NCBI GenBank assembly: GCA_000004985.1
Contig: GG738855.1
Reading direction: 5' to 3' (one strand)
Origin: Naegleria gruberi
Lineage: Eukaryota
Length of the DNA: 64,000 nt
Shown here: positions 1 to 64,000 of the stretch, piece after piece
How the letters are laid out: each line of letters starts with the position of its first letter
Numbering within the stretch: the stretch's first letter is position 1
Notes under the pieces: generated by a model
Told to the model about the DNA's origin: nothing
Databases searched by the model: none
The model's input: the letters and a program-made list of their open reading frames with translations, nothing else
Made by a program: the position numbers and the translations under genes

Positions 1-631
1 TGTTATATTTCAATGATGTTTTATAATATTTAATACCACCTAATGTTGAAATGGAATCTGTTATTGTTTTTGGTTTATCAATTATTATAAATTCATTTAA
101 ATTATTTAAATTATTATGATTTAATATATTATTTAAATTATTATTATTATTGTTTAATGTCTGAGATGAACAGGATGATAATGATGATTGAATATTATTA
201 TTATTATTATTAGGAGTATCTTGATTGTCATATTGATGATTATTTACATTAAATATCAAGGCTTGTTGTTGTTGTTGTTGTTGTGGATTATTATTAGGCT
301 TTATAATATTATTATTGGAAGAAATGACAGTAGTAGAGTGGGAGGTAATAGTAGGAGTAGTAATAGTAGTAGTACATTGTGAATGAATAATGTTGTATTC
401 AAGACATATAATAAATAGAGAGAACATTAAAAGGAGGCTAATCAGTGATGATGATGAAATTCGATATTGTAATATATTATTGTTACATAAAGATCTTTTA
501 TCTGCTTCAACACACGTATAGCTCCTACTACTACTACTTGTACAAGGAGCTGATAAAGAAGTTCTAATTATTGTATTGTTAGTGTTATTGTTGGACCAAT
601 AATGTGATGATAATAATGATTTTGGCGCCAT
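1..631 (-). CDS. Partial CDS (5' part; ATG at 631..629, continues past window start): N/S/Q-rich low-complexity protein with one hydrophobic segment
   Basis: Hand translation of the reverse complement from 631 gives MAPKSLLSSHYWSNNNTNNTIIRTSLSAPCT...LISLLLMFSLFIICLEY...PQQQQQQQAL... with no stop down to position 1. It is absent from the ORF track because there is no stop inside the window. Confidence 0.4.
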   Translation of the reverse strand, partial: MAPKSLLSSHYWSNNNTNNTIIRTSLSAPCTSSSSRSYTCVEADKRSLCNNNILQYRISSSSLISLLLMFSLFIICLEYNIIHSQCTTTITTPTITSHSTTVISSNNNIIKPNNNPQQQQQQQALIFNVNNHQYDNQDTPNNNNNNIQSSLSSCSSQTLNNNNNNLNNILNHNNLNNLNEFIIIDKPKTITDSISTLGGIKYYKTSLKYN

Positions 632-876
632 TTTTTTAAAATGGGAAAAGACATGTGAAACAAAAGAATCACAAAAAGGCTTTTTTTCAGAGTTCAAATT
701 AGAACGAAACGATTCGTAATTGGAGAGTTAAAAGATTTTTTAATGATGGTGTTGGATTAAATCATATTATTGATCTTAGAATGAGTGTATCAACAGGATC
801 AAAGTTATTGTGATAGAAACTAAATTATCACACGATTTCAATTGAATTATGTTTTCAATTCTTGATATTTCAATAA

Positions 877-2301
877 TTATTCAGAATGATGAATAGCATT
901 CAATAATAATTCCTTCATTGATTCTAAATCTTCCAAATGGTGAACAATGGATGATTGTGAATTTGTTAATTGAGGATCATTCTTTTTCTGTGAGAGAAAT
1001 GATGGTTTCTTATTAGTATCTTGATTCTTTTCCATTCTCAATCGATAAAATACACTATCCAATATTGATGATCCAGTAGAATGAGATGAACTTATCGATT
1101 CATTACCATATAATGAAGGTATTGGTTCCATCTCACATGCTTCAATAAATTCATCAATTAAAGAATTAGAACTTTCTATTGATGATTCGAGTTGACCAAG
1201 TAATAATTCAATACTAAATCCATCTAAAAGTTGTGTTGGAGATGATGATTCATCCATATCATTTGTATTATGTGGTGGGTATGTTTTGAATGTTGCATGA
1301 TTTATCAGTAATTCATAATATTTCATAATTGAATTAAATGATTCAATAAAATTATTCAATTGATATAATTGAGAACTGTGATCATTTAATAATAGTAAAT
1401 TCAATTCAAATGGTGTAAATCCAATATTTTCACATTCCATATTTAGTAAATAGGATTGCATAGTCTTGTTATATAAATTACTCATAATCATGAATATCTT
1501 ATTGATATTAATTATTAACTTGTGAATTAATTGAATGGTTGTAAACTTTTCATTTGGTGAAATATTTGAAGAATTCTTTACATTCTTTAAAAAATAATAC
1601 AATGAATGATCACTCGGCAATTCACCATTAATTAAATTTTGATTCAAATAATCCATATTCAAAATATGTTTGAAAAGTAATTGATCATGTGATAATATCA
1701 ACCAATTTAAAGTATTCAATAATTCTGTACATAATTGTTGATCATTTTTAGTAATTAATTTAAATGTTCTAGGATATTCTAATTTCATTAATTCATAATT
1801 TACATATTTGATGATTTTCTCCAAATCATGCTTCTCGTTATTAAGTGAAACCTTATTAAATTTATAAAGAATTAATACATTATATATTGTAATGTACATG
1901 GAACGAATTATTTGATGAAGCCTAGAATAATCATCCATAACATCATTATCATCACCATCACTAGCACCACCACTCAATACTAGCAAGATATCGGAACTAT
2001 CCAATCCACAATTTAATTCATAATGATTTAAAATTGATATTACAAAATCAACACATGATGCAAACTCTAGTGATATTGGAGACTTTTTGACTTTCCTATT
2101 TGATGAATTTCCTCCACTGCCAACAATCAATGATGAATTTCTTTTTGGACCAAGCCTAGTAGCACTACTTGTTGATTGATTACTACTAGTAGTCATCGAT
2201 GGTTGCTGTGATGTCTTTTTAATAAGAACATTTCCCCTATTCAAAATAATACTTTTCGATCCTCCACTCGAGGAAGAAGTGTTTTGATTTGTTCTTTTCA
2301 T
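877..2301 (-). CDS. Hypothetical protein, 474 aa, S/N-rich, no recognisable domain
   Basis: Long ORF with ATG start and the local codon bias. Nearby minus-strand ORFs are only low-complexity antisense frames. Confidence 0.55.
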   Translation of the reverse strand: MKRTNQNTSSSSGGSKSIILNRGNVLIKKTSQQPSMTTSSNQSTSSATRLGPKRNSSLIVGSGGNSSNRKVKKSPISLEFASCVDFVISILNHYELNCGLDSSDILLVLSGGASDGDDNDVMDDYSRLHQIIRSMYITIYNVLILYKFNKVSLNNEKHDLEKIIKYVNYELMKLEYPRTFKLITKNDQQLCTELLNTLNWLILSHDQLLFKHILNMDYLNQNLINGELPSDHSLYYFLKNVKNSSNISPNEKFTTIQLIHKLIININKIFMIMSNLYNKTMQSYLLNMECENIGFTPFELNLLLLNDHSSQLYQLNNFIESFNSIMKYYELLINHATFKTYPPHNTNDMDESSSPTQLLDGFSIELLLGQLESSIESSNSLIDEFIEACEMEPIPSLYGNESISSSHSTGSSILDSVFYRLRMEKNQDTNKKPSFLSQKKNDPQLTNSQSSIVHHLEDLESMKELLLNAIHHSE

Positions 2302-2458
2302 TTTTTTGTTATTAATTTAATGATAATAAAAAATAACCCGCCTAAATTTTTACAAAATAATTTTCAATACATCCTTAGTTAGACCAAATCAATTAGTTTT
2401 TCATTAATAATTTAATAGTAATAATAATAATAATTTAATAATAATAATAGTATATAAT

Positions 2459-5141
2459 TTAATCCTTCTTTGAAAGGTAATAATCTAAAGATTGAACTAA
2501 ACCACCCTTTTCAGGTCTCTTCTTTCCCAATTGTTCTCTCTGTTTCACTAATTTAATTAAACCGTGATGAATTTTTTCACTTTGACCTTTAACCATATTT
2601 GCATAAAAATCAGCAGATAACCAACCACCAAAATCAGCAGTTACAGCATAGTAATATCTACACTTGATATCTGAAACTCTTTCTACCATGAATGCAGTTT
2701 TAACTTCACCTCTTACAAATTTAGAACATTCAGGAGCTTTTGGATGGTTGACTGAACGAGAAACACATAAATAACGTTGTTCATCTTCATCAAATTTACA
2801 ACAGAATGCATGAACGAATTCTCTATTCTTTTGTGGGAATTTCATTTTCAAAATTTCATGATGAATGACAGTTGCATAATTTCCAGATTTGATAAAATCA
2901 ATTTGTTTACAACTTTCTAATCTTTCTTCTCTTGATTGAATATAATCTGGATCAATCCACATATTGAAAAGTGAATGAGAACTGCACTCCATTTCACCAA
3001 CATATTTGATTTGAGTGTGACGACGTGAATTACTCAAGTGATTGTGAAGTTCTGGTGGTGAACTGTAGGTACGTCCAGTATCTGAATCATGAATAACTCT
3101 CCACTGATTCATATCTTTGAGATTTTCAATAATCTTTTTAAATTCCTTATCAGTATAGACATAATTTTCCAAATTGATAAGTTCAGTACCACATTTTGGA
3201 CAGAATTTAACATGTTCCTTAACATCACAATCATCTTCAAGTTCAATAATTTCATCACTATCACTTGATCTATCCTTATCACTTGAAGTTGATCCTGTAT
3301 TATTTGTACTACCACCAGTTGTTGTTGAATGATGAGTTCCTCTTGTTGAACCACCTTGATCTGAAGTGTCATCTGATGACTTGTCAGAAGTTAATTCAGA
3401 TTTAATAAATCTGACAAGGAATGTTGGATCAGTTTGCTTCTTTCTTTCAAGATATTTTGTAAAAAGTTTACTATGAATAAACTTTGGAAATGAATCAACT
3501 TTAAGTGAACGAATGGCCAAAGTTTCCAAATTCAAGAATAAATCCTTTGGACAATGATCAGCTGAACATTCATTGAATTTAACACGGAATGGACCGAATG
3601 CATTCTTTAGGAATTTGAGTTTGTGTTGAGAATCTTCTGAAATGAAATGTTCAACAATTTGTTCAGCCTGATGATATCTTTCAGAGTGTGAATTTATCAT
3701 TTTAAATTCTTGAACTGTTTCATAGAATAACATCATATCTTGATTATTATTTAAACTAAGGAAATCTTTCATCTTGGAAACAAAGGTATGATCAGTGATG
3801 AGTTTGTGGAATCTGTAATTTTCTGGATTGGTCAAATCAATTTGTAATAGAGTTTTGGAAATGTCATCTTCTTGTTTCAATTCATGTTTGAATTGTTGAA
3901 GGAGGAATTGAATAGTTTCGTCCTTATTATTTACCTTGGTACATGCTTTAGAATTATTGTACAAGATACGAGCACATTTGTAAGCAGATGATTTTAAAGC
4001 AATGTGCATTGGAGTATCACCATCATTATTTTGAATTAAACAATCACTTGGTTTCAATTGATTCAATGAGAAACAAATTTCAGGATAATTATTAATAACT
4101 GACAAGTGAAGTGGAGTGTTTCCATTTTGATCTCTTTCACAAGTCATTTCACTAATATTCTGTTCAGATAAATGTGTTAATAATTCACCCAATGAATGAA
4201 TATATCCCATTGATGCACATTTGTGAAGAATATTTTGTTTTTCTGGATTCTTAAATCTCACCAAAGTATTCACATATTCAACAGCATCGAAACTAGCTCT
4301 CTTATTAGCACTACTGCTATTAATGAGTGTTCTCTTTGGTTCCTTTCCACTTGGACTCAATGATTTCAATACTTGATTAATCATTCTTGGATATTGAAGT
4401 GCTAAGAAGAATGGAATTTCACCCCTTGTATTTGTTTTTAACAAATCGGCACCACATTGAGTAACGAGAAAGACAACACTTGCAATATTACCACTCTTAA
4501 CAGCCTCATGAATTGCTGTATTATTGTCCTTATCAATAATTTGATTAATATTGGCATTTCCTTCGGCATATAATAGGTAGGCAGCTGGAAGATTATTATT
4601 CTTCAGGGCAATGTAGAATGGTGAATAACCACAACTATTCACAATATTGGCATTGGCTTGATTGGATAACAAATATTCTAAAATCTATTTGTGTATATTG
4701 TATTAGATAAGAGAAACGAATAAATCATATGAGGAATCATCATTGAAAATCATTGAATTATTCATCAATGTGTATATGTAATGAAGAGTAAACATTTCTT
4801 TTATCATGATAATAAAAACAACAACTTACAGTTTCAGATTTGTGATAATTCTTCATCTCTACACAATAAAAAACACAAGATTGTTGATTCTTGTCCAAAT
4901 AATTTAAACTAGCATTGAATTGTTTGTGTAGTAATCTAATCATTTGAATGTTTCCTTCCTCAGTTGCAGTCATTAAAAGTGTTTTACCATTGTTATCTAA
5001 TGCATACAATTCATCAACATTAAAGTTTTCTGTTATTTTGGATTTGTCTCTTTGAATTTCATCACTTAGTGTTTCTAAATGTTGTTCCTTGATGAGTTTA
5101 TGAAGTACTTGACGTCTTTCAACAGAGATTGTTGTTGACAT
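2459..5141 (-). CDS. Ankyrin-repeat + RGS domain + C-terminal START-like lipid-binding domain protein. Two exons: 4830..5141 and 2459..4684; intron 4685..4829, GTAAGT...ATAG
   Basis: Exon 1 (ORF 4758..5141, ATG at 5141) carries an ankyrin motif and ends at a GTAAGT donor. Splicing to the ATAG acceptor joins in frame as ...KNYHKSET|ILEYLLSNQANANIV.... Ankyrin repeats: TAIHEAVKSGNIASVVFLV, TPLHLSV, TPMHIAL. RGS-like segment: FYETVQEFK...QIVEHFISEDS. Zn-ribbon CPKCGTEL. C-terminal block ...VRGEVKTAFMVERV...ADFGGWLSADF resembles a START/Bet v1 fold. Confidence 0.7.
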
Positions 5142-5519
5142 GATTGTTGTGTTGTATGTTATAGTAGTTGTTGTTTTTTTTAATGATGTTTTTTAGTTGG
5201 GTGACATTTTAAAGTTAAAATTATGCGTCTGACAGCACTCAACAGTCCATAAAAGGTACTATGTGGATTTGACCATTTTTGAAAGTGGAGATTTAACTTA
5301 CCATTTTTCCTGAATGATAATAATAAGTTTTTTAATTAATTAGAAAAATGTAGGGGGAATAGGAAAGAAACATTAATAATTAACCGAAAGCTCAATTGGG
5401 TTGTGTTGGTAAAAATTTATACTAATAAGCTCAGTATAACAATGGATGGTTTACATTTCAACAAATAAATCATTCATCTCAAATTGTTAACAAGTATTTC
5501 ACATTTATTTACAAGTACT

Positions 5520-8500
5520 TTAAAAAGGTGGCAAATCATTATCATCCATTTCATCAATTAATTCATCAGCACTAACTGCATTGAAAATTAAAGTCTTTTT
5601 CCTAATGAATAATTGTTCAATGGTTTCAGCATCCACATAAATTGGGGATCCTTCGAGATTATAAGTCTTGGCATTACTAACCAATAATTTGACATCTCTT
5701 TCCATATCATCAATTCCTAAATAACTACCATTTCTAACCTTCCTTTCAATGTCATGCAAACAAATAGGATTCTTAATAATTTCATAGTAAGTTGGGTATT
5801 CTTCCTTGTTAGGAAGCTCTAAGAAAGGAAAAACAAGAGATTTTCCAGTATCATCAGTTGTATTACCAATATCCATGTAGATTTGATAAAGTTTCTTAGT
5901 TACCGTATCACTCAAATCAGCAAGAACTTTATCATATGATTTACCATCATAAGAATATCCAAGAGTTGGTTCTTCTTCAACTACTTTCTTCTTTCTACCT
6001 CTTCCTGGACCAGGTGCTTTCTTTTTCTTTGCTGCTGGTTCTTCTTTCTTTACTGGTGCCTTTCTCTTTCTCTTCTTTGTGTTTTCCTCTTCCTCTTCTT
6101 CTTCCTCAGGTTCTTCTTCTGGTTCAGCTACTTCTTCATCGTCTTCATCTCCATCTTCTTCATCACTTGAGTCAATGATTGATGATTCGGCACGTTTTCT
6201 TCTACCTCTTCCAAGTTCTTCCTTTTCTTCTTCCTCTTCCTCACCAACTTCTCTTATCCATGATGGAAGTTCATCAGCAGACATCAAACGAGGAGGAACA
6301 TTTTCACCATATTTTTCGATAAGTTGTGCTTCTTGTTCCTTATCCATAGTTTGGAAGATTTCAAATTCATCATCACTTCTTGCTAACAAATTGTTCATTT
6401 GTTCATCAGAAGGAGCTTCGTGAGCACTGTAAATATCACTTTCTTTCTTGAGAAGGGTTTCCAAAAGTTCTTGTCTTTCCAAAATTGTAGATTTTTGATT
6501 GAATTTACCAGCCTTAATGACCTTGGCTTCTGCATCTCTTTTTTCTTGGGCACGATCTCTGACTTTTTCTTCTACAGGAGTACGTGTACAGAATGTAAGA
6601 ACCAAAACAGACTTAGTTTGACCAATACGGTGAGCTCTGGCCATAGCTTGCAAATCTTGTTGAGGATTCCAATCGCTATCAAACATGATAACAGTATCAG
6701 CAGTTTGAAGGTTAAGACCCAAACCACCTGAACGTGTACTCAGCAAGAAAACAAAATATGGAGAATCCTTGGCATTCCATTGCTTGACAAGGGTACCTCT
6801 ATCAGCCGCATTAACAGCACCGTCAAGTCTAAGATATTCATAACCAAGATGAGATAAAAATTCCTCGAAAATATCAAGAATTTGGGTCATTTGACTGAAC
6901 AACAAAACTCTGTGACCAGTTCTCTTCAACTTAGGGAAAATTCTTGATAATAATTCAAATTTACCAGATGATCTACACATCCAATCATAGTAAGTTTCAT
7001 CGCTCAAATTATTCAAATACTCAGTTTCTTTGAAGAATAAATAAGGGTGGTTACAAACTTTTCTAAGTTGCATAACAGTATTGTTCAGAGATGTATTTCT
7101 GAGTTTCTTACCATTCAATACAATCTTATTCTTATCTTGAATATTTTGATACAATGTTTTTTGCATGGCTGATAAATCGATATAAACAACCTTTTCTGAT
7201 TTTTCAGGTAATTGTTCTTCAACATCTGTCTTTTCTCTTCTCAAGAGGAAAGGACGAAGAACTTGGTGAAGTCTGTGAATAATAAGAAGTTTTTCTTCTT
7301 CTGTCATTTCTACCTTTTCACCAGAAGCAGCAAAAGGAGAATTGAACCAATTTTCAAAGTTGAGAGAGCTATCAAAAATCTTAGGTAATAAAAAATGAAG
7401 AAGTGCCCACAACTCTTTCAAGTCGTTTTGAAGAGGAGTACCAGTAAGCAAAACTCTGTTTCTTGAAGTATACTCAGCGAGAGCTTTAACTAATTTACAA
7501 TCAGAGTTCTTAATTCTGTGACCTTCATCCATGATAATATAATTCCATTGAATCTTTTTCATGAATTTCTTTTCTTTGGTAATATATTCATATTGGATCA
7601 ATAAAACTTCAAAGTCTTGTTTCTTCAACTCTAAATGAATTTTTTGTCTTTCTTGTTTGGTACCACTATATCTTATTAACTTTAAAGTTGGACACCATTT
7701 TTCAAATTCGTTAGCCCAATTGTCCATAGTTGACAATGGTACAATTACCAAGTGTGGACCCTTGTTACTTTTAAACTCGTAAAGATATGATAAAAGTGAA
7801 ATGGTTTGAATTGTCTTACCGAGACCCATTTCATCAGCTAAAATACCATTCAATCTATTGTTATAAAGAGAAACAAGCCATTGTAAACCTTGTATCTGGT
7901 ATGCTTTAAGATCACCTCCTTTAAGAATTGTTGGTTGTTTTTCAACTTTTTCAACAAGTCTGTGGGCAACCTTATAGTAATTGTTTTGGTTGAGTAAGAA
8001 TTTCTTAAACAATGATCCACCCTTTTCACCATCCTCTTCTTGATCAAATTCTACAACTTCAGCATCACCATCTCTTTCAGAGACCAAAGATGCTCCCAAA
8101 CTTTTAAGACATGAATCTGTTTGTTTAAGTAATTCGGTCAATCTTCCTTCCTTTGTTTGTTCCAATAATTTAAAGTAGGCTTCTTCATCATTTTCTTTCA
8201 AAGCCTTCAATCTGGCCTTTTCAGCTTTAGCTTTCTTTTCCTTTTCAGCCTTTGCCTTCTTTTCAAAGAATTGTGTCAAATCTTTGTTAATTTTATCTAC
8301 TGGCTTCTTGATATCATTCTTGAAGGCTTCCTTGATCTTCTTTTTCTTAGCAATCAAATCGGCTAGGATTGCCTTCTTACTTTTGTTAGTATTCTTTTCC
8401 TTTGGTTTAGTTGATCTATTTTTCTTCGGAATTTCATTAACCAAGGATTGGGTTCTTGCAATATGACTCTCACCGTTTTGAGTCACTGACTGGTTTTTTA

Positions 8501-9371
8501 GCTGACGAATAATATCTGCTCTTAATTCTTTTTGTTGTTTAAGTAATTGGAATTGTTTAATCTCAATAGCTGCTTTAACTTGCTCATTTTGTGGAAGAGA
8601 AGTAAAACTCATCTTGAGATTATCAAATCTTCTTTTCATCTTGTGTTGAATTCTCTTTTCTCTTTCCTTGTACAAGGTTTGAAGATCTAGATTTTGTTGT
8701 CTTTGACTATCTGGATTTATCTTTGATTCCATTTGTTTGGCAGCATTCATTTGAACATGTTGATTAGGAATATTTGGTGCTTGGATCATTTGTCCATTTG
8801 GATTAACAAATGGTTGTGGTTGATTTGGTTGATTTGGTTGCACTTTACGGAGTTGAGTATTTAATTGAACATTGTTTGGTTGTTGTTGAAGAGGTTGTGG
8901 AATGACTGGTCCTACATTTGTTGTTGTTGTTGTTGATTGTGGAGCACCTTGCTTCAAGTAAACTGTTTCATATTCCTTCAAATTATTCTCAACATTGTTG
9001 CCCATGATAGCAAATTGTAAAGAAGTAGGAATTGGTTCTCTCTTAGAAATGTGATGTTTAAAAGCATAGATTTGTGCTTTCAATCTTTCCTTTTGTTGTG
9101 TAGTGAACAAACTTTGTTGTTGTTGTGGTTGTTGTTGTTGTAGAGTTTGTGGATTGATGGTTGCTAGTGAAGGTTGTACGGGTGTTGGAAGCACATTGTT
9201 AATTGTCTGTTGATTTTGTTGTTTCATCTGATTTTGATTGTTAAGTTGTGCTTTCAAGAATTGATGAAGACTTTTATATTGTGGGTCATTCAAATCCTTT
9301 CCTTCACTCTTCAACCTCTTCAACAAGCCCATATACAACTGAAGTTGTTGAGAAGAAAGTTGTTTGTCCAT
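5520..9371 (-). CDS. SNF2: SWI/SNF catalytic ATPase (SNF2/Brahma/BRG1 family), 1283 aa, with C-terminal bromodomain; intronless
   Basis: N-terminal QLQ-like segment and an HSA-like basic region. Helicase motifs DEMGLGKT, DEGHRIKN, LLLTGTPLQN and C-terminal helicase lobe FLLSTRSGGLGLNLQ, QAMARAHRIGQ. Acidic E-rich tail followed by a bromodomain (...YYEIIKNPICLHDIERKV...LLVSNAKTYN). Confidence 0.95.
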   Translation of the reverse strand: MDKQLSSQQLQLYMGLLKRLKSEGKDLNDPQYKSLHQFLKAQLNNQNQMKQQNQQTINNVLPTPVQPSLATINPQTLQQQQPQQQQSLFTTQQKERLKAQIYAFKHHISKREPIPTSLQFAIMGNNVENNLKEYETVYLKQGAPQSTTTTTNVGPVIPQPLQQQPNNVQLNTQLRKVQPNQPNQPQPFVNPNGQMIQAPNIPNQHVQMNAAKQMESKINPDSQRQQNLDLQTLYKEREKRIQHKMKRRFDNLKMSFTSLPQNEQVKAAIEIKQFQLLKQQKELRADIIRQLKNQSVTQNGESHIARTQSLVNEIPKKNRSTKPKEKNTNKSKKAILADLIAKKKKIKEAFKNDIKKPVDKINKDLTQFFEKKAKAEKEKKAKAEKARLKALKENDEEAYFKLLEQTKEGRLTELLKQTDSCLKSLGASLVSERDGDAEVVEFDQEEDGEKGGSLFKKFLLNQNNYYKVAHRLVEKVEKQPTILKGGDLKAYQIQGLQWLVSLYNNRLNGILADEMGLGKTIQTISLLSYLYEFKSNKGPHLVIVPLSTMDNWANEFEKWCPTLKLIRYSGTKQERQKIHLELKKQDFEVLLIQYEYITKEKKFMKKIQWNYIIMDEGHRIKNSDCKLVKALAEYTSRNRVLLTGTPLQNDLKELWALLHFLLPKIFDSSLNFENWFNSPFAASGEKVEMTEEEKLLIIHRLHQVLRPFLLRREKTDVEEQLPEKSEKVVYIDLSAMQKTLYQNIQDKNKIVLNGKKLRNTSLNNTVMQLRKVCNHPYLFFKETEYLNNLSDETYYDWMCRSSGKFELLSRIFPKLKRTGHRVLLFSQMTQILDIFEEFLSHLGYEYLRLDGAVNAADRGTLVKQWNAKDSPYFVFLLSTRSGGLGLNLQTADTVIMFDSDWNPQQDLQAMARAHRIGQTKSVLVLTFCTRTPVEEKVRDRAQEKRDAEAKVIKAGKFNQKSTILERQELLETLLKKESDIYSAHEAPSDEQMNNLLARSDDEFEIFQTMDKEQEAQLIEKYGENVPPRLMSADELPSWIREVGEEEEEEKEELGRGRRKRAESSIIDSSDEEDGDEDDEEVAEPEEEPEEEEEEEENTKKRKRKAPVKKEEPAAKKKKAPGPGRGRKKKVVEEEPTLGYSYDGKSYDKVLADLSDTVTKKLYQIYMDIGNTTDDTGKSLVFPFLELPNKEEYPTYYEIIKNPICLHDIERKVRNGSYLGIDDMERDVKLLVSNAKTYNLEGSPIYVDAETIEQLFIRKKTLIFNAVSADELIDEMDDNDLPPF

Positions 9372-10382
9372 AATGATGACGCGGAGCTGATGATGATCAA
9401 ATAATGTTGAAAATTAAAATTTCTCTGATGATAAAATGTGATGTTTTCAAGTTTTTAGTCGAAGCGATGACGGCACAATTTAAAAGCAGCGTTGTCAAAA
9501 TATTGGTGCTTTCTATTTTTTACGCTCTGATGGTCAATAGAGTAGTATTTGTATCACACAGAGAACAAGAGCTTCTTGGCGCGATAATTTTAAAAAATAA
9601 ATGTAACCGCTTTTTTGATGCGTTCTTGGCTGGCAAGCTGGATAATAGTTTGTTGCTGTTGTGGTTGAACAATGAACCACAAATTTTTTTTTGATAGAGG
9701 ATACCAACAAGGTTTGTGCTTGCAAAACATCTTGCTGCACACATCATCAAGCTAAAAATATTGATGGAGAGCGCATTAATTAAATGGCAATGTGATGATG
9801 GAGGGAAATTATCATCATGAGGGTGAATAATATCTGAAGAATAAGTTGGCACTACAACAAAAATTATGGTTTTATTTTGTTTTTAACCTCTTAGATTTTT
9901 GGCTTATTGGTTGTTAGAGTGCTACTTTAGGCAGAGTGAAATCTTACTCATACAACTTGGGTTCTTTCGGGTGCGTATTGATGAAACTATTTGTTCAATA
10001 TTAATACAATAACTTACACTGCATCTCCTAACATCAACAATTATGAAAAGAAATAAAAACTCTCTAGAATAAAACACGTAATTCAATTAAAAAAATAAAT
10101 TAGTTATTATTATGAATTCAAAATTTGGAAGAAATTAATATTTAATCAAAAATAATTCCAAAGCCAATAATATGTAATAAATGTGTTATTGCAGGCAATT
10201 TTTTTTGGATACTGTATTTACTGTATTTTAAATCTCCCACACGAGATTTTTCACGATGAAATTTAGTAATGCTATTGAATCTACGTCCTATACATATACC
10301 TTGAAGTTCATTAAGGAAAGAGCCTTAATTTGCACGTAATCACAAAGGGACTTGTTGAAAAAAAAAGCTTCTCTGTGACAAT

Positions 10383-13300
10383 ATGCTTCAGCACATGGTA
10401 AAATATTTAATTTTTCTTTCACTACTATTCATCAGTGTTGAGTATGTAATGAGTTTCAACTCCTATCAAAAGGAAACCCTTGTGAAGAATACTGACACTA
10501 CTCTTGAGGTACCTGCTGATATTGCTAAAATTGAACCCTCTAGTTTGTGTGTGATGGACAATGGTGATATTATATTTGTTGAAAAGACAATATTAAAAAG
10601 GTTCAAATCCAGCAGCAAAACTGTGGAATTGTTTCTCGGTAAGGGAAGTAGAACTGATGATGGTGTTGATTCTAAAAGTGTTGATTCAACGAGTGCTTCA
10701 ATGAATAATGTTGTGAGTGTTTTTAAATCACCTGCAACTGGTGATTGTGTCTACATGGATCAAAAACGTGTGAGGATGATATCAAAAACCACAAATTTGG
10801 TAACTACAATTGCTGGTTCACTCACAAGCACCAATACGTCAGACGGTCAGTTTGCCACTAGTGCTAAATTCTTTCCCAAAGCCTTTACTATTGATGAGTA
10901 TGGAAATTTGTATGTGGTAGATTTTAATGTTAGAATTAGGAAAGTTTCTAACACTACCAAAATGGTTTCAGCTTTTTCTGGAGCCACTGGAACAAGTGCT
11001 TCAACACTCCCAATAGATGGCTCACCTGCAAATACTAATCTAGGAAGCATTAGCAGCCTACTTGCAAAAAATGATATTGTTTACTTTACTGTGAGTAATG
11101 CCATTCTTAAAGTTGTTAATGGTGCCTATTATACAGTTGCTGGAAGTTGGATAGCATGTACACCTAATGCTACATTTGAGGGCGATGCTAAATCTGCTTG
11201 TTTTGACCAGCCAAAACTAGTAACAATTTCAGATGGTGAAATTCTCCTCACTGATAACTCTCTTACCATTAGGAAGATTGACAGGAATGGAGTTATTAAA
11301 ATAGTTGCTGGAACAGGAAGTGATATAATTGACATTTCTAGACAAGATCAAATGTTTCAAAATGTGACGTTTTTATTGGCGGGAATTTCAGTCGAAAAGA
11401 AAAATAATGAACTTGAATATTATCTCTCAATTGGAGGTGCCATCTTTAAAGCATTTGAAAAGTCAACCATTTCTGCCATTGTTAAAAAGAGTCTCAATTT
11501 ATCATACTCTTCTTATGATTATGGATTACAGTTTAAATCAGCCAAAAAGATTGCACAAGTATTTAGAAATGGTGATATTTTGATTATTGATCCTGATAAT
11601 CAAACTCTTTACAGATTTTCCAGACAGACAGGTATATTATCCCTTTTCACAAAACTGGACATTACAGTGACTATGTTATTTGTGGAAGATCTCAACTATT
11701 CATTCCTTTACATGGCCAGCACTATTACAAGTTGGAAAATTTACAAGTTTTACCTCAAAACAAAAAGTTTAGAACTTATTGCAGGAAATGACACTGGAAT
11801 ATTTTATAAATTTGATGGTCAAAAAGCTCTTGAAACCAGAATATATGGCATTGATGACATTAAAATTCATAATCATTTACTTTATTACAGAGATATGAGT
11901 TTGAATAGAATTATGGAATTGAATCCAAATACTGGTGAATTGAGAAGTTATTTTGGTAATGGTGAAGCTCAAGGAAAAGCTGTCGGTGGTATTAATGGAC
12001 ATTTACTTGGTTCTGAATTTATTAGAGAGAGTGCAAGTCCTGGAATAATGACTTTTGATTTGAATGGTGTTCTATATATCAGAAATACCAATATTGTGGT
12101 CTATATTGATAAGGATAAAAAATTAAGAAGATTTATAGGAAAGAATGGAGTGAGTGGACTAAACCTTTATTACCCTGTTCCAATTGAAGATGTTTTGATA
12201 GGTGGATCATCAACCATAAGGTTTCATCCAACTAGTGGAAATTGCTACCTTAATATTTACAACAGCACTTTTTCCAGCATATACCAAGTTTCAAACGGAA
12301 TGCTAACTGAAGAAATTAGAGTACCTGTCTCAACTTCTGTTGATTTTGCACTCACATCGAATGGAAGTATTTACTACTTACATGATGGTCTCAAAGTAAG
12401 ACACAAGGGAGCAGGAACCTCAGAAGTATTAATTAGTTTGGGTACCTATAATAGAATATGTCTTTCTGGTAATGATACATTAATTTTAAGTACAGTCAAT
12501 TCTCTTATATACAAGTATAATATCAATACTCGTGTACAAACATCACTTTCACTGTACACTTGGAAATATATCAGAACAATTCATTGTTCTATGAATAGTT
12601 CTGATGTTTATGTGAGTGATTTCCCAGTGACCAATCCAGTCACTTATTCCATTACAAAAATTACAAATTCATACACCTCAGTGGTTTCAGTGATTAAATC
12701 ACCATATCTTCCGTATGATATTGATTCGGTAGCATCAAGTCCAAGTGGAGAGCTGTATCTGCTTGCTACCAATGCAGTTCTTTATCAATTAGATTCCAAT
12801 ACAACATTGGAACCCATTGGTGGTTTAAAGATTAACACAACTTACTCGCTTCAACCAATGAGTAGATATGCTTTATGGTCGATTGCTCCAAATGGAGATG
12901 TCTATTTCAGAGAATATGAAGATGATAATCCTTTGAGAATAGCTTCTCCAAGTGCAAATATTGCTACAATCATTCCAGGAAATGGAACGCTTTACAATCC
13001 AACAACTTTGAATGGTTATAACAATGTTTTTGGAGAAGAATTTACCAAAGATGGATATCTTTTCATCATGTCCATGTTTAATGGTGAAAAAATACCTGAT
13101 GGAAAAACATTAACCTATTCTCCATTTACAGGTCTATATTTCTATTCTGATTTTGACTATAAATTTGGCCAGACAACCAAAACAAGAGATGGAGATTATC
13201 TATATTTAACCACATCATATGGAATTGAAAGATTATCTGTAGATTGTGTGAGAGATAGATATGGATTTTGCTACCAAGAAGATCCATTTTGTTTTGGAAT

Positions 13301-16300
13301 TCATTACAATAACGTTTCAGCTTGTGGTGGTCAAGGAGTTTGTTTCGATTACAATTCATGTGAATGTGAAGAGGGATATTTTGGACAAGATTGTTCACTC
13401 AGATTATGTTTTGGAACACTGAGTAATGAATCAGAATTGGTTTGTAGTGGAAATGGTAAATGTAATGATACTGACACATGTCAATGCAATGATGGCTATT
13501 TCTCTACTCAATGTGAAATTACTACTTGTTTTGGAATACTATCAAATGATACAAGTGTTTGCTCATCACATGGAAATTGTTCGTCTTGGAATAATTGTTC
13601 CTGTTTAGAAGGCTATTATGGAATTTATTGTAATGAAAGCAAGAGTTTCGGTAATGAAAATAATACCATTTCTAATAACACTTTTCAATCAAACGAAACC
13701 CATATTGAGAATACTACGATATCCTCAAATAGTACACTCAACTCTACCATTTCAAATTCAACTTTTGAAATAACCAATAGCTCACAAATTGAAAACTCAA
13801 CGTTACAATCAAATAATTCAAATTCAAATAACGTTTCTGTTATTAATAATACAACTGAACAAGGTACAAACAATAGTTTAATTTCGAATGAAACTCTTAA
13901 TAATAGCACAGATATAAGCAATCATTCAATGGTCAATGATACTCTAGTTTCTAATAGTACATACCATGGAACTAACTTTACACAAATGAATAATGATTCG
14001 ACTGTGAGAAATGACACAAATATCAACCTTCATTCAAATAGCACAAATAACTCAAGTATTTCAAATAATACAGTTTCTAATTCCAATACTACTGAAGGAC
14101 GAAACTATACTCAATTTAATGATACAATGAGAAATGAAACCATCTCTTCAAATATAACTACTAAAGAGACACTAAATGAAACAAGATTCGACAATATGGT
14201 GAATAATTCTATAGTGAACAGCACATTGAATTCTAATAACTCTCAAATATTGAATGATTCAACAGTTTCTAATAACACATCGATGTTCGAATGTTTTGGT
14301 AAAATGTTCAATAATTCTTTGGTGTGTAATGGGCATGGTTCTTGCATTTCACAGAATTTATGCAAATGTCATGATTTATATTTTGGTGTGGAGTGTCAAA
14401 ATAAGTCTATTGATCCAATTACCTGTTATGGAATTAACCAGTCCAATGACAGTGTGTGCAATAATGGTGGCGTTTGTATATCGAATGACACTTGTCAATG
14501 CAAGACTGGTTATTATGGTACGAAATGTTCTGTATTTCTTTTAGCACAACCTAATTTTAATAATTATGGTAATACTCTTGAATTTCATTTCAAAACTTCA
14601 ATTACTATGAGTGATCATGTTGTGGATTGTAAGAAAATCATAGTTACAGTTGATAATACCATTTTTGGAGAGAATCCAACATGTTATTGGAAGAACTCAA
14701 ATTTCTTTATTGAACTCGGAGGTCAACACTCCATTAGACAAAATATTACAATTAATGTGAATGGTTTGGATGATTCTGAAAGTAGAACTCTTTATTTATC
14801 ATTGACTGTGATTCCATCTCTCAATCCTGTGAAACCTGTTGCTGTATTGTCATACAAGAAATTGATTAGTAGTTGTGAGATGATTGAAATTGATGCTTCT
14901 CAATCCTATTGTGGTGATTTGAAACCATTAAAATATATTTGGTCAATTGAATCATCTGATGATCCTAAATTGAGCTTTCAAAATATAATTTACACTAATG
15001 AGTTCAATTCTTCCATTCGTGTAGATAATGGATCATCTGGTGTTTATATCTTTGGATTGATTATTCAAAGTTCATTGAGTGGTGTATCAAGTGAAAAGGA
15101 ATTTATCACTATCACCAAGTCAACTGTTCCAAGTCCAACAATTTCAATAATTAACAGCAAATTATCGAATGTAGAATTGAATAGTGTACCAATTATTATC
15201 AAAAAGACCATTGAATTTCCATCTTGCTATTTTGGTAATAAGGAATTCACCTATGTTTGGACCAAAATCAGTGGATCTTCATTGAATTATGAAATTGACT
15301 CTAATAATGATCTTGTAATTAAAGAATTCCAAGATGGTGCGGATCAGATTTATTCATTCCAACTTCAAGCTCAATTCGACTCTCATTCAAATAGCTCAAC
15401 TTCAAGTGTCACAATATCAACAAAATCCAAAGAGCTTGAGTTGAATATTTTCACATCAAGCTTGTCAACTTCAGAGGCAACGTTACAAGTTGAATATTCA
15501 GATCCAGATAACTTACAATCAACAGAAGAATGGACATGGAAATGCCTTGATTCAAAGCAGGCTTGTCAAGATGCTTCAATTACTTCCTCTTTGGCTTTAT
15601 GTTCCAAGAAAAAATCTGAAACTTGTACCATTCAAAAGTCAACACTTTCAAAATTCGATATTTCCTTATTGATTCAAAAAGGATCAAGATTTATTGAAAA
15701 AAGTATTGAGGTAACTTTCCCATCTAGTGTGTCAAATATTCCTCCAGCGATTAGTTTAGTATCAGTTTATCCAAAGAGGTTTAAGGTTACTAAAGATGAA
15801 ATTTTGAGTTTACAACTTTCTGTAATTTTAAATGGTGATGAAAAGATAACTCTCGAAGAAAATATATCAAGAGAATGGACAATGAACGATAAATCCATTG
15901 ATGCATCCATGACAACCTTGATGAAATCTGACATTTCAAAAACTTCTTCTCTAATTTTATCACTTTCTGAACTGCTTGAGGATACTGAGTATACACTCAC
16001 ACTCAAAGCAACGGATATTATCAATGGACTAGCTTCTTTATATTCCTATTCTTTCAAAGTTGTAAAATCTCCAAAATCTTGCAAATGTTCAATAAGTCCA
16101 TCATCAGGTTACGCTTTGGAAACTTCCTTCTCATTTTCATGTCCTAATTGTCAGAATGCAGAAGGCACAATTGATTTTGTCTTTGGATTTATTGACGACA
16201 AGTCAGGTGTCAAGATTCCACTTTACAACTTGGGAGAGAAATTTGCAACTTATTTCCCATCTCCATATACAGGTGAAACTTTATCAACATTTGTTTCAAT

Positions 16301-17798
16301 TGTTGACACTGACACTGGTGCATCTGTTGAAATTAAAAAGGAAGTTTTAATTTTAACACCTGTAGCAAAGAGTGTCACAGAAACAAAAAAGAAAGTGACA
16401 TTATGGCAGAAATATGCCTCATCTGCAAGTGACAGTGCCAAATTGGTGTTCAATTCTGCAACAATCTCCAGAACTGCAGAGTTGATGTTAGCAAAATTAA
16501 ATTCGAAACGATCTGCACCATGTTCTAATCATGGAGAATACAATTCAGAAAGTGGAAAATGTGAATGTGATGAAGGGTATACTTCTTTGAATTGCTTGCT
16601 TACAGTTGAAGATTACAATGCTATATATTCATTGAGAGAAGAAATGATTGACAGAATGATTGTTGGTATTAATGAAAGAAATCCTCTCGAGCTATTGTGG
16701 GATGTACATTTAAAGATTTTCATCTTTGGATTGGAATCAATTGCTGCAAGTTCAGAAAGTATTTCTTCATTACCATTTGAGAAAATGTTTAATTTGACAG
16801 AAAAGTTAATTTTCATGGCAAATCAAAACACAAAATTAAGAACTTCTTATGGAGTGGATTATTTAATTAATAGTCTTTTGAATCATTTTATGAGATTATT
16901 AAGAAGAATAGAAAATAGTTACAGAACCAGATTGATTAATTTGTTAAAAATGACAAATAAGATTTTTATGAGAAATTATTTTGTTGGACAAGTTGATTAT
17001 TCAGTTAATTTATCAGAATTCTCGAGTGTTGCATCTCTGAATTACAGAAATCAACATTCAAACAAGATTATATCTCTGAGAAATAACACGTATTCTATTC
17101 GATTTGATGAAATAATGGGTGATGTTTCTAATAGAATAGTTTTATCTACATCAATGTTTTCTATTAGTGATTGTTTTGGAATTTCAAGTTTACTTTCTAA
17201 ACAATTTATCAAACAAGTAATTTATTCATTGAAAAATAGAGAAGAATCGTTTTCTAAACAGCTCAATTTAATGACCAATGTGATTGTAATGGATAAGAAG
17301 TATGAATCCAATCATCAATTCATTTTCAATATGCAGAATTACAATTTTACAAATTTAAATTTGGAAAAAGTCTCTCATCAAGTAGAATCGTTTGAAAATA
17401 GGGAAATTCAAACAAGGAACACTGTGAATACCACTTTAGAATGTACACCTCTTGAGAGCCTATTTGACATGTCAGTTTCCAACTGCTCAACCAGAATCTC
17501 ATATCCAAATGTCATTTGTGTTTGTCCCAACTCAGTTTCCTCAATTGTTATTCTTGAAAAGATACTCACAAACACCTTGATTCTAAATAGCGAAGATATT
17601 ATGAATCCAATACTGCCAATTTCAAACCAATATCATTTATATGGCCTATTTGGACTATTCGGACTATTGGTTGTAATATTATTGAGCTGTTTGAGTATAT
17701 GTCTTATTATAATTGTTTGCAAATTAAGGAAAAAGAAAACTAAAAAGAATGATAGTTGTTCAGCATCAGAGAAACAAATTGAATTGATAACAGTTTAA
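10383..17798 (+). CDS. Giant secreted type-I membrane adhesion-type protein, 2471 aa: signal peptide, NHL/beta-propeller-like repeats, tenascin-type EGF modules, N-glycosylation sequon array, REJ/PKD-like region, GPS-like motif, single C-terminal TM; intronless
   Basis: Hydrophobic N-terminus MVKYLIFLSLLFISV. Repeated ...YVVDFNVRIRKV / ...LLTDNSLTIRKIDRNG motifs. EGF modules CSGNGKCNDTDTCQCNDGYFSTQCE at about 13260-13620, 14290-14530 and 16500-16610. About 45 N-x-S/T sequons in about 215 aa (13640-14290). CVCPNSVSSIVILE just before the TM helix LFGLFGLLVVILLSCLSICLIIIV, then KLRKKK. Confidence 0.85.
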   Translation: MLQHMVKYLIFLSLLFISVEYVMSFNSYQKETLVKNTDTTLEVPADIAKIEPSSLCVMDNGDIIFVEKTILKRFKSSSKTVELFLGKGSRTDDGVDSKSVDSTSASMNNVVSVFKSPATGDCVYMDQKRVRMISKTTNLVTTIAGSLTSTNTSDGQFATSAKFFPKAFTIDEYGNLYVVDFNVRIRKVSNTTKMVSAFSGATGTSASTLPIDGSPANTNLGSISSLLAKNDIVYFTVSNAILKVVNGAYYTVAGSWIACTPNATFEGDAKSACFDQPKLVTISDGEILLTDNSLTIRKIDRNGVIKIVAGTGSDIIDISRQDQMFQNVTFLLAGISVEKKNNELEYYLSIGGAIFKAFEKSTISAIVKKSLNLSYSSYDYGLQFKSAKKIAQVFRNGDILIIDPDNQTLYRFSRQTGILSLFTKLDITVTMLFVEDLNYSFLYMASTITSWKIYKFYLKTKSLELIAGNDTGIFYKFDGQKALETRIYGIDDIKIHNHLLYYRDMSLNRIMELNPNTGELRSYFGNGEAQGKAVGGINGHLLGSEFIRESASPGIMTFDLNGVLYIRNTNIVVYIDKDKKLRRFIGKNGVSGLNLYYPVPIEDVLIGGSSTIRFHPTSGNCYLNIYNSTFSSIYQVSNGMLTEEIRVPVSTSVDFALTSNGSIYYLHDGLKVRHKGAGTSEVLISLGTYNRICLSGNDTLILSTVNSLIYKYNINTRVQTSLSLYTWKYIRTIHCSMNSSDVYVSDFPVTNPVTYSITKITNSYTSVVSVIKSPYLPYDIDSVASSPSGELYLLATNAVLYQLDSNTTLEPIGGLKINTTYSLQPMSRYALWSIAPNGDVYFREYEDDNPLRIASPSANIATIIPGNGTLYNPTTLNGYNNVFGEEFTKDGYLFIMSMFNGEKIPDGKTLTYSPFTGLYFYSDFDYKFGQTTKTRDGDYLYLTTSYGIERLSVDCVRDRYGFCYQEDPFCFGIHYNNVSACGGQGVCFDYNSCECEEGYFGQDCSLRLCFGTLSNESELVCSGNGKCNDTDTCQCNDGYFSTQCEITTCFGILSNDTSVCSSHGNCSSWNNCSCLEGYYGIYCNESKSFGNENNTISNNTFQSNETHIENTTISSNSTLNSTISNSTFEITNSSQIENSTLQSNNSNSNNVSVINNTTEQGTNNSLISNETLNNSTDISNHSMVNDTLVSNSTYHGTNFTQMNNDSTVRNDTNINLHSNSTNNSSISNNTVSNSNTTEGRNYTQFNDTMRNETISSNITTKETLNETRFDNMVNNSIVNSTLNSNNSQILNDSTVSNNTSMFECFGKMFNNSLVCNGHGSCISQNLCKCHDLYFGVECQNKSIDPITCYGINQSNDSVCNNGGVCISNDTCQCKTGYYGTKCSVFLLAQPNFNNYGNTLEFHFKTSITMSDHVVDCKKIIVTVDNTIFGENPTCYWKNSNFFIELGGQHSIRQNITINVNGLDDSESRTLYLSLTVIPSLNPVKPVAVLSYKKLISSCEMIEIDASQSYCGDLKPLKYIWSIESSDDPKLSFQNIIYTNEFNSSIRVDNGSSGVYIFGLIIQSSLSGVSSEKEFITITKSTVPSPTISIINSKLSNVELNSVPIIIKKTIEFPSCYFGNKEFTYVWTKISGSSLNYEIDSNNDLVIKEFQDGADQIYSFQLQAQFDSHSNSSTSSVTISTKSKELELNIFTSSLSTSEATLQVEYSDPDNLQSTEEWTWKCLDSKQACQDASITSSLALCSKKKSETCTIQKSTLSKFDISLLIQKGSRFIEKSIEVTFPSSVSNIPPAISLVSVYPKRFKVTKDEILSLQLSVILNGDEKITLEENISREWTMNDKSIDASMTTLMKSDISKTSSLILSLSELLEDTEYTLTLKATDIINGLASLYSYSFKVVKSPKSCKCSISPSSGYALETSFSFSCPNCQNAEGTIDFVFGFIDDKSGVKIPLYNLGEKFATYFPSPYTGETLSTFVSIVDTDTGASVEIKKEVLILTPVAKSVTETKKKVTLWQKYASSASDSAKLVFNSATISRTAELMLAKLNSKRSAPCSNHGEYNSESGKCECDEGYTSLNCLLTVEDYNAIYSLREEMIDRMIVGINERNPLELLWDVHLKIFIFGLESIAASSESISSLPFEKMFNLTEKLIFMANQNTKLRTSYGVDYLINSLLNHFMRLLRRIENSYRTRLINLLKMTNKIFMRNYFVGQVDYSVNLSEFSSVASLNYRNQHSNKIISLRNNTYSIRFDEIMGDVSNRIVLSTSMFSISDCFGISSLLSKQFIKQVIYSLKNREESFSKQLNLMTNVIVMDKKYESNHQFIFNMQNYNFTNLNLEKVSHQVESFENREIQTRNTVNTTLECTPLESLFDMSVSNCSTRISYPNVICVCPNSVSSIVILEKILTNTLILNSEDIMNPILPISNQYHLYGLFGLFGLLVVILLSCLSICLIIIVCKLRKKKTKKNDSCSASEKQIELITV
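13640..14290 (+). repeat. Coding low-complexity array of N-x-S/T glycosylation sequons (mucin-like stalk) inside the adhesion protein gene
   Basis: Translated: NNTISNNTFQSNETHIENTTISSNSTLNSTISNSTFEITNSSQIENSTLQSNNSNSNNVSVINNTTEQGTNNSLISNETLNNSTD... The repetition is at the peptide level; there is no exact DNA tandem unit. Confidence 0.7.
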
Positions 17799-18059
17799 TT
17801 TGTTTAAAGAAAATCCAATAGATGGGAATATTACAGGTTAGTTAACATCATTGAATTCGGACCTATAATTTTCAAAGATTAGTTTCCAATTACAAATGGA
17901 CAATTCATGAGTAAATACTATGATATTTTAAATCTTAGCTTGGTCAAAGGAAAATCAACAAACAAATTCTTTATAAAAAAATTATTTAAAAAACAATTTT
18001 ACTAAAATCTAAATTCTAAATTTAGATGAAGAAATTTGGTAAAAATTCTTTAAAAAAAA

Positions 18060-19240
18060 ATGTCGACCGAACAAGAAAACAAACAAGCCATCACCAACAC
18101 TCAACCTATCACTTCTACTACCACCACCAGTGAACAACAAATGAATGATCATGTTATGGATTCCGATTCTGATGGAGAAGAACAAACATCATCAACTGAA
18201 GTACAAAAATTCGATCCAATTCCAAGAGAAAAATTAGAAATTGATTTGGAGAGTCCTCACCTGGATTTAGCTCATCATCCTCATGAATCCATCGGAGCTG
18301 GTTATCCATTAAGTATAAATTTACAATTTTTAGATTTGACAAATTGTAGATTGAAAAAGATTGAAAATTTGGATCATTTAGTTAATTTGCAATCTCTCTT
18401 GTTGAGACAAAATTTGATTGAAAAAGTTGAAGGATTGAAAGGATTAAAATCTCTTGTTCATCTCGATTTGTATGGTAATCAAATTAAGAGAGTTGATGTT
18501 AATGAATTGAATCATTTACAAAATTTAGAGTAAGTTGTTTCAAATGAATGCAACCTATTTAAAGTATTTAAAGAATTTTGGATTTGTCTTTTAACAAGTT
18601 ACGTCACATGGTTAAAGGTTTGAAAATGCCACACCTCCGAGAACTCTACTATGTAAATAATAAGATTAAAGAAATTGAAGAAGAAGCTACAAAGGGAGAA
18701 ACTGATTTACCTGCATTGGAATTATTGGAACTTGGTGCAAATAGATTGAGAGAAATTAAAAATTTAGAAAATTTAACAACTCTCAAACAATTATGGTTGG
18801 GAAAGAATAAGATTACTGAAATTAAGGGATTGAATACACTCAAACAATTGATTAGATTAAGTCTTCAAAGCAATAGAATCAAAAAACTTGAAAATATCAA
18901 TCATTTAACACAATTAACTGAACTCTATATCAGTGAAAATGGTATTGAAACAATAGAAGGACTAGACACATTAACTGAGTTAGTATTGTTGGATTTGGCT
19001 CAAAATTTCATCAAACAAATAAGTGGTCTTGACAATTTGATTCAATTGGAAGAGCTCTGGATCAATGACAATCAACTTGAAACATTCAAGGAAGTTGAAA
19101 AGCTTGTTAATTTACCACAATTAACAAGTGTCTATTTCAGAAGTAATTTATTTTTCAATGATCCACAGTACAAACGTAAGATTATTCTCATACTGCCTAA
19201 CGTTACATCCATTGATGGTTTCCCTGTTATTAAAAAGTAA
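18060..19240 (+). CDS. SDS22: Protein phosphatase 1 regulatory subunit SDS22 (leucine-rich repeat). Two exons: 18060..18529 and 18574..19240; intron 18530..18573
   Basis: Runs of 22-residue LRRs (LxxLxxLxxLxLxxNxIxxIxx), e.g. LQSLLLRQNLIEKVEGL, LKQLWLGKNKITEIKGL, and a C-terminal LRR cap. Donor GTAAGT after ...NLQNLE; the acceptor AAAG|A joins in frame to ILDLSFNKLRHM. Confidence 0.85.
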
Positions 19241-19553
19241 ATTAGATTCTTTAAAATCAAAGTATCTTGCCAAGTGTTACAGGATCAACAATTAATTCCT
19301 TCACCTTCCAAGACAAAAAATTAGTACCTACCAGAGTGACTGATAAAGTTGTTGTTTCCATTGAGCTAAGGGGTGACTGCGCCTATAATTACGGAGTTTG
19401 AGGACATCCAATGGAGCTCAAAAAAAATAAAAGGAATTTGTTGTGGAAACCTTCTAAAAATCAATTCCAATCTCATGTACAAAACGGTAACACTCTTTCG
19501 TCTATTATCTGGGAGCGAAACGCAATGTTGAACAGACGAAAATCAAGAAAAAA

Positions 19554-22319
19554 ATGAAGAAACAAGTTTTCACAACCAATTGTTTCGCACTAATACTCAC
19601 AATATTGTGCTTAACAACTGCATCTCTTGTTAAAGGAGATGATATTAATTGGTCAACTCTAACATCCGATCAACTCTATCGATTGGATTCTCAAGTATTT
19701 AAAACCATTACTGCAGAACAACTTTCTCAAATTCCCAGCAATGCATGCTCTGGATTCAAAGCAGATCAAATTGCGAATTTAAACCCAACTGCTTGTTCAG
19801 GATTCAAGTCAAATCAATTGAATTCATTGCTAGTTAATTATCCTACAAGAATTTCAAGTGCATTTACTGCCAATTGTTTTGTTAACATTTTACCACAAAG
19901 TTTAAGTTCTGTTTCAAGTGATTTCGTAGCAAATATTAATGGATTAGTATTCAATTCAATGACTTTTGATCAAGTTCAAGCATTACCTGGAAAATCCTTT
20001 GCAAAAATTACTTCATCATTGTTACAAGCACTTAATTCTCAACCAGTTTGTTCTGCATTGACAGCCAATCAATTATCCAACTTGGATAGTAGTTATCCAA
20101 TGAATTCATGTAGTGGTTTTGTTGGTTCCTGTATTTCTTACATGAATTCAACTGCATTTAGTGGAATTGGTTTGGATTGTTTAAAGAAATTATCTGATTC
20201 TGCATTGAATTCACTTTCAGCTGATCAATTCTCTCAAATTCCATCTTCATCATTTGGAGGTTTCTCTCAAGATAATCTTCAAAAAGTATCACCTGCTGCT
20301 TGTGCTGGTTTTACATCCCTTCAAATGTCAAATCTTGTTAACTCATATCCTAGTTATGCTTGTTCTGGATTTGTGGGTGATTGTATTTCAAATATTCCAT
20401 TTTCTGCATTTACTGGTATGAAACCTGAATGTGTTAAAAGACTTGTAAAATCTGCTATGAAATCCTTTTCAAGTGATCAAGTAGCTCAAATTCCACCAAC
20501 ATCATTTTCAGGATTTTCATCAGATAATTTACAATATCTATCAACAAGTGGATGTGCTGGAATTACTGCAAATCAAATGTTTAATTTAGATAATTCATAT
20601 CCTTCCTATGCTTGTAGTGGATTTTCATCAGATTGTTTGGGTGCAATTCCTGCCAATGCCTTTACACAAATTCCATCAGCATGTGTTTCTAAATTGAGTG
20701 ATACTTCTTTCAGTAGTTTAACTCAAGATCAAATGTATCAATTCGATCCAAATTCATTTTCAGGTTTCACTTCATCTAATATTGCTGGATTATCAGATTC
20801 ATCATGTAAGGGAATTAGAGGATCACAAATTTCAAAACTTGTCAATGATTATCCAAATTATGCTTGTCAAGGTATTACTCCATCCTGCATTTCAAATATT
20901 CCAAAAGATACATTCAAGTCAATTACTGCTTCATGTATTGCAAAGTTGCTTTTCAAAACCACTCAAAAAATTTCAGCAGATCAATTGAGTAACATTGATC
21001 CAAAATCAATTTCTGGATTCACAAGTGATAATATGAATGGATTAACAGATTCATGTGCTGGTTTTTCAGCAACTCAATTACCAAATTTAGATACTACCTA
21101 TCCAAAATATGCTTGTAAGGGAATTAATTCACAATGTGTATCTGCAATTCCATCAAATTCTTATTCTGGATTTTTGGGAGCATGTATTTCACAAATTAGT
21201 GCAAATGCCATTTCAGTTATTACAAAAGATCAACTCTCACAAATATCCCAAAATGGAATTGCTGGATTAACATCAGATCAATTAGAAACATTTTTATCTG
21301 ACACTTGTTCTGGATTTTCCAGTCAACAAATTTCCAGATTATCAACTAGTTATCCTCAATATACATGCAGAGGATTCACATTCAAATGTCTCAATGGTTT
21401 GAAATTGAATGCAATTCCAAGTTTCACTTCAACTTGTTTCGCTCAAATTCCAGCCAATTCAGTTCAAGGATTTTCACCAAATGCAATTCCAATTTTCTCA
21501 CCAGAATCATTGAGTGGTTTAACAACTGATCAATTGAGAGAATTTTACAAGTTCTTTGGTTTGAATCAATTTGTTAATGTTCTCTCTCAAAAACAAGTTG
21601 CACAAGTTTCATCTTCTACTATCTGGTCATTTAAGGATGAATTGGAAAGAAACTTACTTTTTAGGAATAGAGAGGCAAGAAGTGATGAATTGGATACTTT
21701 AACTTGGTTGCAATTGAGTGTTTCAAGTGATGAATCTGTTAGAAAGGCATTATCAACATCACTTTCAACTGTACTGCCAAAAACCTTCAGTGGTTTATTG
21801 AACTATTCTCAAATATTCGAAAATGATTTTTATACGAAACTAACTGTTTCTCAATTAGATTATTTACTTTATGATACAATTTCAAGTATTACATTAGAAC
21901 AAATTGAAATTATTCCTGATGTAGTATTTGAATCTCCTCACTCATTCTTCAGATTTTTTAAATATATTAATAATAATGCTATTAAGGGAGTTACAAAACC
22001 TCAATTTACCAAATTAGTAGCCAATACTGCCAATGGACTAGATAAGTTAATGACTTGCCAACAATTTAATTCCCTAACTCAGGAACAATATAATTTCCTT
22101 AGTACATTTGATTCCTATTCAAGAATTTACAATACTTGTTACAAACCAAATCCACAATCATCGATAATTAATCCTCCGACACCAATTATTTCCACAAATC
22201 CACCAGTGCCACCAAAACCATACACTTCTAATAAGAGAAATAATTCAGCAAATGGAAATTCCTTTTCAGTGATCAAGTTTATTCTATCCATGTTATTATT
22301 GTTCCTTATTCAATATTAA
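19554..22319 (+). CDS. Secreted, probably GPI-anchored, cysteine-containing repeat protein, 921 aa, with about 7 tandem units of about 100 aa carrying the motif ACSGF; novel repeat family; intronless
   Basis: Signal peptide MKKQVFTTNCFALILTILCLTTASLVKG. Recurring units ...ACSGF(K/T)..Q...L...YP.YAC.GF...CIS.IP..AF..I...C...L....S.LS.DQ.SQIP..SF.GFS.DN.... Pro-rich spacer NPPTPIISTNPPVPPKPY and a hydrophobic C-terminus FSVIKFILSMLLLFLIQY typical of a GPI signal. Confidence 0.75.
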   Translation: MKKQVFTTNCFALILTILCLTTASLVKGDDINWSTLTSDQLYRLDSQVFKTITAEQLSQIPSNACSGFKADQIANLNPTACSGFKSNQLNSLLVNYPTRISSAFTANCFVNILPQSLSSVSSDFVANINGLVFNSMTFDQVQALPGKSFAKITSSLLQALNSQPVCSALTANQLSNLDSSYPMNSCSGFVGSCISYMNSTAFSGIGLDCLKKLSDSALNSLSADQFSQIPSSSFGGFSQDNLQKVSPAACAGFTSLQMSNLVNSYPSYACSGFVGDCISNIPFSAFTGMKPECVKRLVKSAMKSFSSDQVAQIPPTSFSGFSSDNLQYLSTSGCAGITANQMFNLDNSYPSYACSGFSSDCLGAIPANAFTQIPSACVSKLSDTSFSSLTQDQMYQFDPNSFSGFTSSNIAGLSDSSCKGIRGSQISKLVNDYPNYACQGITPSCISNIPKDTFKSITASCIAKLLFKTTQKISADQLSNIDPKSISGFTSDNMNGLTDSCAGFSATQLPNLDTTYPKYACKGINSQCVSAIPSNSYSGFLGACISQISANAISVITKDQLSQISQNGIAGLTSDQLETFLSDTCSGFSSQQISRLSTSYPQYTCRGFTFKCLNGLKLNAIPSFTSTCFAQIPANSVQGFSPNAIPIFSPESLSGLTTDQLREFYKFFGLNQFVNVLSQKQVAQVSSSTIWSFKDELERNLLFRNREARSDELDTLTWLQLSVSSDESVRKALSTSLSTVLPKTFSGLLNYSQIFENDFYTKLTVSQLDYLLYDTISSITLEQIEIIPDVVFESPHSFFRFFKYINNNAIKGVTKPQFTKLVANTANGLDKLMTCQQFNSLTQEQYNFLSTFDSYSRIYNTCYKPNPQSSIINPPTPIISTNPPVPPKPYTSNKRNNSANGNSFSVIKFILSMLLLFLIQY

Positions 22320-22400
22320 TCAGATTTCCTTAATTTTGAAAATAAAATTATAATTGTAAACTTTTGATTATTGTAAAACATTTGAAAAATTTAAAAAAAA

Positions 22401-23499
22401 ATGCAAACAATTCAAAGTTCGCCTGTAAATCATCACTCACAGGAGGAAAATTGTGAATTCAATAAAAATCATGATGAAAATTTAACAGATTGTGAATTAT
22501 TAAACAATAATTTATTAGATTGTATATTAAATACTTTTTCAAATTATAAAGCTCAAGTTATTGAACATTTATATTTTCGGAATTTGTCATTGAAAAGATC
22601 GGCCGTTACTTTAAATTTAACAATTATTCATGGAAAATTACATATTCTATTTACTAAAAGACCAATTAGAGAGGGTGATAAATGGTCTGGTCAAGTATGC
22701 TTTCCAGGAGGTAAATTTGAAAAGAATGAAGATAAAACACTTTTGGATACGGCAATTAGAGAAACATTTGAGGAGATTGGAGTTGATTTGAGGGATGGGA
22801 ATAATTTTTTACTTGTTGGAAGAGTGGATGATCATTTGGCTCAGGGAAATATGCCAGGTAGGTGCAGCAAATTAGGAATTTAAATATGATTTAAAATATT
22901 GTCAAGTGAGCTGTTTTGTATATTTTTGGAAAGATTTGAAAAGTGTAAAATATAATTTGAATGCTTCTGAAGTGGAAGGAATGCGTTGGTTTCCACTAGA
23001 GAATTTTCTGGCTACCAAGTCGAGGGAACAAAGAATTAGAACTAAACAAAGAGATAGATTTGGAAATGAATCGAATACAAGTGTGTTGACCTTTAGTATT
23101 GGAATAGTTTATCCTAGATTGAAACAATACTTGGAAATGATATCAATTAGGGATGTTAAAACATATTTCCCTTGTGTAAAGATAAGTTCAAGCTCAATTC
23201 ATGATCAATCATTGGAAAGACCAGAATTGGAATTTATTCTTTGGGGCTTAACATTGAGAATATTATCTACCTTCTTGAGGATTATTGATCATACTCTTCC
23301 ACTCATGGATTATGATTACGAATTCGAGATGCAATTATTGGAATGGTTCAGAAGAAAATATAATGAACTTGATCTTTCCTATTTGAGGAAATTTTACAAA
23401 GAATTCAATGAAATGGAAAACTCTGAATTACCCATTGAAAAGAGGATTAATTCACCACATCCAAAATCATTACTTTTAGAAAGATTATCCAAATTATAA
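22401..23499 (+). CDS. Nudix hydrolase, CoA-pyrophosphatase (NUDT7/PCD1)-like. Two exons: 22401..22857 and 22907..23499; intron 22858..22906
   Basis: Nudix box GGKFEKNEDKTLLDTAIRETFEEIGV. Donor CCAG|GTAGGT in phase 1; the acceptor CAAG|TG restores the frame (...GNMP-V-SCFVYFWKD...). Confidence 0.8.
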
Positions 23500-23506
23500 T
23501 AAATAA

Positions 23507-23989
23507 TTATTGATTCATCCATCTATTAGTTCCATCCATTCTTCTCAATTCTTCCAATTGTCTATCCTCTTGTGTAATATAATCAGGAAAACTTGGTAAA
23601 CCTGTAATTGGATTAACATAATGTCCATAATATTCCATTTGTTGTTGTTGAGCAATTGTCCTATTTTCATTCTCAGATAAAGCAAATGAATAAGGACGAT
23701 TTGGTGTTTTATGAGTTATCATTCCGTGATGATTCTCTTTCATGAATTCACCAAAAACTGGAGAATAGACTTTATCATTTTGTTTTTTAAATGATTTATC
23801 ACTTCCATCCGAATAAATTACTTTTTCAAAAAAAAATTTTACAAAAACACTCATCATGGTTATTGTTAACAATTTGGGAACAATGCTTTGAAGAATATTC
23901 CAAATATATTTTAATATTTTAATAAATGTATTATTGTTGTTACTAGGATCATTATTCAATTCCGCTGATGAATGTTCTTTTTCTTTCAT
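23507..23989 (-). CDS. Hypothetical small protein, 160 aa, with one hydrophobic segment
   Basis: ORF with ATG start, MKEKEHSSAELNNDPSNNNN...LLTITMMSVFVKFFF... No recognisable domain. Confidence 0.5.
   Translation of the reverse strand: MKEKEHSSAELNNDPSNNNNTFIKILKYIWNILQSIVPKLLTITMMSVFVKFFFEKVIYSDGSDKSFKKQNDKVYSPVFGEFMKENHHGMITHKTPNRPYSFALSENENRTIAQQQQMEYYGHYVNPITGLPSFPDYITQEDRQLEELRRMDGTNRWMNQ
23771..23819. repeat. About 49-nt segment of the 23507..23989 coding sequence that is re-copied, circularly permuted, in the gene's 5' flank at 24081..24125
   Basis: Copy A is TTTATCATTTTGTTTTTTAAATGATTTATCACTT CCATCCGAATAAATT. Copy B is CCAGAATAAATT TTATCATTTTGTTTTTTGAATGATTTTTCACTT. The tail of the unit is joined to its head, which is the junction signature of a tandem duplication. 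The 34-nt core has 2 mismatches. Confidence 0.6.
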
Positions 23990-24212
23990 TTTTTTTGTAA
24001 ATATTATTTAAACTAAAATTAAATTACAAAATATTGAAAATTGTAAGTTTATTAATGTCTTTTACAATTTCATAGAATCACCAGAATAAATTTTATCATT
24101 TTGTTTTTTGAATGATTTTTCACTTTAAATAATAATTAAAATTACAAATTAATAATAAACTATTAAATATTGTACGCTCAAATATATATATATTAATAAT
24201 AATTGTCAGGAA

Positions 24213-24599
24213 TTATCTAGGACCACTATTACATGAACAACTTGGACATCCCTCATCATTCAATGCAAATCCAAATCTACAGTATTTTCTACAAACGGGT
24301 CCACATTTCTTCTTCTCTTGTTTTCCAAAGTGAATAACATTATAAATTGATTTAATTCCTTTCCATATCGATGATGGTGATGATAGATTTTCCTTAAATG
24401 TCGGAGCAGAGGAAATACATTGACACGATTTGGTCATTGAATTAAAAGTTGCAATTTGATCGGAAGGGCATTTAGTTGAATAACATGGATTTCGTTGTTG
24501 GCCCAATAATTCAATGGCACTCACTCCGAATATGTGCAATAAAAACATAATTCCAATCAAAACAATGATGGAATATTTGATGGTGGAACGTAACGACAT
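24213..24599 (-). CDS. Small secreted cysteine-rich protein, antistasin/TIL-like spacing, about 128 aa
   Basis: Internal ATG (MSLRSTIKYSIIVLIGIMFLLHIFGVSA) gives a signal peptide. C-terminal CGPVCRKYCRFGFALNDEGCPSCSCNSGP fits Cx3Cx3Cx..GCx2CxC of antistasin-like inhibitor domains. The longer track ORF 24213..24848 overlaps the transporter gene's 3' end and starts at a non-ATG codon. Confidence 0.5.
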   Translation of the reverse strand: MSLRSTIKYSIIVLIGIMFLLHIFGVSAIELLGQQRNPCYSTKCPSDQIATFNSMTKSCQCISSAPTFKENLSSPSSIWKGIKSIYNVIHFGKQEKKKCGPVCRKYCRFGFALNDEGCPSCSCNSGPR

Positions 24600-24684
24600 T
24601 TTTTTAAATTTAGAATTGATGATGTAATAATATTGTAAAGTTTCCAATATTATTATTGTGTTGATGAGATATTTCAAAAAGTAT

Positions 24685-26463
24685 TTAATGACAATTCTCA
24701 GCTGCTGATGATTCTCTAGAGTTTGCATTGTTTGTTGTTTGTTGTTGACCTTTGAGGGAGTAGAATTTCCAAAATACCAATTGCAGAGCTGCACAAACCA
24801 AATTTCCAACAACAAACAAGTAGAAGAGTGTTGATGCTCCTGATTCAACCTTATCTTGATTCACAAAGAGAGCAGCAACTGATGGAGCAAGGGAATAGGC
24901 AGGTTTAGTCAACAATGCATTAATACCAAATGTGTTTCCACTATTCTTTTCTTTACGTTTGAAAACGACATAATCCTCATCCACAACATTACTCAAAGCA
25001 ATTTCCAACAATCTACCAACACTTCCTAAAATAATCATGTTGCAAAATAGGAACAGTACTGGAAGTGCTGATCCAATAATTCTTTCTTGAACTGTAATGG
25101 CAACAGCAATGAGACAGATAATACTAATCACACATCTCAATATGAAAGTATTTCTTAATAATGAATAAGCAGGGAATCTAATACTAAGATAACTATTAAG
25201 CACAGCACATGATTCACTTGTAAAAGTTGTAACAGTCAAGTAAATAGAGGCCATATTACCACTGGTAAATAATGAAAAGTTATCTTCCATCCATGGTTGT
25301 ACATAATTTCTAATATATCTTACTTTGAATGAGTCAAATAATGCAACAGAGAAAATATTCAAAAAGTTCACAGCCACAAACAAATCAAAATTCTTGAGAG
25401 AAATTAATTGTTTGAAAATTGAGAAAAAGTCCAATAAATAATTTTTGATAATATACAACAAATGCCTGAATGTAAATCTGGTTTCTGGAGCTTCAGGGAC
25501 TTCCTCATCGCTTACTTCACTTGCAACAACTGGAGTATTAGTAAGACTCTGGGCTCTCCCTCTATTAATTAAATAATTACCAAAGTAAATGATACAGAAT
25601 GATAGAACAGCCAAGCATGTGCAATAAATTCTAAAATAGTTCAAGTTTCCAGTGTACTTTGAATTTCCTTGATCCTGACTTGGTCTTTCAAATAAAATAA
25701 ATGTTGGCAAGAGAAAGAGGGAACCCAAAACACTGCAAGTACTGACAGCTGTGCTTATTTTACCCTTTTCTTTGTCACTTTCAGTCAATTCAGGTAACAA
25801 TGCACAATGATTCAATACTAGCCAAGTAAATGATGTATCCCAAAAGAAGAGCGCACAAATAAATTGCACAAATGCAATGAAATCTCCAAGACCTGTTCTT
25901 TGATCTCCTTCAAATAAACCTCTTATTTGAATCCAAGGTAAGAGGAATGAAATGACAAGAAAAGGAGCTCCAAATAACATTAATCGTTGCCTAGAATATC
26001 TCTTCTTTTTATCATTAATCAATTCATCACTTATATAGCCAAATAATGGATCATTGACTGCATTAAATATAGCAAATAAGAATTGACCAATATAAAAGTA
26101 ATTATACGGTAAATTATGAATAAATAGAAATGTTTCAACATAATACGAATTAAATATATGATTCAACATTTGTGTTCCCAAAATTGTTAGAGCATATCCT
26201 CCTATTGTAGCTGTTTGTATCGATGATGATTTCGGAGATATTGACAATTCTACATCATGATGATCCAAAAAGGCTTTTTCCTCATAACTATTCTTTGTAT
26301 CGTCTGTAATTATACTTTCATTATCAATGGCAATTTCTTCTCCACTTTTTGATGCTATTATTGTTGTTGTATTCTTATTAGAATCATCCAAATCATTGAA
26401 ATTTTCTCCTCCTTCATCACTGTTGCCAAAGCCTTTCGGGCTTGTGCTGGAGAACTTTTTCAT
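24685..26463 (-). CDS. GPH-family / MFSD2-like major facilitator transporter, 592 aa
   Basis: Multiple TM helices and the GPH signature NAVNDPLFGYISD. About 12 hydrophobic segments, hydrophilic N-terminus. Confidence 0.8.
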   Translation of the reverse strand: MKKFSSTSPKGFGNSDEGGENFNDLDDSNKNTTTIIASKSGEEIAIDNESIITDDTKNSYEEKAFLDHHDVELSISPKSSSIQTATIGGYALTILGTQMLNHIFNSYYVETFLFIHNLPYNYFYIGQFLFAIFNAVNDPLFGYISDELINDKKKRYSRQRLMLFGAPFLVISFLLPWIQIRGLFEGDQRTGLGDFIAFVQFICALFFWDTSFTWLVLNHCALLPELTESDKEKGKISTAVSTCSVLGSLFLLPTFILFERPSQDQGNSKYTGNLNYFRIYCTCLAVLSFCIIYFGNYLINRGRAQSLTNTPVVASEVSDEEVPEAPETRFTFRHLLYIIKNYLLDFFSIFKQLISLKNFDLFVAVNFLNIFSVALFDSFKVRYIRNYVQPWMEDNFSLFTSGNMASIYLTVTTFTSESCAVLNSYLSIRFPAYSLLRNTFILRCVISIICLIAVAITVQERIIGSALPVLFLFCNMIILGSVGRLLEIALSNVVDEDYVVFKRKEKNSGNTFGINALLTKPAYSLAPSVAALFVNQDKVESGASTLFYLFVVGNLVCAALQLVFWKFYSLKGQQQTTNNANSRESSAAENCH

Positions 26464-26827
26464 TTTTTTAATGATTAATATTTAATATTAATTGATGATG
26501 AGAATCGGATTCATCATTATAATTAATCGGATCTTTACAATGAATGACAAAAAGAGTAATGCTACTACAGTGGTTATAAGGCTCAATTTCTTATTGAACA
26601 GTTGTAATCACCTTTATGTTATTAGAGAGTGGTAATAATAATCACAAAGTTACTTTTGCTTGTTATTGTTTTTTTCTTTAAAAAAACGAAAGCAACTAAG
26701 GCTTGTTATTTTAGATTCCCTCACTCAAAAAAAGGCTTCTTGGAAGAAATGTTGGAACAATTAGCCAAATACAAAGAATACTCAAGTAAACATTCTTCTC
26801 TCAAGTAGGAATAAATTTAATCATATT

Positions 26828-28670
26828 TTACCTTTGCTTCTTGTGAGGTGGTTGATCACTTCTTTCATATCTTCTAGATTCTGCAGCACCAGATGATCTT
26901 TGATAGTTTGCTGGTCTTGCATTTCTAGCAGTAAGTTCATTTGTTGTTTCTCGTGGTAGTATTGATCTTGGATTGTGGCTGAGTGGATGACCATCTTCGA
27001 AAAACCATTCATGATTCAGAGCTTCTTTAGCAGTTATTCTCTTGTTTGGATTGAGGGTGAGAAGTCGTTCCAATAGATCCAAGGCCTTTTCTGAACAATT
27101 AACATCCTTAAAACGTTTTCTCAAAGTATTGGGAATTGGTTCTGTTGGCTTAACTGTTGTCCATGCATCCAATTCCACAACTTCTGGCCAATCTTCCAAG
27201 TCTGGTGTACCACAACAGTTAAATATTTGTACTAATTGATCAGTTTCATTTTCTCCCATGAATAATGCTCGTTCTCTGAGTAATAATTCTCCAAAAATAC
27301 ATCCAACAGACCACATATCAATAGATGCCCCATAACTTGTTGATCCCATGAGTACATCAGGAGCACGATACCATCTTGTAACAACCTTGTTAGTGTAATT
27401 ATTATTTGTTCTCTTTTTAAAGAGAGAAAGTCCACTAAAGAAAAATTAATAAAATTAAAACTATGGGGTAACTTACAAATCTGCAAGTTTTAAAACACCA
27501 TCTCTTCTAATTAGAATATTTGATGTTTTCAAATCTCTGTGATAAACATTACTAGAATGGCAATAGTACAAGGCATCAATCAATTGATACATGAAAAATC
27601 TTAAATGAGATTCAGAGAATTTAATTCCCATTTCGGATAATCCAGCCAAATCATGATCAACAAACTCAAAAATCATAAAGAATGACTTGTCGTCCCAAGA
27701 AATATCCAAGAGTTTGACAATATTCTCATGATTCAATTCTCTCAAAATTTTAATTTCTCGAATAGTAGTTATTGGAAAACCTGCTTGTTTTTCCTTGCTC
27801 AAGTCACTCCTCATCTTCTTTGCAGCGACAAAGCCAGGTTTATCTCCCAATCTGGCTTGATACACCTTAAAAAAAAGTTAATAAATTCCAATCCAAATAA
27901 CATACCTCTCCATATGTTCCTTCTCCTAATTTTCTAATATTAGTATAATCATTGATAGTTTTTGTTAAATGTGTAAAAGCTTCAGAGAGTGTTCCGATTT
28001 TTGGTTCTGGATCTTCTGGAGGAACTTGTGGATAGGATGGACTTTTTTCTGGATAATTTCTTGATGATCCTCTATTATTATTGTATCGATCAGATTGGTG
28101 GTAATCCTCATAATCTTTATAACTTCGTTTTCCATGATAATTGTTATTTTCTCTATTATCCCTACCACCACTATCACGTCTATTATAATTGTCTCTGTTA
28201 TCTCTCCCGTCTCTATTATCCCTTCCATCCCTATTGTCTCGTTGATAATATCTTTTATCATTATTTCTCTGATAATTATTATTATTATTACTATTATTGT
28301 TATAAGATCGTTTATAATTATCCTGATAATCATCACCATCCTCTCTATTATTACCTCTATAAGAATCGGAAAGTCTCCTATCATATCTACTATTATCATT
28401 CCTGGAGTGTTGTTCATGTCCTCTAGAATCCGTTAATCTTCTTTCGTTGTTCCTACTATTATCATATGAATCTCTCCTCCTATCATAATCTCTTGATGAA
28501 AGCCTTCTATCATGATTGTTATTATCATTATATCTTCTATCAGAATGACCACCACTACCACTACCCCCTCCATGATGAGAAGGAGATCTGTCCCCTCTAT
28601 TTTGTTGGTGACCACTACCGTGATGATGAGAAGACGATGAAGAGGAGTGATGCGAATCGTGATGACTCAT
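26828..28670 (-). CDS. Cyclin-dependent kinase of the transcriptional CDK9/CDK12(CTK1)-like group, with a long N-terminal RD/N/Y-rich low-complexity arm. Three exons: 27906..28670, 27477..27865, 26828..27435; introns 27866..27905 and 27436..27476
   Basis: ATG at 28670 (MSHHDSHHSSSS...), then NRDGRDNRDGRDNRDN-type repeats. Kinase motifs GEGTYGEV|YQARL...AAKK (exon junction), PITTIREIKILRELNHENIV, HRDLKTSNIL, KLAD|FGLS (junction, GTAAGT donor), WYRAPDVL, DMWSVGCIF. Both junctions restore canonical kinase subdomains. Confidence 0.85.
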
Positions 28671-29071
28671 TTTTTTTTGATTATTAATTTTTAAAATAAA
28701 AATAGAATTCTTCATTTCTATTTGTTGTATTACAAAGAAGCAGAAGATTTTGTGTTTTGGATTACATTGAATGTTTGCTGGGTTGTTTAAATTTAGAAAA
28801 TAGTATTTGATGTTGCTTGAATTAGAATGGATCATATCTTGTTTAAGATTGTTGTATATTTGGTTGAATATTCATTGAAAATATTAGAATTTGATTCAAT
28901 ATCCAGAAGCAATTTCTTTCAAAAATTGATCAATTGAACTTTTCAAAAATAGGAGTAGTAGTGATGTATTTCACAGACTATTTTCATTGATTATCCTCAA
29001 TTAGTAGTACATCAAAATAGTATTTTTTATTTGATATACTATTTTCTTATTTACATTGAAACAAAAGAATA

Positions 29072-29975
29072 TTAATTAAATGTTGTGGCTGGTGTACTTG
29101 GTTCCATGGTCATGTTTGAATATTTTGGTCTTTTAAAGTGTGAGAAACAAAGGAATGCAACCATAAATACTTGAATCACCAATAAGGTAATAATCAAAAT
29201 CAAATTAACCACATTAAGTGAAACCAATGGTTCAGGAGGTAAAGTTCTACAAAGGTCAAAAGTTGCCAATGCAGGGAATGAAACCTTAACCCAAGGATTA
29301 GCAGCATAATTATATTCCCATGAAATTGACTTTTCAGAAATGATTGCTTCATCAATAGTATTGGATGTGGCTGTGAATTGTCTATAGCCATGAAGATGTT
29401 TCACATTATCAGTAAATTGAATGGTTACTTTCTTTGGGAAAATGGTAATTGGGCCAGTAAAATCAATTTTAACAGAGTCAACCTAATATAAATGTTGCAA
29501 TTTTAACAATCAAATCCATAACACTTACTGTTTCTTGTGCAACAAGAGGTCCAGACATTTGATAATTCAAAGTAAAAGCATCACTTCCTGCCTTTGAAAT
29601 TGGAGTATCAAGATAGACTGCAATTTCGTAATATTGACCACTCTTTACAATGGTAGTGTTCACAATTTTCTTTGTAATTGATGTTGCAATCACTGAACGA
29701 GCAACAATATCAACATTACCCTCAACATTTGAAATAAACCTCGAAAAGTATCCAACTTCCTTATCCACTTGATTATTGGTAACAATGAATGATTCCACAA
29801 TATTTACATAACAATCATCAGTTACCTCCACAACAGAAGTCAATGAACCAATTGCATAATTTGCTTCACAATTAATTGGACTTGTAAGGATGAATGTGGC
29901 CATCATGAACAAGACTGCCATCATGATGGTTCTACCACCAACATTGAAATTCATTTTTTTCTTCAGGTTACTCAT
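29072..29975 (-). CDS. Type-I membrane protein of unknown function (signal peptide, about 230-aa luminal beta-rich domain, one TM, short basic tail). Two exons: 29529..29975 and 29072..29482; intron 29483..29528
   Basis: Signal peptide MMAVLFMMATFILTSPINC. Donor ACA|GTAAGT in phase 0; the acceptor ATTAG|GTT joins ...VAQET|VDSVKIDFTGP... in frame. C-terminal TM LVSLNVVNLILIITLLVIQVFMVAFLCF, then KRPKY. Confidence 0.6.
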
Positions 29976-30485
29976 TGTTGTTGAGAAGACATTTGGAATC
30001 AGTTGAGACTTTCAATGAATGTTGATGAAAGTGTCAAAGTTGTGGAATTTCCATGCAAGATTTTCTCTGTAATAACACCGCGATTCAATCAATATTAATG
30101 CAATTTGATAGGGTTTGGATAGGAACAGGCCTTTTTTGGAGTTGTGTTCTCAACGAAACTTCAATTTTGGTCAGTTGATAGCTAAAGGTTTCTGTCTTTA
30201 TATTTGTAAGATTTTCCAAATCGGATGAATTTCTTCTCGGATGATCCACAACAATAGCTGTTCACATTGTTGTAAAGAGGTAAATGCTTAATATTTATTG
30301 AGATATTTTATTAAAGATTTTTTGAATAGAAGAGCACAATACCTAAATCACTAAACGTGAAGTAAATCACAATAATATTACGTTTAAGGTATCTGCTTGT
30401 AAACAATAAAAAATAATACGTTAAGTGGTAGATTAAAAAATGTGTAGAAACGCTCCCTCTATGGTGGTTATGGTATTATCATGAA

Positions 30486-30558
30486 GCTGGCGTAGCTCAG
30501 TCGGTAGAGCGTTGGTCTAATAAGCCATTGGTCGCCGGTTCGATCCCGTCCGTCAGCA
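30486..30558 (+). tRNA. tRNA-Ile (anticodon AAT)
   Basis: GCTGGCG-TA-GCTC-AGTCGGTA-GAGC-G-TTGGT-CTAATAA-GCCAT-TGGTC-GCCGG-TTCGATC-CCGTC-CGTCAGC-A. 7-bp acceptor stem with one G-U. Anticodon loop CTAATAA as in eukaryotic tRNA-Ile(AAU). T-loop TTCGATC. By my folding, one mismatch each in the anticodon stem (T27-T43) and the T stem (C50-T64). Confidence 0.85.
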
Positions 30559-30741
30559 TTCCTTTTTAATGGACATTTTCCTAAGCATCAAGGAGCACTT
30601 CCTCTTACTACGAAATATTGATTCTCTTATTCCAATAGCGAAATGCGCATTCGGACACCACTTCGAGCAAATGTCTTCAAGTAAAAAAGCTCGGCAAATC
30701 ATTTTCACTTTCTTTTTAAAAAATATTATCATCATCAACAA

Positions 30742-31929
30742 ATGAATAGACAGGCACAAATTGCCCACCACAATAGTGGTCTTGATGTGATTACCATGTT
30801 GACCAACTTGAATTTAAAGCCTAGTACTGAATCTATAATAATTTATTTATCTGCTGTTCTTTTTTCTGTGATTGGAACCTTGTTGATCCCTGGCAAGTGG
30901 GTTCCGGGAGCTCCACTCAAGGATAATTCTAGAGTTTATTATAAAACCAATGGATTGTTGGTTGTTCTTGTTGGAAGTTTAATTTATGGAGCATTGTGTT
31001 ATACTAATTTCCAATTTGCTGGTCAAGCTATCTACACTTTGATCTGTAATAGTTTTGGTGAATTATTGACAGTCAGTTTGGTATTCAGTATCTTGTTGAC
31101 TACTTTATTATATTTGAGAGGTTTATTTATTATTCCAGAGAAGGAAAGAAACTTCCTTTATCCAAAGTGGAACATTCCAATGAATTTTTGGTGTGGTGTT
31201 GAATTGAATCCACACTTTTTCGGATTTGAAATTAAGGAATTCTCATATAGACCTGCATTCTTGATGATGTCAGTTTTAAATTTGAGTTATGCTTTTGAAC
31301 AATATCGTCTTTATGGAGCTCTTTCAACAAATTTAGTGACATTCCAAGCTATTAGTTTCTTCTATACCATTGATGCTTTTGTCTTTGAATATGGACTTAT
31401 TTATATGTTTGATATTATTGAAGAAAACTTTGGTTTCATGTTGGTATTTGGTGATTATTTGTGGATGCCTTTTGTTTTCACTCTCCAAAACTTGTACCTT
31501 GTCAATGATTTCAATGTTAACCACACTCAAACATTTGTCAATATTGCCATCTTTATCGTTGGTTATATCATTTTCAGAGGTGCCAACAATCAAAAGTTTG
31601 TCTATCGTCAAGATCCAAAACAAGTTTGGTTGGGACTTATTGAACCAAAGACATTGGAAACTGCTAGAGATAGAAAATTATTAATTTCAGGATTCTGGGG
31701 AGTTGCCAGAAAGATCAATTATTTGGGTGATATTCTCATTGCTATTGCTCAAAGTTTACCATGTCTTCAATGTGGTTACTTATTACCATGGTTGTATCCA
31801 ATTTACTTGACTGCTCTTCTCTTCCACAGAGCTATGAGAGACAATGAAAGATGTAAGGAAAAGTATGGTAAATTCTGGGACGAATATTGCAAGAAGGTTA
31901 AATGGGTTATGATTCCAGGTGTTTATTAA
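30742..31929 (+). CDS. Sterol reductase of the ERG4/ERG24/DHCR7/TM7SF2 family, 395 aa
   Basis: Polytopic membrane protein. Family signatures LLISGFWGVARKINYLGDIL and the C-terminal LLFHRAMRDNERCKEKYGKFWDEYCKKVKWVMIPGVY. Confidence 0.85.
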   Translation: MNRQAQIAHHNSGLDVITMLTNLNLKPSTESIIIYLSAVLFSVIGTLLIPGKWVPGAPLKDNSRVYYKTNGLLVVLVGSLIYGALCYTNFQFAGQAIYTLICNSFGELLTVSLVFSILLTTLLYLRGLFIIPEKERNFLYPKWNIPMNFWCGVELNPHFFGFEIKEFSYRPAFLMMSVLNLSYAFEQYRLYGALSTNLVTFQAISFFYTIDAFVFEYGLIYMFDIIEENFGFMLVFGDYLWMPFVFTLQNLYLVNDFNVNHTQTFVNIAIFIVGYIIFRGANNQKFVYRQDPKQVWLGLIEPKTLETARDRKLLISGFWGVARKINYLGDILIAIAQSLPCLQCGYLLPWLYPIYLTALLFHRAMRDNERCKEKYGKFWDEYCKKVKWVMIPGVY

Positions 31930-32060
31930 ACAAATTATAATTTTTCTTAGCATTACATTTTGACAACTCAACAATTTTCATCTTGGCACGTTTCTTTTAA
32001 GCCACGACAAACAACTGATGAAGACAATTTTAATACGAAAAAATATTTTAAAAATAAAAA

Positions 32061-33093
32061 ATGTCCTTCAGAATTGCCTTGAGAAGTTTGACTTCACCTT
32101 TCGTTAAGACTTCAAAGACTACATCTTTGGTTGCTAATCAAACTAGTAAAATGTTCTATGTAGGTGTTCTCACTTATATATTTTTGTTTAGAATTATTTT
32201 TAATCCGATAATTTATTCCGGAATATCATCTTGTGGATTTGTATGATTAAATGATGATAACATGATGACTATACAATGATGAACAAATTGTTATTATTAT
32301 TAATTGTTTTTATTGTTGGAAATGTTAGCATCAATCAATGATGATGAATAACCAAGCAGCCAAGAAGGAAGAAAAGAAAAAGACTGCAGCTGTTATTTTG
32401 AGCGGATGTGGATTTATGGATGGAAGTGATGTTGTTGAATCTGTTAGTGTTATTGTTGAATTGACAAGAAAAGGAATTGTTCCAAGATTCTTCTCACCAC
32501 ACGAAGAAATTGATGAATCATACAATTATATTACAAAACAAATTGATTCAAGCGAAGAAAGATATATGCATAAGGAAAGTGCTCGTATTGCACGTGAAAA
32601 GATTTTGAGCATTGACCAACTTCGTGCTGATCAATTTGACATGTTAGTTATTCCAGGTGGTAATGGAGTTGTTCGTAATTTGTCTAATTTTGAACAAGAA
32701 GAATATAATGTTAATGAAGTTGAAGTTAATTCACATGTTGAAAAGGCCATTGTTGACTTTTTCAAACAAAAGAAACCAATTGGCTTTATGTCAAACTCTG
32801 TTATTTTAGGTGCTAAGGCTTTGGGTAAAGTTTCAGGAAAGACTGGAAATGGTATTGCTGTTGCTTTGGGTAAGACTTTGGATCGAGTTTTTGTTGAAAC
32901 TCTCATGACAAAGTTTGGTAATGAACTCTCTCAAGAAAGTGGTGATGCTGAAGTTGTTTGTACTGATTCTTCACATCGTATTGCTAGCGTTGCCAGTGTT
33001 TCTGCTGCTGGTACTGTTCAACCAAATGAAATTCATGCTGCTGCTAAGAATTTAATTGAAGAATTGATTGATTTGACCAAGAGGGAAGAATAA
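32061..33093 (+). CDS. GATD3: ES1/GATD3 (DJ-1/PfpI-class glutamine amidotransferase-like) protein with an N-terminal mitochondrial targeting peptide on a separate exon. Two exons: 32061..32159 and 32329..33093; intron 32160..32328
   Basis: Exon 1 MSFRIALRSLTSPFVKTSKTTSLVANQTSKMFY is an amphipathic R/S/T-rich presequence with no acidic residues, ending at TAT|GTAGGT. The acceptor GTTAG|CAT is in frame with HQSMMMNN.... The body matches human ES1 closely: AAVILSGCGFMDGSD, ESARIAREKI, LVIPGGNGVVRNLSNF, KPIGFMSNSVIL. Confidence 0.8.
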
Positions 33094-33295
33094 TCATTAA
33101 AAATCTTTTGTACAAATATATCAACAACCAAACATTTAACACATAACAATAAGGGCAAATAAAGTTCAATTTGAGGGTGTTCAACTTGAAGATGCCGATG
33201 ATATCATTTGAATTTGTTTCATTTTCAAAATTGATGTTCAACGCTCAGATCATTACAATTAATTGAAAAATAGCCTAAAAACACAAAAGAAAAAA

Positions 33296-34420
33296 ATGCT
33301 CTCAACCACCTCTCAGATTGACAAAGATAATGATAGTGGTGATGAATCGGAAGGCTCCTCCGAATTATTTAAAGGCTACATTAAAATTGATTCATCTAAC
33401 AAACATTGGGATATGGATCAAAAGCAAACTAAACTATTCAAGAAGGTCAAATGGGTCGCCACAGAAAAGGTTCATGGAGCTAATTTCTGCTTTTTTATGA
33501 ATGAAGATTTGGGTGGAAATATTCATATTGAATGTGCAAAGAGGAAATCAATTTTAAGTGAAAATGATCAATTCTTTTATTTTCAAAAATTGAAAGAGAG
33601 ATTAACAAGTAAATTGGAAAATATATTCAGAATGGTCAAGACAAATTATCCAGATCTGATTCATGTTTATTTATTTGGTGAAATATTTGGTGGATTTTAT
33701 CCAAATATGCCAAAACTAGAAGGAATTGAACAACCAGTTCAAACAGGTATATGGTATACAAATGATATTGAATTTTATGCATTTGATATTGCAATTCAAA
33801 AGAGTGATTTGATTCAAATTTATTTAGATTACGAAGTAACATTGGAAATATTCTCAAAAAGTCAACTTTTATATGCAGAACCTTTATTAATTGCAAGTTA
33901 TGAAGAATGTATGGATATGGATGTTAAATTTGACTCGAAACTTCCTAAAAAATTAGGAATGCCATCACTTAATGAATCAAATTATGCTGAAGGTGTTGTG
34001 ATAAAACCAATGAAAGAAATTAACATTTCTAAAAAAGGAAAATTAGAACGAGCAATAATCAAGAGGAAAATTCAAGAATTTTCAGAAAAGAAATATGAAC
34101 AAGCTGTTAAATGGTCAACTCCAACCTCCAATTCATCATCAAATTCCATTGATGAATTAGAAGTTATCAAATATGAAGCATTGGCTTGCATTACAGAAAA
34201 TCGATTGAATAATGCAATTTCTAAAATTGGAAATATCGACACCAAAAACAAAGTACAAATGAATCAACTACTCCAGGCCTATATTCAAGATGTATTTGAT
34301 GAATTGAATGAATCAGGATTTCAAATATCCTCTTCACAAAAATCACAACTTGAAGAAGTAATTACTTTGGAATCAAAAAAGATTATTTTCCAATATTTTA
34401 AAAAACTTCAATCCAAGTAA
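33296..34420 (+). CDS. ATP-dependent RNA ligase of the Rnl2 family (T4 Rnl2 / kinetoplastid REL-like), about 375 aa
   Basis: Nucleotidyltransferase motif I ATEKVHGAN (KxHGxN, lysine adenylylation site, Rnl2-type), motif III YLFGEIFGG, motif IV EGVVIKP, motif V AIIKRK. The track ORF starts at a non-ATG codon at 33263; the first ATG is 33296. Confidence 0.7.
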   Translation: MLSTTSQIDKDNDSGDESEGSSELFKGYIKIDSSNKHWDMDQKQTKLFKKVKWVATEKVHGANFCFFMNEDLGGNIHIECAKRKSILSENDQFFYFQKLKERLTSKLENIFRMVKTNYPDLIHVYLFGEIFGGFYPNMPKLEGIEQPVQTGIWYTNDIEFYAFDIAIQKSDLIQIYLDYEVTLEIFSKSQLLYAEPLLIASYEECMDMDVKFDSKLPKKLGMPSLNESNYAEGVVIKPMKEINISKKGKLERAIIKRKIQEFSEKKYEQAVKWSTPTSNSSSNSIDELEVIKYEALACITENRLNNAISKIGNIDTKNKVQMNQLLQAYIQDVFDELNESGFQISSSQKSQLEEVITLESKKIIFQYFKKLQSK

Positions 34421-34510
34421 ATGTACATTATTCAATTCGTTCAACAATACCCTGAATGAAAATTGATTAGAAATTTGGTTTACATTTTTTTTGTAAAATC
34501 TTTAAAAAAA

Positions 34511-35707
34511 ATGGAACAACACGATGATGAAGATGCAAAGATTCGTATTGGGGAAAATAATATGTTAAATCCCTTCTCAATTCTTCCACAAGATTTATTC
34601 TATGAAATTTTACCATTTTTATCTCCGATAGAGGTTTTGCTAACTTTTCGATTAATTTTTAAAAATCATCAATTTATTTCCAAACATTTATTCGAATATT
34701 ATAATGAAAAAACAAGATTATTGGATAGGCTGAAAATATCGGATCATATTAAACAGGAGAATAAGAATTTGTTGGAGTGTTTTGATGAATTTCTAAATTT
34801 GGAAAGCGATAAATATTTGAGGAGAAAATTTATTAAATTTGCATTTAGATATGAAATTTATGAATTTTCTAAAAGAGTTTACAATAGTAGAAAACAGAGC
34901 ACGGATTTAGACTTTTGTAATGAGATGGAATGGATTGAAAATGATATTAAATGTTACAATAATTTATTTCAATATGCGAGAAGAAAATGTAACCAAGAGG
35001 AAGAAGAAATTAACAAAGAAGACAATAATTATATTATTAATACCGAACAAAAGAAATCTGATGGATTATTTTCAAGTATTTTAAAGTTTTTTACTAATTT
35101 TGGAATTACACCTCCTGAAACCGAACCCACAAGTAGTACTCACAAACCTACTTGTGAATCGTCAAAATATGGAAATAACGATTACATAGTGAAAGTATTA
35201 CTAGAAGGATTTTCTGGCAGTTCAAAACACAAATTCCGTAATTATATTATTCAAAATTCTTCAAAGTTTGAAGATTATAGACATTTTGAGGATTTCTCTA
35301 CGAAAACTTATTATTTTGGAAATCTCCAGTCTAAGCTACAGTTGTGGAATATTTCAGTGTATAAATTTAATAGCCTCATTTCAGCATATTATAGAGGTAG
35401 TTTTCTAGTAGTGCTCATTGTTGATCCATTTGATGATCGGGAATTGGAGGGATTAAGTGAAAAGAAAAAATTAATTCTTGAAAATATTTCAAAAGAAGCA
35501 CAAATAGTTCTTGTAACAAAGAAAGAATGGGAAAATGGAAATAAGAGACTTCTTTCGAATGATAATGCTGATTTCATGGCATTTGATGAATTTAATAGTT
35601 TTCATATTGATATTTCAGACCCTTATGATATTGATAGCCCTCAATGTATTGTGCTTTATGCAATGTTATTGAAATATATCATTGCATACCAATTTGAAAC
35701 TAAATGA
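34511..35707 (+). CDS. F-box-like N-terminus fused to a degenerate Ras/Rab-like (pseudo-GTPase) domain, about 398 aa
   Basis: LPQDLFYEILPFLSPIEVLLTFRLIFKNHQF is F-box-like. C-terminal Ras fold with decayed motifs: P-loop VKVLLEGFSGSSKHK, switch II LWNISVYKF, VLIVDPFD, NKxD position LVTKKEW. First ATG at 34511 (MEQHDDED). Confidence 0.6.
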   Translation: MEQHDDEDAKIRIGENNMLNPFSILPQDLFYEILPFLSPIEVLLTFRLIFKNHQFISKHLFEYYNEKTRLLDRLKISDHIKQENKNLLECFDEFLNLESDKYLRRKFIKFAFRYEIYEFSKRVYNSRKQSTDLDFCNEMEWIENDIKCYNNLFQYARRKCNQEEEEINKEDNNYIINTEQKKSDGLFSSILKFFTNFGITPPETEPTSSTHKPTCESSKYGNNDYIVKVLLEGFSGSSKHKFRNYIIQNSSKFEDYRHFEDFSTKTYYFGNLQSKLQLWNISVYKFNSLISAYYRGSFLVVLIVDPFDDRELEGLSEKKKLILENISKEAQIVLVTKKEWENGNKRLLSNDNADFMAFDEFNSFHIDISDPYDIDSPQCIVLYAMLLKYIIAYQFETK

Positions 35708-35752
35708 ATTAAAGATCGATTTATTTTTACAAATTATTTACATCGCCGATAA

Positions 35753-38474
35753 CTAATTGAGAGCAAAACCTCCTCCTAAATGTACCCTAGTTCCTTCTCC
35801 AGGAGTAACTTTGTAAGATGGTTCTCCGGCCATTTCCTCACCTCCTAAAGTTTGTGATTGAGATCGTTCCTTTTCCAAGTAGAAATCCTTCTTTGTTTGT
35901 AAGAATTTCTTCTTGGTATCTTTGAGTTCTCTGTTAAGTCTTTCCTTTTCATACTCTTGTTGTTTATCCTTGTATTGTAAAAAGTTAAGTTCAGAAGCAA
36001 GAGATTGAATTTGAGAATTCTTCTTTCTCAAAGTCTCTTGATAAATATTAAGCTGTTCTGCAACTTCTGGACCTGGTTGTCTTGAAAGGATAGCCTTGAG
36101 CTTTTTGTTCATTTCCTCCTTTTCTTGAACAATTAAATCCTTTTCCATAACTTCCTCAGTTTTGGCAATCAATCTCTTTTGGAGCGTTTGGGTTTTAAGA
36201 ACAAGTTCATATTGTGTAGGATCGCTTCCTTCTAACTTTCTCCATCTGTGAACGTTCATTGGATTTTGAAGTTCTTCTGAGAGAGCTTTGACCTTGTTTC
36301 TTTCTTCGAGTAATTGTTTCTTCAACTCATGATTCTCTCTTTGGAATTCCTTAATCTTGTAAATGTGCTTCTTCAAGACTTGTAATTGTCTTGTGAGATC
36401 TTTGATTTTCAGTTTGAGAATCTTGATGTCACCCAACCGTTCTCTATATTGAATAGCTCCCTTGTCTAGTGTACTGTTTTGAAGTTGAATCTTTTCATAG
36501 AGGAGTGCAATTTCGTCGTTTCTTCTAATCAACTGAGTACCTAGAACATCTCTTTCACTAACAACAGCATCATAGTCCTTTTGTTGTTTTCTTCTTTCAT
36601 TATCAGCTTGCTTAATGATTTGAGTGAGCCTATAGTTTTCAGACTCGTGAGATTTGATGATTCTTTCCTGTTCCTTTTGCTTTTCTTCCAACAATTTAAT
36701 TTCTTCCTTCATCTTTTCCTTCTTCTTCAGGATTTGTTTAGCATTGTATGTTTCATCAACGAGAGCCTTTTCTCTACTGGTAATTTCATCCTTAAGTTGA
36801 GTAATTTGTTGTTCCATAATCTTGAACTGTTTCTTCATTTCTTCTGCCTCTTCGTGAGCCGCAATAAGAGCCTTACTCTTAGTGTTTCTTTCGCTTCTCA
36901 CTGATTCATATAGAGATTGTTGAGTCTTCAATTTTTCTTGAAGTTCAATAATCTTCTTTTGAAGCTCATTCAATTCAACAGTCTTGATTCTTACTTCTTC
37001 CAGAGCTTGTCTGTATTTCAGGTCAGAATCTGAAGCCTCCGAAGCATATCTTTCTCTTTCCTTCTCCAGTGTGTAGGTAAGTTGTCTGTACTTTTCTGTT
37101 TGCTTCCTTTCAGCAACAATTTCAGCTTTCAATACCTTTGAATTTCCTTCCAGAATTTTAATGTTATCCTGTTTCTTAGTCTTTTCCTTTTTCATGAGAA
37201 CCAAACTCTTACTGAGGTAATTTCTTTCTGCTTTGATTTTTTCTCCAGCTTCCAATTGTTGATCTTTTTGATTATTTAATTCCTCTATGACCTTGTTCAA
37301 ATGGATAATTTCTTGATTGAGAGATTCTTTAGATCTTTCAATTTCTTCCTTTTCATTTTCAACAATCTTCTTCTTTTGTTGGAGAGTTTGATAGCTTTGA
37401 TGCCATTGATTCTTTTCATCAATAACTTCTTTAACTTTTGTTTCCAACAACTTCTTTTCGAAATTCAATGTTTGATCGTTAGCCTTCAACCTAGAAACTT
37501 CAGCAATTAGTCCAACTCTTTCCTTTTCATCTGTATCAATGGTAGACTTGTATTGCTCTATTCTCTTTTGGAGAGAATTAATAGTTTGTTCCATATCCTT
37601 GATAACCTTTTCCGAATCTGTCACTCTTGTTTGTTCCTTCTTAATATTCTCATCTTTCTTTAAGAGTTCTTGAGCTTTAGCTGTGAGAAGTTGTTTCGAT
37701 TCTTTAAGTTCCTTTTCTGATTTTTCCTTTTGCTTGATTGTTTGATCTAACTTGTTCTTTGTTTCGTTGAGCTGTTCATTGATACTTTCAATAACAGTTA
37801 GCAATTTCTTCTTTTCTTGATTTACATCATTGATCTGTAAGAATAGTAGGTTATTAGAATTAATACTAGTACAATTTTTTGAAACTAACCTGAATTTGCA
37901 TATTCGATAATTCATTGTTAAGGGAAATTACTTGAGCATTTTTCATTTCCTTTTCTCTGGCAAGCTCCTTTTTTACCTTTTCCAACTCTGGTGCAGAGGC
38001 ATCTTGAACTGTATTACCGGTTCCTTGATTTGCAATTTTTGTCAGCTCCGAAATTTCTTTGGTAAGTTTTTGAACAGTTTCCTTAGCTTTGGCTTCTTTT
38101 TCATGTGATGCGTTTACTAGTTTCCATGCTTTATCAATTTCCTTTTTTAAAATTGCGATGGTGTTTTGGTCTTCCTTAGATAAATTAATTGCTGTTTGTA
38201 CCTTGATGGCATTTGCTACTATTTGTTGAGTAAGTTCCTCACATCTCTTCATAAGTCTCTTCTCATTTTCGTGACATCTCAATAAATTACGATGTAATTT
38301 TTCATATTCAATCCTAAAATTTTCCAAATGATCTTTTCCAGCCAATTCCATCAAAACTTCTTGAAAATCTCTTTCAAGTGTTTCAAAGGCTGTTTTGGTC
38401 AAACTAAGGACCATCTTTTCTTGATCATTCTCCTTTCCATCTCCTTGTTGGTTGGTCGAACCATCTGATGACAT
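35753..38474 (-). CDS. Long coiled-coil protein, about 915 aa. Two exons: 37890..38474 and 35753..37834; intron 37835..37889
   Basis: Heptad-rich E/K/Q/L sequence throughout. Donor CAG|GTTAGT and acceptor CTTACAG|ATC join ...NMQIQ|INDVNQEKKK in frame. Confidence 0.75.
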
Positions 38475-38791
38475 TTTTTAAAACTATTTTAAAGTAGTTT
38501 TTGGCGCGAAAAATTACAGTTTTATCTGTTGGAGCTTCTACAACACTCAAGAAGAAGAATAACAACCAACACGAATAATACCACGATATGTAATTTTAAT
38601 AAGTCAGCCATGACATAATTTCATCATCAGCAAACATTTAATAATAATCAAGCCTCCACAAGAAACTGAATATAAAACCGTAGTGATAAAGAACAATAAC
38701 TTGAGTTACAAAGATACATGTTATGAATCAATACACCCAAAACACCAAATACTATTAATAAATTAATTGTACATTGTTAGGCGGCAAAAAA

Positions 38792-41553
38792 ATGAGTAAA
38801 TCAGAAGGCTCTGACACAATCCAAGTCTATTGTCGTATTAGACCAGTGAGTGAGAGTCATTGCCAATATTCAATAGAACAAACATTTGATAATGCAGTAC
38901 TACATTTTAAAAAACCAAGATCGGATGAAGCAGGATATATTAATAATACAATTGAAAATTATGAATATAAATACACCGGAATATTTGATCAACAAGTGGA
39001 TCAAGATGAAATATTTGATAGATGTGCTAAGAAATGTGTTCTTAGTGCTTTAGAAGGATATAACTCAACAATTTTTGCTTATGGTCAGTCTGGAAGTGGT
39101 AAAACTTATACAATGACTGGTGGAGATGGAAGCTATGAAAAAAGAGGTATCATTCCTAGAGCTATTTCACTTCTTTTTGAGGAATCGTCGAATGAAGGAA
39201 AACGAGATCGAGAATATACATTTTCAGTTTCATATATGGAAATTTATAAAGGATTTGGATATGATTTATTGAATGATAAAAGAGATTTAATGGATATTAA
39301 GGAATTACCGTAAGTTTAAAATGATGAGGAAATATATTAAAGAAATAATTTAGGAAAGTATCGGCTAGAATTGATACAAACGGAGCTGTTGTTTTCAAAA
39401 ATATTCAAACCTTTCCAACTAAAACAGAAGAGGATGCTTTGGATAAATTATTTATTGGTGATAAAAACAGAGTGTTGAGGTAAGAGATTTAATTTTAGTT
39501 TTGAATTTATTCATTCATTTTCAGTGAAACTATGCTCAATGAGTCCTCTACTCGTTCTCACTGTATATTTACTGTTAATATTGAATCAAAGGAACCTGGA
39601 TCATCAGTTGTAAAATCCTCAAAACTTCACATGGTAGATTTGGCCGGTAGCGAACGGCCTAGTAAGACAAATTCAACAGGCAAAACTCTGGAAGAAGCCA
39701 AGAGTATCAACTTGTCTCTGTATTTTTTGGAACGTTTTATTATGAGTATCAGTGAAGGTAATGACCACATTCCTTGGAGAGATTCATTAATCACCACTGT
39801 CCTTAAAGATAGTATTGGTGGTAATTGTAAAACTATTATGATTTCGACGATTAATCCTTCATATAGACACTTGTCGGAATCTGTTTCAACATGTAAATTT
39901 TCAATGAGAGTAGCTAGCATTAAACAAAATGCTGTCATTAACGAGAAAGTCGATCCATATGTTCAAATTAGAAAACTGAAAAAGAAAGTTGAGGAATTGG
40001 AGGAAGAACTGAAATATTATAGAGGTGAAGGGCAGAAAAGAGAAGCACTGGATGGAAACGAAAAAGCAATTATTAAGGAGAGAGTGGATGAATTTTTGGA
40101 TGATTTGGATAGAGACAGTTCTCTGAATTTGGGAGGAGACCATTTGAGAATTAGGGAGGCCTTCTTGGTTTTAAAATCCTATGTTTTGGATCTCAGGAAA
40201 AGGCCAAAGGAAGCTACAGCGTCGAAAGAGAAACCAGTACCTCAAAAAACGAAACCTCAGCCAATTCAGCAAGCCCCTCCACAACAACAAGTTGCTCTCT
40301 CAGAAGATATCCAAGAGAAGCTCAAAAACTTATCGGTTGCCATTGAGCTCAGAGATATTGAAATTGATATCCTTGTCTCCATGTTAAATAAGAAACAAAA
40401 GAACATGTCTGAAGTATCGATACAGACAGAAATTAGCCCATCGAGTCAAATTGTTACAACCCTTCCACCACCATCACCCAAGAGATCAATGCTTCATACT
40501 TTCACAAACGGAAATACATCTTCTATGGAATCAATAGCAAGTATGCATAGAAGTGTAGAACGAAAACCTATTCAAGATATTGTGACAAAAGAAGTTATTA
40601 AGGAAAGAATTCGAGAGAAGGAAAAATCCATTCTTTCCCAAACAGGTGATAATGCACCAAAATTCTCCAATGAAAAGATTGCCATCCTAGCCGATGCAAC
40701 TGGAATGAGGAGAAGAGCAGAAGCGTTCGAGTTATTTAGACAAAAATATAGAAATTACAATGTCATTGAAAAGAACAAGGAAGCTTTGGGAGAAAAGATT
40801 GCCTTTGCAAAGGAGATGGCTAGAGATATCAATGATAAGAGATCTGTCATTGAAGTGTTAAAGAACAGACTCATTCAACTAAGAACTGAAAGAGCTGCTC
40901 AAAATCTTGTAAATAAGAATGCTGAAACAGATGAAGAATTCCCAGAAGAAATTGAACTTAAAAAAGAGTTGTTAGCTGAAAAGGATAGACATCAAGATCA
41001 ATGTAATCAACTCAAGGAATTAAAGAAGGAAATTGAACACTTGAAGAGAGTATTGGAAATGAGCAGAGTGAGACTTCAACAAGATTTTGAAAATTGGTAC
41101 AAGACAACTAATCCATACCCAGAAGAAGATTCACCAGAAGAATCCATATCCTCTCAAGTTTCTGCAACAATACGAAGTAATATTTCACAACAGTATAGTA
41201 ATAGCAGTATTCCTGTTTCTACACTCAGTTTTGATTCCTCCTCTTCTCCAATATCTTCAACTCTTTCCACAACTACCTCCTCCTCTTCTAGGCCAACTGT
41301 AAAACAAGCTTGGGGAGTTGATAGTATTTCACCTAAAAACAATGTCAGCTCTAATTTAATGACACTCCGAAACAATAATCAACTACCACCACAGCAACAG
41401 CAACAAGGATTTAGTGAAGACAATCCATTCTTTAAGAAACTGAAAGAACATGTTGAACAGTCCTCAACTCTCTCAAGTGCAGCTGTTAATTCATCTGCCA
41501 ATACTAATTCCTCAAAGAGAGTTTCACTTCTCCAACAAGCTTACAAACTTTAA
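38792..41553 (+). CDS. Kinesin-like motor protein (N-terminal motor, C-terminal coiled coil and S-rich tail). Three exons: 38792..39309, 39352..39479, 39525..41553
   Basis: Motor motifs IQVYCRIRP, P-loop GQSGSGKTYTM, SSRSH (exon 3), LAGSER, HIPWRDSLITTVLKDSIGGN. Introns 39310..39351 (GTAAGT..TTTAG) and 39480..39524 (GTAAGA..TTTTCAG). A small 128-nt middle exon encodes ...NGAVVFKNIQTFP.... Confidence 0.85.
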
Positions 41554-41560
41554 ATAAAAA

Positions 41561-42226
41561 ATGGAAAACACTCTGCAACCCAATTCCACCAATTCATTGG
41601 ATTTTAAAGTATTAAATAATAATGTGAAAGAGAGGAATAATTTATCAATTATTATACAAAGAATTATTAATTGGATATTATCTGTTTTAAAGGGAATTTT
41701 TAAATCGAATACTAGTAATAATACAAATAATAACATGTTCAAATCTCCTATTAGTAATAGTGGTGATGATGATAGTAATAATACTGCATCATCATCATTT
41801 GAATGTTCACAATTATCTATCTATTCCGATTTATTTAACCAACAAGTAAATATCGATGATAATCATCAAATACAATCCATCAAACCTAATCATATCAATC
41901 ACGATGATAAACCACAATTAATGAATCAAATAGATATTCAATTTAATAAGTGTATTTCTGGTACTGCTCTTCCATCCATGAATTCATCTAAATATGAAGC
42001 AATGAGAATTAAAAAACACTTTACCACCTCTACTAATTTACTTATCAAGGAATTTGATAAACCACACTTTGTAGGAAGTTTTTCCAACTCGACTGAATTG
42101 AAAACTATTAGAAAATCACCACTCTCTTTTATACCATTCCTCTCTGATTTATTTACTAGAAATGAATACATGATTGTTAAATCGGCAATTCTTGTATTTA
42201 TCACTGCAAGTTTAAAGAATGATTAA
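41561..42226 (+). CDS. Hypothetical protein, 221 aa (ORF begins 8 nt after the kinesin stop)
   Basis: ATG ORF, N/S-rich, no domain recognised. The tight spacing to the upstream gene makes independent gene status uncertain. Confidence 0.35.
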   Translation: MENTLQPNSTNSLDFKVLNNNVKERNNLSIIIQRIINWILSVLKGIFKSNTSNNTNNNMFKSPISNSGDDDSNNTASSSFECSQLSIYSDLFNQQVNIDDNHQIQSIKPNHINHDDKPQLMNQIDIQFNKCISGTALPSMNSSKYEAMRIKKHFTTSTNLLIKEFDKPHFVGSFSNSTELKTIRKSPLSFIPFLSDLFTRNEYMIVKSAILVFITASLKND

Positions 42227-42816
42227 TTATATAATCTAATGAAATGTTGTAATATATTTGAATATTGTGATAATTGACCTTTTTAAAAGAATACAAGGCC
42301 TTAACGAATGAGTTCAATCATCCAAATTATCAGAAACTCTTCACTAAGGAGAATATTAAGAAATTAGCCCAAAAAGTTAGGATGATATAAAATTGAAAAT
42401 CTTACCTCACACTGGTGAGATGCATTTGTAGTTTGCAAATTTTTCACAGGCTGTGGCTAAACCAATGCACGATAAAACCAGCAGTTTCTTCCTCTTATGA
42501 TTACAAGTACAATATGAAATCCGTTATGGTGTGAATCCTTATATTGCTGCATTACTAGTTCAATAATTGGTGGGCGATTTTTAAACACAACAACAATAAA
42601 TTTGTTAGGTTTTTTGAATTTTTGCTTTGTCTTGAAATGAGCTTGTTGAAGTAAATTCATTAAATATTATTGTAAACTGTTGATAAGATCACTAGTCGTT
42701 GGTGAAATTAAAAAAGTCTAAAAACCATTCACTGAAAATGTTGCGCCAGATGTGATGGAGTTATTGATTACTAGACAAGTGACATTTTTAAAAAAAATCA
42801 TCATCATTATCTCTCA

Positions 42817-44253
42817 ATGCTAAATCCCAACCAAACGATTGGAAGAAGAACACCCTCCATCATCACACCCTCTGCATCATTTCAAGATATATCAGAGTTA
42901 CGGAATCAAGAAGAAGAACATGATTTTGAAATTTTGACAACTAGCAATGCAAATTCATCAAATCAAAAATTACATTTTAAAATTATTGTATTAGGAGATT
43001 GTGAATGCGGAAAAACGAATTTAATTAATCGATATATATCAAATTCATATGAAAGAAAGCATGTGCCAACTGTCATTGAATCTTATTCGACAAATGTCAG
43101 CAGTAATGGACAAGATTTTCATATAGAATTGTGGGAATTGAGTAGTTTAAAGAATTATGATGAACTGAGACCGCTTTCTTATTCAAATGTTGATTTATTT
43201 TTTCTATGTTTTGACATTTCAAAACCTTCAACTTTACAATCAATTAAAAAGAAATGGATTCCAGAAATTCAGAAATATTCACCAGATGCTTCATTTTTAA
43301 TTGTTGGATGTAAATCTGATCTAAGAAGAAAATATAGACTTTCCCTAAATGCAAATAGTTTAGAACAAATGAAAGAATTGGACGAATTGACTAGTAGCGA
43401 TGTAGGATCTGAATTTTCACCTTCTAGTTCTAGAACTAGTTCAAATGCTAATTCTAGAAGTAATTTTAGTTCACCAATGCAATCTCCTATTCGTGATTCA
43501 AGTCATTATCACCAACCGTTGGGATATTCAGCAAGTAGTGGTGGTGGATTTGCTCATCACGATCCACGTAGAGATTCTCATATTAGTATAAGTAGTAGTT
43601 TGAGTTCGACGAGTAGTAATAGTCAAACAAAATCTACTAGTAGTTCATCATTTAAATTTAAGAGAAATATTGGGAGTGTTCTATTGAGTGCTATTGGAAA
43701 GAGTGGTTCGAAACAACAACTCACCGACGCACAATCATCACCAATAAGTGATACTTTTGAATCTGCTTCACCACAACAACAGTCAACTATGAATACAAGT
43801 CAGAATAGTGGTGCTAGTAGTTCTACATCATTTGTTTTGGAAATTTCAGATATTGAACTAACAGTTCCACAAAATTCTCCAAAAACTGCTAGGTCTAGAG
43901 GTAAATCAACAACTGCACGATCCAGGTCAATGCCAACCAATGATTGGAAGGACTATATTGATTCTAGAAAATCAGTAGCAACTCCTAGCACTCCAATTGA
44001 TGAAAATTCATTTAAAACACCAAGAGAAACATTCATGGAACAAGATTGTGATAATTCACCACGAGATAATTCAATCGCTGAAAATTGTGTAACATTTGTA
44101 GAAGCTAGGAGATTTGCAACCAAGGTTGGTGCTTGTTGCTATATTGAATGCAGTGCCAAAACCACTCTAGATTTCAAGTCAGTTATCAATGATGGTTTTA
44201 CTCAATTCTTGGAAAATAGAACAAAACGAAAGAAATCTTGCTTAATAATGTAA
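42817..44253 (+). CDS. Atypical Rho-family small GTPase, 478 aa, with degenerate catalytic motifs, a long Ser-rich C-terminal extension and a C-terminal CAAX box (CLIM)
   Basis: Rho-like core KIIVLGDCECGKTNLINRY, PTVIESY, ELRPLSYSNVDLFFLCFDIS, KKKWIPEIQ, LIVGCKSDL. The G3 motif is ELWELSSLKNY instead of LWDTAGQE (no catalytic Gln), and G4 is VGCKSD. Ends ...KKSCLIM*. Confidence 0.75.
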   Translation: MLNPNQTIGRRTPSIITPSASFQDISELRNQEEEHDFEILTTSNANSSNQKLHFKIIVLGDCECGKTNLINRYISNSYERKHVPTVIESYSTNVSSNGQDFHIELWELSSLKNYDELRPLSYSNVDLFFLCFDISKPSTLQSIKKKWIPEIQKYSPDASFLIVGCKSDLRRKYRLSLNANSLEQMKELDELTSSDVGSEFSPSSSRTSSNANSRSNFSSPMQSPIRDSSHYHQPLGYSASSGGGFAHHDPRRDSHISISSSLSSTSSNSQTKSTSSSSFKFKRNIGSVLLSAIGKSGSKQQLTDAQSSPISDTFESASPQQQSTMNTSQNSGASSSTSFVLEISDIELTVPQNSPKTARSRGKSTTARSRSMPTNDWKDYIDSRKSVATPSTPIDENSFKTPRETFMEQDCDNSPRDNSIAENCVTFVEARRFATKVGACCYIECSAKTTLDFKSVINDGFTQFLENRTKRKKSCLIM

Positions 44254-44337
44254 ATATAATCTTGCTTATTATGTTCAAATATTGCTTAATAATGTAAATA
44301 TAAAATAATCTTAATAGATTTCTTAGATTTTTATAAA

Positions 44338-46005
44338 TTATTTCATACTTTTTAATAGTTCATGAATGGAAGGAAGAGCAGATACTTGATTAGTTGATGG
44401 TGATGATTGATTCAGTGGGGAAGGTGGTGGTTGCATTCGCATCATCATGTTTGCTGAAGAAGTTGTGTTGGTTGGTGATTGTCTATTATTGTGAGATAAA
44501 GGAGTTGAATCACTAGAACTACTTCTTGAATAATTCTCCAAAGATGAGAAGGAAGTTGTAGAATAAATATTATTACTACCTGAATGAGCTAGTTGCATAG
44601 ATTGGTCAGCTGCACGTGGAATTTGGAATTGACCATTATTAACAGTTTGAATGTATGGATTGGATTTAAGTGAGGCAGGTGAGGATGAATTGAGTAGTGG
44701 TTGAGCTGGTGGTGTTGAAACATAACTAGATTGTGGTGAAACTTCACTACAATTCTGAGAGGAATAAGATGAAGATAAAAGAGATGAATCAACTCTTTTA
44801 ACTCTTTTAGCATTGTCAATATTGCTTTCATGTTCTCGTTTTCTATTAATCTTAGTATCACCAGCACTGGCATCATCAGAATTAGATTCCTCCTCTTCAA
44901 TGTCACTTCCACTCGATTTTTGAAGTAAATTTCTATCCATTGATAAATTTGCTGAACCAGATGGTCGCTTGATATTTTCAATTTCCGTATCAACTTTTTC
45001 CAATTGAGTTGTAAACTTTTTCTGAGATAGTGGGTTTGATGAATTGTTTTTCATATTTTCCAGAATCTTATCCCTCTTCATGTACAAACTCTTTAATTTT
45101 CTGTACGGCCATCTGTTGATAATTTAATAAACAACAATATAGTGTGAATTAAATAATTGATAGAATTAATTATTGTCATTATTCGAAATTAATACTAACC
45201 TTGGAATATTGAAATGTCTACATAATTTCTTCATTGATGTACTACTAATTCCGATTGCTTCACATGCTTGTTCTAATTTCCAATCAAAGTAAATAGCCAA
45301 TTCTTTAAATTTAATTGTTGTCATGGTAATGTGAGCTTGATGACCATTTGTTCTTTTAGCATTCGATGATGTTGCTTCATTATTCGATGAAACTGGACTA
45401 GATTTTCCACTAGGTGTTGAAGAAGGCACATTAAATGTTGATGATTGTGGTCTTTCACTTGGAGAGCTATTTCCATGCAATGATTGTGATGCAACAACAT
45501 GTTGTTGTGGTTGTGAGAAAGAATTAGATGGACTGGTCAAATTGGATGTTGGTACAGGAGTTGGAAGTGTGGCAAAGGGTCTATTAGATGGGGGTGATGT
45601 TGGAGAGGAATTATACATGTGATTGTTATTCAATGCATGGTTTCTTGTTGAATGCATGTGATGATTGAATACTTGCTGTTGGGCACTAGGATGCACATCA
45701 TAGTTATTGTACTCGTGATGATAATGATATTCGTTATTTACATGTTGTTGCTGCTGTCTGTCCAATCTGTTGGATGATCCAGTCACGGAGGATGACTTTT
45801 CGAAAAATTGAGCTGGTTGTCTGTGGTCGAAGGACATGGAAGAATTATTGGCCATTGTGTGGTGGTGGTCATACTGTTGGCCATGTGGTGGAGATAAAGA
45901 ATACATGTGACCGTGGTCTGGAGCATGGTGATGATGTGAATTCATTCCATACCCAGATTGATGAGAATGATGATGAGGAGGTTGAATTCTCTGATACGAC
46001 ATCAT
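44338..46005 (-). CDS. RWP-RK domain transcription factor. Two exons: 45200..46005 (first ATG; possibly extends upstream) and 44338..45112; intron 45113..45199
   Basis: The RWP-RK domain spans the intron: ...ITMTTIKFKELAIYFDWKLEQACEAIGISSTSMKKLCRHFNIPR|WPYRKLKSLYMKRDK. Donor CCAAG|GTTAGT, acceptor CAACAG|A. The rest is H/Q/S/N-rich low complexity. The upstream ORF 46073..46459 is in another frame (see finding). Confidence 0.75.
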
Positions 46006-47704
46006 ATTGTTATTATCTGCACTACTAATACTTGTCAACTGTGAAGGTGATGGTAGTGAGTCGAAGGTTTCTCTAAGGGGAGGCAGACTTTCTCTGATAG
46101 AAGCTACTGCTACTGTTGGTATTGGCACTGGTAGTAGGTGGTGGTGGTTGTGATGTTGTTATATTGTCTTGGTGTGCTATAACAATTGATAAAGTTGATG
46201 ATCTTCTTAATGATTCCAAGTTATCATAAGCTTGTTCTTTTTTCTTCATAAAGTTTTCATGAGGTTGGTGTTCTGTGCTTTCTATTTGTTGGTTGTGCGT
46301 TGTGTTCGCCGACAATAATCCCTCTGCTGATGTTGTTATTAAGGCAGCGGCTTGTGTTGTTGTTGTTGGTGAATTTTGCTCACTCACAGTGTTAGGAGTT
46401 GTCTTATTAGGATCGGTTGAGGGAAAAGATTTACTTATTGTTGGTACCTCAACGCTCATGTTGCAAATTTGGAACTATTAAGAGAACGTTACAGCTGAGA
46501 TATGAAGGGATCAAACTGAAGTCAAATGAAGTCAAAGGAAGCCAGTGAAGAATGAATAAGGAAACTTGTGAAGAAGAATGAAGAGAGTGGAAATCAAACA
46601 GTACAGTCTAACTATTTTGTAGAAATGGTATGCTTTGAATTGCGAACCAAGCGAAAGTGATGTAATACAATGATTTTTTACAAATACTTTTTCTAGTAGA
46701 AGAAGAATGACGAGATTTAACTCTCAAGATAGTTTGTGTGTTCTGTTGGTTGGTGGGGAATGGTGTGTTCCTTGTTGGAATTAATTTGCTGACAGAAACA
46801 CACTGTTATGGAAGTTTAGACAATTTCTTTGAACGAATCGTTTGAGTTACAACAAGTTATTGTTGCGAGTGCCAACAACATTCTCCTCAAGGAGAAACCA
46901 ACCTCTACTCCTCCAAACAATGCAAAGTTTGCATCTCTCAAGTTTGATTTTGTTGTGTTGGTTGGATATGAGAACAAGGCGAAAAACCTTCCATCTTGCG
47001 ATAGTGTGAAACATCGAAACCTTGAAAAATTCAAAATAAAGAAAGAGTAATCCTTATTGCAAGAATTGATTGTTCTCTTAAAAAGTGCCCTTATTCTATA
47101 AAGGCAGTGACTTGGATATAATAGATAATTGATCAGGTAACAATTTTATTCCTGTAGCGAAATTGACTTCGCTCATGTCCTCAAACCTGTCAAAATTTTG
47201 ACAAAACATTTTTTGGTGGAGTTATTGAAATCCAAGGACGTTTCAACAATGGTATGCAAGACAAGTTGCTTTCCAAGTGGTCTTGCTTTGTTTGTGCACT
47301 ATGTACGAGATCTCATCAACTTCAATTATAAGATATATTGAAAATTCGATTGATGTATTTGATGTTCACAACAAACGTTGATATCAAACGATGATGACGA
47401 ATTACTTGCCAAATTGAAAGAAAATTAAATTACCAGTCTGGATGCATATTGTCTATTGTTCAATGCAACTTAAATGATTTCAGTATGAGATTACAATAGC
47501 TATGAAGGTGAACTTGGACAAATTGGTTTCTATTTTCTAGATTTTAATTATGTAAATTGTCTTTTACAAAAATGATAGATATGAACATTTGCTGTAGTTG
47601 AGGTTCATGCAAAACATCTCTAGAACAGCAAATTGTATTACAAAATTAACTATTAAATAATTAACATTAAATAGTTAATATTAAAAGTGCAATAATTTAA
47701 AAAA

Positions 47705-48584
47705 ATGAGTAGTTCATCATCAACAACCACAGACAAGAAACTCTTGGAAAAACAATTGAGAAGTGCCTGCGAATATGATGAAAAAGAAAAGGCTTCAAAC
47801 CTAATTTCGGAACAAGGAGTGGATGTAAATACTTTTGATGAAAGAGTAGGTTTTTTATCATCACCAACAGCATCATCACGTTCTACGAATTTATTCATCC
47901 GATAAGAGTGGAGTAGGTTTTCGGAAGAATTGTGATGTTGAACATTTATAATACTGAATTAAAAATTGATTTTAAATTGAATTGATAAGATGGTGAGTGT
48001 TTGGATTTTTGGAAATTGAATTAATAATTGGAAAATTGTCAAAATTAATTGAATGAATATTAGACACCGTTGATTAATGCTGCTCAATGGGGTAATTTGG
48101 CTATTGTACAAATGTTAATTGAGGAATATCAAGCAAATATTAATCATCAATCAAAGGTATGTAATTGTTTACTGACATTGCATTTTCGAATAATAATTAT
48201 CATAATATTCATTAATAATATTATAATTTCGCAATGTAAAGATTGGAGTAAGTGTTACATTCACACACAATTGGAAAGTTAATTTACTATAAATTAGGAG
48301 GTTTGTAAATGATTTATTGTACAATAATTTGTTACCTCTTCAAAAACTTGTGAAAACCTTCAACAGACAGCTCTTCATTGGGCCAGTTACAATGGACATT
48401 TCGAAGTAGTCAAGTATTTGTTATCTAAGGGAGCTGACAAAAATATCAAGAATAATGTAAGTTTGTTTTTTGAATCGAGAAACATATTCACTTACCCAAA
48501 TAGGCAGGACAAACTCCAGAAGAAATGGCAAGAGATAGAGGTGTTAAAGTACATGTATGCGATTACTTGCGTGATTTTGAATAA
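47705..48584 (+). CDS. MTPN: Myotrophin-like small ankyrin-repeat protein, about 127 aa. Four exons: 47705..47845, 48064..48156, 48367..48456, 48504..48584
   Basis: Donors GTAGGT, GTATGT and GTAAGT follow phase-0 exon ends. The assembled protein ...NTFDER|TPLINAAQWGNLAIVQMLIEEYQANINHQSK|TALHWASYNGHFEVVKYLLSKGADKNIKNN|AGQTPEEMA... has three ankyrin repeats. LLSKGADK matches the same residues in myotrophin. Confidence 0.75.
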
Positions 48585-48925
48585 AGAAACTATTAGATTG
48601 AAATCGGATACGAACTTCTATCATAAGCCAAGAAGGATTTGACTTTTTCATAACTTTAGGATATGGCACCTGTCCATATCTTGTGAGTCGATCAATAGAA
48701 TCTACTCTATTGATTGACCTATTCAATATCACCAACTTCAGAGATTAAAATTGATTGTGCATTTGTTAGAAAGGACCCTCTTCGTTCTCTAGAGTTAAAT
48801 AGTTAAATCTGTACTACATTGTGCATTTCTTGCTTTATCTTCAAGAACATGTTCTTAATTTCTTGTCTAAATACTTTCTAACAAACTTATTTTACAATAC
48901 TTTGTACTTACCAAAACCTTAAAAA

Positions 48926-49504
48926 ATGAAGATACAAGTGGGAAGTGCATTAACAGCAGAAATTGTTTTGATGAAAAATTGTTCATTTATTGCCAAGTTG
49001 ATCGAATTACAAAAGAGTTCATGCTCTTTGTCGTGTATCAATCCAACAAGAATACCAAGCCTATTTGTTCTTGAATCTAGGCTTCATCATGTTTTACTCT
49101 CCAAATCCGAGAGCAAGGATAGTTGGGGTGAAGATGATCAATCTATTGTTGGATGGAAAACTCAAAATGTTCATACAGAATTAATTTACAAATTAAATCC
49201 AAAGAGAAATATTGGACAAGCTTATAGAAATTTTGGTGCAAGTGTGTCGGATGGAAATCATGTCTTGTGTGTTTGTTGTGATGGTGTGATGAGCATTGAA
49301 GAGTATGTGAAGAGTAATTTTAATCAGGATGAAATGAAGGATACGGAATTTATTTCAGATGAGAAACAGATTGAAGATTATTTGCAAAACAATCTTGACA
49401 CTCAGACAATTACCAAATTATTCAATTTTTCAAAGGAAGAAATTGCTAAATATTCTATAGAATTGAATATGGTTGCCTACTTGGCCATTAGAGATTTTAA
49501 CTAG
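48926..49504 (+). CDS. Hypothetical protein, 192 aa
   Basis: ATG ORF with the local codon usage; no recognisable domain. Confidence 0.45.
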   Translation: MKIQVGSALTAEIVLMKNCSFIAKLIELQKSSCSLSCINPTRIPSLFVLESRLHHVLLSKSESKDSWGEDDQSIVGWKTQNVHTELIYKLNPKRNIGQAYRNFGASVSDGNHVLCVCCDGVMSIEEYVKSNFNQDEMKDTEFISDEKQIEDYLQNNLDTQTITKLFNFSKEEIAKYSIELNMVAYLAIRDFN

Positions 49505-49520
49505 TGATTATGAGAAAGAT

Positions 49521-49934
49521 TTATCCAACATTATTCTCTGTGGGAAGTGGTACTGTTTGATTGGTCTTTTCACTCAACATTTCAATGTTCAAATCATCAA
49601 TATTAATCCCAAGATTGGGATGTCTTGGAATCAGAACTTTTTGTGACATGGCTTTCCCAGTTTTTGGATGATATGCTATTACCTCCACACTTTTCATAAA
49701 TTCGTCAACATCTGTAATTTTAACATCATACTCAAACTTAGTGCTTGGATAGGTTTCCTTATCATTCTCAATCATGAATGCAATGACTTCCTCATGACTC
49801 ATACTTTTTTCTTGAAAAAGTTCTGTACTGAACGGATTTGATGTTTCACATTCTTTTCTAATAATTGATTTTATAATACCAATCATTCTATTGAAAATTA
49901 TTAAATCCATTTCAATATCCTCAATTTGTAACAT
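49521..49934 (-). CDS. Hypothetical small protein, 137 aa
   Basis: ATG ORF; no confident family assignment. Confidence 0.4.
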   Translation of the reverse strand: MLQIEDIEMDLIIFNRMIGIIKSIIRKECETSNPFSTELFQEKSMSHEEVIAFMIENDKETYPSTKFEYDVKITDVDEFMKSVEVIAYHPKTGKAMSQKVLIPRHPNLGINIDDLNIEMLSEKTNQTVPLPTENNVG

Positions 49935-49968
49935 GATACTCTTTTTGAATTTACTATCTATTCAAATA

Positions 49969-50418
49969 TTATTTGATGATACATCCAAAATAATACATAC
50001 AAACAACTGAAAATGAAGACATCATGGCTGTTGCAATTAATGGTTCAATTAAATATAGATAATGTCTCTTTTCCACATTCAATACTCGTTTTCCATTCTT
50101 TAATTGAGAAATAAATTTCATTAATTTATCAAAATTCAAAATTAAATTTTCCCTCCTCACTGATTTAATAATCATCAAGAATGATAATATGATAATTGAA
50201 ATCCAAATTGATCTGTAAAATTCCATTAAAATCTTCAATTTAAACATGTTATTATCCAATTCCGAAATTCTATCATGATTCGATTGCATCCTTTTCCTCC
50301 GAAATGATGATGGAACCAAATGTTGAATTAATCTTTCCAATCTATCCTTTCCTCGTTGTTGATGCTGTTCTTTTGTTTGCTGTTCTTCTTTATTTGTTGC
50401 AATTATTACTTCTTTCAT
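49969..50418 (-). CDS. Hypothetical small membrane protein, 149 aa, one or two TM segments
   Basis: ATG ORF; hydrophobic stretches IWISIIILSFLMII and LIATAMMSSFSVVCMYYFGCII. Confidence 0.4.
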   Translation of the reverse strand: MKEVIIATNKEEQQTKEQHQQRGKDRLERLIQHLVPSSFRRKRMQSNHDRISELDNNMFKLKILMEFYRSIWISIIILSFLMIIKSVRRENLILNFDKLMKFISQLKNGKRVLNVEKRHYLYLIEPLIATAMMSSFSVVCMYYFGCIIK

Positions 50419-50863
50419 TTTTTAGTAATTTAATTTTAAATTACCTTATCAGATTTAATCTTCAAATAGGAATTAATTTCGAATAATTTTTCTGCAGAAT
50501 CACAAAGAATCTTTTTCATAAACCGACACTTTAACATTGAACGATTTCCATGCCTACCCTAAAAATCCCTCAAGAATAAATAAATGGGAGAAATTCGTCA
50601 TCCATTGAACCTACACAAACATCATCATTTGAAAATACACTCATCGTTACTCATCCTAATAATCAGCATCAGCATAGGCTTGGGTATCTTTTTGGTCTTT
50701 ATGAATCTAAAATGTATAAACATGAAAACCTCTAAAAAACAATCAAAAAAAAAATCACCACACCCACCATACAACGAGATCTTTACCTTGTTGTTTTTTG
50801 ATAAATTGTGATACATTTTCATTATAGAAAGATTGCGAGAGAGAACAATCATCGGAATTCAAC

Positions 50864-52670
50864 ATGTCTGCCTCCCACTCTGATACCACCTTATTGTCTG
50901 TTCATACTGAAGGAGAAATGAGAAGACCTTCTCAACACTGGCTTTCTCAAACTACTGAAGTTGAATTTCCAGACAAGTCTATTCATGTTTTCCCATGCCC
51001 TGTAAAGTGTTTTGATATTGCTGTATTGTTGAAGAAACATATGCATATTAAAACAGATATCTATGCTTTGGAAATTAATAATTTAATTACTTCATTGAAT
51101 GAAGTTATTTCCTTTGCCCAAGTAAAGGTTGCTCCAGTTCTTAAAGATAGTGTTGAAGGTCACGCTATCCTCAGACGTAGTTTAGTCTTTTTAGTCGGAT
51201 TGGCAACTCACTTGGAATTCCCAGAACTTTCTTTATCTGTTGAACATTCATTGAGAAGTGGTTATATGATGTAAGTTTTTAATTGTTTATTTATACTAAT
51301 CTCTGAGAAATAGTTGTGTTGATGGAAAAGATGAACTTACTAATGAACAAGTTTCTAAAGTTCAACATAGAATGGAATTATTAGTATCAAAGGATTTACC
51401 AATTTTGACACGTTATGTATCATACGAAATGGCCATGGATTTCTTCCAAAATGTTGTCAAGAGGCCATATACTGCTTCACTTATTTCTGCAAACAATGAT
51501 CCTGCTGTTCCAATTGATTATTGTGACGGAGTTGACCAACAATATTTCGATTTGCATCACAGAACTCTTGTTGCTAGGACAAGCTTTATGAAGAGTACTT
51601 TTACTTTGGAAAAATTCAAGCAAGGATTCAAGCTTTCATTCCCTAATGAACCATATGATTTCGGTCTTGAATTCAATGACGAAACACTTTCTAATGTCTA
51701 TTCCGAATATAATAACTGGGGTAGAATTACAAATACTAGATGTGTTGGTGATTTGAATCAACACGTCAATGATAATACTATCAAATGGTTCATGGCTTTG
51801 AATCATGCTTTGCATGACCAAAAGATTGTTAAAATTGCTTTGGATATTTTCTCTAGAAAGGATAAGGTTAAACTTATCTTGGCTGCTGGCCCAAGTTCAT
51901 CAGGTAAAACTACATTTGCTAAGAAATTGAGTATTCAATTGGAAATTTTGGGTATTAAGCCAGTTACTATCTCAGTTGATGACTATTATAAGCCAAACAA
52001 GGAATGTCCACTTGATGAAAACGGTAATTATGATTTTGAAACCATTGATGCTTTGAGAATTGACTTGTTGAATGACCATCTCGAATCATTGATCAAGGGT
52101 GAAGAAGTCATGTCACCAATTTTCGATTTTAGAAAGGGTGAACCAAAGGCTGTTGGTCGTAAAATTAAATGTTTACCTGGTCAAGTCTTATTGATGGAAG
52201 GTATTCACTGTCTCAATGATAAATTGACTCCAAAGATTCCATCTGAAAACAAGTTCAAGATTTTCCTTGCTCCACTTACTCAATTGAATCTTGACGAAAT
52301 GAACTTTATCAGTAATAATACTACTAGATTGTTGAGAAGAATGGTCAGAGATTTCAACTTTAGAGGTCACTCTGTTACATCAACACTTGATATGTGGCCT
52401 GCTGTTCGTAAGGCTGAACACAAGAATGTTTTCCCATTCATGAAGAATGCAGATGTTGTTTTTAATACTTCACTTGATTACGAATATTCTGTACTCAAAG
52501 TTTATGCCAAGCCTCTTTTGAGTGCTGTCAGTCCACAAAGTCCACATTACAACTCTGCAAGAGAATTGTTGGCATTCTTACGTTATTTCCATGCCATTCC
52601 AGCTGGATCCATTCCTTCTGATTCATTGCTTCGTGAATTCATTGGAGATTCCTTCTTTGATTATGAATAA
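50864..52670 (+). CDS. P-loop kinase of the uridine kinase / phosphoribulokinase (PRK) family with an N-terminal extension domain. Two exons: 50864..51270 and 51314..52670; intron 51271..51313
   Basis: Walker A LILAAGPSSSGKTTFAKKL followed by ISVDDYYK and a PRK/UK-family lid region. Donor AT|GTAAGT in phase 2; the acceptor AAATAG|T restores the frame (...SGYMI-CVDGKDELTNEQVSKVQHRMELLVSKD...). Confidence 0.8.
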
Positions 52671-52951
52671 ATTGTAAATAATTTAAAATTCCTTCTCTTT
52701 CCACAAAAATATTCTGAGTAGTAATTGAATTTCCAAAAAGGCAGGAATAAGGCAACATCCCAAGAAAATCCACCACAAAGTAATTGGATGCCAAGTGTAA
52801 ATAATAAAAAAACAAAATAATAATCCTCCTAATAAATTACAAAAAATCTCAATAACAGAAATTAAATCTTCAAAAAATGTAATACCAGTAAATAATGTAA
52901 CTAATTGTAAAACAACTACAATTAGTGTTAAGGAGCAACATGCTATTATTC

Positions 52952-53182
52952 TTAATTTCCTTCAATAAAATTCCAAGTAACTAAAAAAACATACTGATCC
53001 GACATTGATGAAACATCATTGTTGAATTGTTCTTCTGTGAGGTAAGTTTTAGTTGATGAGTAGATGGCTTTTTCAATGTTCCTATATCGTTCATACAAAA
53101 GCACAATAACGATAATAAAGAAACCTAAGGTAATCAAAAAACGAGCGGGAACAAGAGTATTGGTGTAAATAGTTGTAGTCAT
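52952..53182 (-). CDS. Possible first exon of a small TM protein (76-aa ORF); downstream exons unresolved
   Basis: ATG ORF with a TM helix FLITLGFFIIVIVLLY. A GTATGT lies at the ORF end, and further hydrophobic in-frame coding potential lies 52670-52950 on the minus strand. I could not find a consistent splice. Confidence 0.25.
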   Translation of the reverse strand: MTTTIYTNTLVPARFLITLGFFIIVIVLLYERYRNIEKAIYSSTKTYLTEEQFNNDVSSMSDQYVFLVTWNFIEGN

Positions 53183-53563
53183 TTTTTTGTATTTATTAAT
53201 GACGCAAGTAATTCTAAAAAAGAAGTCAACTCTTCTTTTACATTACAAGTTGTCAAGATAGGTAATTTATTGACAAGAGAGTTAATAAAGTTGTCTAGCA
53301 AAACCTAGACAGTAGCTGAAGATACAGATTGAGTGTATCCTCAAAATAATGAAAAAAATCCAAAACTGTGAGGCAAACAAAAAGCTAAAATTAGAGAAAC
53401 CTAAGTTTGGTATTTCTCTATAACATCATAAGATGCTATAATAATTTCCAACACTGCTACCGATACTAATCTTTGAGTTGGTACATTGACTCGTAGCTAT
53501 TTGAATTTTTTAGCCTGATACCCTCTCACCAACAAATTAAGTGCTCCTCTTTTGAGTGTGAGC

Positions 53564-55453
53564 TTACTCTTCTTCATAATCTTCTTCAAAGCCAAGATCA
53601 GAGTGGTATGATCTTCTATTGTTATTGTTTGAATCAAAGAATGATCTACCACCTCTGGTTGAGCTTCCACCTCTACTACTACTGAATCCACCTCTACTAC
53701 CACCACCTCTACCATTGGCCATGCCAAATCCACCTCTACTACCACCTCCAAAGAAGTTTGAGGAACCTCCTCTACCTCCTCTGCTACCGCCTCCTCTGAA
53801 TCCCTTGGCATATCTGAGTTTATCTCTTCCTTCAACAATGAATGGTGGGACTTCTTGTTTGGCTTCTTCTAATACAGTAATAAGGTCATCAGCAATTTGA
53901 TTATTCTTATCAGTAAAGAAACTAGTACTAATACCAGTATTACCAGCACGACCAGTTCTACCAATTCTGTGAACATAATCTTCAATATTTTCTGGAAGAT
54001 CATAATTAATAACGTGACCTACATCGTTGATATCTAAACCTCTACTAGCAACATCAGTTGCGACCAAAATTGGTGTGATACCTCTTCTAAAGTTTTCAAG
54101 AGCTGTTTCTCTTTCTCTTTGTGTTTTATCTCCGTGAATGGATGATGATTTGAAACCATTCTTCATTAAGAAGTATTCCAAGATACTAGCTTCCTTCTTA
54201 GTCTTGACAAATACCAATGTAAGTGTTTCAACAGATGCAATAGCTTCAAGCATCAAGTCACGTTTCTCGTCGTCTTTGCAATAAACAAACTTTTGCAAAA
54301 TATTTTCGTGAGTACTACCGACTCTACCAACAGTCAAGTTCAAATTGTTGTGTAAAAAGTCACGGGCCAAAGTTTGAATATTCTTTGGGAAAGTAGCACT
54401 GAACATAAGTGTGATACGTTGGCCTGGAGCTGGCATACCAGTCTTTTCTACAATATAACGAATTTGTGGTTCGAAACCCATATCTAACATTCTATCGGCT
54501 TCGTCCAAAACCAAGTATTGAACATTGTGGAGGGAAATTGAACCTCTGTCAATGAGGTCAACCAATCTACCAGGTGTAGCAACCAAAATGTCACAACCTC
54601 TTTCTAATTGTTTAAGTTGATATTGAATAGCAGCACCACCATAAGCAACGACAGTTCTTCTACCAGTGTGATAAGTAAACTTTCTAGATTCATCATAAAT
54701 TTGAGTACTCAATTCACGAGTTGGAGCCATAATCAAAACAGATGGACAAGTAACAAGGGTATCCATCAATTCAGGATGAGGCATAACAGTTTCGTAACCA
54801 GGTTGAGTCATCAAATTAGAAATGATAGGGAACAAGAAAGCGCAAGTCTTACCAGAACCTGTTTGTGCACAAGACAATAAATCTCTACCAGCAAGGACGA
54901 TAGGAATACTGTGCTTTTGGACAGGTGTTGGTTTACCAAAACCAGCTCTTTCAATGTTTTGCATCAACTTTGGTGGAAGGTTGGCTTCCTTGAAAGCAGC
55001 AATTGGTGGAATAATATCTTTACCAGTGACTTTAACTGGAATGTCTTCATAGGCATCAAAGTTAATACCGGTACTCTTAGACTTGAAGAGTTCTTCAGTT
55101 TCAACATCTTCTCTGGTGTAAGCATCTCTACTACGGTCAGTGAAGGCTGGCTTTCTTTCTTCTCTATCATAACTTCTTCTGTTGTCATAGCTTCTTCTAT
55201 TGTTGTCAAAAGAGTCATTGTCATCCGATTTGCTCCAATCAACAGCTACTCTACTATTGGTTGGTTTGTTGTTGTTATTGTTGGAACTGAAGATATCACC
55301 AGTGAATTTTCTTTGTTGGGCAGAACCATTACCATTACTGCTGCTGTTTTGTCTTTGTGAGAATGGTTTATCGCTTGATGAAGATGATGATGGTGGAGAG
55401 TCAGCTTGTTCCAAAAGCTTTTGTCTCATATGAGGGGGAATGTATTTGGACAT
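53564..55453 (-). CDS. DDX3: DEAD-box ATP-dependent RNA helicase of the DDX3/Ded1 family, about 630 aa
   Basis: Q motif PTPVQKHSIP, motif I AQTGSGKT, PTRELSTQI, DEADRMLDMGF, SAT, ATDVASRGLDI, HRIGRTGR. Arg/Asn-rich N-terminus and a GG/RGG-rich C-terminus. First ATG at 55453 (MSKYIPPHMRQ); the track ORF extends upstream from a non-ATG start. Confidence 0.9.
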   Translation of the reverse strand: MSKYIPPHMRQKLLEQADSPPSSSSSSDKPFSQRQNSSSNGNGSAQQRKFTGDIFSSNNNNNKPTNSRVAVDWSKSDDNDSFDNNRRSYDNRRSYDREERKPAFTDRSRDAYTREDVETEELFKSKSTGINFDAYEDIPVKVTGKDIIPPIAAFKEANLPPKLMQNIERAGFGKPTPVQKHSIPIVLAGRDLLSCAQTGSGKTCAFLFPIISNLMTQPGYETVMPHPELMDTLVTCPSVLIMAPTRELSTQIYDESRKFTYHTGRRTVVAYGGAAIQYQLKQLERGCDILVATPGRLVDLIDRGSISLHNVQYLVLDEADRMLDMGFEPQIRYIVEKTGMPAPGQRITLMFSATFPKNIQTLARDFLHNNLNLTVGRVGSTHENILQKFVYCKDDEKRDLMLEAIASVETLTLVFVKTKKEASILEYFLMKNGFKSSSIHGDKTQRERETALENFRRGITPILVATDVASRGLDINDVGHVINYDLPENIEDYVHRIGRTGRAGNTGISTSFFTDKNNQIADDLITVLEEAKQEVPPFIVEGRDKLRYAKGFRGGGSRGGRGGSSNFFGGGSRGGFGMANGRGGGSRGGFSSSRGGSSTRGGRSFFDSNNNNRRSYHSDLGFEEDYEEE

Positions 55454-56337
55454 ATTCTTTTTATCGTTTCTATAAAATTGTTTGGATAAATGATTAGTTT
55501 TTATACTTTGTAAAACATAAACTCCTTCAAGTTGGCAATGAACATTCGATAACAACAAAAGTAAAAATAGTTTGTTATCAACATCAGGATAAACATTAGA
55601 TAAATTTTGGATAATATTTGTTTCAACCGCATAGTGTCGATAGATAGCAATGATAGAATATTAATTTCAAAAGGGTCAAAATGAATATTAATACGTTGTT
55701 TAAACATACCTTGTGATAGGGTAATTGATGGGATTGTTGTATTTTTTTTGACCAATTTTTGCAAAGTCAGCATTATTTCAATGTTGTTGGAGAATCTTTT
55801 GCGTCACGTGGATTGAATATTCTTTAATGTTGCTTGTGCAAAGTAACCTAGGTTTTAATAATTATCTAGCTATTAATAATAATTGAAGGTAATGTATTGT
55901 ATTAATCGATGATAATATCTGTTTAATACTTGATGTTATAGACAATTTTGCTTTTTGTTTTCCTATAGATTATCAAAAATCGGTTTAAAGTGTGGTAATG
56001 AGGAATATCGAGATGATGATTATGTTGATATAGAATCCGATTCAAAAAACTCATTAGAAAAACAAGGGTTTTATACACCAATACTCACCAGCTAAAATTG
56101 TTCAATTTTTTTGTTCAATTAATTTTTCATCTTTTAAATTGATTGCTTCACCATTCAGCAATGGACAACAGTGGGAGATTTAAAATTGACCTGAAATTGA
56201 ATTATTATATTATTTAAATGATTGTAATTCTTCAAGAATTGGAATGTGTATGATTAGCAGTTCCTTCAATGTTCTCAAAACCATTGAGTCACTTACAATT
56301 TCATTTTCTCAATAATTGTGGAAAATCAAGAAGAAAA

Positions 56338-57295
56338 AATGTCATCATCATTGGATATGGAAAAGTTATTGAATGAATCTTGGAGAACAACCAATCTCCC
56401 TGAAATCATTAAAAAACAAAAAGATGCTGAAAAGTTTATTGGTACCACAAGAAGTAAAGATGTTATTCCTAAACTTGAAAATACCTTCAGAGCACTAAAT
56501 GATATGAAATCAGTCTCTGATTGCAAAGTTGTCATCTTCGGACAAGGTATGTTTGAATGTAGTTGTGTGATTATTTACTTTAATAATGATTATCATCACT
56601 AGATCCATATCCGAGAGAAGAAAGTGCAATTGGTGTTGCTTTTTATGATGGTCAAATTAAAAAGTGGTCAGATGCCATGTCTCCTTCATTTAGAAATATC
56701 ATTAAAAATGTTTTGATCAGTGCTGATGAATTGAAAACTTCTGATAAAGTGGAAGCATTGAGAAGTAAAATTGAAAAGTTGAAATTACTTCCTCCACCAC
56801 AATGGTTTGAAGATACCATGTCACAAAATGTACTGTGGCTCAATACTGCATTGACTTTTAGTGGAAAGGAGAAAACTGACTTGGATAAGCATACTAAATT
56901 CTGGAAACCAATTATTGAAGGAATTTTACAAGTAGTTTTGAAAGCAACTGAGAAGGGAATTGTATTTGTACTTTGGGGAGGAATTGCTAAAAAGTTAAAG
57001 ACCACGATCAATAATATTGCCAAGAAGGAGGGTAAAACTGTTAAATTTGTCGGTAAGTTTAGGTAGAATTAGTTCAATCTAATTGAAAATTAAAGAGGCT
57101 AACCATCCAGCTGTAGAATCATTCCACGATGTGAACTCATTTTCAGACATTAACAAACATCTCAAAGAGTTAGGTCATGAAGAAATTGATTGGCTTCCAA
57201 CTTCAAAGAAGAGAAAACAAGAAGAATCAAAGACAACTACCACAAGCTCGTCATCAGATAATGACGAATCATCTTTAAAAAAACAAAAGAAGTAA
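56338..57295 (+). CDS. UNG: Uracil-DNA glycosylase (UNG family 1), three exons: about 56338..56546, 56603..57052, 57096..57295
   Basis: KVVIFGQ|DPY across intron 1 (CAAG|GTATGT...ACTAG|AT). NVLWLNTALTF, VFVLWGGIAKK, and ...FVEANHPAVESF with IDW across intron 2 (GTCG|GTAAGT...TTAAAG|AG). The water-activating loop reads GQDPYP rather than the usual GQDPYH. The track ORF start 56318 and end 56602 do not both agree with my hand-indexed positions (I place the start at 56317 and find an extra T near 56400-56401). This is either a 1-nt transcription or indexing error on my side or a real sequence anomaly, so treat the UNG exon coordinates as +-1-2 nt. Confidence 0.8.
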
Positions 57296-57390
57296 ACTAT
57301 TAATGGGAATATTTATTGCCATACGACAAGAAGTACCAACTTTGGAATCGTTAAACAATTCAAAAAAAATGACCAAAGAGTTAAGGAAAG

Positions 57391-57780
57391 TTGTTCACCT
57401 TGAAAAATTTCCACCCCTCACTGAATTCAAGCCTTCCTTTTCAGCTTCACATTGTGAGTATAACAACTCTTAAACATCGCTTCCTTCGTGAGGACCAACT
57501 TTTTTTTGATGGAATGGTAAAGGACCACTTTGTATGTGGGAAAGAAAGCCAAGAGTTCCAAGGTTATTCACAAACAGCAAAGGACAAACTAACAAGTATG
57601 GTCAACTGGCCAAATTGCAAAATTGTTGAATACAGTGCTGCAAAAGACTTACTATTTGACAGGTATTTTATTAGAGTGTTTGTAGATAAAGAATTTCATG
57701 ATTCTCTCGATTCTCTCGCCACGTACATTGATAATGGTTCAATTAGATTGATAAGATCAAGTGTGAAAGATCATTTCTGA
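57391..57780 (+). CDS. Hypothetical protein (ORF of 129 aa; true 5' end unclear)
   Basis: ORF in frame from a non-ATG start. An upstream ATG at about 57369 is in another frame and ends at a GTGAGT, but I could not find a phase-compatible acceptor. Confidence 0.3.
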   Translation: MFTLKNFHPSLNSSLPFQLHIVSITTLKHRFLREDQLFFDGMVKDHFVCGKESQEFQGYSQTAKDKLTSMVNWPNCKIVEYSAAKDLLFDRYFIRVFVDKEFHDSLDSLATYIDNGSIRLIRSSVKDHF

Positions 57781-58107
57781 ACCGATATACCAGAAGTTCA
57801 AAAATTAACTCTAGAAAATGTCAAGACGATAACTGTTGGATTGATATCATCGTTTACAGATTTAGAGCCCATTCTATTATTTATATGTACTCTTGATGTG
57901 TCAGGTAATGAAATTCTTGAATACTATGGGTCAACTCCTAACTGCAGTTGTTGTGTACAGGGTAAAAGAGTTTTAAAGATGGTGATAATGATCAAAATCA
58001 TCATTGTTCAAAATTATATTGGCAAAGCATTTTGAGGTTCGTCTTTATTAAATTAAGAATGACATTAATAATCCGTATCGATAATCTCACAACTTAACTT
58101 CCTTTGA

Positions 58108-60343
58108 ATGAATGGCGTCAAAAAAATGCTCGCATCAACCTCAACAGCTTTCCCTCAATCATCATCATTCGATGGTAACAATAATGAGGAAAATTCAAAG
58201 CAATCTTTTCGGAAGTTGAGAATTGAGGCACCACCAATAGTACAATATGAATTTGATAGAAGAGGAGGAGGAAGTACATCAAAACAACTTCCTCCACTAT
58301 TAGCAAATCAACCAAGAACCATTTCCAATGGTGATATTCTCTCCACTCCAACTAACAGGAGGTTATCTCCCGTGCTTAAGAGATCGATGAGTGCATCACC
58401 ATCAACAGAAATGGGACTTGAATCACCGGTCCTTCTAATTTCTAAACCTTTTGAAAGTGAAAATGATGGCTTTGAGCCGGGAGAGGCATCAGAAGCTGAA
58501 TTGTTGGAAAGAGGTGCACTCTTTTATTCACCACTTTTCATTTAGGAACAGATTAACAGTAGGACCTGAGATTAGGTCCCCAACACCTCCAAGGCTAAAG
58601 AGAGGGTATTCAAATAGATCTCTCAAAGAAATACCTACAGAATTACTCCCAACCATTGTCTCAGTATCATCACCAACATCATCTAATCTTTCACCCTCTC
58701 CACTATTAGAGGAAGTCAGAAGACAACAAGGTGACCTTTCCATTCCTATTTCTCCTTCTTCAAACTCATCACTTCCTCCAACACCACCATCAATTAAAGG
58801 AAGACTCTCGAAACAACCTTCATTTACAGATCCTAATGCTAGAAGAATGAAAAGTTCGGGAAGTTCAACTGGTACCTTTCTTACGGAAGTTTCCTTAAAG
58901 TCTATGGATAGTTTTTTCATTCCAAGCCCTCCTAAACAAGTTCATTTACTTCCAGATTTTCTCTTTTCCCCCCAAACAGAAAATATTGAAAATTGCAGAT
59001 TTCCTTCTGATTTTAATAATCCTCAATTTCCAAGAAATAGACCCCTAAATCCAAAATATGTGTTGAACAAGACTCTCATACTATATTTCCCTTCTCTCTT
59101 CTCAGATTACACTAATTCAGAACATAGAATTCAGTTTAATGACTTATTTTTGACAGAGCAAAATCAATCGATACTAATTGACTCTTTTTGGTGGTTTTTC
59201 TTGACTGTATTTTCAAAGGATTATCTTTTAAGAAAAGCAGTTCAATATTACGAGTACATGATAGAGAAGGAGTTGGAGAAGAGAAAAGAAAAGAATAACT
59301 TTTTCCTAAGAAAGGAACAACACAAAGTTTACAAAGAGAAAGGAGAGAATTGGGCAAACCAAGTTTATAAGAAACTTTTAGGAGAATTACCTGCCATTGA
59401 AAATAGAATTTCTAATAATTATGCAGAGCTTGTTGTTAAATTTATTACTCACAGATCTTACACCATCAAGACAAATATACAACTTGATTTGGATGATATA
59501 TTTATTGAGGTTATTTCGAAATCTGTTTTTCTTGCTTATGGGTTAAATTTTCCAGATTGTCATGAAATATTCGAAACAGAAGCGTTTCAAGCAAGAGTAG
59601 CGAGACAATTTCAATTGTGGTGTTTTGGTGTCTGTACCATTAATTTACCATTTCTTGACACCTTATGGATGTTTAAAATGGAGTTGAAATCACCTCCCTA
59701 TGTAAGGGATGAGCATTCTCTATCTCCAAAGCAAAGATTCAAGAGAGCTATCCAAGCTGTCAGAGTTGGTTACAATGAAAGTATTGTTAAAACAAAGGAA
59801 GTGAGAGAAGAATTAGAAAAGGCATTGGATAACCTTGAATATAATGATTATTCACCAGCCTACAATTTATTTGAGATGTTTTTTGAAGATGAATCTGAAT
59901 TTGCAGCAATTAGAAAACAAAACAAAAGGTTGCAAATTATGGAGGCGTTCACTTCTGGAGCTACTCTTAAAGAAGAAGAATTGAATGAAATTATTGAATG
60001 TGACGATAGGGATGAAGAGCTATTTATTGAACTTCAAATATTAAAAGAAAAGAAGGAAAAGAACATATTTGCCAAACCTCTTCCTTCTAAAGATATCAAG
60101 GAAATAGCTGCTGTCAGAGAGAAAGCTTGGTATGAAATGGGTGAAGGAACAACTAAAACGCTTGTTACAAATATTAAACAAGTGAAAACACTAGGAACCT
60201 TTAAAACCTATTCACACAGCAAAAAATCAAGCCCTCTAGTTTCTCAATATTTGACCTTACTTCGTCACAATAAGGCAACTCAAAGAAAGCAAGAACGATT
60301 TGAAAAGAGAATGGAATTAAGAAAAAATTACATGAAGGAATAG
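58108..60343 (+). CDS. FWWh-domain (FAM227-like) protein, about 730 aa. Probably two exons: 58108..58502 and 58546..60343; alternatively a frameshift at 58451-58545
   Basis: The conserved block ...QSILIDSFWWFFLTVFSKDYLLRKAVQYYEYM... matches the FWWh motif family. Two overlapping ORFs (58108..58545 and 58451..60343) can be joined by a 43-nt intron (TT|GTTGGA...CATTTAG|G), but the donor is weak. Confidence 0.55.
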
Positions 60344-60444
60344 TATTTGTAAATTCTAGTGCAAATTTAGAATGGATTGCTTTGCGAGAGAAGAAATACC
60401 CATTGGTGCATTGGTGCCGAGAATAGATGATACACTTTAAAAAA

Positions 60445-60915
60445 ATGTTTTCATTCAATGATATCGATTGTATCCTTCCTGGAAAGCTCTATCTCGGAAA
60501 CGAACTAGGAGCTGATTGTCTAGAATCATTACAAGAACACTCAATCACACATGTAGTGCAGATAAGAAGTCCTTTCCTTTATTATTCATCAATTGTTCCT
60601 TTTCCTGATAATTTCAAATATCTTCAGTTAAATTTTGCTGATAACGACAAGACAGAAATTCAACAATACTTTTCCGAGACTTTTGAATTTATTTCCTCTG
60701 CTTTGGAAAATTCTGGAATTGTGTATGTGCACTGTGCAATGGGTGTTTCTAGAAGTTCATCAATTGTAATTGCTTTTCTAATGAAATATATGAAATTAGA
60801 TTTCAATAATGCACTTTCAATAGTTGAGAGATGTAGACCTATTGTTCAACCAAATCAAGGATTCATCAAACAATTACAAGAATATGAAAATAAATTAAAG
60901 GAACAATCTCTGTGA
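60445..60915 (+). CDS. Dual-specificity protein phosphatase (DUSP), about 156 aa
   Basis: Catalytic loop VHCAMGVSRSSSIVIAFLM (HCxxGxxRS) with the upstream general-acid region. First ATG at 60445. Confidence 0.8.
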   Translation: MFSFNDIDCILPGKLYLGNELGADCLESLQEHSITHVVQIRSPFLYYSSIVPFPDNFKYLQLNFADNDKTEIQQYFSETFEFISSALENSGIVYVHCAMGVSRSSSIVIAFLMKYMKLDFNNALSIVERCRPIVQPNQGFIKQLQEYENKLKEQSL

Positions 60916-60979
60916 TAGCAGATTCATTTCAGTATGCCGAAAATTAAATATTAATAATTTAAATTCTTAGAAATAAAAA

Positions 60980-62179
60980 ATGCTTCAACAATCAACAAGA
61001 TTTGCACTCAGAAAATTTAATCATCATCACACCCCTTCGGGTTTATTATTTTGGAATCCGTCATGTAATTCCTTCCACGCTAATAATTGTTTTAAACAAG
61101 CAAGCGAAGGAACACCATCAAAAAGCATGGATGTTATTTATCAGGAATTAGAAAATCAGAGACAATATTACTTGAATTACGTAAAGAAGAAGGAAGAAAC
61201 AGATGAAGAAGTTCTTCAAAATTATAATGCTCTTTTTAGACCATTTTTAAAAGCCTATATTAAAGATATTCGTTTTCTAGTTGATCGTTATGAACCTCTC
61301 CGAATTCAAAAAGAAATAGAAAAGGATATTAAAGATGGTAATATGCCAAAGAAATACAATGTTAGTTGGGTTACACCTAGTGCTGTTAGTCAATTTAGAA
61401 CTGAAAATCAACCTCTTGCATTAAGACTTCTTGGTTTCTTTGGACAAGAATCAATTATTAACAGATCCACTGACTTTGTCTGGAACATGATATTAAATCA
61501 TATCAATGCTATTAGAAAGAGTGGAATTTATGAAAAAGTTAATCTTGGTAATGTTAGTTGGACTGGTTCAGACTTTTTCGTTTGGACTTTACATTTGTGG
61601 GTAATTTTCAGAAGATTACGTTTTGAAGGAAGTGATGGCGATTTAATGTCAAAGAAATTGTGTGATAGATTTTGGAATTATGTTGAACATTACATTAATG
61701 ATACTTATAAGGTTAATGCATATACTCTTCCAAAGAATTTAAAGAGACTCCAACAAATTCACTACGGTATTTGTATTCAATTGGATGAAATTCTTGATTT
61801 GGAAAATTCTGCCAACACAACTGATTCTGCTCCTTCCTCATGGGATCCAAAAACTTTATCAGAACTTATTAAGGATTCTTCAGATCAAGATTCTTTGATT
61901 GCAGAAGTTGTTTGGAGAAATTTCTATTGTGGTGGTGTTGAATTTAAAAACTTGGATGTTGACGATACAGTTTCTGGTGAGGTTGAAGTGACAGCAGAGG
62001 ATGTATTATTCTGGACTAGATATATTCGTTACTTGTTGTGTTGGACTGATCACGTCGACTCTGTAATTTTGATGAGAGGATTATTCCATTATCACTTGCC
62101 TCAAGATGATTTTGTAACAAAATTCAAAGCAGGAGATGCTGCATTCGCTCCACCTTATCTTCCAACTACCAAAAAATAA
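60980..62179 (+). CDS. Ubiquinol-cytochrome c reductase assembly chaperone Cbp3/UQCC1-like protein, 399 aa
   Basis: The central block ...SDFFVWTLHLWVIFRRLRFEGSDGDLMSKKLCDRFWNYVEHYIN...LPKNLKRLQQIHYG resembles the Cbp3 domain (hydrophobic-W...LH.W....RL... then FW.......R). Basic N-terminus compatible with a presequence. Confidence 0.55.
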   Translation: MLQQSTRFALRKFNHHHTPSGLLFWNPSCNSFHANNCFKQASEGTPSKSMDVIYQELENQRQYYLNYVKKKEETDEEVLQNYNALFRPFLKAYIKDIRFLVDRYEPLRIQKEIEKDIKDGNMPKKYNVSWVTPSAVSQFRTENQPLALRLLGFFGQESIINRSTDFVWNMILNHINAIRKSGIYEKVNLGNVSWTGSDFFVWTLHLWVIFRRLRFEGSDGDLMSKKLCDRFWNYVEHYINDTYKVNAYTLPKNLKRLQQIHYGICIQLDEILDLENSANTTDSAPSSWDPKTLSELIKDSSDQDSLIAEVVWRNFYCGGVEFKNLDVDDTVSGEVEVTAEDVLFWTRYIRYLLCWTDHVDSVILMRGLFHYHLPQDDFVTKFKAGDAAFAPPYLPTTKK

Positions 62180-62341
62180 ATACAGGGACAACTAATATAA
62201 AATTCAGTCAACTAAGGTTTTATTTGTTGGATTGGGATGGTTTCAATTTACAATATTTTCTCTCTGAAAGCAATTAAAATCATTGGTTGACTAAAAATAT
62301 TAGAAAATGCCAAAACTCGAATTATATTTTAAACTCCAAAT

Positions 62342-63491
62342 CTATTCGTTTGATGATGATGCTGTTGCTGCCTTTTCCTTTTGTTTTTCTTCGTACTTTT
62401 GTAAAAATCGCAAAGCAACAAGAGAGGCATTTTGTTCAGCCAGTTTACGACTAGGGAATAATTTTGACAACATGAATTCCTTCTTGATTGGTTTTTCAAT
62501 AACTACTGAGATTCTTTCACCATTTTCTTGTGGATTTTGTTTTGGAAGCTTTTCATATTTAGCATCTGGGTATTTTCTAGATTGTGTATAGTTCAATAAT
62601 TGTTCCTTTGGAGTTTGTTTTTCCTTCCAAGAAGATGGATCATATTCCTCATCAATTTCTTCACTAATTTCTTCCTCATCATCACCTTCCAAGAACAAAT
62701 CTTCATCGATAGCATCTTCTGGAATTTCATAGACGGTTTCATCAGCTTCTTCGTCATCTACGAAGAGAGCTTCATTCATCTTGAACAATTCACGACCAGA
62801 CAAACCTTGACCAGACTTTTCATAGAGAGCCATTTGTAATTTACGTTTTCTTTCTTCTTCCTTCTTTTGTTGTTCAACCTTGAATTGCTTCCATTTAGTG
62901 AAGGATTCATATGTAACAGGTGTACCATCCATAATCTTGGCTCTTTCCTTTTCAACAATTTCTTCAATAGAAAGTTCAGCTTCATCAGCCATTTCTTGTT
63001 CAAGGGAATCAAAGGTAACTTCTTCACCTTCTTGTCCTTCTTCTGTTGATGCTTCTTCAGCCTTTTCATCCTTCTTACCATCAATAGTTTTGAACAAATC
63101 CTTTAATTCTTGTTCTCTCTTCTTTTGAGCCAACTTTTCAAGACGTTTCTTTTCCTTTTCTGCCATTTCCTGCTTGACTTTCTTGTCATGGACTTGGTTA
63201 ACAGTGTTGGAAACACTCTTAACATAGGTTTGAACGGTCTTTGATTTGTTCTTATTCTTCAAACCAAAGGTCTTGTCTTCAATAATTTTGTTTTTTTGTT
63301 TCTACAAGAACAACAACATTCCGCATACAAGTATTCGTTAATGATACAAATTATCCAATAATTCAATACAATTATAACAACATAATAATAAGCGTCATCA
63401 CAAGAACGATTGAAGTACTCCATCAATAACAACATTCCGTTAAAAAACTTACTTGCTCAGTCTTCTTGCTCACTTTTGGTGGTCCAGCCAT
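62342..63491 (-). CDS. ZC3H15: DRG-family regulatory protein DFRP1 / ZC3H15 (yeast Tma46)-like, lacking the CCCH zinc fingers. Two exons: 63453..63491 and 62342..63301; intron 63302..63452
   Basis: Exon 1 MAGPPKVSKKTEQ|(GTAAGT). Exon 2 KQKNKIIEDKTFGLKNKNKSKTVQTYVKSV matches the ZC3H15 N-terminus (KIIEDKTFGLKNKKG). The downstream block ELSIEEIVEKERAKIMDGTPVTYESFTKWKQFK...SGRELF...DDEEADE matches the DFRP domain ([32 protein letters not shown]...SGREVF...DDDEEAD). Confidence 0.75.
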
Positions 63492-63686
63492 TTTTCAAAA
63501 ATATTTTTTTTTACAACGCGTTTTATGAAATTGAATTTTATTCCGAAGCCATGCTTATGGCCCTTTGTGTCTTCATGTTCATCACTTGAATAGACAAGAA
63601 CATGAAACAATATTATAATATTTCTAACAAAATGTCATCTAAGAATAAGCGATTTTTGAAAAATTACTCTGATTTAATATTTTTAT

Positions 63687-64000
63687 TTACATTAAATAAA
63701 TCAATGAAAGCAAAATTGAAAGAATGAGAGTGCCAAAACCTTGGAAAAGTGAAATGCCTAGAGAAACTCTGCCAATATTCCTTGTAGTGATGGTTCCAAA
63801 GAGGTATGGATCAGAGAAGAGTCTAACGGTGCAATTAGTGCAACCAGTTGTGTTGAGTTTAAGGAATTGCTTAAACTCAATGGTATCACCAACAATGGCA
63901 TGAACTGTGACATTTGTAGAAACAGCTGCATACAAGCTGGTATAGTCACCAAAAGGAACGAGTTGAGCTCCAGAAAATTGAGTTTGAACTGTATTTTGAT
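63687..64000 (-). CDS. Partial CDS (3' end; gene starts beyond window end) with a C-terminal hydrophobic tail (GPI-signal-like)
   Basis: Open frame on the minus strand from the window edge down to the stop at about 63687. It ends ...RNIGRVSLGISLFQGFGTLILSILLSLIYLM*. Confidence 0.35.
   Translation of the reverse strand, partial: QNTVQTQFSGAQLVPFGDYTSLYAAVSTNVTVHAIVGDTIEFKQFLKLNTTGCTNCTVRLFSDPYLFGTITTRNIGRVSLGISLFQGFGTLILSILLSLIYLM

What the first reader, a model, noticed from the sequence alone, without database searches (positions are those of the whole stretch)
2459..5141. Composite ankyrin-RGS-START domain protein assembled from two exons
The separately listed 127-aa ORF 4758..5141 is the true first exon (GTAAGT donor; 145-nt intron, the longest coding-region intron I resolved after the ES1 and ZC3H15 5' introns). 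Together with the 737-aa ORF it encodes ankyrin repeats, an RGS-like helical domain, a Cys4 zinc ribbon and a C-terminal START/Bet v1-like lipid-binding domain. Coupling an RGS domain (G-protein GAP) to a lipid sensor is not a common arrangement.
Basis: partly seen in the sequence, partly recalled or inferred. Interest (0 to 1): 0.5.

Follow-up and report, generated by a model that had tools for sequence, protein, structure and literature searches.

The report
Naegleria ankyrin–RGS–START gene, already annotated
This is a correctly assembled two-exon Naegleria gruberi gene for an ankyrin–RGS–START protein, but public databases already hold it in exactly this form and it is one of many RGS–START proteins in this group of amoebae, so it is ordinary.

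Summary
Exon 1 (5141..4830, minus strand), a 145-nt GTAAGT…AG intron (4829..4685) and exon 2 (4684..2459) splice in frame to an 845-aa protein. That protein is 100% identical over its full length to the NCBI entry 'RGS domain-containing protein [Naegleria gruberi]'.

An intron sits at the same codon boundary in N. fowleri, N. lovaniensis and a fourth Naegleria-like contig. Its lengths are 119, 158 and 38 nt.

Two parts of the interpretation fail:
- The 'Cys4 zinc ribbon' is not there. Only one CxxC is conserved, possibly paired with a conserved HxH.
- RGS–START is not rare in this lineage. About 80 of the 150 best database representatives carry both domains, and every named one is heterolobosean (Naegleria, Acrasis, Willaertia). 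A 2014 survey already listed START and ankyrin among RGS fusion partners.

One nuance: the asparagine that RGS proteins use to contact Gα (RGS4 Asn128) is a lysine here, so GAP activity is doubtful. Interest is low.

The parts
4830..5141 (-). Exon 1: ATG at 5141, 104 codons, ends in phase 0 after …YHKSET. Encodes the N-terminal helix and the first ankyrin repeats.
   Evidence: sequence and translation. (identical to the annotated 845-aa protein). (junction conserved in orthologues).
4685..4829 (-). Intron: 145 nt, GTAAGT donor, ATAG acceptor, 23% GC. Unspliced reading ends at a stop at 4758.
   Evidence: an intron at the same position in N. fowleri (119 nt), N. lovaniensis (158 nt) and contig L003 (38 nt).
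2459..4684 (-). Exon 2: 741 codons plus the stop codon (2459..2461). Begins ILEYLLSNQ…
3917..5009 (-). Ankyrin-repeat region (about aa 45–360). It forms two blocks separated by a non-repeat insert at about aa 205–245, and it spans the intron.
   Evidence: Ank_2 99.9 bits, Ank_4, Ank, Ank_3, Ank_5. (PDB ankyrin and NOMPC hits, E down to 4.5e-25).
3452..3811 (-). RGS domain (aa 396–515). It is a full-length match to PF00615 with a nine-helix RGS fold.
3614..3616 (-). Codon for Lys461. It aligns with the Gα-contacting Asn128 of RGS4. The short RGS–START relatives keep E-x-N at this position.
   Evidence: MAFFT alignments. (K461 invariant in the four orthologues). In the alternative HMMER alignment Asn128 pairs with N465, which is Leu in N. 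fowleri and N. lovaniensis.
3212..3391 (-). Ser/Thr/Asp-rich linker (about aa 536–595), predicted disordered and variable in length and sequence among orthologues.
   Evidence: pLDDT below 50 for model residues 162–221. (poorly conserved, with indels).
3191..3202 (-). Conserved CPKC knuckle (C599, C602).
   Evidence: (Zn_Ribbon_1 18.1 bits, below the cut-off of 25). (no CxxC in any of 38 short RGS–START relatives).
3038..3046 (-). Conserved HNH motif (H651, H653). These are candidate partner ligands for the CxxC; this is an inference.
   Evidence: HxH conserved in every paralogue that has the CxxC and covers this region. (absent from the short relatives).
2462..3172 (-). Complete START (helix-grip) domain, about aa 609–845. 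The Pfam match covers aa 685–803 (window 2588..2944).

Best explanation
This is an ordinary, already annotated protein-coding gene of Naegleria gruberi. Two exons are joined across a conserved 145-nt intron and encode an 845-aa soluble multidomain signalling protein. The domain order is ankyrin repeats, RGS domain, disordered Ser/Thr-rich linker, a small CxxC…HxH element, and a complete START lipid-binding domain.

It belongs to a heterolobosean expansion of RGS–START proteins. Within that expansion it falls in a Naegleria subfamily with three shared features: the Gα-contact asparagine of the RGS domain is a lysine (the KLKF motif), a CxxC/HxH element precedes START, and the same RGS–CxxC–START module is also found attached to PAS–nucleotide cyclases.

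Inferred mechanism:
- The START pocket binds a hydrophobic ligand (a sterol or lipid) or engages membranes.
- The ankyrin repeats recruit partner proteins.
- The RGS-homology domain binds one of the many Naegleria Gα subunits as an adaptor or effector surface, rather than acting as a canonical RGS4-type GAP.
- Together these would link lipid status or location to G-protein signalling.

Shown: the gene structure, the domain identities and folds, the family distribution and the residue substitutions. Inferred: ligand binding, Gα binding, loss of GAP activity and zinc binding.
For: Gene model:
- Searches give the in-frame splice.
- One search shows 100% identity and 100% coverage to the annotated N. 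gruberi protein.
- Searches show an intron at the same codon boundary in three other Naegleria-lineage genomes.

Domains:
- One search gives Pfam ankyrin, RGS and START hits above the curated cut-offs, and one search finds them in all four orthologues.
- One search gives an AF2 model with mean pLDDT 85.5.

Family context:
- In one search a full HMMER scan finds 211 relatives.
- In one search about 80 of the 150 best representatives carry RGS followed by START.
- Searches show that every named representative is from Naegleria, Acrasis or Willaertia.
- One search confirms the domains by Pfam on a subset.
- One search identifies a full-length ankyrin–RGS–START paralogue in N. fowleri (38% identity over 807 aa).
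- One search shows the cyclase protein FDP41_000489 shares the RGS–CxxC–START module (43% identity over 468 aa).

Non-canonical RGS:
- Searches align RGS4 Asn128 with Lys461 and SEEN with NQDM. The short relatives keep E-x-N.
- One search lists the GRK2 RH domain among the best PDB sequence matches.

Literature:
- N. gruberi has 229 RGS proteins, START and ankyrin recur as fusion partners, and some RGS domains have lost GAP activity and act as scaffolds (PMC3971589).
- N. fowleri has 79 RGS proteins beyond the 7TM class (PMC9283941).
Against: - Nothing tested here shows binding of a lipid, a Gα subunit or zinc.
- The loop around Asn128 aligns ambiguously. HMMER pairs it with N465 in N. gruberi, although that residue is Leu in two orthologues.
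- Naegleria Gα subunits are divergent, so a co-evolved interface could still support GAP activity.
- The α7–α8 contact residues (RGS4 D163, S164, R167) are conserved as D-S…K.
- The CxxC region has low model confidence (pLDDT about 50), and I could not read coordinates to check whether CxxC and HxH are close.
Confidence: 0.6

Rival explanations
1. Canonical reading. The RGS domain is an active GTPase-activating protein for a Naegleria Gα subunit. The START domain brings it to, or switches it at, membranes of a particular lipid composition.
For: - The RGS match is full length and the fold superposes on RGS4 at 1.2 Å.
- The α7–α8 contact residues are conserved as D-S…K.
- The short members of the same family keep the E-x-N motif, so the ancestral module was probably a GAP.
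Against: - Lys461 replaces the Asn128 equivalent in all four orthologues and in every CxxC-bearing paralogue.
- The SEEN motif, including the Asn88 equivalent, is lost.
- From my own knowledge of the RGS4–Gαi1 interface, substitutions at Asn128 other than Ser strongly weaken Gα binding. I did not check this in a paper here.
Confidence: 0.25
2. The protein is mainly a lipid-transfer or lipid-binding protein, and its RGS-homology domain is a purely structural or scaffolding helical bundle with no link to G proteins. Axin and the SNX RGS domains are examples of this kind.
For: - The Gα-contact residues are degenerate.
- The literature notes RGS domains that lost GAP activity and became scaffolds (PMC3971589).
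Against: - The RGS and START domains are kept together, in the same order, across dozens of heterolobosean paralogues. This argues for functional coupling.
- The best structural matches are true R4-type RGS domains.
Confidence: 0.13
3. ORF 4758..5141 is a separate small gene, or chance ORF, and the large ORF starts independently.
For: None beyond the mechanical ORF list.
Against: - The 737-aa ORF has no ATG that would preserve its first ankyrin repeat.
- The ankyrin repeat is continuous across the junction.
- The spliced product equals the annotated protein.
- The intron position is conserved in four genomes, with lengths not divisible by three.
Confidence: 0.02

Closest known systems
NCBI/UniProt entry 'RGS domain-containing protein [Naegleria gruberi]' (845 aa) and its orthologues in N. 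fowleri (FDP41_008282, 870 aa) and N. lovaniensis (C9374_007590, 854 aa)
   Same: The N. gruberi entry is identical to the spliced product, with 100% identity and coverage. The orthologues are 71–72% identical and carry the same precomputed Pfam domains: ankyrin, RGS and START.
   Different: Nothing differs for the N. gruberi entry. The orthologues have longer, unconserved N-termini and shorter linkers.
N. fowleri FDP41_006167 (1231 aa), a paralogous ankyrin–RGS–CxxC–START protein
   Same: It has the same domain order, 38% identity over 807 aa, the same KLKF variant of the RGS loop, and the same CxxC and HxH motifs.
   Different: It has an N-terminal extension of about 450 aa. It is a distinct paralogue, not an orthologue.
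Short heterolobosean RGS–START proteins of about 390–560 aa (for example N. gruberi XP_002678782.1, and Acrasis kona KAL0482568.1 and KAL0481783.1)
   Same: RGS is followed by START in one polypeptide. They are detectably homologous over both domains, at about 20% identity.
   Different: They have no ankyrin repeats and no CxxC/HxH element. They keep the E-x-N motif corresponding to RGS4 Asn128.
PAS–adenylate/guanylate cyclase proteins of Naegleria (N. fowleri FDP41_000489, N. gruberi NAEGRDRAFT_45297)
   Same: They carry the same C-terminal RGS(KLKF)–CxxC–HxH–START module, 43% identical over 468 aa.
   Different: The N-terminal part is TPR/PAS plus a cyclase catalytic domain instead of ankyrin repeats. 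Pfam's RGS model does not reach significance on them.
Animal R4-type RGS proteins (RGS4, RGS3, RGS10)
   Different: The Gα-contact residues differ: SEEN becomes NQDM and Asn128 becomes Lys. The α5–α6 loop has a four-residue insertion in the HMMER alignment. The animal proteins have no START or ankyrin partners.
Animal START proteins (STARD10, CERT, STARD4, STARD5, StAR)
   Different: Identity is only 12–17%, the ligand is unknown, and a CxxC/HxH element precedes the domain.

Membership tests
RGS domain (Pfam PF00615) | Profile match above the curated gathering score, covering the whole domain | tested here: met
   48.2 bits against a cut-off of 23.9, profile positions 2–117 of 117. All four orthologues match.
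RGS domain (Pfam PF00615) | Nine-helix RGS fold | tested here: met
GAP-competent RGS proteins (RGS4-like A-site) | Conserved Gα-contact residues: RGS4 Ser85, Glu87 and Asn88, and Asn128 | tested here: not met
   SEEN aligns with NQDM. Asn128 aligns with Lys461, which is invariant in the orthologues. In the alternative alignment Asn128 pairs with N465, which is Leu in two orthologues. The D163, S164 and R167 equivalents are retained as D, S and K.
GAP-competent RGS proteins (RGS4-like A-site) | Acceleration of Gα GTP hydrolysis | not testable with these tools
   This needs a biochemical single-turnover GTPase assay.
START domain (Pfam PF01852) | Profile match above the gathering score | tested here: met
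   42.6 bits against a cut-off of 22, though only profile positions 69–187 of 207. All four orthologues match, best E 1.2e-13.
START domain (Pfam PF01852) | Complete helix-grip fold with N- and C-terminal helices | tested here: met
START domain (Pfam PF01852) | Binding of a lipid or sterol in the internal cavity | not testable with these tools
Ankyrin repeat proteins | Multiple tandem 33-residue repeats matching the Pfam ankyrin models | tested here: met
   Ank_2 99.9 bits in 4 stretches, with Ank_4, Ank, Ank_3 and Ank_5 also above their cut-offs. PDB ankyrin hits reach E 4.5e-25.
Cys4 zinc ribbon | Two CxxC knuckles (four Cys ligands), conserved, with a profile match above the cut-off | tested here: not met
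   Zn_Ribbon_1 scores 18.1 bits against a cut-off of 25. Only C599 and C602 are conserved, C590 is Y, Y or N in the orthologues, and there is no fourth Cys within 69 residues.
Heterolobosean RGS–START family | Homologous RGS and START domains in that order in one protein, from Heterolobosea | tested here: met
   about 80 of the 150 best representatives have both domains; the named members are all from Naegleria, Acrasis or Willaertia. Pfam confirmation on a subset.

The most novel reading that the evidence does not exclude
The C-terminal half is a distinct three-part module specific to Naegleria: an RGS-homology domain whose Gα-contact Asn is replaced by Lys, a CxxC…HxH metal site, and a START domain. 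The module has lost GAP activity and acts as a lipid- or sterol-gated Gα-binding or regulatory cassette. It has been plugged into either ankyrin scaffolds (this gene and FDP41_006167) or PAS–adenylate/guanylate cyclases. That would link membrane lipid state and G-protein state directly to cyclic-nucleotide output in these amoebae, including the pathogen N. fowleri.
Probability: 0.15. Interest if true: 0.45.

Novelty: already known. Interest (0 to 1): 0.15.

Why it matters
As found, it matters little. The gene model and its ankyrin, RGS and START annotation are already public. The architecture is one of many in the very large heterolobosean RGS expansion: 229 RGS proteins in N. gruberi according to PMC3971589.

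The useful outcomes are corrections:
- There is no Cys4 ribbon.
- RGS–START is common in this lineage.
- The RGS domain of this subfamily lacks the key Gα-contact asparagine, so it should not be assumed to be a GAP.

The one point with some wider value is that the same RGS–CxxC–START cassette is attached to nucleotide cyclases in Naegleria, including N. fowleri. This hints at a lineage-specific link between lipid sensing, G proteins and cyclic nucleotides that nobody appears to have tested.

Tried and rejected
- Word-indexed homologue searches with the C-terminal half and with a 39-sequence RGS–START alignment returned only the orthologues and one known hit. They were useless for finding distant relatives. 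The exhaustive HMMER scan was what revealed the family.
- The first AlphaFold run, on the 4-orthologue alignment, gave pLDDT 33.5 and I discarded it. The run with 39 diverse RGS–START sequences gave 85.5.
- The afdb50 fold library was not available, so I could not survey architectures in AlphaFold DB.
- A profile search of the START region against PDB sequences gave only weak hits: CERT E 0.12, and a spurious dehydratase hit at E 0.005. Fold comparison was needed.
- The papers: Anantharaman et al. 2011 (Gene 475:63), the likeliest source of an explicit RGS–START description, is not held. The supplementary figure S6 of de Mendoza et al. 2014 is not held. Searches for Naegleria/RGS/START, Acrasis/RGS and Naegleria/START domain found no functional study.
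- I considered the alternative acceptor AG at 4679/4678 and rejected it because it breaks the frame.
- A six-frame scan of the whole 64-kb window with my RGS, CxxC and START sub-profiles found no second copy.
Full report
**1. What is in the sequence**

On the minus strand, the mechanical ORF list shows a 127-aa ORF (4758..5141, ATG start) directly upstream of a 737-aa ORF (2459..4672).

Reading the strand and splicing it in silico gives the following:
- Exon 1 is 5141..4830 (312 nt, 104 codons) and ends …TAT CAC AAA TCT GAA ACT.
- The intron is 4829..4685: 145 nt, GTAAGT…ACAAATAG, 23% GC against 29–32% in the exons.
- Exon 2 is 4684..2459 and begins ATT TTA GAA TAT.
- The junction is in phase 0 and gives an 845-aa product.

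Only the first 104 of the 127 ORF codons are exon. The nearby AG at 4679/4678 is out of frame.

**2. Independent support for the gene model**

The 845-aa product is 100% identical over 100% of its length to an NCBI/UniProt protein named 'RGS domain-containing protein [Naegleria gruberi]'. This identifies the window as N. gruberi and shows the model is already public. Orthologues exist in N. lovaniensis (854 aa, 72%), N. fowleri (870 aa, 71%) and a metagenome contig (733 aa, N-terminally cut). The protein alignment is conserved straight across the junction (…YHKSET|ILEYL…).

I fetched the three orthologous loci and examined the DNA. Each has an intron at the same codon boundary, with a GTAAGT donor and an AG acceptor. 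The lengths are 119, 158 and 38 nt. None is a multiple of three, and the intron sequences are unrelated while the exon flanks are conserved. In the metagenome contig a prokaryote-style gene caller split the gene at this point into a 150-aa and a 733-aa ORF. This is the same artefact as the two ORFs in this window. The 'separate gene' alternative is effectively excluded.

**3. Domains**

Pfam gives five ankyrin families above their cut-offs (Ank_2 99.9 bits). RGS scores 48.2 bits against a cut-off of 23.9 over aa 396–515, covering the whole profile. START scores 42.6 bits against 22 over aa 685–803, covering profile positions 69–187 of 207. Zn_Ribbon_1 scores only 18.1 against 25. All four orthologues give the same result.

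A first AlphaFold run on the four orthologues was useless (pLDDT 33.5). After finding distant relatives (section 4) I re-ran aa 375–845 with a 39-sequence alignment and obtained pLDDT 85.5. It shows two confident domains and a disordered linker at model residues 162–221.
- Foldseek against the PDB puts START domains first: STARD10 at E 1.9e-13, then CERT, STARD5, StAR, STARD4 and PCTP.

So the START domain is complete even though the Pfam match is partial, and the RGS fold is canonical.

**4. The 'uncommon arrangement' claim**

An exhaustive HMMER scan of 1.84 billion cluster representatives with the RGS-to-START profile found 211 proteins at E ≤ 1e-3. I re-scored the retrieved sequences with separate RGS and START sub-profiles. 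About 80 of the 150 best representatives carry both domains in the order RGS then START, and most are 380–560 aa.

Every representative that carries an organism name is heterolobosean:
- N. gruberi: XP_002678782.1, XP_002672506.1, XP_002671609.1, XP_002676597.1 and XP_002683621.1.
- N. fowleri: several proteins.
- Acrasis kona: five proteins.
- Willaertia magna: one protein.

The remaining representatives are unnamed metagenome proteins. Of the nine proteins I put through Pfam, four (P0190, P0042, P0045, P0054) pass both the RGS and the START cut-off, P0054 only just.

N. fowleri FDP41_006167 is a full-length paralogue with the identical ankyrin–RGS–START order (38% identity over 807 aa).

The literature already records this. 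De Mendoza et al. 2014 count 229 RGS proteins in N. gruberi. They list START and ankyrin repeats among the domains repeatedly combined with RGS in divergent taxa (PMC3971589). Bosch et al. 2022 count 79 RGS proteins beyond the 7TM class in N. fowleri (PMC9283941).

RGS–START is therefore unusual from an animal, fungal or plant viewpoint, but it is a routine multi-copy architecture in this lineage and is not new.

**5. The 'Cys4 zinc ribbon'**

The stretch EDDCDVKEHVKFCPKCG has three cysteines, not four. C590 is Y, Y or N in the orthologues, and the next cysteine is 69 residues away.

What is conserved, both in the orthologues and in the paralogues that share this region, is a single C-x-K-C-G knuckle (C599, C602) and an H-x-H motif (H651, H653). 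Both motifs are absent from all 38 short RGS–START relatives. This co-occurrence is compatible with a joint C2H2 metal site capping the START N-terminus. That is an inference only.

**6. Is the RGS domain a GAP?**

I used two alignments: one with the 38 short relatives, and one with human RGS4 plus the paralogues. The RGS4 sequence came from my memory; its numbering checks out at S85, N128 and D163.

The near-invariant E-x-N motif of the family, which corresponds to RGS4 E126–N128, reads K-L-K in this protein. Lys461 is invariant in the four orthologues. It is shared by the FDP41_006167 group and by the cyclase paralogues, as the 'KLKF' motif. The SEEN motif reads NQDM.

HMMER's pairwise alignment to RGS10 instead inserts four residues and pairs the Asn with N465. 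However, N465 is Leu in N. fowleri and N. lovaniensis. Under either alignment the asparagine is not conserved. The α7–α8 contacts (D163, S164, R167) are kept as D, S and K.

From established knowledge of the RGS4–Gαi1 interface, Asn128 and Asn88 are central contacts. I therefore regard canonical GAP activity as doubtful, not disproved, because Naegleria Gα subunits are themselves divergent.

**7. Module shuffling**

The best non-orthologous hits to the linker-plus-START part (377–418 bits) are N. fowleri FDP41_000489 and N. gruberi NAEGRDRAFT_45297. Pfam shows TPR, PAS and an adenylate/guanylate cyclase domain in them. BLASTP shows that the C-terminal 468 aa of FDP41_000489 is 43% identical to the whole RGS–CxxC–HxH–START cassette of this gene. 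The cassette is therefore a mobile unit within Naegleria, attached either to ankyrin repeats or to cyclases.

**8. Most likely function**

Shown: a soluble protein with no transmembrane hits, built of ankyrin repeats, an RGS-homology domain, a disordered linker, a CxxC/HxH element and a START domain.

Inferred: the START domain binds a sterol or lipid, or docks on membranes. The ankyrin repeats bind partner proteins. The RGS-homology domain engages a Gα subunit as an adaptor or effector surface rather than as an RGS4-type GAP.

Rivals are the canonical lipid-targeted GAP (about 0.25) and a lipid-binding protein whose RGS bundle is purely structural (about 0.13). No functional study of any RGS–START protein was found in the held literature.

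**9. Surroundings**

The neighbours are unrelated:
- A Brahma/SNF2-type chromatin remodeller at 5520..9371 (−), with QLQ, SNF2, Helicase_C, SnAC and bromodomain hits.
- A 474-aa Ser/Asn-rich ORF at 877..2301 (−) with no Pfam hit.
- A 2471-aa EGF-repeat and REJ-domain protein at 10383..17798 (+).

No second RGS or START copy lies in the window.

**10. Verdict**

The exon structure and the three main domains are right. The Cys4 ribbon is wrong, the rarity claim does not hold in this lineage, and the GAP function is doubtful. The gene and its architecture are already known, so interest is low (0.15). The only mildly novel thread is the Lys-variant RGS–CxxC/HxH–START cassette shared with cyclases.

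Noticed in passing
window 5520..9371 (-): The upstream neighbour is a 1283-aa Brahma/SNF2-type chromatin-remodelling ATPase. It has QLQ, SNF2-related, Helicase_C, SnAC and bromodomain hits and lies in a single uninterrupted ORF.
   Followed up: partly
window 10383..17798 (+): A 2471-aa single-ORF protein with many EGF/teneurin-type EGF repeats and a REJ domain (the polycystin-1 / sperm receptor-for-egg-jelly type; 74.9 bits). This is an animal-like extracellular architecture in an amoeboflagellate.
   Followed up: no
window 877..2301 (-): The downstream neighbour is a 474-aa ORF with a Ser/Asn-rich N-terminus and no Pfam match at E ≤ 0.001.
   Followed up: no
P0185 (N. fowleri FDP41_000489, 2109 aa) and P0037 (N. 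gruberi NAEGRDRAFT_45297, 1673 aa): These TPR/PAS–adenylate/guanylate cyclase proteins end in the same RGS(KLKF)–CxxC–HxH–START cassette (43% identity over 468 aa). Pfam's RGS model misses the RGS part in both, and misses START in P0037, so the database annotation under-describes them.
   Followed up: partly
P0059 (Willaertia magna KAL9658754.1, 644 aa): This protein has an N-terminal RGS domain, a START-like middle region (seen only with my sub-profile, 57 bits) and a C-terminal BLUF blue-light sensor domain (78 bits). It is a possible light-regulated G-protein regulator.
   Followed up: no
L003 3522..6202 (ENA ERZ27315067 contig k141_290708): A metagenomic contig from a fourth Naegleria-like species carries the orthologue with an intron of only 38 nt at the same position. 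The prokaryote-style gene caller split the gene into 150-aa and 733-aa ORFs.
   Followed up: yes
P0087 (904 aa), P0126 (1623 aa), P0153 (1537 aa), P0180 (1172 aa): Some unnamed representatives hit the START sub-profile two or three times in one protein and have no RGS hit. They appear to be tandem multi-START proteins of unknown origin.
   Followed up: no
window 3212..3391 (-), aa 536–595: The linker between RGS and the CxxC is Ser/Thr/Asp/Asn-rich, variable in length among the orthologues and predicted disordered. It ends in a conserved acidic SDSDE-I-I-E motif that could be a phosphorylation or interaction site.
   Followed up: no

What the first reader, a model, noticed from the sequence alone, without database searches (positions are those of the whole stretch)
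10383..17798. 2471-aa intronless adhesion-type receptor: propeller repeats, tenascin EGF modules, an N-glycan sequon array, and a REJ/GPS-like region ahead of a single TM helix
The architecture (beta-propeller-like NHL repeats, Cys-rich EGF clusters at three sites, about 45 N-x-S/T sequons packed into about 215 residues, a CVCPNS...VIL motif resembling a GPS autoproteolysis site immediately before the only TM helix, and a short basic cytoplasmic tail) resembles PKD1/REJ-like and adhesion-GPCR ectodomains. Here it ends in one TM instead of 7 or 11. The sequon array is the densest low-complexity element in the window.
Basis: partly seen in the sequence, partly recalled or inferred. Interest (0 to 1): 0.55.

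Follow-up and report, generated by a model that had tools for sequence, protein, structure and literature searches.

The report
Naegleria single-pass REJ surface glycoprotein
This is a real, uncharacterised 2471-residue surface glycoprotein gene of the amoeba Naegleria gruberi, built from propeller, EGF and REJ modules ahead of one membrane helix; it is a distant relative of the sea-urchin and polycystin REJ receptors, and its cleavage-site-like motif lacks the residues needed for self-cleavage.

Summary
The ORF at 10383..17798 (+) is real. Residues 23-2471 are identical to Naegleria gruberi "predicted protein" NAEGRDRAFT_64611; the public model drops a 22-residue signal-peptide-like start.

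Confirmed:
- NHL-type propeller repeats.
- Five full and one partial tenascin/teneurin-type EGF modules, at three sites.
- An array of 39 N-x-S/T sequons in 218 residues. This is twice what composition predicts, and the paralogue has one at the same position.
- A Pfam REJ domain (E=6.7e-21, nearly full length).
- One TM helix and a 25-residue basic tail.

Best reading: a type I adhesion or recognition receptor of the REJ kind, with a probably GAIN-derived, non-cleaving juxtamembrane domain. A single TM has precedent in sea-urchin SpREJ1, 8 and 9. Modest interest.

The parts
10383..17798 (+). Complete single-exon CDS, 2471 aa plus stop; N. gruberi NAEGRDRAFT_64611 extended by 22 aa at the N-terminus
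10383..10454 (+). Signal-peptide-like N-terminus (MLQHMVKYLIFLSLLFISVEYVMS); missing from the public model, which starts at M23 (nt 10449)
   Evidence: Hydrophobicity. Public model start. In-frame stop 27 nt upstream. The paralogue P0122 starts with a comparable hydrophobic leader. No signal-peptide predictor was available.
10500..11507 (+). NHL-type beta-propeller region, aa ~40-375
   Evidence: Pfam TEN_NHL at aa 151-311, 32 bits against a cut-off of 27.1. Blade matches at aa 52-311. Bacterial NHL/SBBP hits.
11508..13232 (+). Divergent propeller-like repeat region, aa 376-950; blade-like motifs but no Pfam hit
   Evidence: only 29% identical to the paralogue
13245..13631 (+). Cys-rich linker plus EGF1-3 (tenascin/teneurin type), aa 955-1083
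   Evidence: Pfam EGF_2, EGF_Teneurin and EGF_TEN at aa 980-1146; Cys positions
13638..14291 (+). N-glycosylation sequon array, aa 1086-1303: 39 sequons, no Cys, 25% Asn, 35% Ser+Thr
   Evidence: 0 of 20,000 shuffles reach 39. Same-position array in the paralogue: 33 in 180 aa against a shuffle mean of 17.2, sd 2.9. No DNA tandem repeat.
14292..14528 (+). EGF4-5, aa 1304-1382
14535..16394 (+). REJ module, aa 1385-2004. The Pfam REJ match is aa 1612-2004 (nt 15216-16394). Homology to the REJ region of P0100 begins near aa 1395.
   Evidence: the most conserved part between paralogues, 56-57% identity
16521..16595 (+). Partial (4-Cys) EGF6, aa 2047-2071; absent from paralogue Ng2 and from Willaertia, present in N. 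fowleri
16596..16982 (+). Helical subdomain of the juxtamembrane domain, aa ~2072-2200 (about six predicted helices); candidate GAIN subdomain A
16983..17435 (+). Beta-rich part of the juxtamembrane domain, aa ~2201-2351; candidate GAIN subdomain B, modelled at low confidence
   Evidence: pLDDT 24-52
17436..17561 (+). GPS-like motif, aa 2352-2393: C2354-x13-C2368-x10-C2379-x-C2381, then PNSVSSIVILEK. No His, Leu-Thr/Ser or Trp of the GPS consensus.
   Evidence: The four Cys are invariant in all four family members. They fall in register with the Pfam-confirmed GPS of paralogue P0075, but this is not statistically significant.
17637..17720 (+). Single transmembrane helix, aa 2419-2446; G-x-x-G (G2421, G2424) and C2436 (the alignment's third invariant TM-region residue, worked out by position) are invariant in the family
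17721..17795 (+). 25-aa cytoplasmic tail: basic stop-transfer KLRKKKTKK and a conserved C-terminal E-L-x-T-V

Best explanation
The ORF encodes a type I, heavily N-glycosylated cell-surface receptor of the amoeboflagellate Naegleria gruberi.

Order of modules:
1. Signal peptide.
2. NHL-type propellers.
3. Three EGF modules.
4. A 218-residue sequon array.
5. Two EGF modules.
6. The REJ module.
7. A partial EGF.
8. A ~330-residue helical-plus-beta juxtamembrane domain ending in a four-Cys GPS-like motif.
9. One TM helix.
10. A 25-residue basic tail.

Proposed mechanism (inferred, not shown):
- The propeller/EGF head binds an extracellular ligand on a surface, prey or another cell.
- The glycan-coated array acts as a stiff spacer that holds the head away from the membrane.
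- The REJ module gives an extensible, force-bearing stalk, as in polycystin-1.
- The juxtamembrane domain is a degenerate GAIN-type domain. It has lost the His-Leu-Thr/Ser catalytic triad and so stays uncleaved, keeping the ectodomain covalently anchored.
- Any signalling must pass through lateral TM contacts (invariant G-x-x-G) or the conserved E-L-x-T-V C-terminus, because there is no 7TM/11TM, PLAT or RGS module.

Shown: the architecture, the topology signals, the REJ/EGF/NHL identities, the sequon enrichment, family conservation, and absence of the cleavage consensus.

Inferred: the GAIN fold, glycosylation, ligand binding, and the adhesion or mechanical role.
For: - Gene reality: a 7.4-kb uninterrupted ORF in 32% GC DNA, identical to a public N. 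gruberi model. A full-length paralogue, NAEGRDRAFT_68123, has the same module order.
- REJ: Pfam E=6.7e-21, nearly full length. It is also precomputed in the Willaertia and N. fowleri homologues.
- EGF and NHL.
- Sequon array: 39 observed against a shuffle mean of 19.1, sd 3.1. The paralogue keeps the density and position while the sequence is only 34% identical with 42 gapped positions.
- Topology: N-terminal hydrophobic leader, one TM, Lys/Arg cluster after the TM.
- Juxtamembrane domain: four invariant Cys with GPS-like spacing followed by a conserved hydrophobic strand and E-K.
- MAFFT and hmmsearch place these Cys in register with the Pfam-confirmed GPS of paralogue P0075.
- Secondary structure is predicted as about six helices followed by strands, the pattern Arac et al. 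describe for GAIN (PMC3321182).
Against: - Pfam GPS gives no hit at E<=10 for any of the four family members.
- The family-only profile finds no solved structure.
- hhalign of the family against canonical GAIN without the TM scores 15.3. The block-shuffled null is 17.0, sd 2.0, and 191 of 224 shuffles reach the observed score. The earlier E=0.059 came largely from the TM helix.
- Both AF2 models have mean pLDDT of about 51 and a poorly predicted beta part.
- The family-only model found no GAIN by Foldseek.
- Both GPS Trp residues are absent.
- No expression, glycosylation, localisation or ligand data exist; no paper mentions the locus tags.
Confidence: 0.6

Rival explanations
1. The ~330-residue region between REJ and the TM is a Naegleria/Willaertia-specific domain unrelated to GAIN. 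On this reading the four-Cys pattern is a coincidental disulphide knot, and the protein is a REJ-EGF-NHL surface protein with a novel membrane-proximal domain.
For: - An exhaustive phmmer scan of 1.84 billion representatives finds only four proteins, all heterolobosean.
- There is no Pfam GPS hit and no PDB sequence hit.
- The profile-profile score is below the shuffled null.
- The family-only AF2 model gives no GAIN match.
- The Trp residues and the HL-T/S triad are absent.
Against: - The position, size and helix-then-strand order match GAIN (PMC3321182).
- The Cys spacing falls in register with the canonical GPS of paralogues.
- P0100 has the same REJ-EGF-helical-beta order and ends in a canonical-looking GPS.
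Confidence: 0.28
2. The GPS-like motif is still autoproteolytic through a shifted register. If the scissile bond lies one residue further from C-x-C, the P1' residue is Ser, Thr, Thr, Ser in the four homologues (V|S, V|T, V|T, T|S). The protein would then be a non-covalent two-fragment receptor like SpREJ3 or polycystin-1.
For: The alignment shows a conserved Ser/Thr followed by a hydrophobic strand, one position downstream of the ungapped register.
Against: - No His, or any conserved general base, sits at P2: the residues are S, D, S, Q.
- The ungapped register given by MAFFT, hmmsearch and hhalign puts Val at P1' in three of the four.
- From published knowledge, GAIN domains lacking the canonical triad, such as BAI3, are uncleaved (PMC3321182).
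Confidence: 0.07
3. The Asn/Ser/Thr-rich stretch is just AT-driven low-complexity filler with no selected function, and the sequon density is a by-product of composition.
For: The window is 25-35% GC. Asn-rich tracts are common in AT-rich protist genomes (general knowledge). The sequence of the array is poorly conserved between paralogues.
Against: - The sequon count is twice the composition-matched expectation in both paralogues, with 0 of 20,000 shuffles reaching it in each.
- Spacing is regular at about 6 residues.
- The array sits at the same place, between two EGF clusters in the extracellular part, in both paralogues.
- No DNA-level tandem repeat explains it.
Confidence: 0.12

Closest known systems
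Sea-urchin receptor for egg jelly SpREJ1 (suREJ1), and SpREJ8/9
   Same: A large, heavily glycosylated sperm-surface receptor (PMC1934368). It has a REJ module followed by a GPS-type juxtamembrane region and a single TM; an EGF module and a short cytoplasmic tail are recalled from my knowledge of Moy et al. 1996, not read here. This is the closest match in membrane-proximal architecture.
   Different: SpREJ1 carries C-type lectin domains instead of NHL propellers. It has a recognisable GPS. It has no sequon array of this kind, and it is metazoan. Sequence similarity here is limited to the Pfam REJ profile.
Polycystin-1 / PKD1 family (PKD1, PKD1L1-3, PKDREJ)
   Same: The REJ module lies directly N-terminal to a juxtamembrane domain and the first TM, within a very large modular ectodomain.
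   Different: Here there are no PLAT/LH2 domain, 11 TM helices, channel-like domain or coiled coil. The HL-T cleavage triad is absent. No PKD repeat reaches threshold (PKD_4 E=0.017).
Naegleria GPS-containing 7TM-RGS receptors (N. gruberi NAEGRDRAFT_74387 and _63528; the N. fowleri 7TM RGS class of PMC9283941)
   Same: Same organism, and the same head design: NHL propellers followed by the same 'CFGxLSNDxxVCSGNGxC' type of EGF. Weak but significant similarity, E=6.4e-15 over 42% of the query.
   Different: Those proteins have a Pfam-confirmed GPS (CSCSHT-TMF), seven TM helices and a C-terminal RGS domain, and no REJ. This protein has REJ, a degenerate GPS-like motif, one TM and no RGS.
N. gruberi paralogue NAEGRDRAFT_68123, N. 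fowleri FDP41_007388 ('PKD/REJ-like domain-containing protein') and Willaertia magna ABK040_000315
   Same: True family members: 41%, 26% and about 50% identity over the juxtamembrane region. All share the same four Cys, TM G-x-x-G and E-L-x-T-V tail.
   Different: - The paralogue lacks EGF6.
- The Willaertia locus matches only aa 1489-2468 and has two frame breaks.
- The N. fowleri-like contig has a long EGF array upstream instead of a visible propeller region, but the contig is cut at that end.
Teneurins
   Same: The best-matching Pfam models for the EGF and propeller parts are the teneurin ones: EGF_Teneurin, EGF_TEN and TEN_NHL.
   Different: Teneurins are type II proteins with a YD-repeat shell and toxin-like C-terminus, and no REJ. 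None of those features is found here. The resemblance is at the level of module types only.

Membership tests
PKD1/REJ family (as defined for SpREJ and hPKD1 proteins, PMC1934368) | REJ domain | tested here: met
   Pfam PF02010, E=6.7e-21, 74.9 bits against a cut-off of 25; aa 1612-2004 cover profile positions 5-421 of 452
PKD1/REJ family | Recognisable GPS domain upstream of the first TM | tested here: not met
   No Pfam PF01825 hit at E<=10 in any of the four family members. The same search does find GPS in paralogues P0075 and P0104.
PKD1/REJ family | PLAT/LH2 domain after TM1 | tested here: not met
   Only 25 residues follow the TM; no Pfam hit
PKD1/REJ family | 1-11 TM segments | tested here: met
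   One TM by hydropathy, as in SpREJ1, 8 and 9 (PMC1934368). No dedicated TM predictor was available.
GAIN domain (Arac et al. 2012, PMC3321182) | Subdomain A of six helices followed by subdomain B, a 13-strand beta-sandwich with two short helices | tested here: inconclusive
   - AF2 secondary structure gives about six helices followed by strands, and in the family-only model two short helices as well (seeded model), but mean pLDDT is about 51 and the beta part scores 24-52.
- The family-only model gives no GAIN hit.
GAIN domain | GPS motif with four conserved Cys and two conserved Trp | tested here: inconclusive
   Four Cys are invariant with compatible spacing, C-x13-C-x10-C-x-C. Both Trp are absent: an aliphatic residue sits at the first position and an invariant Phe near the second.
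GAIN domain | Cleavage-site consensus H-L-|-T/S (C-x-C-x-H-L-T/S-x-F) | tested here: not met
   The sequence is C-V-C-P-N-S-V-S-S-I. The His position holds N, K, S, K in the four homologues. In the ungapped register P1' is V, V, V, T.
GAIN domain | Statistically significant sequence or profile similarity to known GAIN domains | tested here: not met
   - hhalign without the TM scores 15.3 against a null of 17.0, sd 2.0.
- The PDB profile search gives no hits.
- The canonical Naegleria-type trio does hit aGPCR GAINs at E=1.5e-5.
Adhesion GPCR | Seven-transmembrane domain after the GAIN domain | tested here: not met
   One TM only; no 7tm Pfam hit
EGF-like (tenascin/teneurin type) | Six-Cys EGF module matching curated profiles | tested here: met
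   EGF_2 74.5 bits (cut-off 22.1), 6 stretches; EGF_Teneurin 57.3 bits (cut-off 24.3), 5 stretches
NHL-repeat beta-propeller | Repeated NHL blades matching curated profiles | tested here: met
   - TEN_NHL 32 bits against a cut-off of 27.1 on the first 400 aa.
- NHL PF01436 scores only 16.9 bits, below its cut-off.
- Strong HMMER matches to NHL/SBBP proteins.
- Propeller closure and blade number were not determined.
Teneurin | Type II topology, YD-repeat shell, C-terminal toxin-like domain | tested here: not met
   No such Pfam hits; the topology signals indicate type I

The most novel reading that the evidence does not exclude
Naegleria may mount the same kind of NHL-propeller/EGF head on two different membrane modules. 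One is the GPS-7TM-RGS receptors, which signal to G-alpha. The other is this REJ-plus-silent-GAIN single-pass protein. On this reading the single-pass form would be a non-signalling co-receptor, decoy or mechanical anchor for the same ligands. It would also show that a REJ-GAIN cassette, including a catalytically dead form, was already present in Discoba, and hence probably in the last eukaryotic common ancestor.
Probability: 0.12. Interest if true: 0.6.

Novelty: new member of a known kind. Interest (0 to 1): 0.3.

Why it matters
If the juxtamembrane domain is confirmed as a GAIN relative, the REJ-GAIN-TM cassette would extend to Heterolobosea. That lineage is far from the animals, ciliates, slime moulds and brown algae where the cassette has been described. 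It would also give a natural example of a GAIN domain without its catalytic triad on a single-pass protein, which bears on whether GAIN first served as a structural or mechanical module rather than a protease.

Practically, three points follow:
- The work corrects a public gene model that lacks its signal peptide.
- It defines a small receptor family that includes a protein of the pathogen N. fowleri, where surface adhesion molecules are of interest.
- It provides a very dense natural N-glycan array for study.

None of this is highly surprising. Domain-shuffled EGF/REJ surface proteins are common in protists, and automatic annotation already flags the REJ domain.

Tried and rejected
1. Pfam on the whole protein, on segments and on all four family members at E<=10: no GPS or GAIN hit.
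2. A word-indexed homologue search of the C-terminal half, and of the family alignment: only Willaertia and N. fowleri-like relatives were found.
3. An exhaustive phmmer scan of 1.84 billion representatives with aa 2072-2471: four proteins only. No deep alignment could therefore be built.
4. PDB sequence searches. The family profile gave nothing. The N-terminal 960 aa gave only sub-threshold NHLRC2 hits. The REJ region gave nothing.
5. AF2 with the family-only alignment: pLDDT 50.6, and the Foldseek matches were meaningless.
6. AF2 with an alignment seeded with three canonical GAINs. The helical part became confident, the beta part stayed poor, and the GAIN hits that followed are not independent evidence.
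7. hhalign of the family against canonical GAIN. The apparent E=0.059 turned out to be carried largely by the TM helix. Without the TM the score is below a block-shuffled null. I therefore dropped profile similarity as evidence.
8. A DNA tandem repeat as the origin of the sequon array: rejected.
9. Gene-fusion or artefact ORF: rejected, because a paralogue has the same full architecture.
10. A PDZ class I ligand reading of the C-terminus: not consistent across homologues (position -2 is I, M, Q, S), so I report it only as a conserved E-L-x-T-V motif.
11. Literature searches for Naegleria with GAIN, PKD1 or the locus tags: nothing specific.
Full report
**1. The observation**

The window is AT-rich (25-35% GC). 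It carries an uninterrupted 2471-codon ORF at 10383..17798 on the + strand. A homologue search identifies the organism. Residues 23-2471 are 100% identical, without gaps, to the Naegleria gruberi "predicted protein" XP_002679911 / NAEGRDRAFT_64611, which is 2449 aa. The neighbouring ORFs are ordinary eukaryotic nuclear genes: SNF2/bromodomain, Ank-RGS-START, CFAP58, KIF9, a DEAD-box helicase and a Ras-family GTPase.

The public model begins at Met23. The ORF extends 22 codons further upstream to an ATG that lies 27 nt after an in-frame TGA. Those extra residues, MLQHMVKYLIFLSLLFISVEYV, form the hydrophobic core of a signal-peptide-like leader. The full-length paralogue has a comparable leader in its annotated model. 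I therefore take 10383 (or Met5 at 10395) as the true start. No signal-peptide predictor was available.

- **Propeller repeats.** Pfam TEN_NHL passes its cut-off on the first 400 residues (32 bits against 27.1, aa 151-311). HMMER gives very strong repeat matches to bacterial NHL/SBBP proteins, best E=7.5e-98. A blade profile built from a paralogue finds blades between aa 52 and 311 and only scattered, weak ones up to aa ~950. The first ~330 residues are a recognisable NHL propeller. The next ~570 are propeller-like but divergent.
- **EGF modules.** Pfam EGF_2 (six stretches) and EGF_Teneurin (five) pass threshold. The Cys positions define three modules at aa 970-1083, two at 1304-1382, and a four-Cys partial module at 2047-2071.
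- **Sequon array.** Between Cys1083 and Cys1304 there are 39 N-x-S/T sequons in 218 residues. It is twice the composition-matched expectation (mean 19.1, sd 3.1; 0 of 20,000 shuffles reach 39). The modal spacing is six residues. No DNA tandem repeat underlies the array.
- **Membrane anchor.** One strongly hydrophobic segment, aa 2419-2446, is followed by KLRKKKTKK and a 25-residue tail.

**2. What it is**

The REJ interpretation is confirmed by a curated profile: Pfam PF02010, E=6.7e-21, aa 1612-2004, covering positions 5-421 of 452. A family HMM also aligns aa ~1395-1740 to the REJ region of another REJ protein, P0100. The module therefore probably starts soon after EGF5.

The family is small. 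An exhaustive phmmer scan of 1.84 billion cluster representatives with aa 2072-2471 found only four proteins:
- the protein itself;
- the N. gruberi paralogue NAEGRDRAFT_68123 (2408 aa, 41% identity over this part);
- a Willaertia magna model (about 50%);
- an N. fowleri-like protein (26%), whose cluster includes FDP41_007388, named "PKD/REJ-like domain-containing protein".

The paralogue has the same module order from leader to tail, including a sequon array at the same place (33 in 180 aa against a mean of 17.2, sd 2.9). Identity by region shows REJ as the most conserved part (56-57%). The propellers (29-40%) and the array (34%, many gaps) are the least conserved. This fits a conserved stalk carrying a diversifying head, and an array selected for sequon density rather than sequence.

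The other two loci are less complete:
- The Willaertia locus matches only aa 1489-2468 and has two frame breaks. It is either a decayed or truncated copy or an assembly problem.
- The N. fowleri-like contig has a long EGF array upstream of REJ and is cut at its end. The 746/903-aa models are therefore partial.

**3. The GPS/GAIN question**

Against:
- The consensus C-x-C-x-H-L-T/S-x-F is not met. The sequence is C-V-C-P-N-S-V-S-S-I. The four homologues have N, K, S, K at the His position. In the ungapped register they have V, V, V, T at P1'.
- Both GPS tryptophans are missing.
- Pfam GPS gives no hit at E<=10 for any of the four members. The same scan does find GPS in two NHL-bearing N. gruberi paralogues, P0075 and P0104.
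- The family profile finds no solved structure. A profile of three canonical Naegleria-type GAIN regions finds adhesion-GPCR GAIN domains at E=1.5e-5.
- A profile-profile comparison of the two sets first gave E=0.059 with the Cys in register. The Viterbi alignment showed that much of that score came from the TM helix. With the TM removed the score (15.3) is below a block-shuffled null (17.0, sd 2.0; 191 of 224 shuffles at or above it). Sequence statistics therefore give no support.

For:
- The region sits exactly where PKD1/REJ proteins place their GPS domain, between REJ and the first TM (PMC1934368).
- It is about 330 residues long.
- Both AF2 runs predict about six helices followed by a beta-rich part; the family-only run also shows two short helices. 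This is the pattern described for GAIN (PMC3321182).
- Only five Cys occur in it. Four of them are invariant in all four homologues, with spacing C-x13-C-x10-C-x-C, followed by a conserved hydrophobic strand and E-K.
- MAFFT and hmmsearch independently put these Cys in register with the Pfam-confirmed GPS of P0075.
- P0100, a REJ protein of unknown origin, shows the same REJ-EGF-helical-beta order. It ends in a canonical-looking CQCTHT-TLF before its TM helices.

The structure predictions were disappointing. The family-only alignment gave mean pLDDT 50.6 and meaningless Foldseek matches. An alignment to which I added the three canonical GAIN regions gave a confident helical part (pLDDT 78-92) but a poor beta part. 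With that model:
- Foldseek put BAI3 GAIN at rank 2 and CELSR1 GAIN at rank 9, both non-significant.

**4. How it most likely works**

Shown:
- a type I topology signal set;
- a ~2390-residue ectodomain with the module order above;
- a dense, position-conserved sequon array;
- a conserved REJ stalk;
- a juxtamembrane domain without the autoproteolysis consensus;
- a TM with invariant G-x-x-G;
- a short tail ending in E-L-x-T-V (IELITV, VELMTV, IELPQIV, EELITV...STV).

Inferred:
- The propeller/EGF head binds an external ligand.
- The glycosylated array is a stiff spacer.
- REJ provides an extensible stalk, as argued for polycystin-1 (PMC3677617, PMC1934368).
- The uncleaved GAIN-like domain keeps the ectodomain covalently tethered.
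- Output, if any, goes through TM-TM contacts or the C-terminal motif.

The same species, and N. fowleri, have many 7TM-RGS receptors with GPS motifs and EGF or lectin ectodomains (PMC9283941). P0075 and P0104 are of that class and share the NHL/EGF head type with this protein. That raises the untested possibility of shared ligands.

**5. Comparison with known families**

The closest architectural match is sea-urchin SpREJ1: a heavily glycosylated receptor with REJ, GPS and one TM (PMC1934368; its EGF module is from memory). "One TM instead of 7 or 11" is therefore precedented. The protein meets the REJ criterion of the PKD1/REJ family but not the GPS-profile or PLAT criteria. It is not an adhesion GPCR, because it has no 7TM. 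It is not a teneurin either, although the best-fitting EGF and NHL profiles are the teneurin ones.

**6. Novelty and verdict**

The gene is in public databases as an uncharacterised protein. Automatic annotation already names the N. fowleri relative as PKD/REJ-like. No paper mentions these loci.

The new points are:
- the corrected start;
- the definition of a small heterolobosean family;
- the conserved sequon array;
- the degenerate four-Cys GPS-like motif.

I class it as a new member of a known kind, of modest interest (0.3). Its REJ call is right, and its GPS call is only partly supported.

Noticed in passing
window 10383-10448: The public N. gruberi gene model (NAEGRDRAFT_64611) starts at Met23 and omits 22 upstream in-frame codons that supply the hydrophobic signal-peptide core. 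An in-frame TGA lies 27 nt before the first ATG.
   Followed up: yes
window 17637-17795: The TM helix has an invariant G-x-x-G (LYGLFGL), and the tail ends in a conserved E-L-x-T-V motif in all four family members. This could be a TM-packing and sorting or adaptor signal. It does not fit a PDZ class I ligand consistently.
   Followed up: partly
L001 9940-12796 (Willaertia magna JBEGDK010000068): The Willaertia homologue matches only aa 1489-2468 of the Naegleria protein. It has a stop just upstream of the homology, a small deletion with a frameshift near 10186, and a second frame break near 12250. It lacks EGF6. It may be a pseudogene, a truncated copy or an assembly error. The public model bridges the first break with an intron and misses the GPS-like/TM exon.
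   Followed up: partly
L002 1-4761 (Logan SRR29240419 contig, N. fowleri-like): Upstream of the REJ region there are at least nine tenascin-type EGF repeats running to the contig end, with a frame change between nt ~2191 and 2281. The 746/903-aa gene models are therefore partial, and this homologue's head may differ from the N. gruberi one.
   Followed up: partly
P0100 (Logan protein, 2217 aa, unnamed source): A LamG-EGF-REJ-EGF-GAIN protein with a canonical-looking GPS (CQCTHT-TLF), followed by several TM helices and a long acidic tail. It is a PKD1-like relative of unknown organism with the same REJ-EGF-helical-beta order as the finding.
   Followed up: partly
P0075 and P0104 (N. gruberi NAEGRDRAFT_74387, _63528; not in this window): These are NHL-propeller/EGF ectodomains joined to a Pfam-confirmed GPS, seven TM helices and a C-terminal RGS domain. 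They are N. gruberi members of the GPS-bearing 7TM-RGS class described for N. fowleri (PMC9283941). NHL propellers were not mentioned there.
   Followed up: partly
window 2459-4672 (-): An ORF combining ankyrin repeats, an RGS domain and a START lipid-binding domain, an unusual combination.
   Followed up: no
window 35753-41553: Two flagellum-associated genes sit next to each other on opposite strands: a CFAP58 coiled-coil protein and a KIF9-type kinesin. The kinesin ORF matches only the end of the motor domain, so an upstream exon is likely.
   Followed up: no
window 19554-22319 (+): A 921-aa ORF just downstream of the finding has no Pfam match above threshold.
   Followed up: no

What the first reader, a model, noticed from the sequence alone, without database searches (positions are those of the whole stretch)
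33296..34420. Stand-alone Rnl2-type ATP-dependent RNA ligase in a eukaryotic nuclear genome
The ORF carries the covalent nucleotidyltransferase motif set of the T4 Rnl2 / kinetoplastid editing-ligase clade. Motif I is the Rnl2-specific KxHGxN (ATEKVHGAN), followed by FGEIFGG, EGVVIKP and a K-x-K motif V. Outside kinetoplastid RNA editing, Rnl2-clade ligases are rare and patchily distributed in eukaryotes. The gene is unspliced, about 375 aa, with a C-terminal domain I cannot assign. It could be an RNA-repair or tRNA-processing ligase, or a horizontally acquired enzyme.
Basis: partly seen in the sequence, partly recalled or inferred. Interest (0 to 1): 0.6.

Follow-up and report, generated by a model that had tools for sequence, protein, structure and literature searches.

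The report
Known Naegleria Rnl2-type RNA ligase gene

Summary
Pfam gives RNA_ligase PF09414 (6.5e-21). Pfam also assigns the "unassignable" C-terminus to T4_Rnl2_C PF18043 (1.5e-10). The best solved relatives by sequence and by predicted fold are TbREL1 and full-length T4 Rnl2; DNA ligases and capping enzymes score far lower. Every T4 Rnl2 catalytic residue checked is conserved, including the C-domain Arg/Asp pair.

The protein is 100% identical to N. gruberi XP_002679917.1 (NAEGRDRAFT_64622). Unciuleac & Shuman 2015 (PMC4408790) name that accession as one of five Rnl2-family ligases in this organism. It has never been assayed.

New here:
- It is a native nuclear gene, with eukaryotic neighbours and host-like codon usage.
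- It is syntenic in N. fowleri and N. lovaniensis, present in Willaertia, and under purifying selection (dN/dS about 0.2).
- It belongs to a large, mostly bacterial "cellular" Rnl2 clade that also holds bdelloid rotifers, Anaeramoeba and Amoebozoa. It lies outside the kinetoplastid REL clade.
- Its N-terminus is acidic and does not look like a mitochondrial presequence.

Best reading: a cytosolic or nuclear ATP-dependent ligase that seals 3'-OH/5'-PO4 nicks for RNA repair. Interest is low.

The parts
33296..34420 (+). Complete unspliced CDS of the Rnl2-family RNA ligase (374 aa plus TAA stop); identical to N. gruberi XP_002679917.1 / EFC47173.1 / NAEGRDRAFT_64622
33296..33367 (+). Acidic, low-complexity N-terminal tail (aa 1-24; 7 D/E, 1 K/R), predicted disordered (pLDDT below 50 for aa 1-21). 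It does not resemble a mitochondrial presequence. The same kind of tail is present in all five heterolobosean orthologues.
33368..34105 (+). Nucleotidyltransferase (adenylyltransferase) domain, aa 25-270 (Pfam PF09414 hit covers aa 52-256)
33458..33484 (+). Motif I, ATEKVHGAN (aa 55-63). Lys58 is the predicted AMP-accepting nucleophile (T4 Rnl2 Lys35); His60 matches T4 His37.
33530..33550 (+). Motif Ia region, ECAKRKS (aa 79-85). Arg83 matches T4 Arg55 and is invariant.
33671..33694 (+). Motif III, LFGEIFGG (aa 126-133). Glu129 matches T4 Glu99. It is followed by a GG-Y-P...VQTG insertion shared with TbREL1 and the cellular clade but absent from T4 Rnl2.
33773..33790 (+). Motif IIIa, FYAFDI (aa 160-165). 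Phe163/Asp164 match T4 Phe119/Asp120.
33989..34009 (+). Motif IV, EGVVIKP (aa 232-238). Glu232 and Lys237 match T4 Glu204 and Lys209.
34052..34069 (+). Motif V, AIIKRK (aa 253-258). Lys256/Lys258 match T4 Lys225/Lys227.
34106..34153 (+). Ser/Asn-rich flexible interdomain linker (aa 271-286; pLDDT below 50 for aa 278-284), variable in length among orthologues
34154..34414 (+). All-helical C-terminal domain (aa 287-373, four predicted helices), matching Pfam T4_Rnl2_C PF18043 over aa 297-359. Arg303 and Asp332 match the T4 Arg266-Asp292 pair.

Best explanation
The gene encodes a catalytically competent, two-domain Rnl2-family ATP-dependent RNA ligase of Naegleria gruberi.

Inferred mechanism, the classic three-step ligase pathway:
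1. Lys58 of motif I attacks the alpha-phosphate of ATP, giving ligase-(lysyl-N)-AMP plus PPi.
2. AMP is transferred to the 5'-PO4 at a nick. This step needs the helical C-terminal domain.
3. The 3'-OH of an RNA strand attacks the AppN end and seals a 3'-OH/5'-PO4 nick in duplex RNA or an RNA:DNA hybrid.

The protein stands alone, with no fused kinase, phosphatase or OB domain, and it has no mitochondrial-type presequence. It therefore most likely works in the cytosol or nucleus as one member of Naegleria's unusually large set of RNA-repair ligases.

Shown here: family membership, domain architecture, conservation of the catalytic residues, native genomic status and purifying selection. Inferred only: ATP dependence, nick specificity, cellular location and physiological substrate.
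For: Family and fold:
- Pfam PF09414 6.5e-21 plus PF18043 1.5e-10. TIGR02307 'RNA ligase, Rnl2 family' is the only NCBIfam hit: 7.3e-51, aa 25-370 on model positions 1-323 of 326.
- phmmer against PDB: TbREL1 1xdn 1.5e-19; T4 Rnl2 2hvq 1.6e-11, with both domains aligned.
- AF2 model has mean pLDDT 89.8. Foldseek top hits are T4 Rnl2 2hvr (6.7e-19, 361 aligned columns) and TbREL1 (2.5e-18, TMt 0.74). Rnl5 scores about 1e-7; DNA ligases and capping enzymes score 1e-4 or worse.

Catalytic residues:
- Counterparts of T4 K35, H37, R55, E99, F119, D120, E204, K209, K225, K227, R266 and D292 are all conserved.
- K58, H60, R83, E129, F163, D164, E232, K256 and K258 are invariant in 53 homologues; R303 and D332 are at least 90% conserved.

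Native gene under selection:
- Eukaryotic neighbours and host-like GC3 and codon usage.
- Intact unspliced orthologues in N. fowleri and N. lovaniensis in conserved microsynteny, and an orthologue in Willaertia.
- dN/dS 0.22 at dS 0.83 for N. fowleri versus N. lovaniensis.

Location and literature:
- The N-terminal tail is acidic in all orthologues.
- Unciuleac & Shuman 2015 list XP_002679917.1 among the five Rnl2-family ligases of N. gruberi.
Against: - No biochemical or expression data exist for this protein. The only paper found that names it merely lists the accession.
- The score on the NCBI equivalog model TIGR02307 (173.6 bits) is below its curated cut-off of 197.15. By that standard it is a divergent member, and functional equivalence with T4 Rnl2 is not guaranteed.
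- T4 Thr39 is Ala62 here, and Arg33 is Thr56.
- Location was judged only by looking at the N-terminus; no targeting predictor was available.
- The list of residues essential in T4 Rnl2 comes from my own knowledge of the Shuman-lab mutagenesis papers. Only the R266-D292 pair is cited from a paper read here (PMC4599027).
Confidence: 0.85

Rival explanations
1. It is a mitochondrial RNA-editing-type ligase: a functional counterpart or vertical orthologue of kinetoplastid REL1/REL2 that works in an editing or organellar RNA-processing complex.
For: - Its NTase domain is closer in sequence to TbREL1 (1.5e-19) than to T4 Rnl2 (1.6e-11).
- It shares with REL1 the extension after motif III that T4 Rnl2 lacks.
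- Heterolobosea are the sister group of Euglenozoa (PMC4599027).
- The Acanthamoeba homologue is annotated 'RNA editing ligase'.
- Most kinetoplastid RELs also match PF18043, so the domain architecture does not separate the two groups.
Against: - In the NJ tree the RELs form their own clade (100%) on a long branch, outside the 'cellular' clade (91%) that holds the Naegleria protein.
- The N-terminal tail is acidic in all five heterolobosean orthologues and is unlike a presequence.
- The insertion is much shorter than REL1's substrate loops 1 and 2 (loops as defined in PMC4599027).
- The nearest relatives are rotifer, Anaeramoeba and bacterial proteins from organisms with no U-insertion/deletion editing.
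- No KREPA-like partner was looked for.
Confidence: 0.07
2. It is a relatively recent horizontal acquisition from bacteria or a virus, or assembly contamination, and not an integrated Naegleria gene.
For: The clade it sits in is mostly bacterial (cyanobacteria, Chloroflexota, Myxococcota, Planctomycetota), with 33-41% identity over nearly the full length. The gene has no introns. A strong match to phage family PHROG 548 exists.
Against: - It lies inside a 613-kb contig between bona fide eukaryotic genes.
- GC (0.29), GC3 (0.22) and codon usage are like its neighbours.
- Orthologues are syntenic in two other Naegleria species and present in Willaertia.
- The closest non-heterolobosean relatives are eukaryotic (bdelloid rotifers, Anaeramoeba), although the support is modest at 52-74%.

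An ancient transfer before the Naegleria/Willaertia split remains possible and is compatible with the best explanation.
Confidence: 0.05
3. It is a catalytically dead or repurposed paralogue, for example an RNA-binding or adenylate-binding pseudoenzyme, left over from the expansion of ligase genes in Naegleria.
For: N. gruberi has 13 classic ATP-dependent RNA ligase genes, five of them Rnl2-type, so redundancy is likely (PMC4408790). The score is below the TIGR02307 equivalog cut-off.
Against: All catalytic residues checked are intact and invariant across the family. dN/dS is about 0.2. Insertions and deletions among orthologues fall in loops, the linker and the N-terminal tail, and all catalytic motifs are retained. 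The model of both domains is confident.
Confidence: 0.03

Closest known systems
Bacteriophage T4 RNA ligase 2 (gp24.1; PDB 2HVQ/2HVR/1S68), prototype of the Rnl2 family
   Same: Same two-domain architecture: an N-terminal NTase domain with motifs I, Ia, III, IIIa, IV and V, plus the helical T4_Rnl2_C domain. All catalytic residues checked and the C-domain Arg-Asp pair are conserved. It is the best fold match over both domains, 6.7e-19.
   Different: Only about 21-25% identical. The Naegleria protein has a 24-aa acidic N-terminal tail, a longer segment between motifs III and IIIa, and a longer Ser/Asn-rich linker. Thr39 is Ala and Arg33 is Thr. It is a cellular eukaryotic gene, not a phage gene.
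Trypanosoma brucei RNA editing ligase 1 (TbREL1/KREL1, PDB 1XDN) and kinetoplastid REL1/REL2
   Same: Closest solved NTase domain by sequence (1.5e-19; 29% identity; TMt 0.74, rmsd 3.8 Å). Both share the GG/GA-x-Y-x-x-P extension after motif III. Most RELs also match PF18043.
   Different: The RELs form a separate, 100%-supported long-branch clade. They are mitochondrial editosome subunits that bind RNA through OB-fold partners KREPA2 and KREPA1, and they carry longer substrate loops 1 and 2 (PMC4599027). The Naegleria protein has no presequence-like N-terminus, shorter loops, and K-x-K instead of K-x-R in motif V.
The 'cellular' Rnl2 clade: uncharacterised bacterial 'Rnl2 family RNA ligase' proteins (Tolypothrix, Scytonema, Planktothrix, Chloroflexaceae, Polyangium) and eukaryotic homologues (bdelloid rotifers, Anaeramoeba, Acanthamoeba, Arcella, Copromyxa, Ceratiomyxa)
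   Same: 33-48% identical over at least 80-90% of the length, with the same two Pfam domains and a similar size of 330-400 aa. This is the clade the protein belongs to.
   Different: None of these is characterised, so they add no functional information. The bacterial example I examined (Tolypothrix) has no obvious repair-operon partners.
NgrRnl (N. gruberi Rnl5; PDB 5COT), the characterised nick-sealing RNA ligase of the same organism
   Same: Same organism, the same NTase superfamily fold, and probably a similar nick-sealing chemistry.
   Different: A different family. NgrRnl has a defining N-terminal domain and no C-terminal domain (PMC4408790). It has no significant sequence match to this protein at E up to 1, and only the NTase core aligns structurally, at about 1e-7.

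Membership tests
Rnl2 family of ATP-dependent RNA ligases (T4 Rnl2 type) | Covalent nucleotidyltransferase domain with motifs I (KxHGxN), Ia, III, IIIa, IV and V | tested here: met
   PF09414 6.5e-21. All motif residues align to T4 Rnl2 and TbREL1 and are invariant in 53 homologues.
Rnl2 family of ATP-dependent RNA ligases (T4 Rnl2 type) | Signature all-helical C-terminal domain (T4 aa 244-329) with the Arg266-Asp292 pair | tested here: met
   PF18043 1.5e-10, aa 297-359. Four predicted helices over aa 287-373 at high pLDDT. Foldseek aligns 361 columns to full-length 2hvr. R303 and D332 are conserved.
Rnl2 family of ATP-dependent RNA ligases (T4 Rnl2 type) | Score above the curated cut-off of the NCBIfam equivalog model TIGR02307 | tested here: not met
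   173.6 bits against a cut-off of 197.15. It is the sole hit, full-length, at E 7.3e-51. So this is a family member by homology, but more divergent than the strict equivalog threshold allows.
Rnl2 family of ATP-dependent RNA ligases (T4 Rnl2 type) | ATP-dependent lysine adenylylation and sealing of 3'-OH/5'-PO4 nicks in duplex RNA or RNA:DNA | not testable with these tools
   Needs recombinant enzyme assays. No published assay of this protein was found.
Kinetoplastid RNA editing ligases (REL1/REL2) | Phylogenetic placement inside the REL clade | tested here: not met
   NJ tree with 200 bootstraps: REL clade 100%, excluding the query; the query lies in the cellular clade (91%). NJ is a simple method and long-branch effects are possible.
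Kinetoplastid RNA editing ligases (REL1/REL2) | Mitochondrial targeting | tested here: inconclusive
   The N-terminal 24 aa hold 7 acidic residues and 1 basic residue and are predicted disordered. The orthologues are the same. This argues against a presequence, but no targeting predictor or experiment was available.
Kinetoplastid RNA editing ligases (REL1/REL2) | Long substrate-binding loops 1 and 2 in the NTase domain, and dependence on OB-fold partners (KREPA1/KREPA2) | tested here: not met
   The segment between motifs III and IIIa is about 14 residues shorter than in TbREL1 (loops defined in PMC4599027). The presence of KREPA-like partners was not tested.
Rnl5 family (DraRnl/NgrRnl) | Defining N-terminal domain fused to a C-terminal NTase domain, with no C-terminal appendage | tested here: not met
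   The domain order here is NTase followed by a helical C domain. NgrRnl does not appear in the phmmer PDB search at E up to 1, and Foldseek gives only about 1e-7.
ATP-dependent DNA ligases / mRNA capping enzymes | NTase domain followed by an OB-fold domain with motif VI, with best matches to those families | tested here: not met
   No Pfam DNA-ligase or capping hit at E up to 1. The C-terminal domain is all-helical. Foldseek E-values for DNA ligases and capping enzymes are 1e-4 or worse, against 1e-18 to 1e-19 for the top T4 Rnl2 and TbREL1 matches.

The most novel reading that the evidence does not exclude
The heterolobosean Rnl2 could be a slowly evolving, vertically inherited Discoba gene: a surviving representative of the cellular stock from which the fast-evolving kinetoplastid editing ligases REL1/REL2 were recruited. 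The evidence compatible with this is its REL1-like NTase features (higher similarity to REL1 than to T4 Rnl2, and the shared post-motif-III extension) together with a T4-type, self-sufficient C domain. If true, the enzyme would show what the ligase looked like before the editosome existed.

A second reading is also not excluded. The clade is concentrated in cyst-forming or desiccation-tolerant organisms: bdelloid rotifers, soil amoebae, and filamentous cyanobacteria. This hints at a role in break repair after desiccation, analogous to the radiation phenotype reported for Deinococcus Rnl5 (title and abstract of PMC5397189).
Probability: 0.12. Interest if true: 0.5.

Novelty: already known. Interest (0 to 1): 0.15.

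Why it matters
It matters little as a discovery. The gene is annotated in the N. gruberi genome, carries precomputed Pfam Rnl2 domains, and was named by accession as an Rnl2-family ligase in 2015. Its remaining value is as an uncharacterised enzyme. Naegleria's 15 putative RNA ligases (13 classic ATP-dependent ligases plus 2 RtcB) are an unexplained expansion of RNA-repair capacity in a eukaryote. This paralogue is the one most like the bacterial, rotifer and amoebozoan Rnl2 proteins, and it combines a REL1-like NTase domain with a T4-type C domain. Biochemistry and localisation of this protein could address two questions: what cellular Rnl2 enzymes do in eukaryotes, and where the kinetoplastid editing ligases came from.

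Tried and rejected
- **Reciprocal search with the TbREL1 NTase domain.** It returned only 36 proteins. Those that carry a name are kinetoplastid RELs and the rest are 42-82% identical to TbREL1; none of the proteins appeared. The word-index limit prevented any test of whether the Naegleria clade is REL's nearest neighbour.
- **Other Rnl2 paralogues in the window.** tblastn of the protein against the 64-kb window found only the gene itself.
- **Repair partners next to the gene.** I looked for fused or adjacent Pnkp, Hen1, kinase or phosphatase genes. None is present in Naegleria, and none in the Tolypothrix bacterial context.
- **Structured RNAs near the gene.** The Rfam and ARAGORN scans found only a tRNA-Ile about 2.7 kb upstream.
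- **Literature check of T4 Rnl2 essential residues.** The searches found nothing usable, so most of that residue list rests on my own knowledge plus the conservation measured here.
- **Rnl2 in bdelloid rotifers.** No paper was found.
- **Maximum-likelihood phylogeny.** No such program was installed. The tree is neighbour-joining with Kimura-corrected distances and 200 bootstraps. It is adequate for clade membership but not for deep branching order.
- **The other four N. gruberi Rnl2 paralogues named in the 2015 paper.** They could not be fetched by accession and are not among the best 120 hits. This implies they are more distant from this protein than bacterial homologues scoring 201 bits. I did not verify that directly.
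Full report
**1. Observation**

The window holds an ORF on the + strand whose first ATG is at 33296 and whose TAA stop ends at 34420. It encodes 374 aa, and in-frame stops lie upstream.
- ATEKVHGAN, aa 55-63
- (L)FGEIFGG, aa 126-133
- EGVVIKP, aa 232-238
- K-x-K motif V, within AIIKRK, aa 253-258

**2. What it is: family**

- Pfam gives two domains above their gathering scores: RNA_ligase PF09414 (6.5e-21, aa 52-256) and T4_Rnl2_C PF18043 (1.5e-10, aa 297-359).
- The only NCBIfam hit is TIGR02307 'RNA ligase, Rnl2 family' (7.3e-51, aa 25-370 on model positions 1-323 of 326). Its 173.6 bits fall short of the equivalog cut-off of 197.15.
- PHROG 548 'RNA ligase' matches at 1.7e-44.
- Among solved structures, only TbREL1 (1xdn, 1.5e-19) and T4 Rnl2 (2hvq, 1.6e-11, both domains; 1s68) match by sequence at E up to 1.
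- An AlphaFold2 model built on a 53-sequence alignment is confident (mean pLDDT 89.8). Only the N-terminal 21 residues and a linker at aa 278-284 are disordered. It shows a mixed alpha/beta NTase domain followed by four long helices.
- Foldseek against the PDB ranks full-length T4 Rnl2 first (2hvr, 6.7e-19, 361 aligned columns). TbREL1 comes next (2.5e-18, TMt 0.74, rmsd 3.8 Å). Naegleria's own Rnl5 enzyme NgrRnl follows at about 1e-7, then Rnl3 and Trl1, and then DNA ligases and capping enzymes at 1e-4 or worse.

**3. Catalytic residues**

I aligned the protein with T4 Rnl2 and with TbREL1. The TbREL1 sequence was reconstructed. The correspondences are:

| T4 Rnl2 | Naegleria protein |
|---|---|
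| Tyr5 | Tyr28 |
| Glu34 / Lys35 / His37 / Asn40 | Glu57 / Lys58 / His60 / Asn63 |
| Arg55 | Arg83 |
| Glu99 | Glu129 |
| Phe119 / Asp120 | Phe163 / Asp164 |
| Glu204 / Lys209 | Glu232 / Lys237 |
| Lys225 / Lys227 | Lys256 / Lys258 |
| Arg266 / Asp292 (C domain) | Arg303 / Asp332 |

- The statement that these residues are functionally important in T4 Rnl2 rests on my own knowledge of the Shuman-lab mutagenesis and structures. The R266-D292 salt bridge is also mentioned in PMC4599027.
- Independently of that knowledge, K58, H60, R83, E129, F163, D164, E232, K256 and K258 are invariant in 53 homologues. R303 and D332 are at least 90% conserved.
- Differences from T4: Thr39 is Ala62 and Arg33 is Thr56.
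- After motif III the protein carries a GG-x-Y-P...VQTG extension. TbREL1 shares this in a longer form, and T4 Rnl2 lacks it.

**4. Organism, and whether the gene is known**

- The protein is 100% identical over its full length to 'predicted protein [Naegleria gruberi]' on a 613-kb contig. Its accessions are XP_002679917.1, EFC47173.1, NAEGRDRAFT_64622 and UniProt D2V706.
[quoted passage not shown] )'. The first accession in that list is this protein.
- A full-text search for the four identifiers found only that paper. The family assignment is therefore published, but no biochemistry or biology has been reported.
- It is not NgrRnl, the characterised Rnl5 enzyme XP_002669268.1. It is also not the N. 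gruberi sequence XP_002674912.1 used by Moreira et al. 2015.

**5. A native nuclear gene under selection**

- Neighbours within 10 kb are an MFS transporter, an ERG4/ERG24 sterol reductase, a DJ-1-like protein, a CFAP58 flagellar coiled-coil protein, a KIF9-type kinesin and a Ras GTPase.
- GC (0.29), GC3 (0.22) and relative codon usage (r = 0.74 against neighbours) lie within the range of the neighbouring genes.
- N. fowleri and N. lovaniensis carry intact single-exon orthologues (53-63% identity). They sit in conserved microsynteny: DJ-1-like, ERG24, MFS_2, ligase, then KIF9 kinesin.
- Willaertia magna has an orthologue (48%) in a different but eukaryotic context.
- The length differences (374 to 445 aa) come from low-complexity insertions in loops, the linker and the N-terminal tail; every catalytic motif is retained.
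- Nei-Gojobori dN/dS is 0.22 for N. fowleri versus N. lovaniensis at dS 0.83. It is 0.17-0.36 for the more saturated pairs.
- All five heterolobosean proteins begin with an acidic, disordered tail (7 D/E and 1 K/R in the first 24 aa of N. gruberi). This argues against a mitochondrial presequence.

**6. Relatives**

- The family is large: 2,499 50%-identity cluster representatives at E up to 1e-3, and 293 at E up to 1e-30.
- After the Heterolobosea, the best hits are bdelloid rotifers (Rotaria, Didymodactylos; 42-45%).
- Unnamed metagenome proteins come next. The two contigs I examined (P0007 and P0020) encode Sina, BIR, RING and legumain genes, so they are eukaryotic and probably from rotifers.
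- Further down are Anaeramoeba (41%), filamentous cyanobacteria (Tolypothrix, Coleofasciculus, Scytonema, Planktothrix), Acanthamoeba ('RNA editing ligase', 37%), Chloroflexota, Myxococcota and Planctomycetota.
- EukProt transcriptome hits belong to the amoebozoans Copromyxa protea, Ceratiomyxa fruticulosa and Arcella intermedia.
- I built a neighbour-joining tree (348 columns, 200 bootstraps, rooted on T4 Rnl2). Supports were:
  - Heterolobosea, 99%
  - Heterolobosea + Anaeramoeba, 52%
  - that group + bdelloid rotifers, 74%
  - the whole 'cellular' clade, 91%
  - kinetoplastid RELs, 100%, as a separate long-branch clade
- 66 of the 70 aligned proteins match PF18043. Only 4 fail, so at least 12 of the 16 RELs match. 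The REL C-terminal region therefore appears to be homologous to the T4 C domain.
- Lateral transfer of Rnl2 into other protists (anaerobic ciliates) has been reported recently (PMC13198582).
- The deep branching order is not resolved. An ancient eukaryotic gene with many losses, and several ancient transfers, are both possible. A recent transfer or contamination is excluded.

**7. Mechanism**

The best-supported explanation is a stand-alone, catalytically active Rnl2 enzyme:
1. Lys58 is adenylylated by ATP.
2. AMP is passed to the 5'-PO4 of a nick, with help from the C domain.
3. The RNA 3'-OH attacks and seals the nick in duplex RNA or an RNA:DNA hybrid.

It would work in the cytosol or nucleus as part of Naegleria's expanded RNA-repair set. 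Family, architecture, catalytic residues and selection are shown here. Substrate, cofactor, location and physiological role are inferred from T4 Rnl2 and REL1. The physiological substrates of cellular Rnl2 and Rnl5 enzymes are unknown in general (PMC4408790).

**8. Rivals**

- A REL-like mitochondrial editing ligase (about 7%).
- A recent transfer or contamination (about 5%).
- A dead paralogue (about 3%).

Each is argued against by the evidence above.

**9. Verdict**

The feature is nevertheless an annotated gene that is already catalogued in the literature as a member of a well-known enzyme family. Novelty is 'already known' and interest is low (0.15).

The most novel reading not excluded is that this slowly evolving heterolobosean enzyme represents the cellular ancestor-type of the kinetoplastid editing ligases (probability about 0.12). 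A looser alternative links the clade to desiccation and break repair in cyst-forming and anhydrobiotic organisms.

Noticed in passing
window 30486-30558 (+): A single tRNA-Ile (anticodon AAT) gene lies about 180 bp upstream of the ERG4/ERG24 gene and about 2.7 kb upstream of the ligase. It is the only Rfam or ARAGORN hit in the 64-kb window.
   Followed up: no
P0006, P0017-P0019, P0022, P0025; loci L004 6001-7056 and L006 6001-7056: Bdelloid rotifers (Rotaria, Didymodactylos) carry a 100%-supported clade of full-length Rnl2 genes. These are the closest non-heterolobosean relatives of the Naegleria protein (42-45% identity). No paper in the library mentions both Rnl2 and bdelloids. This may be an unreported foreign-gene family in bdelloids.
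   Followed up: partly
alignment A2 (kinetoplastid REL proteins P0121-P0154): 66 of the 70 aligned proteins match Pfam T4_Rnl2_C at E up to 1e-3, so at least 12 of the 16 kinetoplastid editing ligases do. The REL C-terminal (KREPA-binding) region therefore appears to be homologous to the T4 Rnl2 C domain and not a different module.
   Followed up: partly
window 24685-33093 compared with L001 and L007 1-7800: The ERG24 and DJ-1-like pair lies between MFS_2 and the ligase in N. gruberi, but on the far side of MFS_2 in N. fowleri and N. lovaniensis, so the order and relative orientation of the ERG24/DJ-1-like and MFS_2 genes differ. Those two species also have a protein-kinase gene between ERG24 and MFS_2. 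No kinase was found among the ORFs I scanned in the corresponding N. gruberi interval, though the 173-aa ORF at 26828-27349 was not scanned.
   Followed up: no
window 34571-35707 (+): The 378-aa ORF immediately downstream of the ligase has no Pfam match at E up to 1e-3. By eye it looks like an F-box-like N-terminus (LPQDLFYEILPFLSP) followed by a degenerate small-GTPase-like segment (…SAYYRGSFLVVLIVD…). The genes at the same position in N. fowleri and N. lovaniensis (619 and 577 aa) are also unannotated.
   Followed up: no
window 32338-33093 (+): The 251-aa ORF just upstream of the ligase has no significant Pfam hit here (only a sub-threshold DUF5856 match). Genes in the syntenic neighbourhoods of N. 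fowleri and N. lovaniensis, adjacent to ERG24 as here, carry faint DJ-1_PfpI hits, which suggests a divergent DJ-1/ES1-like protein.
   Followed up: no
P0001 compared with the hit list: The other four N. gruberi Rnl2 paralogues named in PMC4408790 are not among the best 120 hits, where the weakest score is 201 bits. This paralogue therefore appears closer to bacterial, rotifer and amoebozoan Rnl2 proteins than to its own genome's paralogues. That hints at separate origins or very old duplications.
   Followed up: no

What the first reader, a model, noticed from the sequence alone, without database searches (positions are those of the whole stretch)
34511..35707. F-box-like motif fused to a pseudo-GTPase (degenerate Ras/Rab fold)
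An N-terminal LPxDLxxEILxxL F-box-like helix is followed by unique sequence and a C-terminal small-GTPase fold. All nucleotide-contacting motifs are eroded: GFSGSSKHK for GxxxxGKS/T, WNISVY for WDTAGQ, TKKE for NKxD. An SCF-type substrate adaptor built on a dead GTPase scaffold would be an unusual architecture. It sits directly downstream of the RNA ligase gene.
Basis: inference. Interest (0 to 1): 0.55.

Follow-up and report, generated by a model that had tools for sequence, protein, structure and literature searches.

The report
Unannotated degenerate F-box–Rab-like gene, Naegleria
This is a real but unannotated gene of the amoeba Naegleria gruberi: a very divergent copy of an already described Naegleria-only family that joins an F-box (ubiquitin-ligase docking motif) to a Rab-like GTPase, and in this copy the GTP-binding motifs have decayed.

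Summary
Window 34511-35707 (+) is an intact 398-codon ORF. It has an N-terminal F-box-like segment, a helical linker and a C-terminal Rab fold (Sec4/Rab8 E 1.4e-10; Foldseek TM about 0.8). All five G motifs are eroded; only the P-loop lysine survives.

The window is Naegleria gruberi: three neighbouring proteins are exact matches to N. gruberi entries. The ORF is absent from a 15-billion-protein collection, so it appears unannotated.

Its relatives, at 20-29% identity across aligned family members, are Naegleria proteins with the same three-part layout. They have a Pfam-significant F-box and an intact GxxxxGKT/DxxG. Each of the three segments of the ORF matches a family profile built without it.

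The architecture is not new. Herman et al. 2021 (PMC8296547, supplement) described Naegleria-specific F-box–Rab-like clades under birth-and-death evolution and proposed GTPase-dependent ubiquitination. Other catalogued members are similarly degenerate.

The adjacency to the RNA ligase gene is not conserved in other Naegleria.

Best reading: a fast-evolving paralogue that has become a probable pseudoGTPase and may still act as an SCF adaptor. A decaying gene copy is the main rival. SCF function, nucleotide binding and expression were not tested.

The parts
34511..35707 (+). Complete intronless CDS (398 aa plus stop) of an unannotated F-box–Rab-like paralogue of Naegleria gruberi
   Evidence: ORF list and sequence. 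Coding potential and ORF-length statistics. Full-length match to a family HMM built without it, 176.6 bits. Absent from the protein collection.
34574..34696 (+). F-box-like segment (residues 22-62): FSILPQDLFYEILPFLSPIEVLLTFRLIFKNHQF. The family's VCKxWR has eroded to IFKNHQ.
   Evidence: Pfam F-box scores only 13 bits. The N-terminal 80 residues score 22.4 bits against the family HMM, with a maximum of 5.5 among 200 shuffles. A profile of family N-termini hits only F-box proteins in PDB. Three short helices are predicted at 27-36, 39-49 and 56-73, at low confidence.
34769..35101 (+). Family-specific helical linker (residues 87-197) with conserved motifs RKFIKF..R.E.YEF, W...(L/I)...F and LFSSILKFF
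   Evidence: 43.9 bits against the family HMM built without the target. Alignment. Long helices at 98-125 and 140-171, with block-mean pLDDT about 52-78. No Pfam family matches.
35102..35179 (+). Poorly conserved Ser/Thr/Pro-rich spacer (residues 198-223), predicted disordered
   Evidence: pLDDT about 30. The region is variable in length and sequence across the family.
35180..35695 (+). Rab-like G domain (residues 224-395) with the order b1-a1-b2-b3-a2-b4-a3-b5-a4-b6-a5 and no C-terminal prenylation cysteine
   Evidence: phmmer against PDB, Sec4 E 1.4e-10. AlphaFold block-mean pLDDT mostly 68-90, with dips to about 51-61. Foldseek hits Rab10/Sec4/Rab8 at E about 1e-10, target TM 0.74-0.82. 106.3 bits against the family HMM.
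35207..35230 (+). Eroded G1/P-loop GFSGSSKH. The family has GDYASGKT. The second Gly is Ser and the Mg-binding Ser/Thr is His; the Lys is kept.
   Evidence: Alignments.
35276..35299 (+). Switch I/G2 region YRHFEDFS. A 5-residue deletion relative to paralogues removes the TIG of TIGxDF, including the G2 threonine.
   Evidence: Alignments.
35345..35368 (+). Eroded G3/switch II WNISVYKF. The family has WDQCGPERF and Rabs have WDTAGQERF. Asp is Asn, the DxxG glycine is lost and there is a 1-residue deletion.
   Evidence: Alignments.
35516..35527 (+). G4 TKKE. The family has TKKD/TKTD/TKSD. The guanine-specificity Asp is Glu, or Trp in the alternative register.
   Evidence: Alignments. The register is ambiguous by one residue.
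35612..35623 (+). G5 position ISDP. The family has ITNT and Rabs have SAK.
   Evidence: Alignments.

Best explanation
The ORF is a previously unannotated, fast-evolving paralogue of the non-prenylated, Naegleria-specific F-box–Rab-like GTPase subgroup. That subgroup includes XP_002677004, XP_002669579 and XP_002670359.

The protein has three parts: an N-terminal F-box, a family-specific helical linker and a Rab-derived G domain.

Inferred mechanism for the family: the F-box docks on Skp1 of an SCF (Cul1) ubiquitin ligase. The rigid helical linker presents the Rab-like domain as the partner- or substrate-binding module, so ubiquitination is gated by the nucleotide state. This would be the SCF counterpart of Rab40–SOCS-box/Cul5 and RhoBTB/Cul3.

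In this copy the G1, G2, G3, G4 and G5 motifs are all degraded, while the fold core and linker motifs are kept. The domain most likely no longer binds GTP/Mg in the canonical way (a class-i-type pseudoGTPase). If it is functional, it acts as a constitutive, nucleotide-independent interaction module.

Its F-box is also weakened, having lost the conserved VCK-W-R, so Skp1 binding is less certain than for its paralogues.

Shown here: gene structure, family membership, fold and motif erosion. Inferred: loss of nucleotide binding, Skp1/SCF engagement and expression.
For: - **Organism.** Three neighbouring proteins are exact matches to N. gruberi NEG-M entries on one 613-kb scaffold: ERG4/24, the RNA ligase and a Ras GTPase.
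- **Full-length relatives.** HMMER over 1.84 billion representatives finds full-length relatives only among Naegleria proteins and a few unnamed environmental or run-assembly sequences. The best is XP_002677004 (E 6.6e-30, 32% identity, residues 22-392 against 13-371).
- **Domains of the relatives.** They carry Pfam F-box at 24-31 bits, above threshold, and Ras at about 75 bits.
- **Independent segment matches.** Against a family HMM built without the ORF, the three segments score 22.4, 43.9 and 106.3 bits. Shuffles score 7.5 or less.
- **F-box identity of the family N-terminus.** A profile of the family N-termini hits 26 PDB sequences at E of 1 or less, and all are F-box proteins.
- **Fold.** The AlphaFold model with the family alignment gives a canonical small-GTPase topology with G-domain block-mean pLDDT mostly about 70-90 and pTM 0.63. 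Top Foldseek hits are Rabs.
- **Selective motif loss.** Paralogues keep GxxxxGKT, TIGxDF, WDxxG and TKxD. The ORF has GFSGSSKH, a 5-residue switch-I deletion, WN-ISVYKF and TKKE. It keeps 35 of 78 family-conserved columns overall, but only 3 of the 16 in G motifs (my tally from the column list).
- **Still coding.** The ORF is intact (chance probability 2.6e-16) and coding potential is in frame for all three segments.
- **Literature.** Herman et al. 2021 describe these clades, their F-box, birth-and-death dynamics and the idea of GTPase-dependent ubiquitination. Rab40–Cul5 is an experimentally established precedent for a Rab acting as a cullin-RING substrate receptor (PMC8129794). Class-i pseudoGTPases act as pure interaction modules (PMC12490416).
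Against: - There is no evidence of transcription or translation. The gene is missing from the reference annotation and from the manually curated Ras-superfamily table of Herman et al..
- The F-box is itself degraded: Pfam gives 13 bits and the conserved Trp is replaced by His. SCF docking may therefore be lost.
- No orthologue was found in other Naegleria or in metagenomes. Purifying selection (dN/dS) could not be measured.
- The P-loop lysine is retained, so some non-canonical nucleotide or phosphate binding cannot be excluded.
- No member of the family has been studied experimentally. The SCF mechanism is an inference from domain content.
Confidence: 0.6

Rival explanations
1. The ORF is a dying gene copy. 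It is a relic of birth-and-death turnover in an expanded family, no longer under selection for function but not yet hit by a stop or frameshift.
For: - Both functional modules are eroded at once. F-box scores 13 bits against 24-31 in paralogues, and all G motifs are degraded.
- It has the lowest identities in its clade, 20-29%.
- It is unannotated.
- Herman et al. report pseudogenes and rapid turnover in exactly these clades.
- Its coding-potential score is at the low end of the window's genes: 0.25 against 0.21-0.70.
Against: - At 20-29% identity to every relative, the divergence is old. A neutral 1.2-kb sequence of 28% GC would carry stops; the chance of none is 2.6e-16.
- The losses are concentrated in the G motifs. 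Core hydrophobic residues, linker motifs and Rab-family motifs (KLQLW, YYRGS) persist.
- AlphaFold still builds a confident G domain.
Confidence: 0.25
2. The protein is still a working nucleotide-binding switch with non-canonical motifs. It might bind another nucleotide or need a partner, and it gates SCF activity like its paralogues.
For: - The P-loop Lys239 and Gly233 are retained, and the GTPase fold is preserved.
- The family as a whole already uses atypical motifs: Pro in place of the catalytic Gln, TKxD and ITNT.
Against: - The second P-loop Gly is Ser and the Mg-coordinating Ser/Thr is His.
- The switch-I threonine is deleted.
- The Asp and Gly of DxxG are both lost, with a deletion.
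- The G4 Asp is replaced.
- Loss of this combination characterises experimentally confirmed class-i pseudoGTPases (PMC5593906; PMC12490416).
Confidence: 0.08
3. The N-terminal LPxDL helix is only a look-alike. The protein, and possibly the whole subgroup, does not engage Skp1/SCF. The N-terminal extension serves another role such as dimerisation or localisation.
For: - On the ORF alone no F-box model reaches threshold.
- The F-box part of the model has pLDDT below 50.
- No experimental Skp1 interaction exists for any member.
Against: - Paralogues pass the Pfam F-box and F-box-like thresholds.
- The family N-terminal profile retrieves only F-box proteins from PDB, including FBXW7, FBXL17 and Skp2.
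- The ORF's N-terminus aligns in register with them.
Confidence: 0.07

Closest known systems
Naegleria-specific divergent Rab-like clades with an N-terminal F-box (Herman et al. 2021, BMC Biol, PMC8296547, Additional file 4 and Table S8), e.g. XP_002677004.1, XP_002669579.1, XP_002670359.1 and N. fowleri XP_044563075.1
   Same: It has the same three-part architecture and the same linker motifs. It is the same non-prenylated subgroup and the same organism. Homology is full-length.
   Different: This copy is not in their table or in any protein database. It is the most divergent of its clade. It has lost the family's GxxxxGKT, TIG, WDxxGPERF, TKxD and ITNT signatures and the F-box VCKxWR. Some listed members are partly or equally degenerate: XP_002680400, XP_002677810 and XP_002678758.
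Rab40 (Rab plus SOCS box, CRL5 substrate receptor) and RhoBTB (Rho plus BTB, Cul3)
   Same: A small-GTPase domain is fused to a cullin-RING adaptor-docking motif, so the GTPase domain becomes the recognition module of an E3 ligase (PMC8129794 and PMC10509765; RhoBTB from general knowledge).
   Different: The docking module differs (F-box to Skp1/Cul1) and is N-terminal rather than C-terminal. The G domain here is probably nucleotide-dead. Neither a SOCS box nor a BTB was detected. Function is untested.
TbFRP (FYVE–F-box–Ras-like GTPase of Euglenozoa; PMC3593210)
   Same: It is an F-box placed upstream of a Ras-superfamily GTPase domain in another discobid lineage, with a Rab-like GTPase domain.
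   Different: [quoted passage not shown] The TbFRP authors found no N. gruberi orthologue. No euglenozoan protein appeared among the relatives. The fusion is probably independent.
Class-i pseudoGTPases (p190RhoGAP pG1/pG2, AAGAB psGD, CENP-M)
   Same: They have a GTPase fold with degraded G motifs that is used as a protein-interaction scaffold (PMC5593906; PMC12490416).
   Different: They are unrelated lineages. Here the decay is recent enough that paralogues in the same genome are intact. Absence of nucleotide binding is only predicted.

Membership tests
Naegleria F-box–Rab-like subgroup (Herman et al. 2021) | Full-length homology covering the N-terminal extension, linker and G domain | tested here: met
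   phmmer covers residues 22-392 against 13-371 of XP_002677004, E 6.6e-30. A family HMM built without the target scores 22.4, 43.9 and 106.3 bits for the three segments, against 7.5 or less for shuffles.
Naegleria F-box–Rab-like subgroup (Herman et al. 2021) | Family G-motif signature (GxxxxGKTS, TIGxDF, WDQCGPERF, TKxD, ITNT) | tested here: not met
   The target has GFSGSSKH, a 5-residue deletion, WN-ISVYKF, TKKE and ISDP. This feature also fails in the listed members XP_002680400 and XP_002677810, so it is not strictly defining.
Naegleria F-box–Rab-like subgroup (Herman et al. 2021) | No C-terminal CaaX/CC prenylation motif (non-prenylated subgroup) | tested here: met
   The C-terminus is ...LLKYIIAYQFETK with no cysteine.
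F-box domain (Pfam PF00646/PF12937) | Score above the Pfam gathering threshold | tested here: not met
   13.0 bits (E 0.1) against a cutoff of 20.5 on the isolated segment, and no hit on the full protein. The paralogues P0001, P0002 and P0006 pass at 23.6-30.7 bits.
F-box domain (Pfam PF00646/PF12937) | Homology to bona fide F-boxes at profile level, with the LPxE(L/I)...IL..L core | tested here: met
   The family N-terminal profile, with the target included, hits only F-box proteins in PDB; FBXW7 scores E 3.5e-5. LP, D, L, EIL and L are retained, and the H3 VCK-W is lost.
F-box domain (Pfam PF00646/PF12937) | Binds Skp1 | not testable with these tools
   This needs a pull-down, a two-hybrid assay or complex prediction with N. 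gruberi Skp1.
Rab GTPases | Small-GTPase fold with closest similarity to Rabs | tested here: met
   Top PDB sequence hits are Sec4, Rab8, Rab3 and Rab11. Top Foldseek hits are Rab10, Sec4 and Rab8, with target TM 0.74-0.82. The RabF-type motifs KLQLW and YYRGS are retained (alignment; motif definitions from general knowledge).
Rab GTPases | Intact G1-G5 nucleotide-binding motifs | tested here: not met
   Pfam Ras scores below threshold, 16.9-19.4 against 21.6.
Rab GTPases | C-terminal prenylatable cysteines | tested here: not met
   No cysteine lies near the C-terminus.
Class-i pseudoGTPase | GTPase fold retained | tested here: met
   This is a predicted structure only.
Class-i pseudoGTPase | No nucleotide binding and no hydrolysis | not testable with these tools
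   This is inferred from motif loss only. It needs MANT-GTP, thermal-shift or HPLC assays.
TbFRP (FYVE–F-box–GTPase) | N-terminal FYVE domain | tested here: not met
   There is no FYVE hit in the target or the paralogues.
Rab40 / RhoBTB type GTPase–cullin adaptors | SOCS box or BTB domains | tested here: not met
   There are no such Pfam hits. The relationship is a functional analogy only.

The most novel reading that the evidence does not exclude
The protein is expressed and works as a nucleotide-independent SCF substrate receptor. A Rab-derived class-i pseudoGTPase would then serve as the recognition module of a cullin-RING ligase. Alternatively it could act as a Skp1-free decoy that sequesters the targets of its GTP-regulated paralogues. 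Together with its intact and half-decayed paralogues in one genome, it would give a natural series showing how a GTP-gated E3 adaptor turns into a constitutive one.
Probability: 0.25. Interest if true: 0.55.

Novelty: new member of a known kind. Interest (0 to 1): 0.3.

Why it matters
The finding adds one missing gene model to the N. gruberi Ras-superfamily inventory. It also shows that the F-box–Rab-like clades contain intact ORFs whose GTP-binding site has decayed, not only frameshifted pseudogenes.

The family is functionally unexplored. If its members really are SCF receptors, Naegleria would offer a Cul1-based parallel to Rab40/Cul5 and RhoBTB/Cul3. Canonical, hydrolysis-impaired and nucleotide-dead versions sit side by side in one genome, which would make it a convenient system for asking what nucleotide gating contributes to substrate selection.

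The apparent novelty disappears once the organism and its literature are identified.

Tried and rejected
- **Word-indexed homologue search.** With the ORF it found nothing. With the family alignment it returned only one family member. The exhaustive HMMER search was needed.
- **Single-sequence AlphaFold model.** It was useless, with pLDDT 35. The 12-sequence alignment rescued the G domain but not the F-box.
- **Exact-product contig look-ups.** N. gruberi proteins are not indexed, so local annotation could not be read directly. Annotation status was inferred from exact protein look-ups and accession order.
- **Synteny and linkage to the RNA ligase.** Rejected. Downstream of the orthologous ligase, N. 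fowleri (L003) and another Naegleria (L002) carry an unrelated 619/504-aa gene. The one metagenomic family locus, L001, has different neighbours.
- **Search for an orthologue to compute dN/dS.** The metagenome scan found none.
- **F-box–GTPase fusions outside Naegleria.** Larger hits of the HMMER search were checked. All were plain or tandem Rab predictions without an F-box.
- **Relationship to TbFRP.** It could not be tested directly because no sequence was available. There is no FYVE domain here.
- **Tandem paralogues.** None lie in the window. The Ras-family gene at 42817-44253 is unrelated to this subgroup.

Full report
**1. What is at the coordinates**

Window 34511-35707 (+) is an ATG-to-TGA ORF of 398 codons. 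It lies 91 bp downstream of an Rnl2-type RNA ligase gene (33296-34420, +). It ends 46 bp from the 3' end of a convergent CFAP58-like gene (35753-37915, -).

| Feature | Sequence | Residues |
|---|---|---|
| F-box-like helix | LPQDLFYEILPFL | 25-37 |
| G1 | GFSGSSKH | 233-240 |
| G3 | WNISVYKF | 279-286 |
| G4 | TKKE | 336-339 |

The ORF is far longer than chance allows in 28% GC DNA; the probability of no stop in 398 codons is 2.6e-16. A codon-usage log-odds model trained on 17 other ORFs of the window is positive only in this frame, at +0.25 per codon. It is positive for each of the three protein segments. The other genes score 0.21-0.70.

**2. Organism and annotation status**

The window is eukaryotic: 32% GC, with ERG4/24, CFAP58, a kinesin interrupted by an intron-like gap and one tRNA.

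Three neighbouring proteins are exact matches to Naegleria gruberi NEG-M proteins, all on one 613-kb scaffold:

| Window protein | Accession |
|---|---|
| RNA ligase | EFC47173 |
| ERG4/24 reductase | EFC47171 |
| Ras-family GTPase at 42817-44253 | EFC47176 |

The target ORF is not in the 15-billion-protein collection. This holds for the exact look-up with either of two start codons. The word-indexed search found nothing. The best hit of an exhaustive HMMER search is only 32% identical.

Only two accession numbers lie between the ligase and the Ras GTPase, and CFAP58 and the kinesin must fill them. The ORF therefore appears to be unannotated; this step is an inference. Its sequence is also absent from the manually curated Ras-superfamily table of Herman et al. 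2021.

**3. The Rab-like domain**

Pfam Ras is sub-threshold on the ORF, at 16.9-19.4 bits against a cutoff of 21.6. phmmer against PDB is significant: Sec4 at E 1.4e-10, then Rab8, Rab3, Ypt1 and Rab11.

AlphaFold2 with a 12-sequence family alignment gives pTM 0.63 and block-mean pLDDT mostly about 70-90 for residues 224-395. The model has the canonical order b1-a1-b2-b3-a2-b4-a3-b5-a4-b6-a5. Foldseek against PDB returns Rab10, Sec4 and Rab8 at E about 1e-10, with target TM-scores of 0.74-0.82. The single-sequence model was uninformative.

**4. Relatives and the F-box**

HMMER over 1.84 billion representatives finds eight specific relatives. Most are from N. gruberi, N. fowleri and N. lovaniensis. 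The remainder are unnamed environmental or run-assembly sequences.

The four longest relatives, 360-407 aa, align over most or all of the ORF. They carry Ras domains of about 72-81 bits. In three of them Pfam F-box or F-box-like scores 23.6-30.7 bits, above threshold. The fourth is an N-terminally truncated model.

Corrected models from Table S8 of Herman et al. were added. The alignment then shows a shared three-part layout:

- an F-box: LPxELIGEIL..L...EL.....VCKxWR;
- a helical linker with the motifs GRKFIKYLLRK.VYEFA, W.D.EL..LKGYF and FS.ALSFIGSMF;
- a Rab-like domain.

An HMM was built from the 11 relatives without the ORF. It matches the ORF's N-terminus at 22.4 bits, its linker at 43.9 bits and its G domain at 106.3 bits. 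No score among 200 shuffles of each segment exceeds 7.5.

A profile of the family N-termini retrieves 26 PDB sequences at E of 1 or less. Every one is an F-box protein, including FBXW7, FBXL17, FBXO44 and Skp2.

The ORF's N-terminus is therefore a homologue of a genuine F-box. On its own it scores only 13 bits in Pfam. It has IFKNHQ where the family has VCKxWR, so the conserved helix-3 tryptophan is lost.

**5. Motif erosion is secondary and selective**

| Motif | Paralogues | This ORF |
|---|---|---|
| G1 | GDYASGKT | GFSGSSKH (second Gly to Ser, Mg-ligand Ser/Thr to His, Lys kept) |
| G2 | TIGxDF | 5-residue deletion that removes TIG |
| G3 | WDQCGPERF | WN-ISVYKF (Asp and Gly of DxxG lost, 1-residue deletion) |
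| G4 | TKKD/TKTD/TKSD | TKKE |
| G5 | ITNT | ISDP |

One search lists 78 columns conserved in at least 8 of 11 relatives. By my tally from that list, the ORF keeps 35 of them. It keeps only 3 of the 16 that lie in G motifs, against 32 of the other 62.

Rab-type motifs outside the pocket persist: KLQLW, YYRGS and the hydrophobic strands.

The family consensus is itself atypical. It has Pro in place of the catalytic Gln and has no prenylation cysteines. Even the intact members may therefore be slow or non-hydrolysing, cytosolic switches; this is an inference.

Other catalogued members are also degraded: XP_002680400 (P-loop deleted), XP_002677810 (G2 and G3 lost) and XP_002678758 (WE-SGGE). Decay of the pocket is thus recurrent in this clade.

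**6. Literature**

Herman et al. 2021 (PMC8296547, Additional file 4 and Table S8) expanded the N. gruberi Rab(-like) set to nearly 90 loci. [quoted passage not shown] XP_002677004, XP_002669579, XP_002675157 and XP_002678758 are listed there.

Three other bodies of work are relevant:

- **TbFRP.** An F-box next to a Ras-like GTPase is also known from euglenozoan TbFRP (FYVE–F-box–GTPase). Its authors found no Naegleria orthologue (PMC3593210).
- **Rab40/Cul5.** This is the experimentally established case of a Rab acting as a cullin-RING receptor.
- **Class-i pseudoGTPases.** These are established interaction scaffolds.

**7. Context**

The neighbourhood is not informative. In N. fowleri (L003/L004) and another Naegleria (L002), the gene downstream of the orthologous RNA ligase is an unrelated 619/504-aa protein. 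The metagenomic family member P0006 has different neighbours. No second member of the family lies in the window. Eukaryotic gene order gives no functional link to the ligase.

**8. Interpretation**

Family membership and the fold are well supported. The most likely account is a long-branch paralogue of a lineage-specific F-box–Rab-like family whose nucleotide pocket has decayed. If it is functional, it is a nucleotide-independent interaction module tethered by a helical linker to a weakened F-box. That would make it an SCF analogue of Rab40/Cul5 locked in one state, or a decoy.

The main rival is a gene copy on its way out, which fits the birth-and-death dynamics. The old divergence combined with an intact, codon-biased ORF and the selective pattern of loss argue against long-term neutrality, but they do not exclude recent loss of function.

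Expression, Skp1 binding and nucleotide binding were not testable here.

**9. Verdict**

Novelty is limited to a new, unannotated and unusually degenerate member of a kind already described for this organism.

Noticed in passing
window 33296-34420 (+): This is an Rnl2-family RNA ligase (Pfam RNA_ligase plus T4_Rnl2_C), identical to N. gruberi XP_002679917. Outside Naegleria and Willaertia, its best relatives at 41-48% identity are bdelloid rotifers (Rotaria, Didymodactylos), many unnamed metagenomic 'Rnl2 family' proteins, cyanobacteria and Anaeramoeba. The Acanthamoeba 'RNA editing ligase' is at 37%. This is a patchy distribution suggestive of horizontal transfer.
   Followed up: partly
window 42817-44253 (+): A second Ras-superfamily gene lies 7 kb downstream. 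It is XP_002679920, 'ras family small GTPase', 478 aa, with a Ras domain at residues 55-177 and a roughly 300-residue C-terminal extension without a Pfam match. It is not a member of the F-box subgroup.
   Followed up: partly
window 35753-38474 (-): The CFAP58-like coiled-coil gene is split over two overlapping ORFs, 35753-37915 and 37866-38474. This implies a short intron or a frame change near 37866-37915.
   Followed up: no
window 38774-41553 (+): The kinesin motor domain is split between ORFs 38774-39313 and 39532-41553. This is consistent with an intron of about 200 bp. The C-terminal tail is rich in Ser and Gln runs.
   Followed up: no
window 30486-30558 (+): A tRNA-Ile (AAT) gene sits immediately upstream of, and ends about 180 bp before, the ERG4/ERG24 sterol reductase ORF at 30742-31929.
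   Followed up: no
window 32338-33093 (+): This 251-aa ORF has only weak DJ-1/PfpI and DUF5856 similarity. The exact sequence is not in the protein collection, so the reference gene model probably differs, for example in its start or an intron.
   Followed up: no
window 45166-46128 (-) and 51372-52670 (+): These are an RWP-RK domain protein (a putative transcription factor) and a phosphoribulokinase/uridine-kinase-family protein with a roughly 170-residue N-terminal extension.
   Followed up: no
Herman et al. 2021, Table S8 sequences: Several curated N. gruberi F-box–Rab-like models lack a recognisable P-loop and/or DxxG yet have open frames: XP_002680400, XP_002680417, XP_002677810 and ACER01000495.1. 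PseudoGTPase-like states seem to have arisen repeatedly in these clades, and the paper's text does not discuss this.
   Followed up: partly
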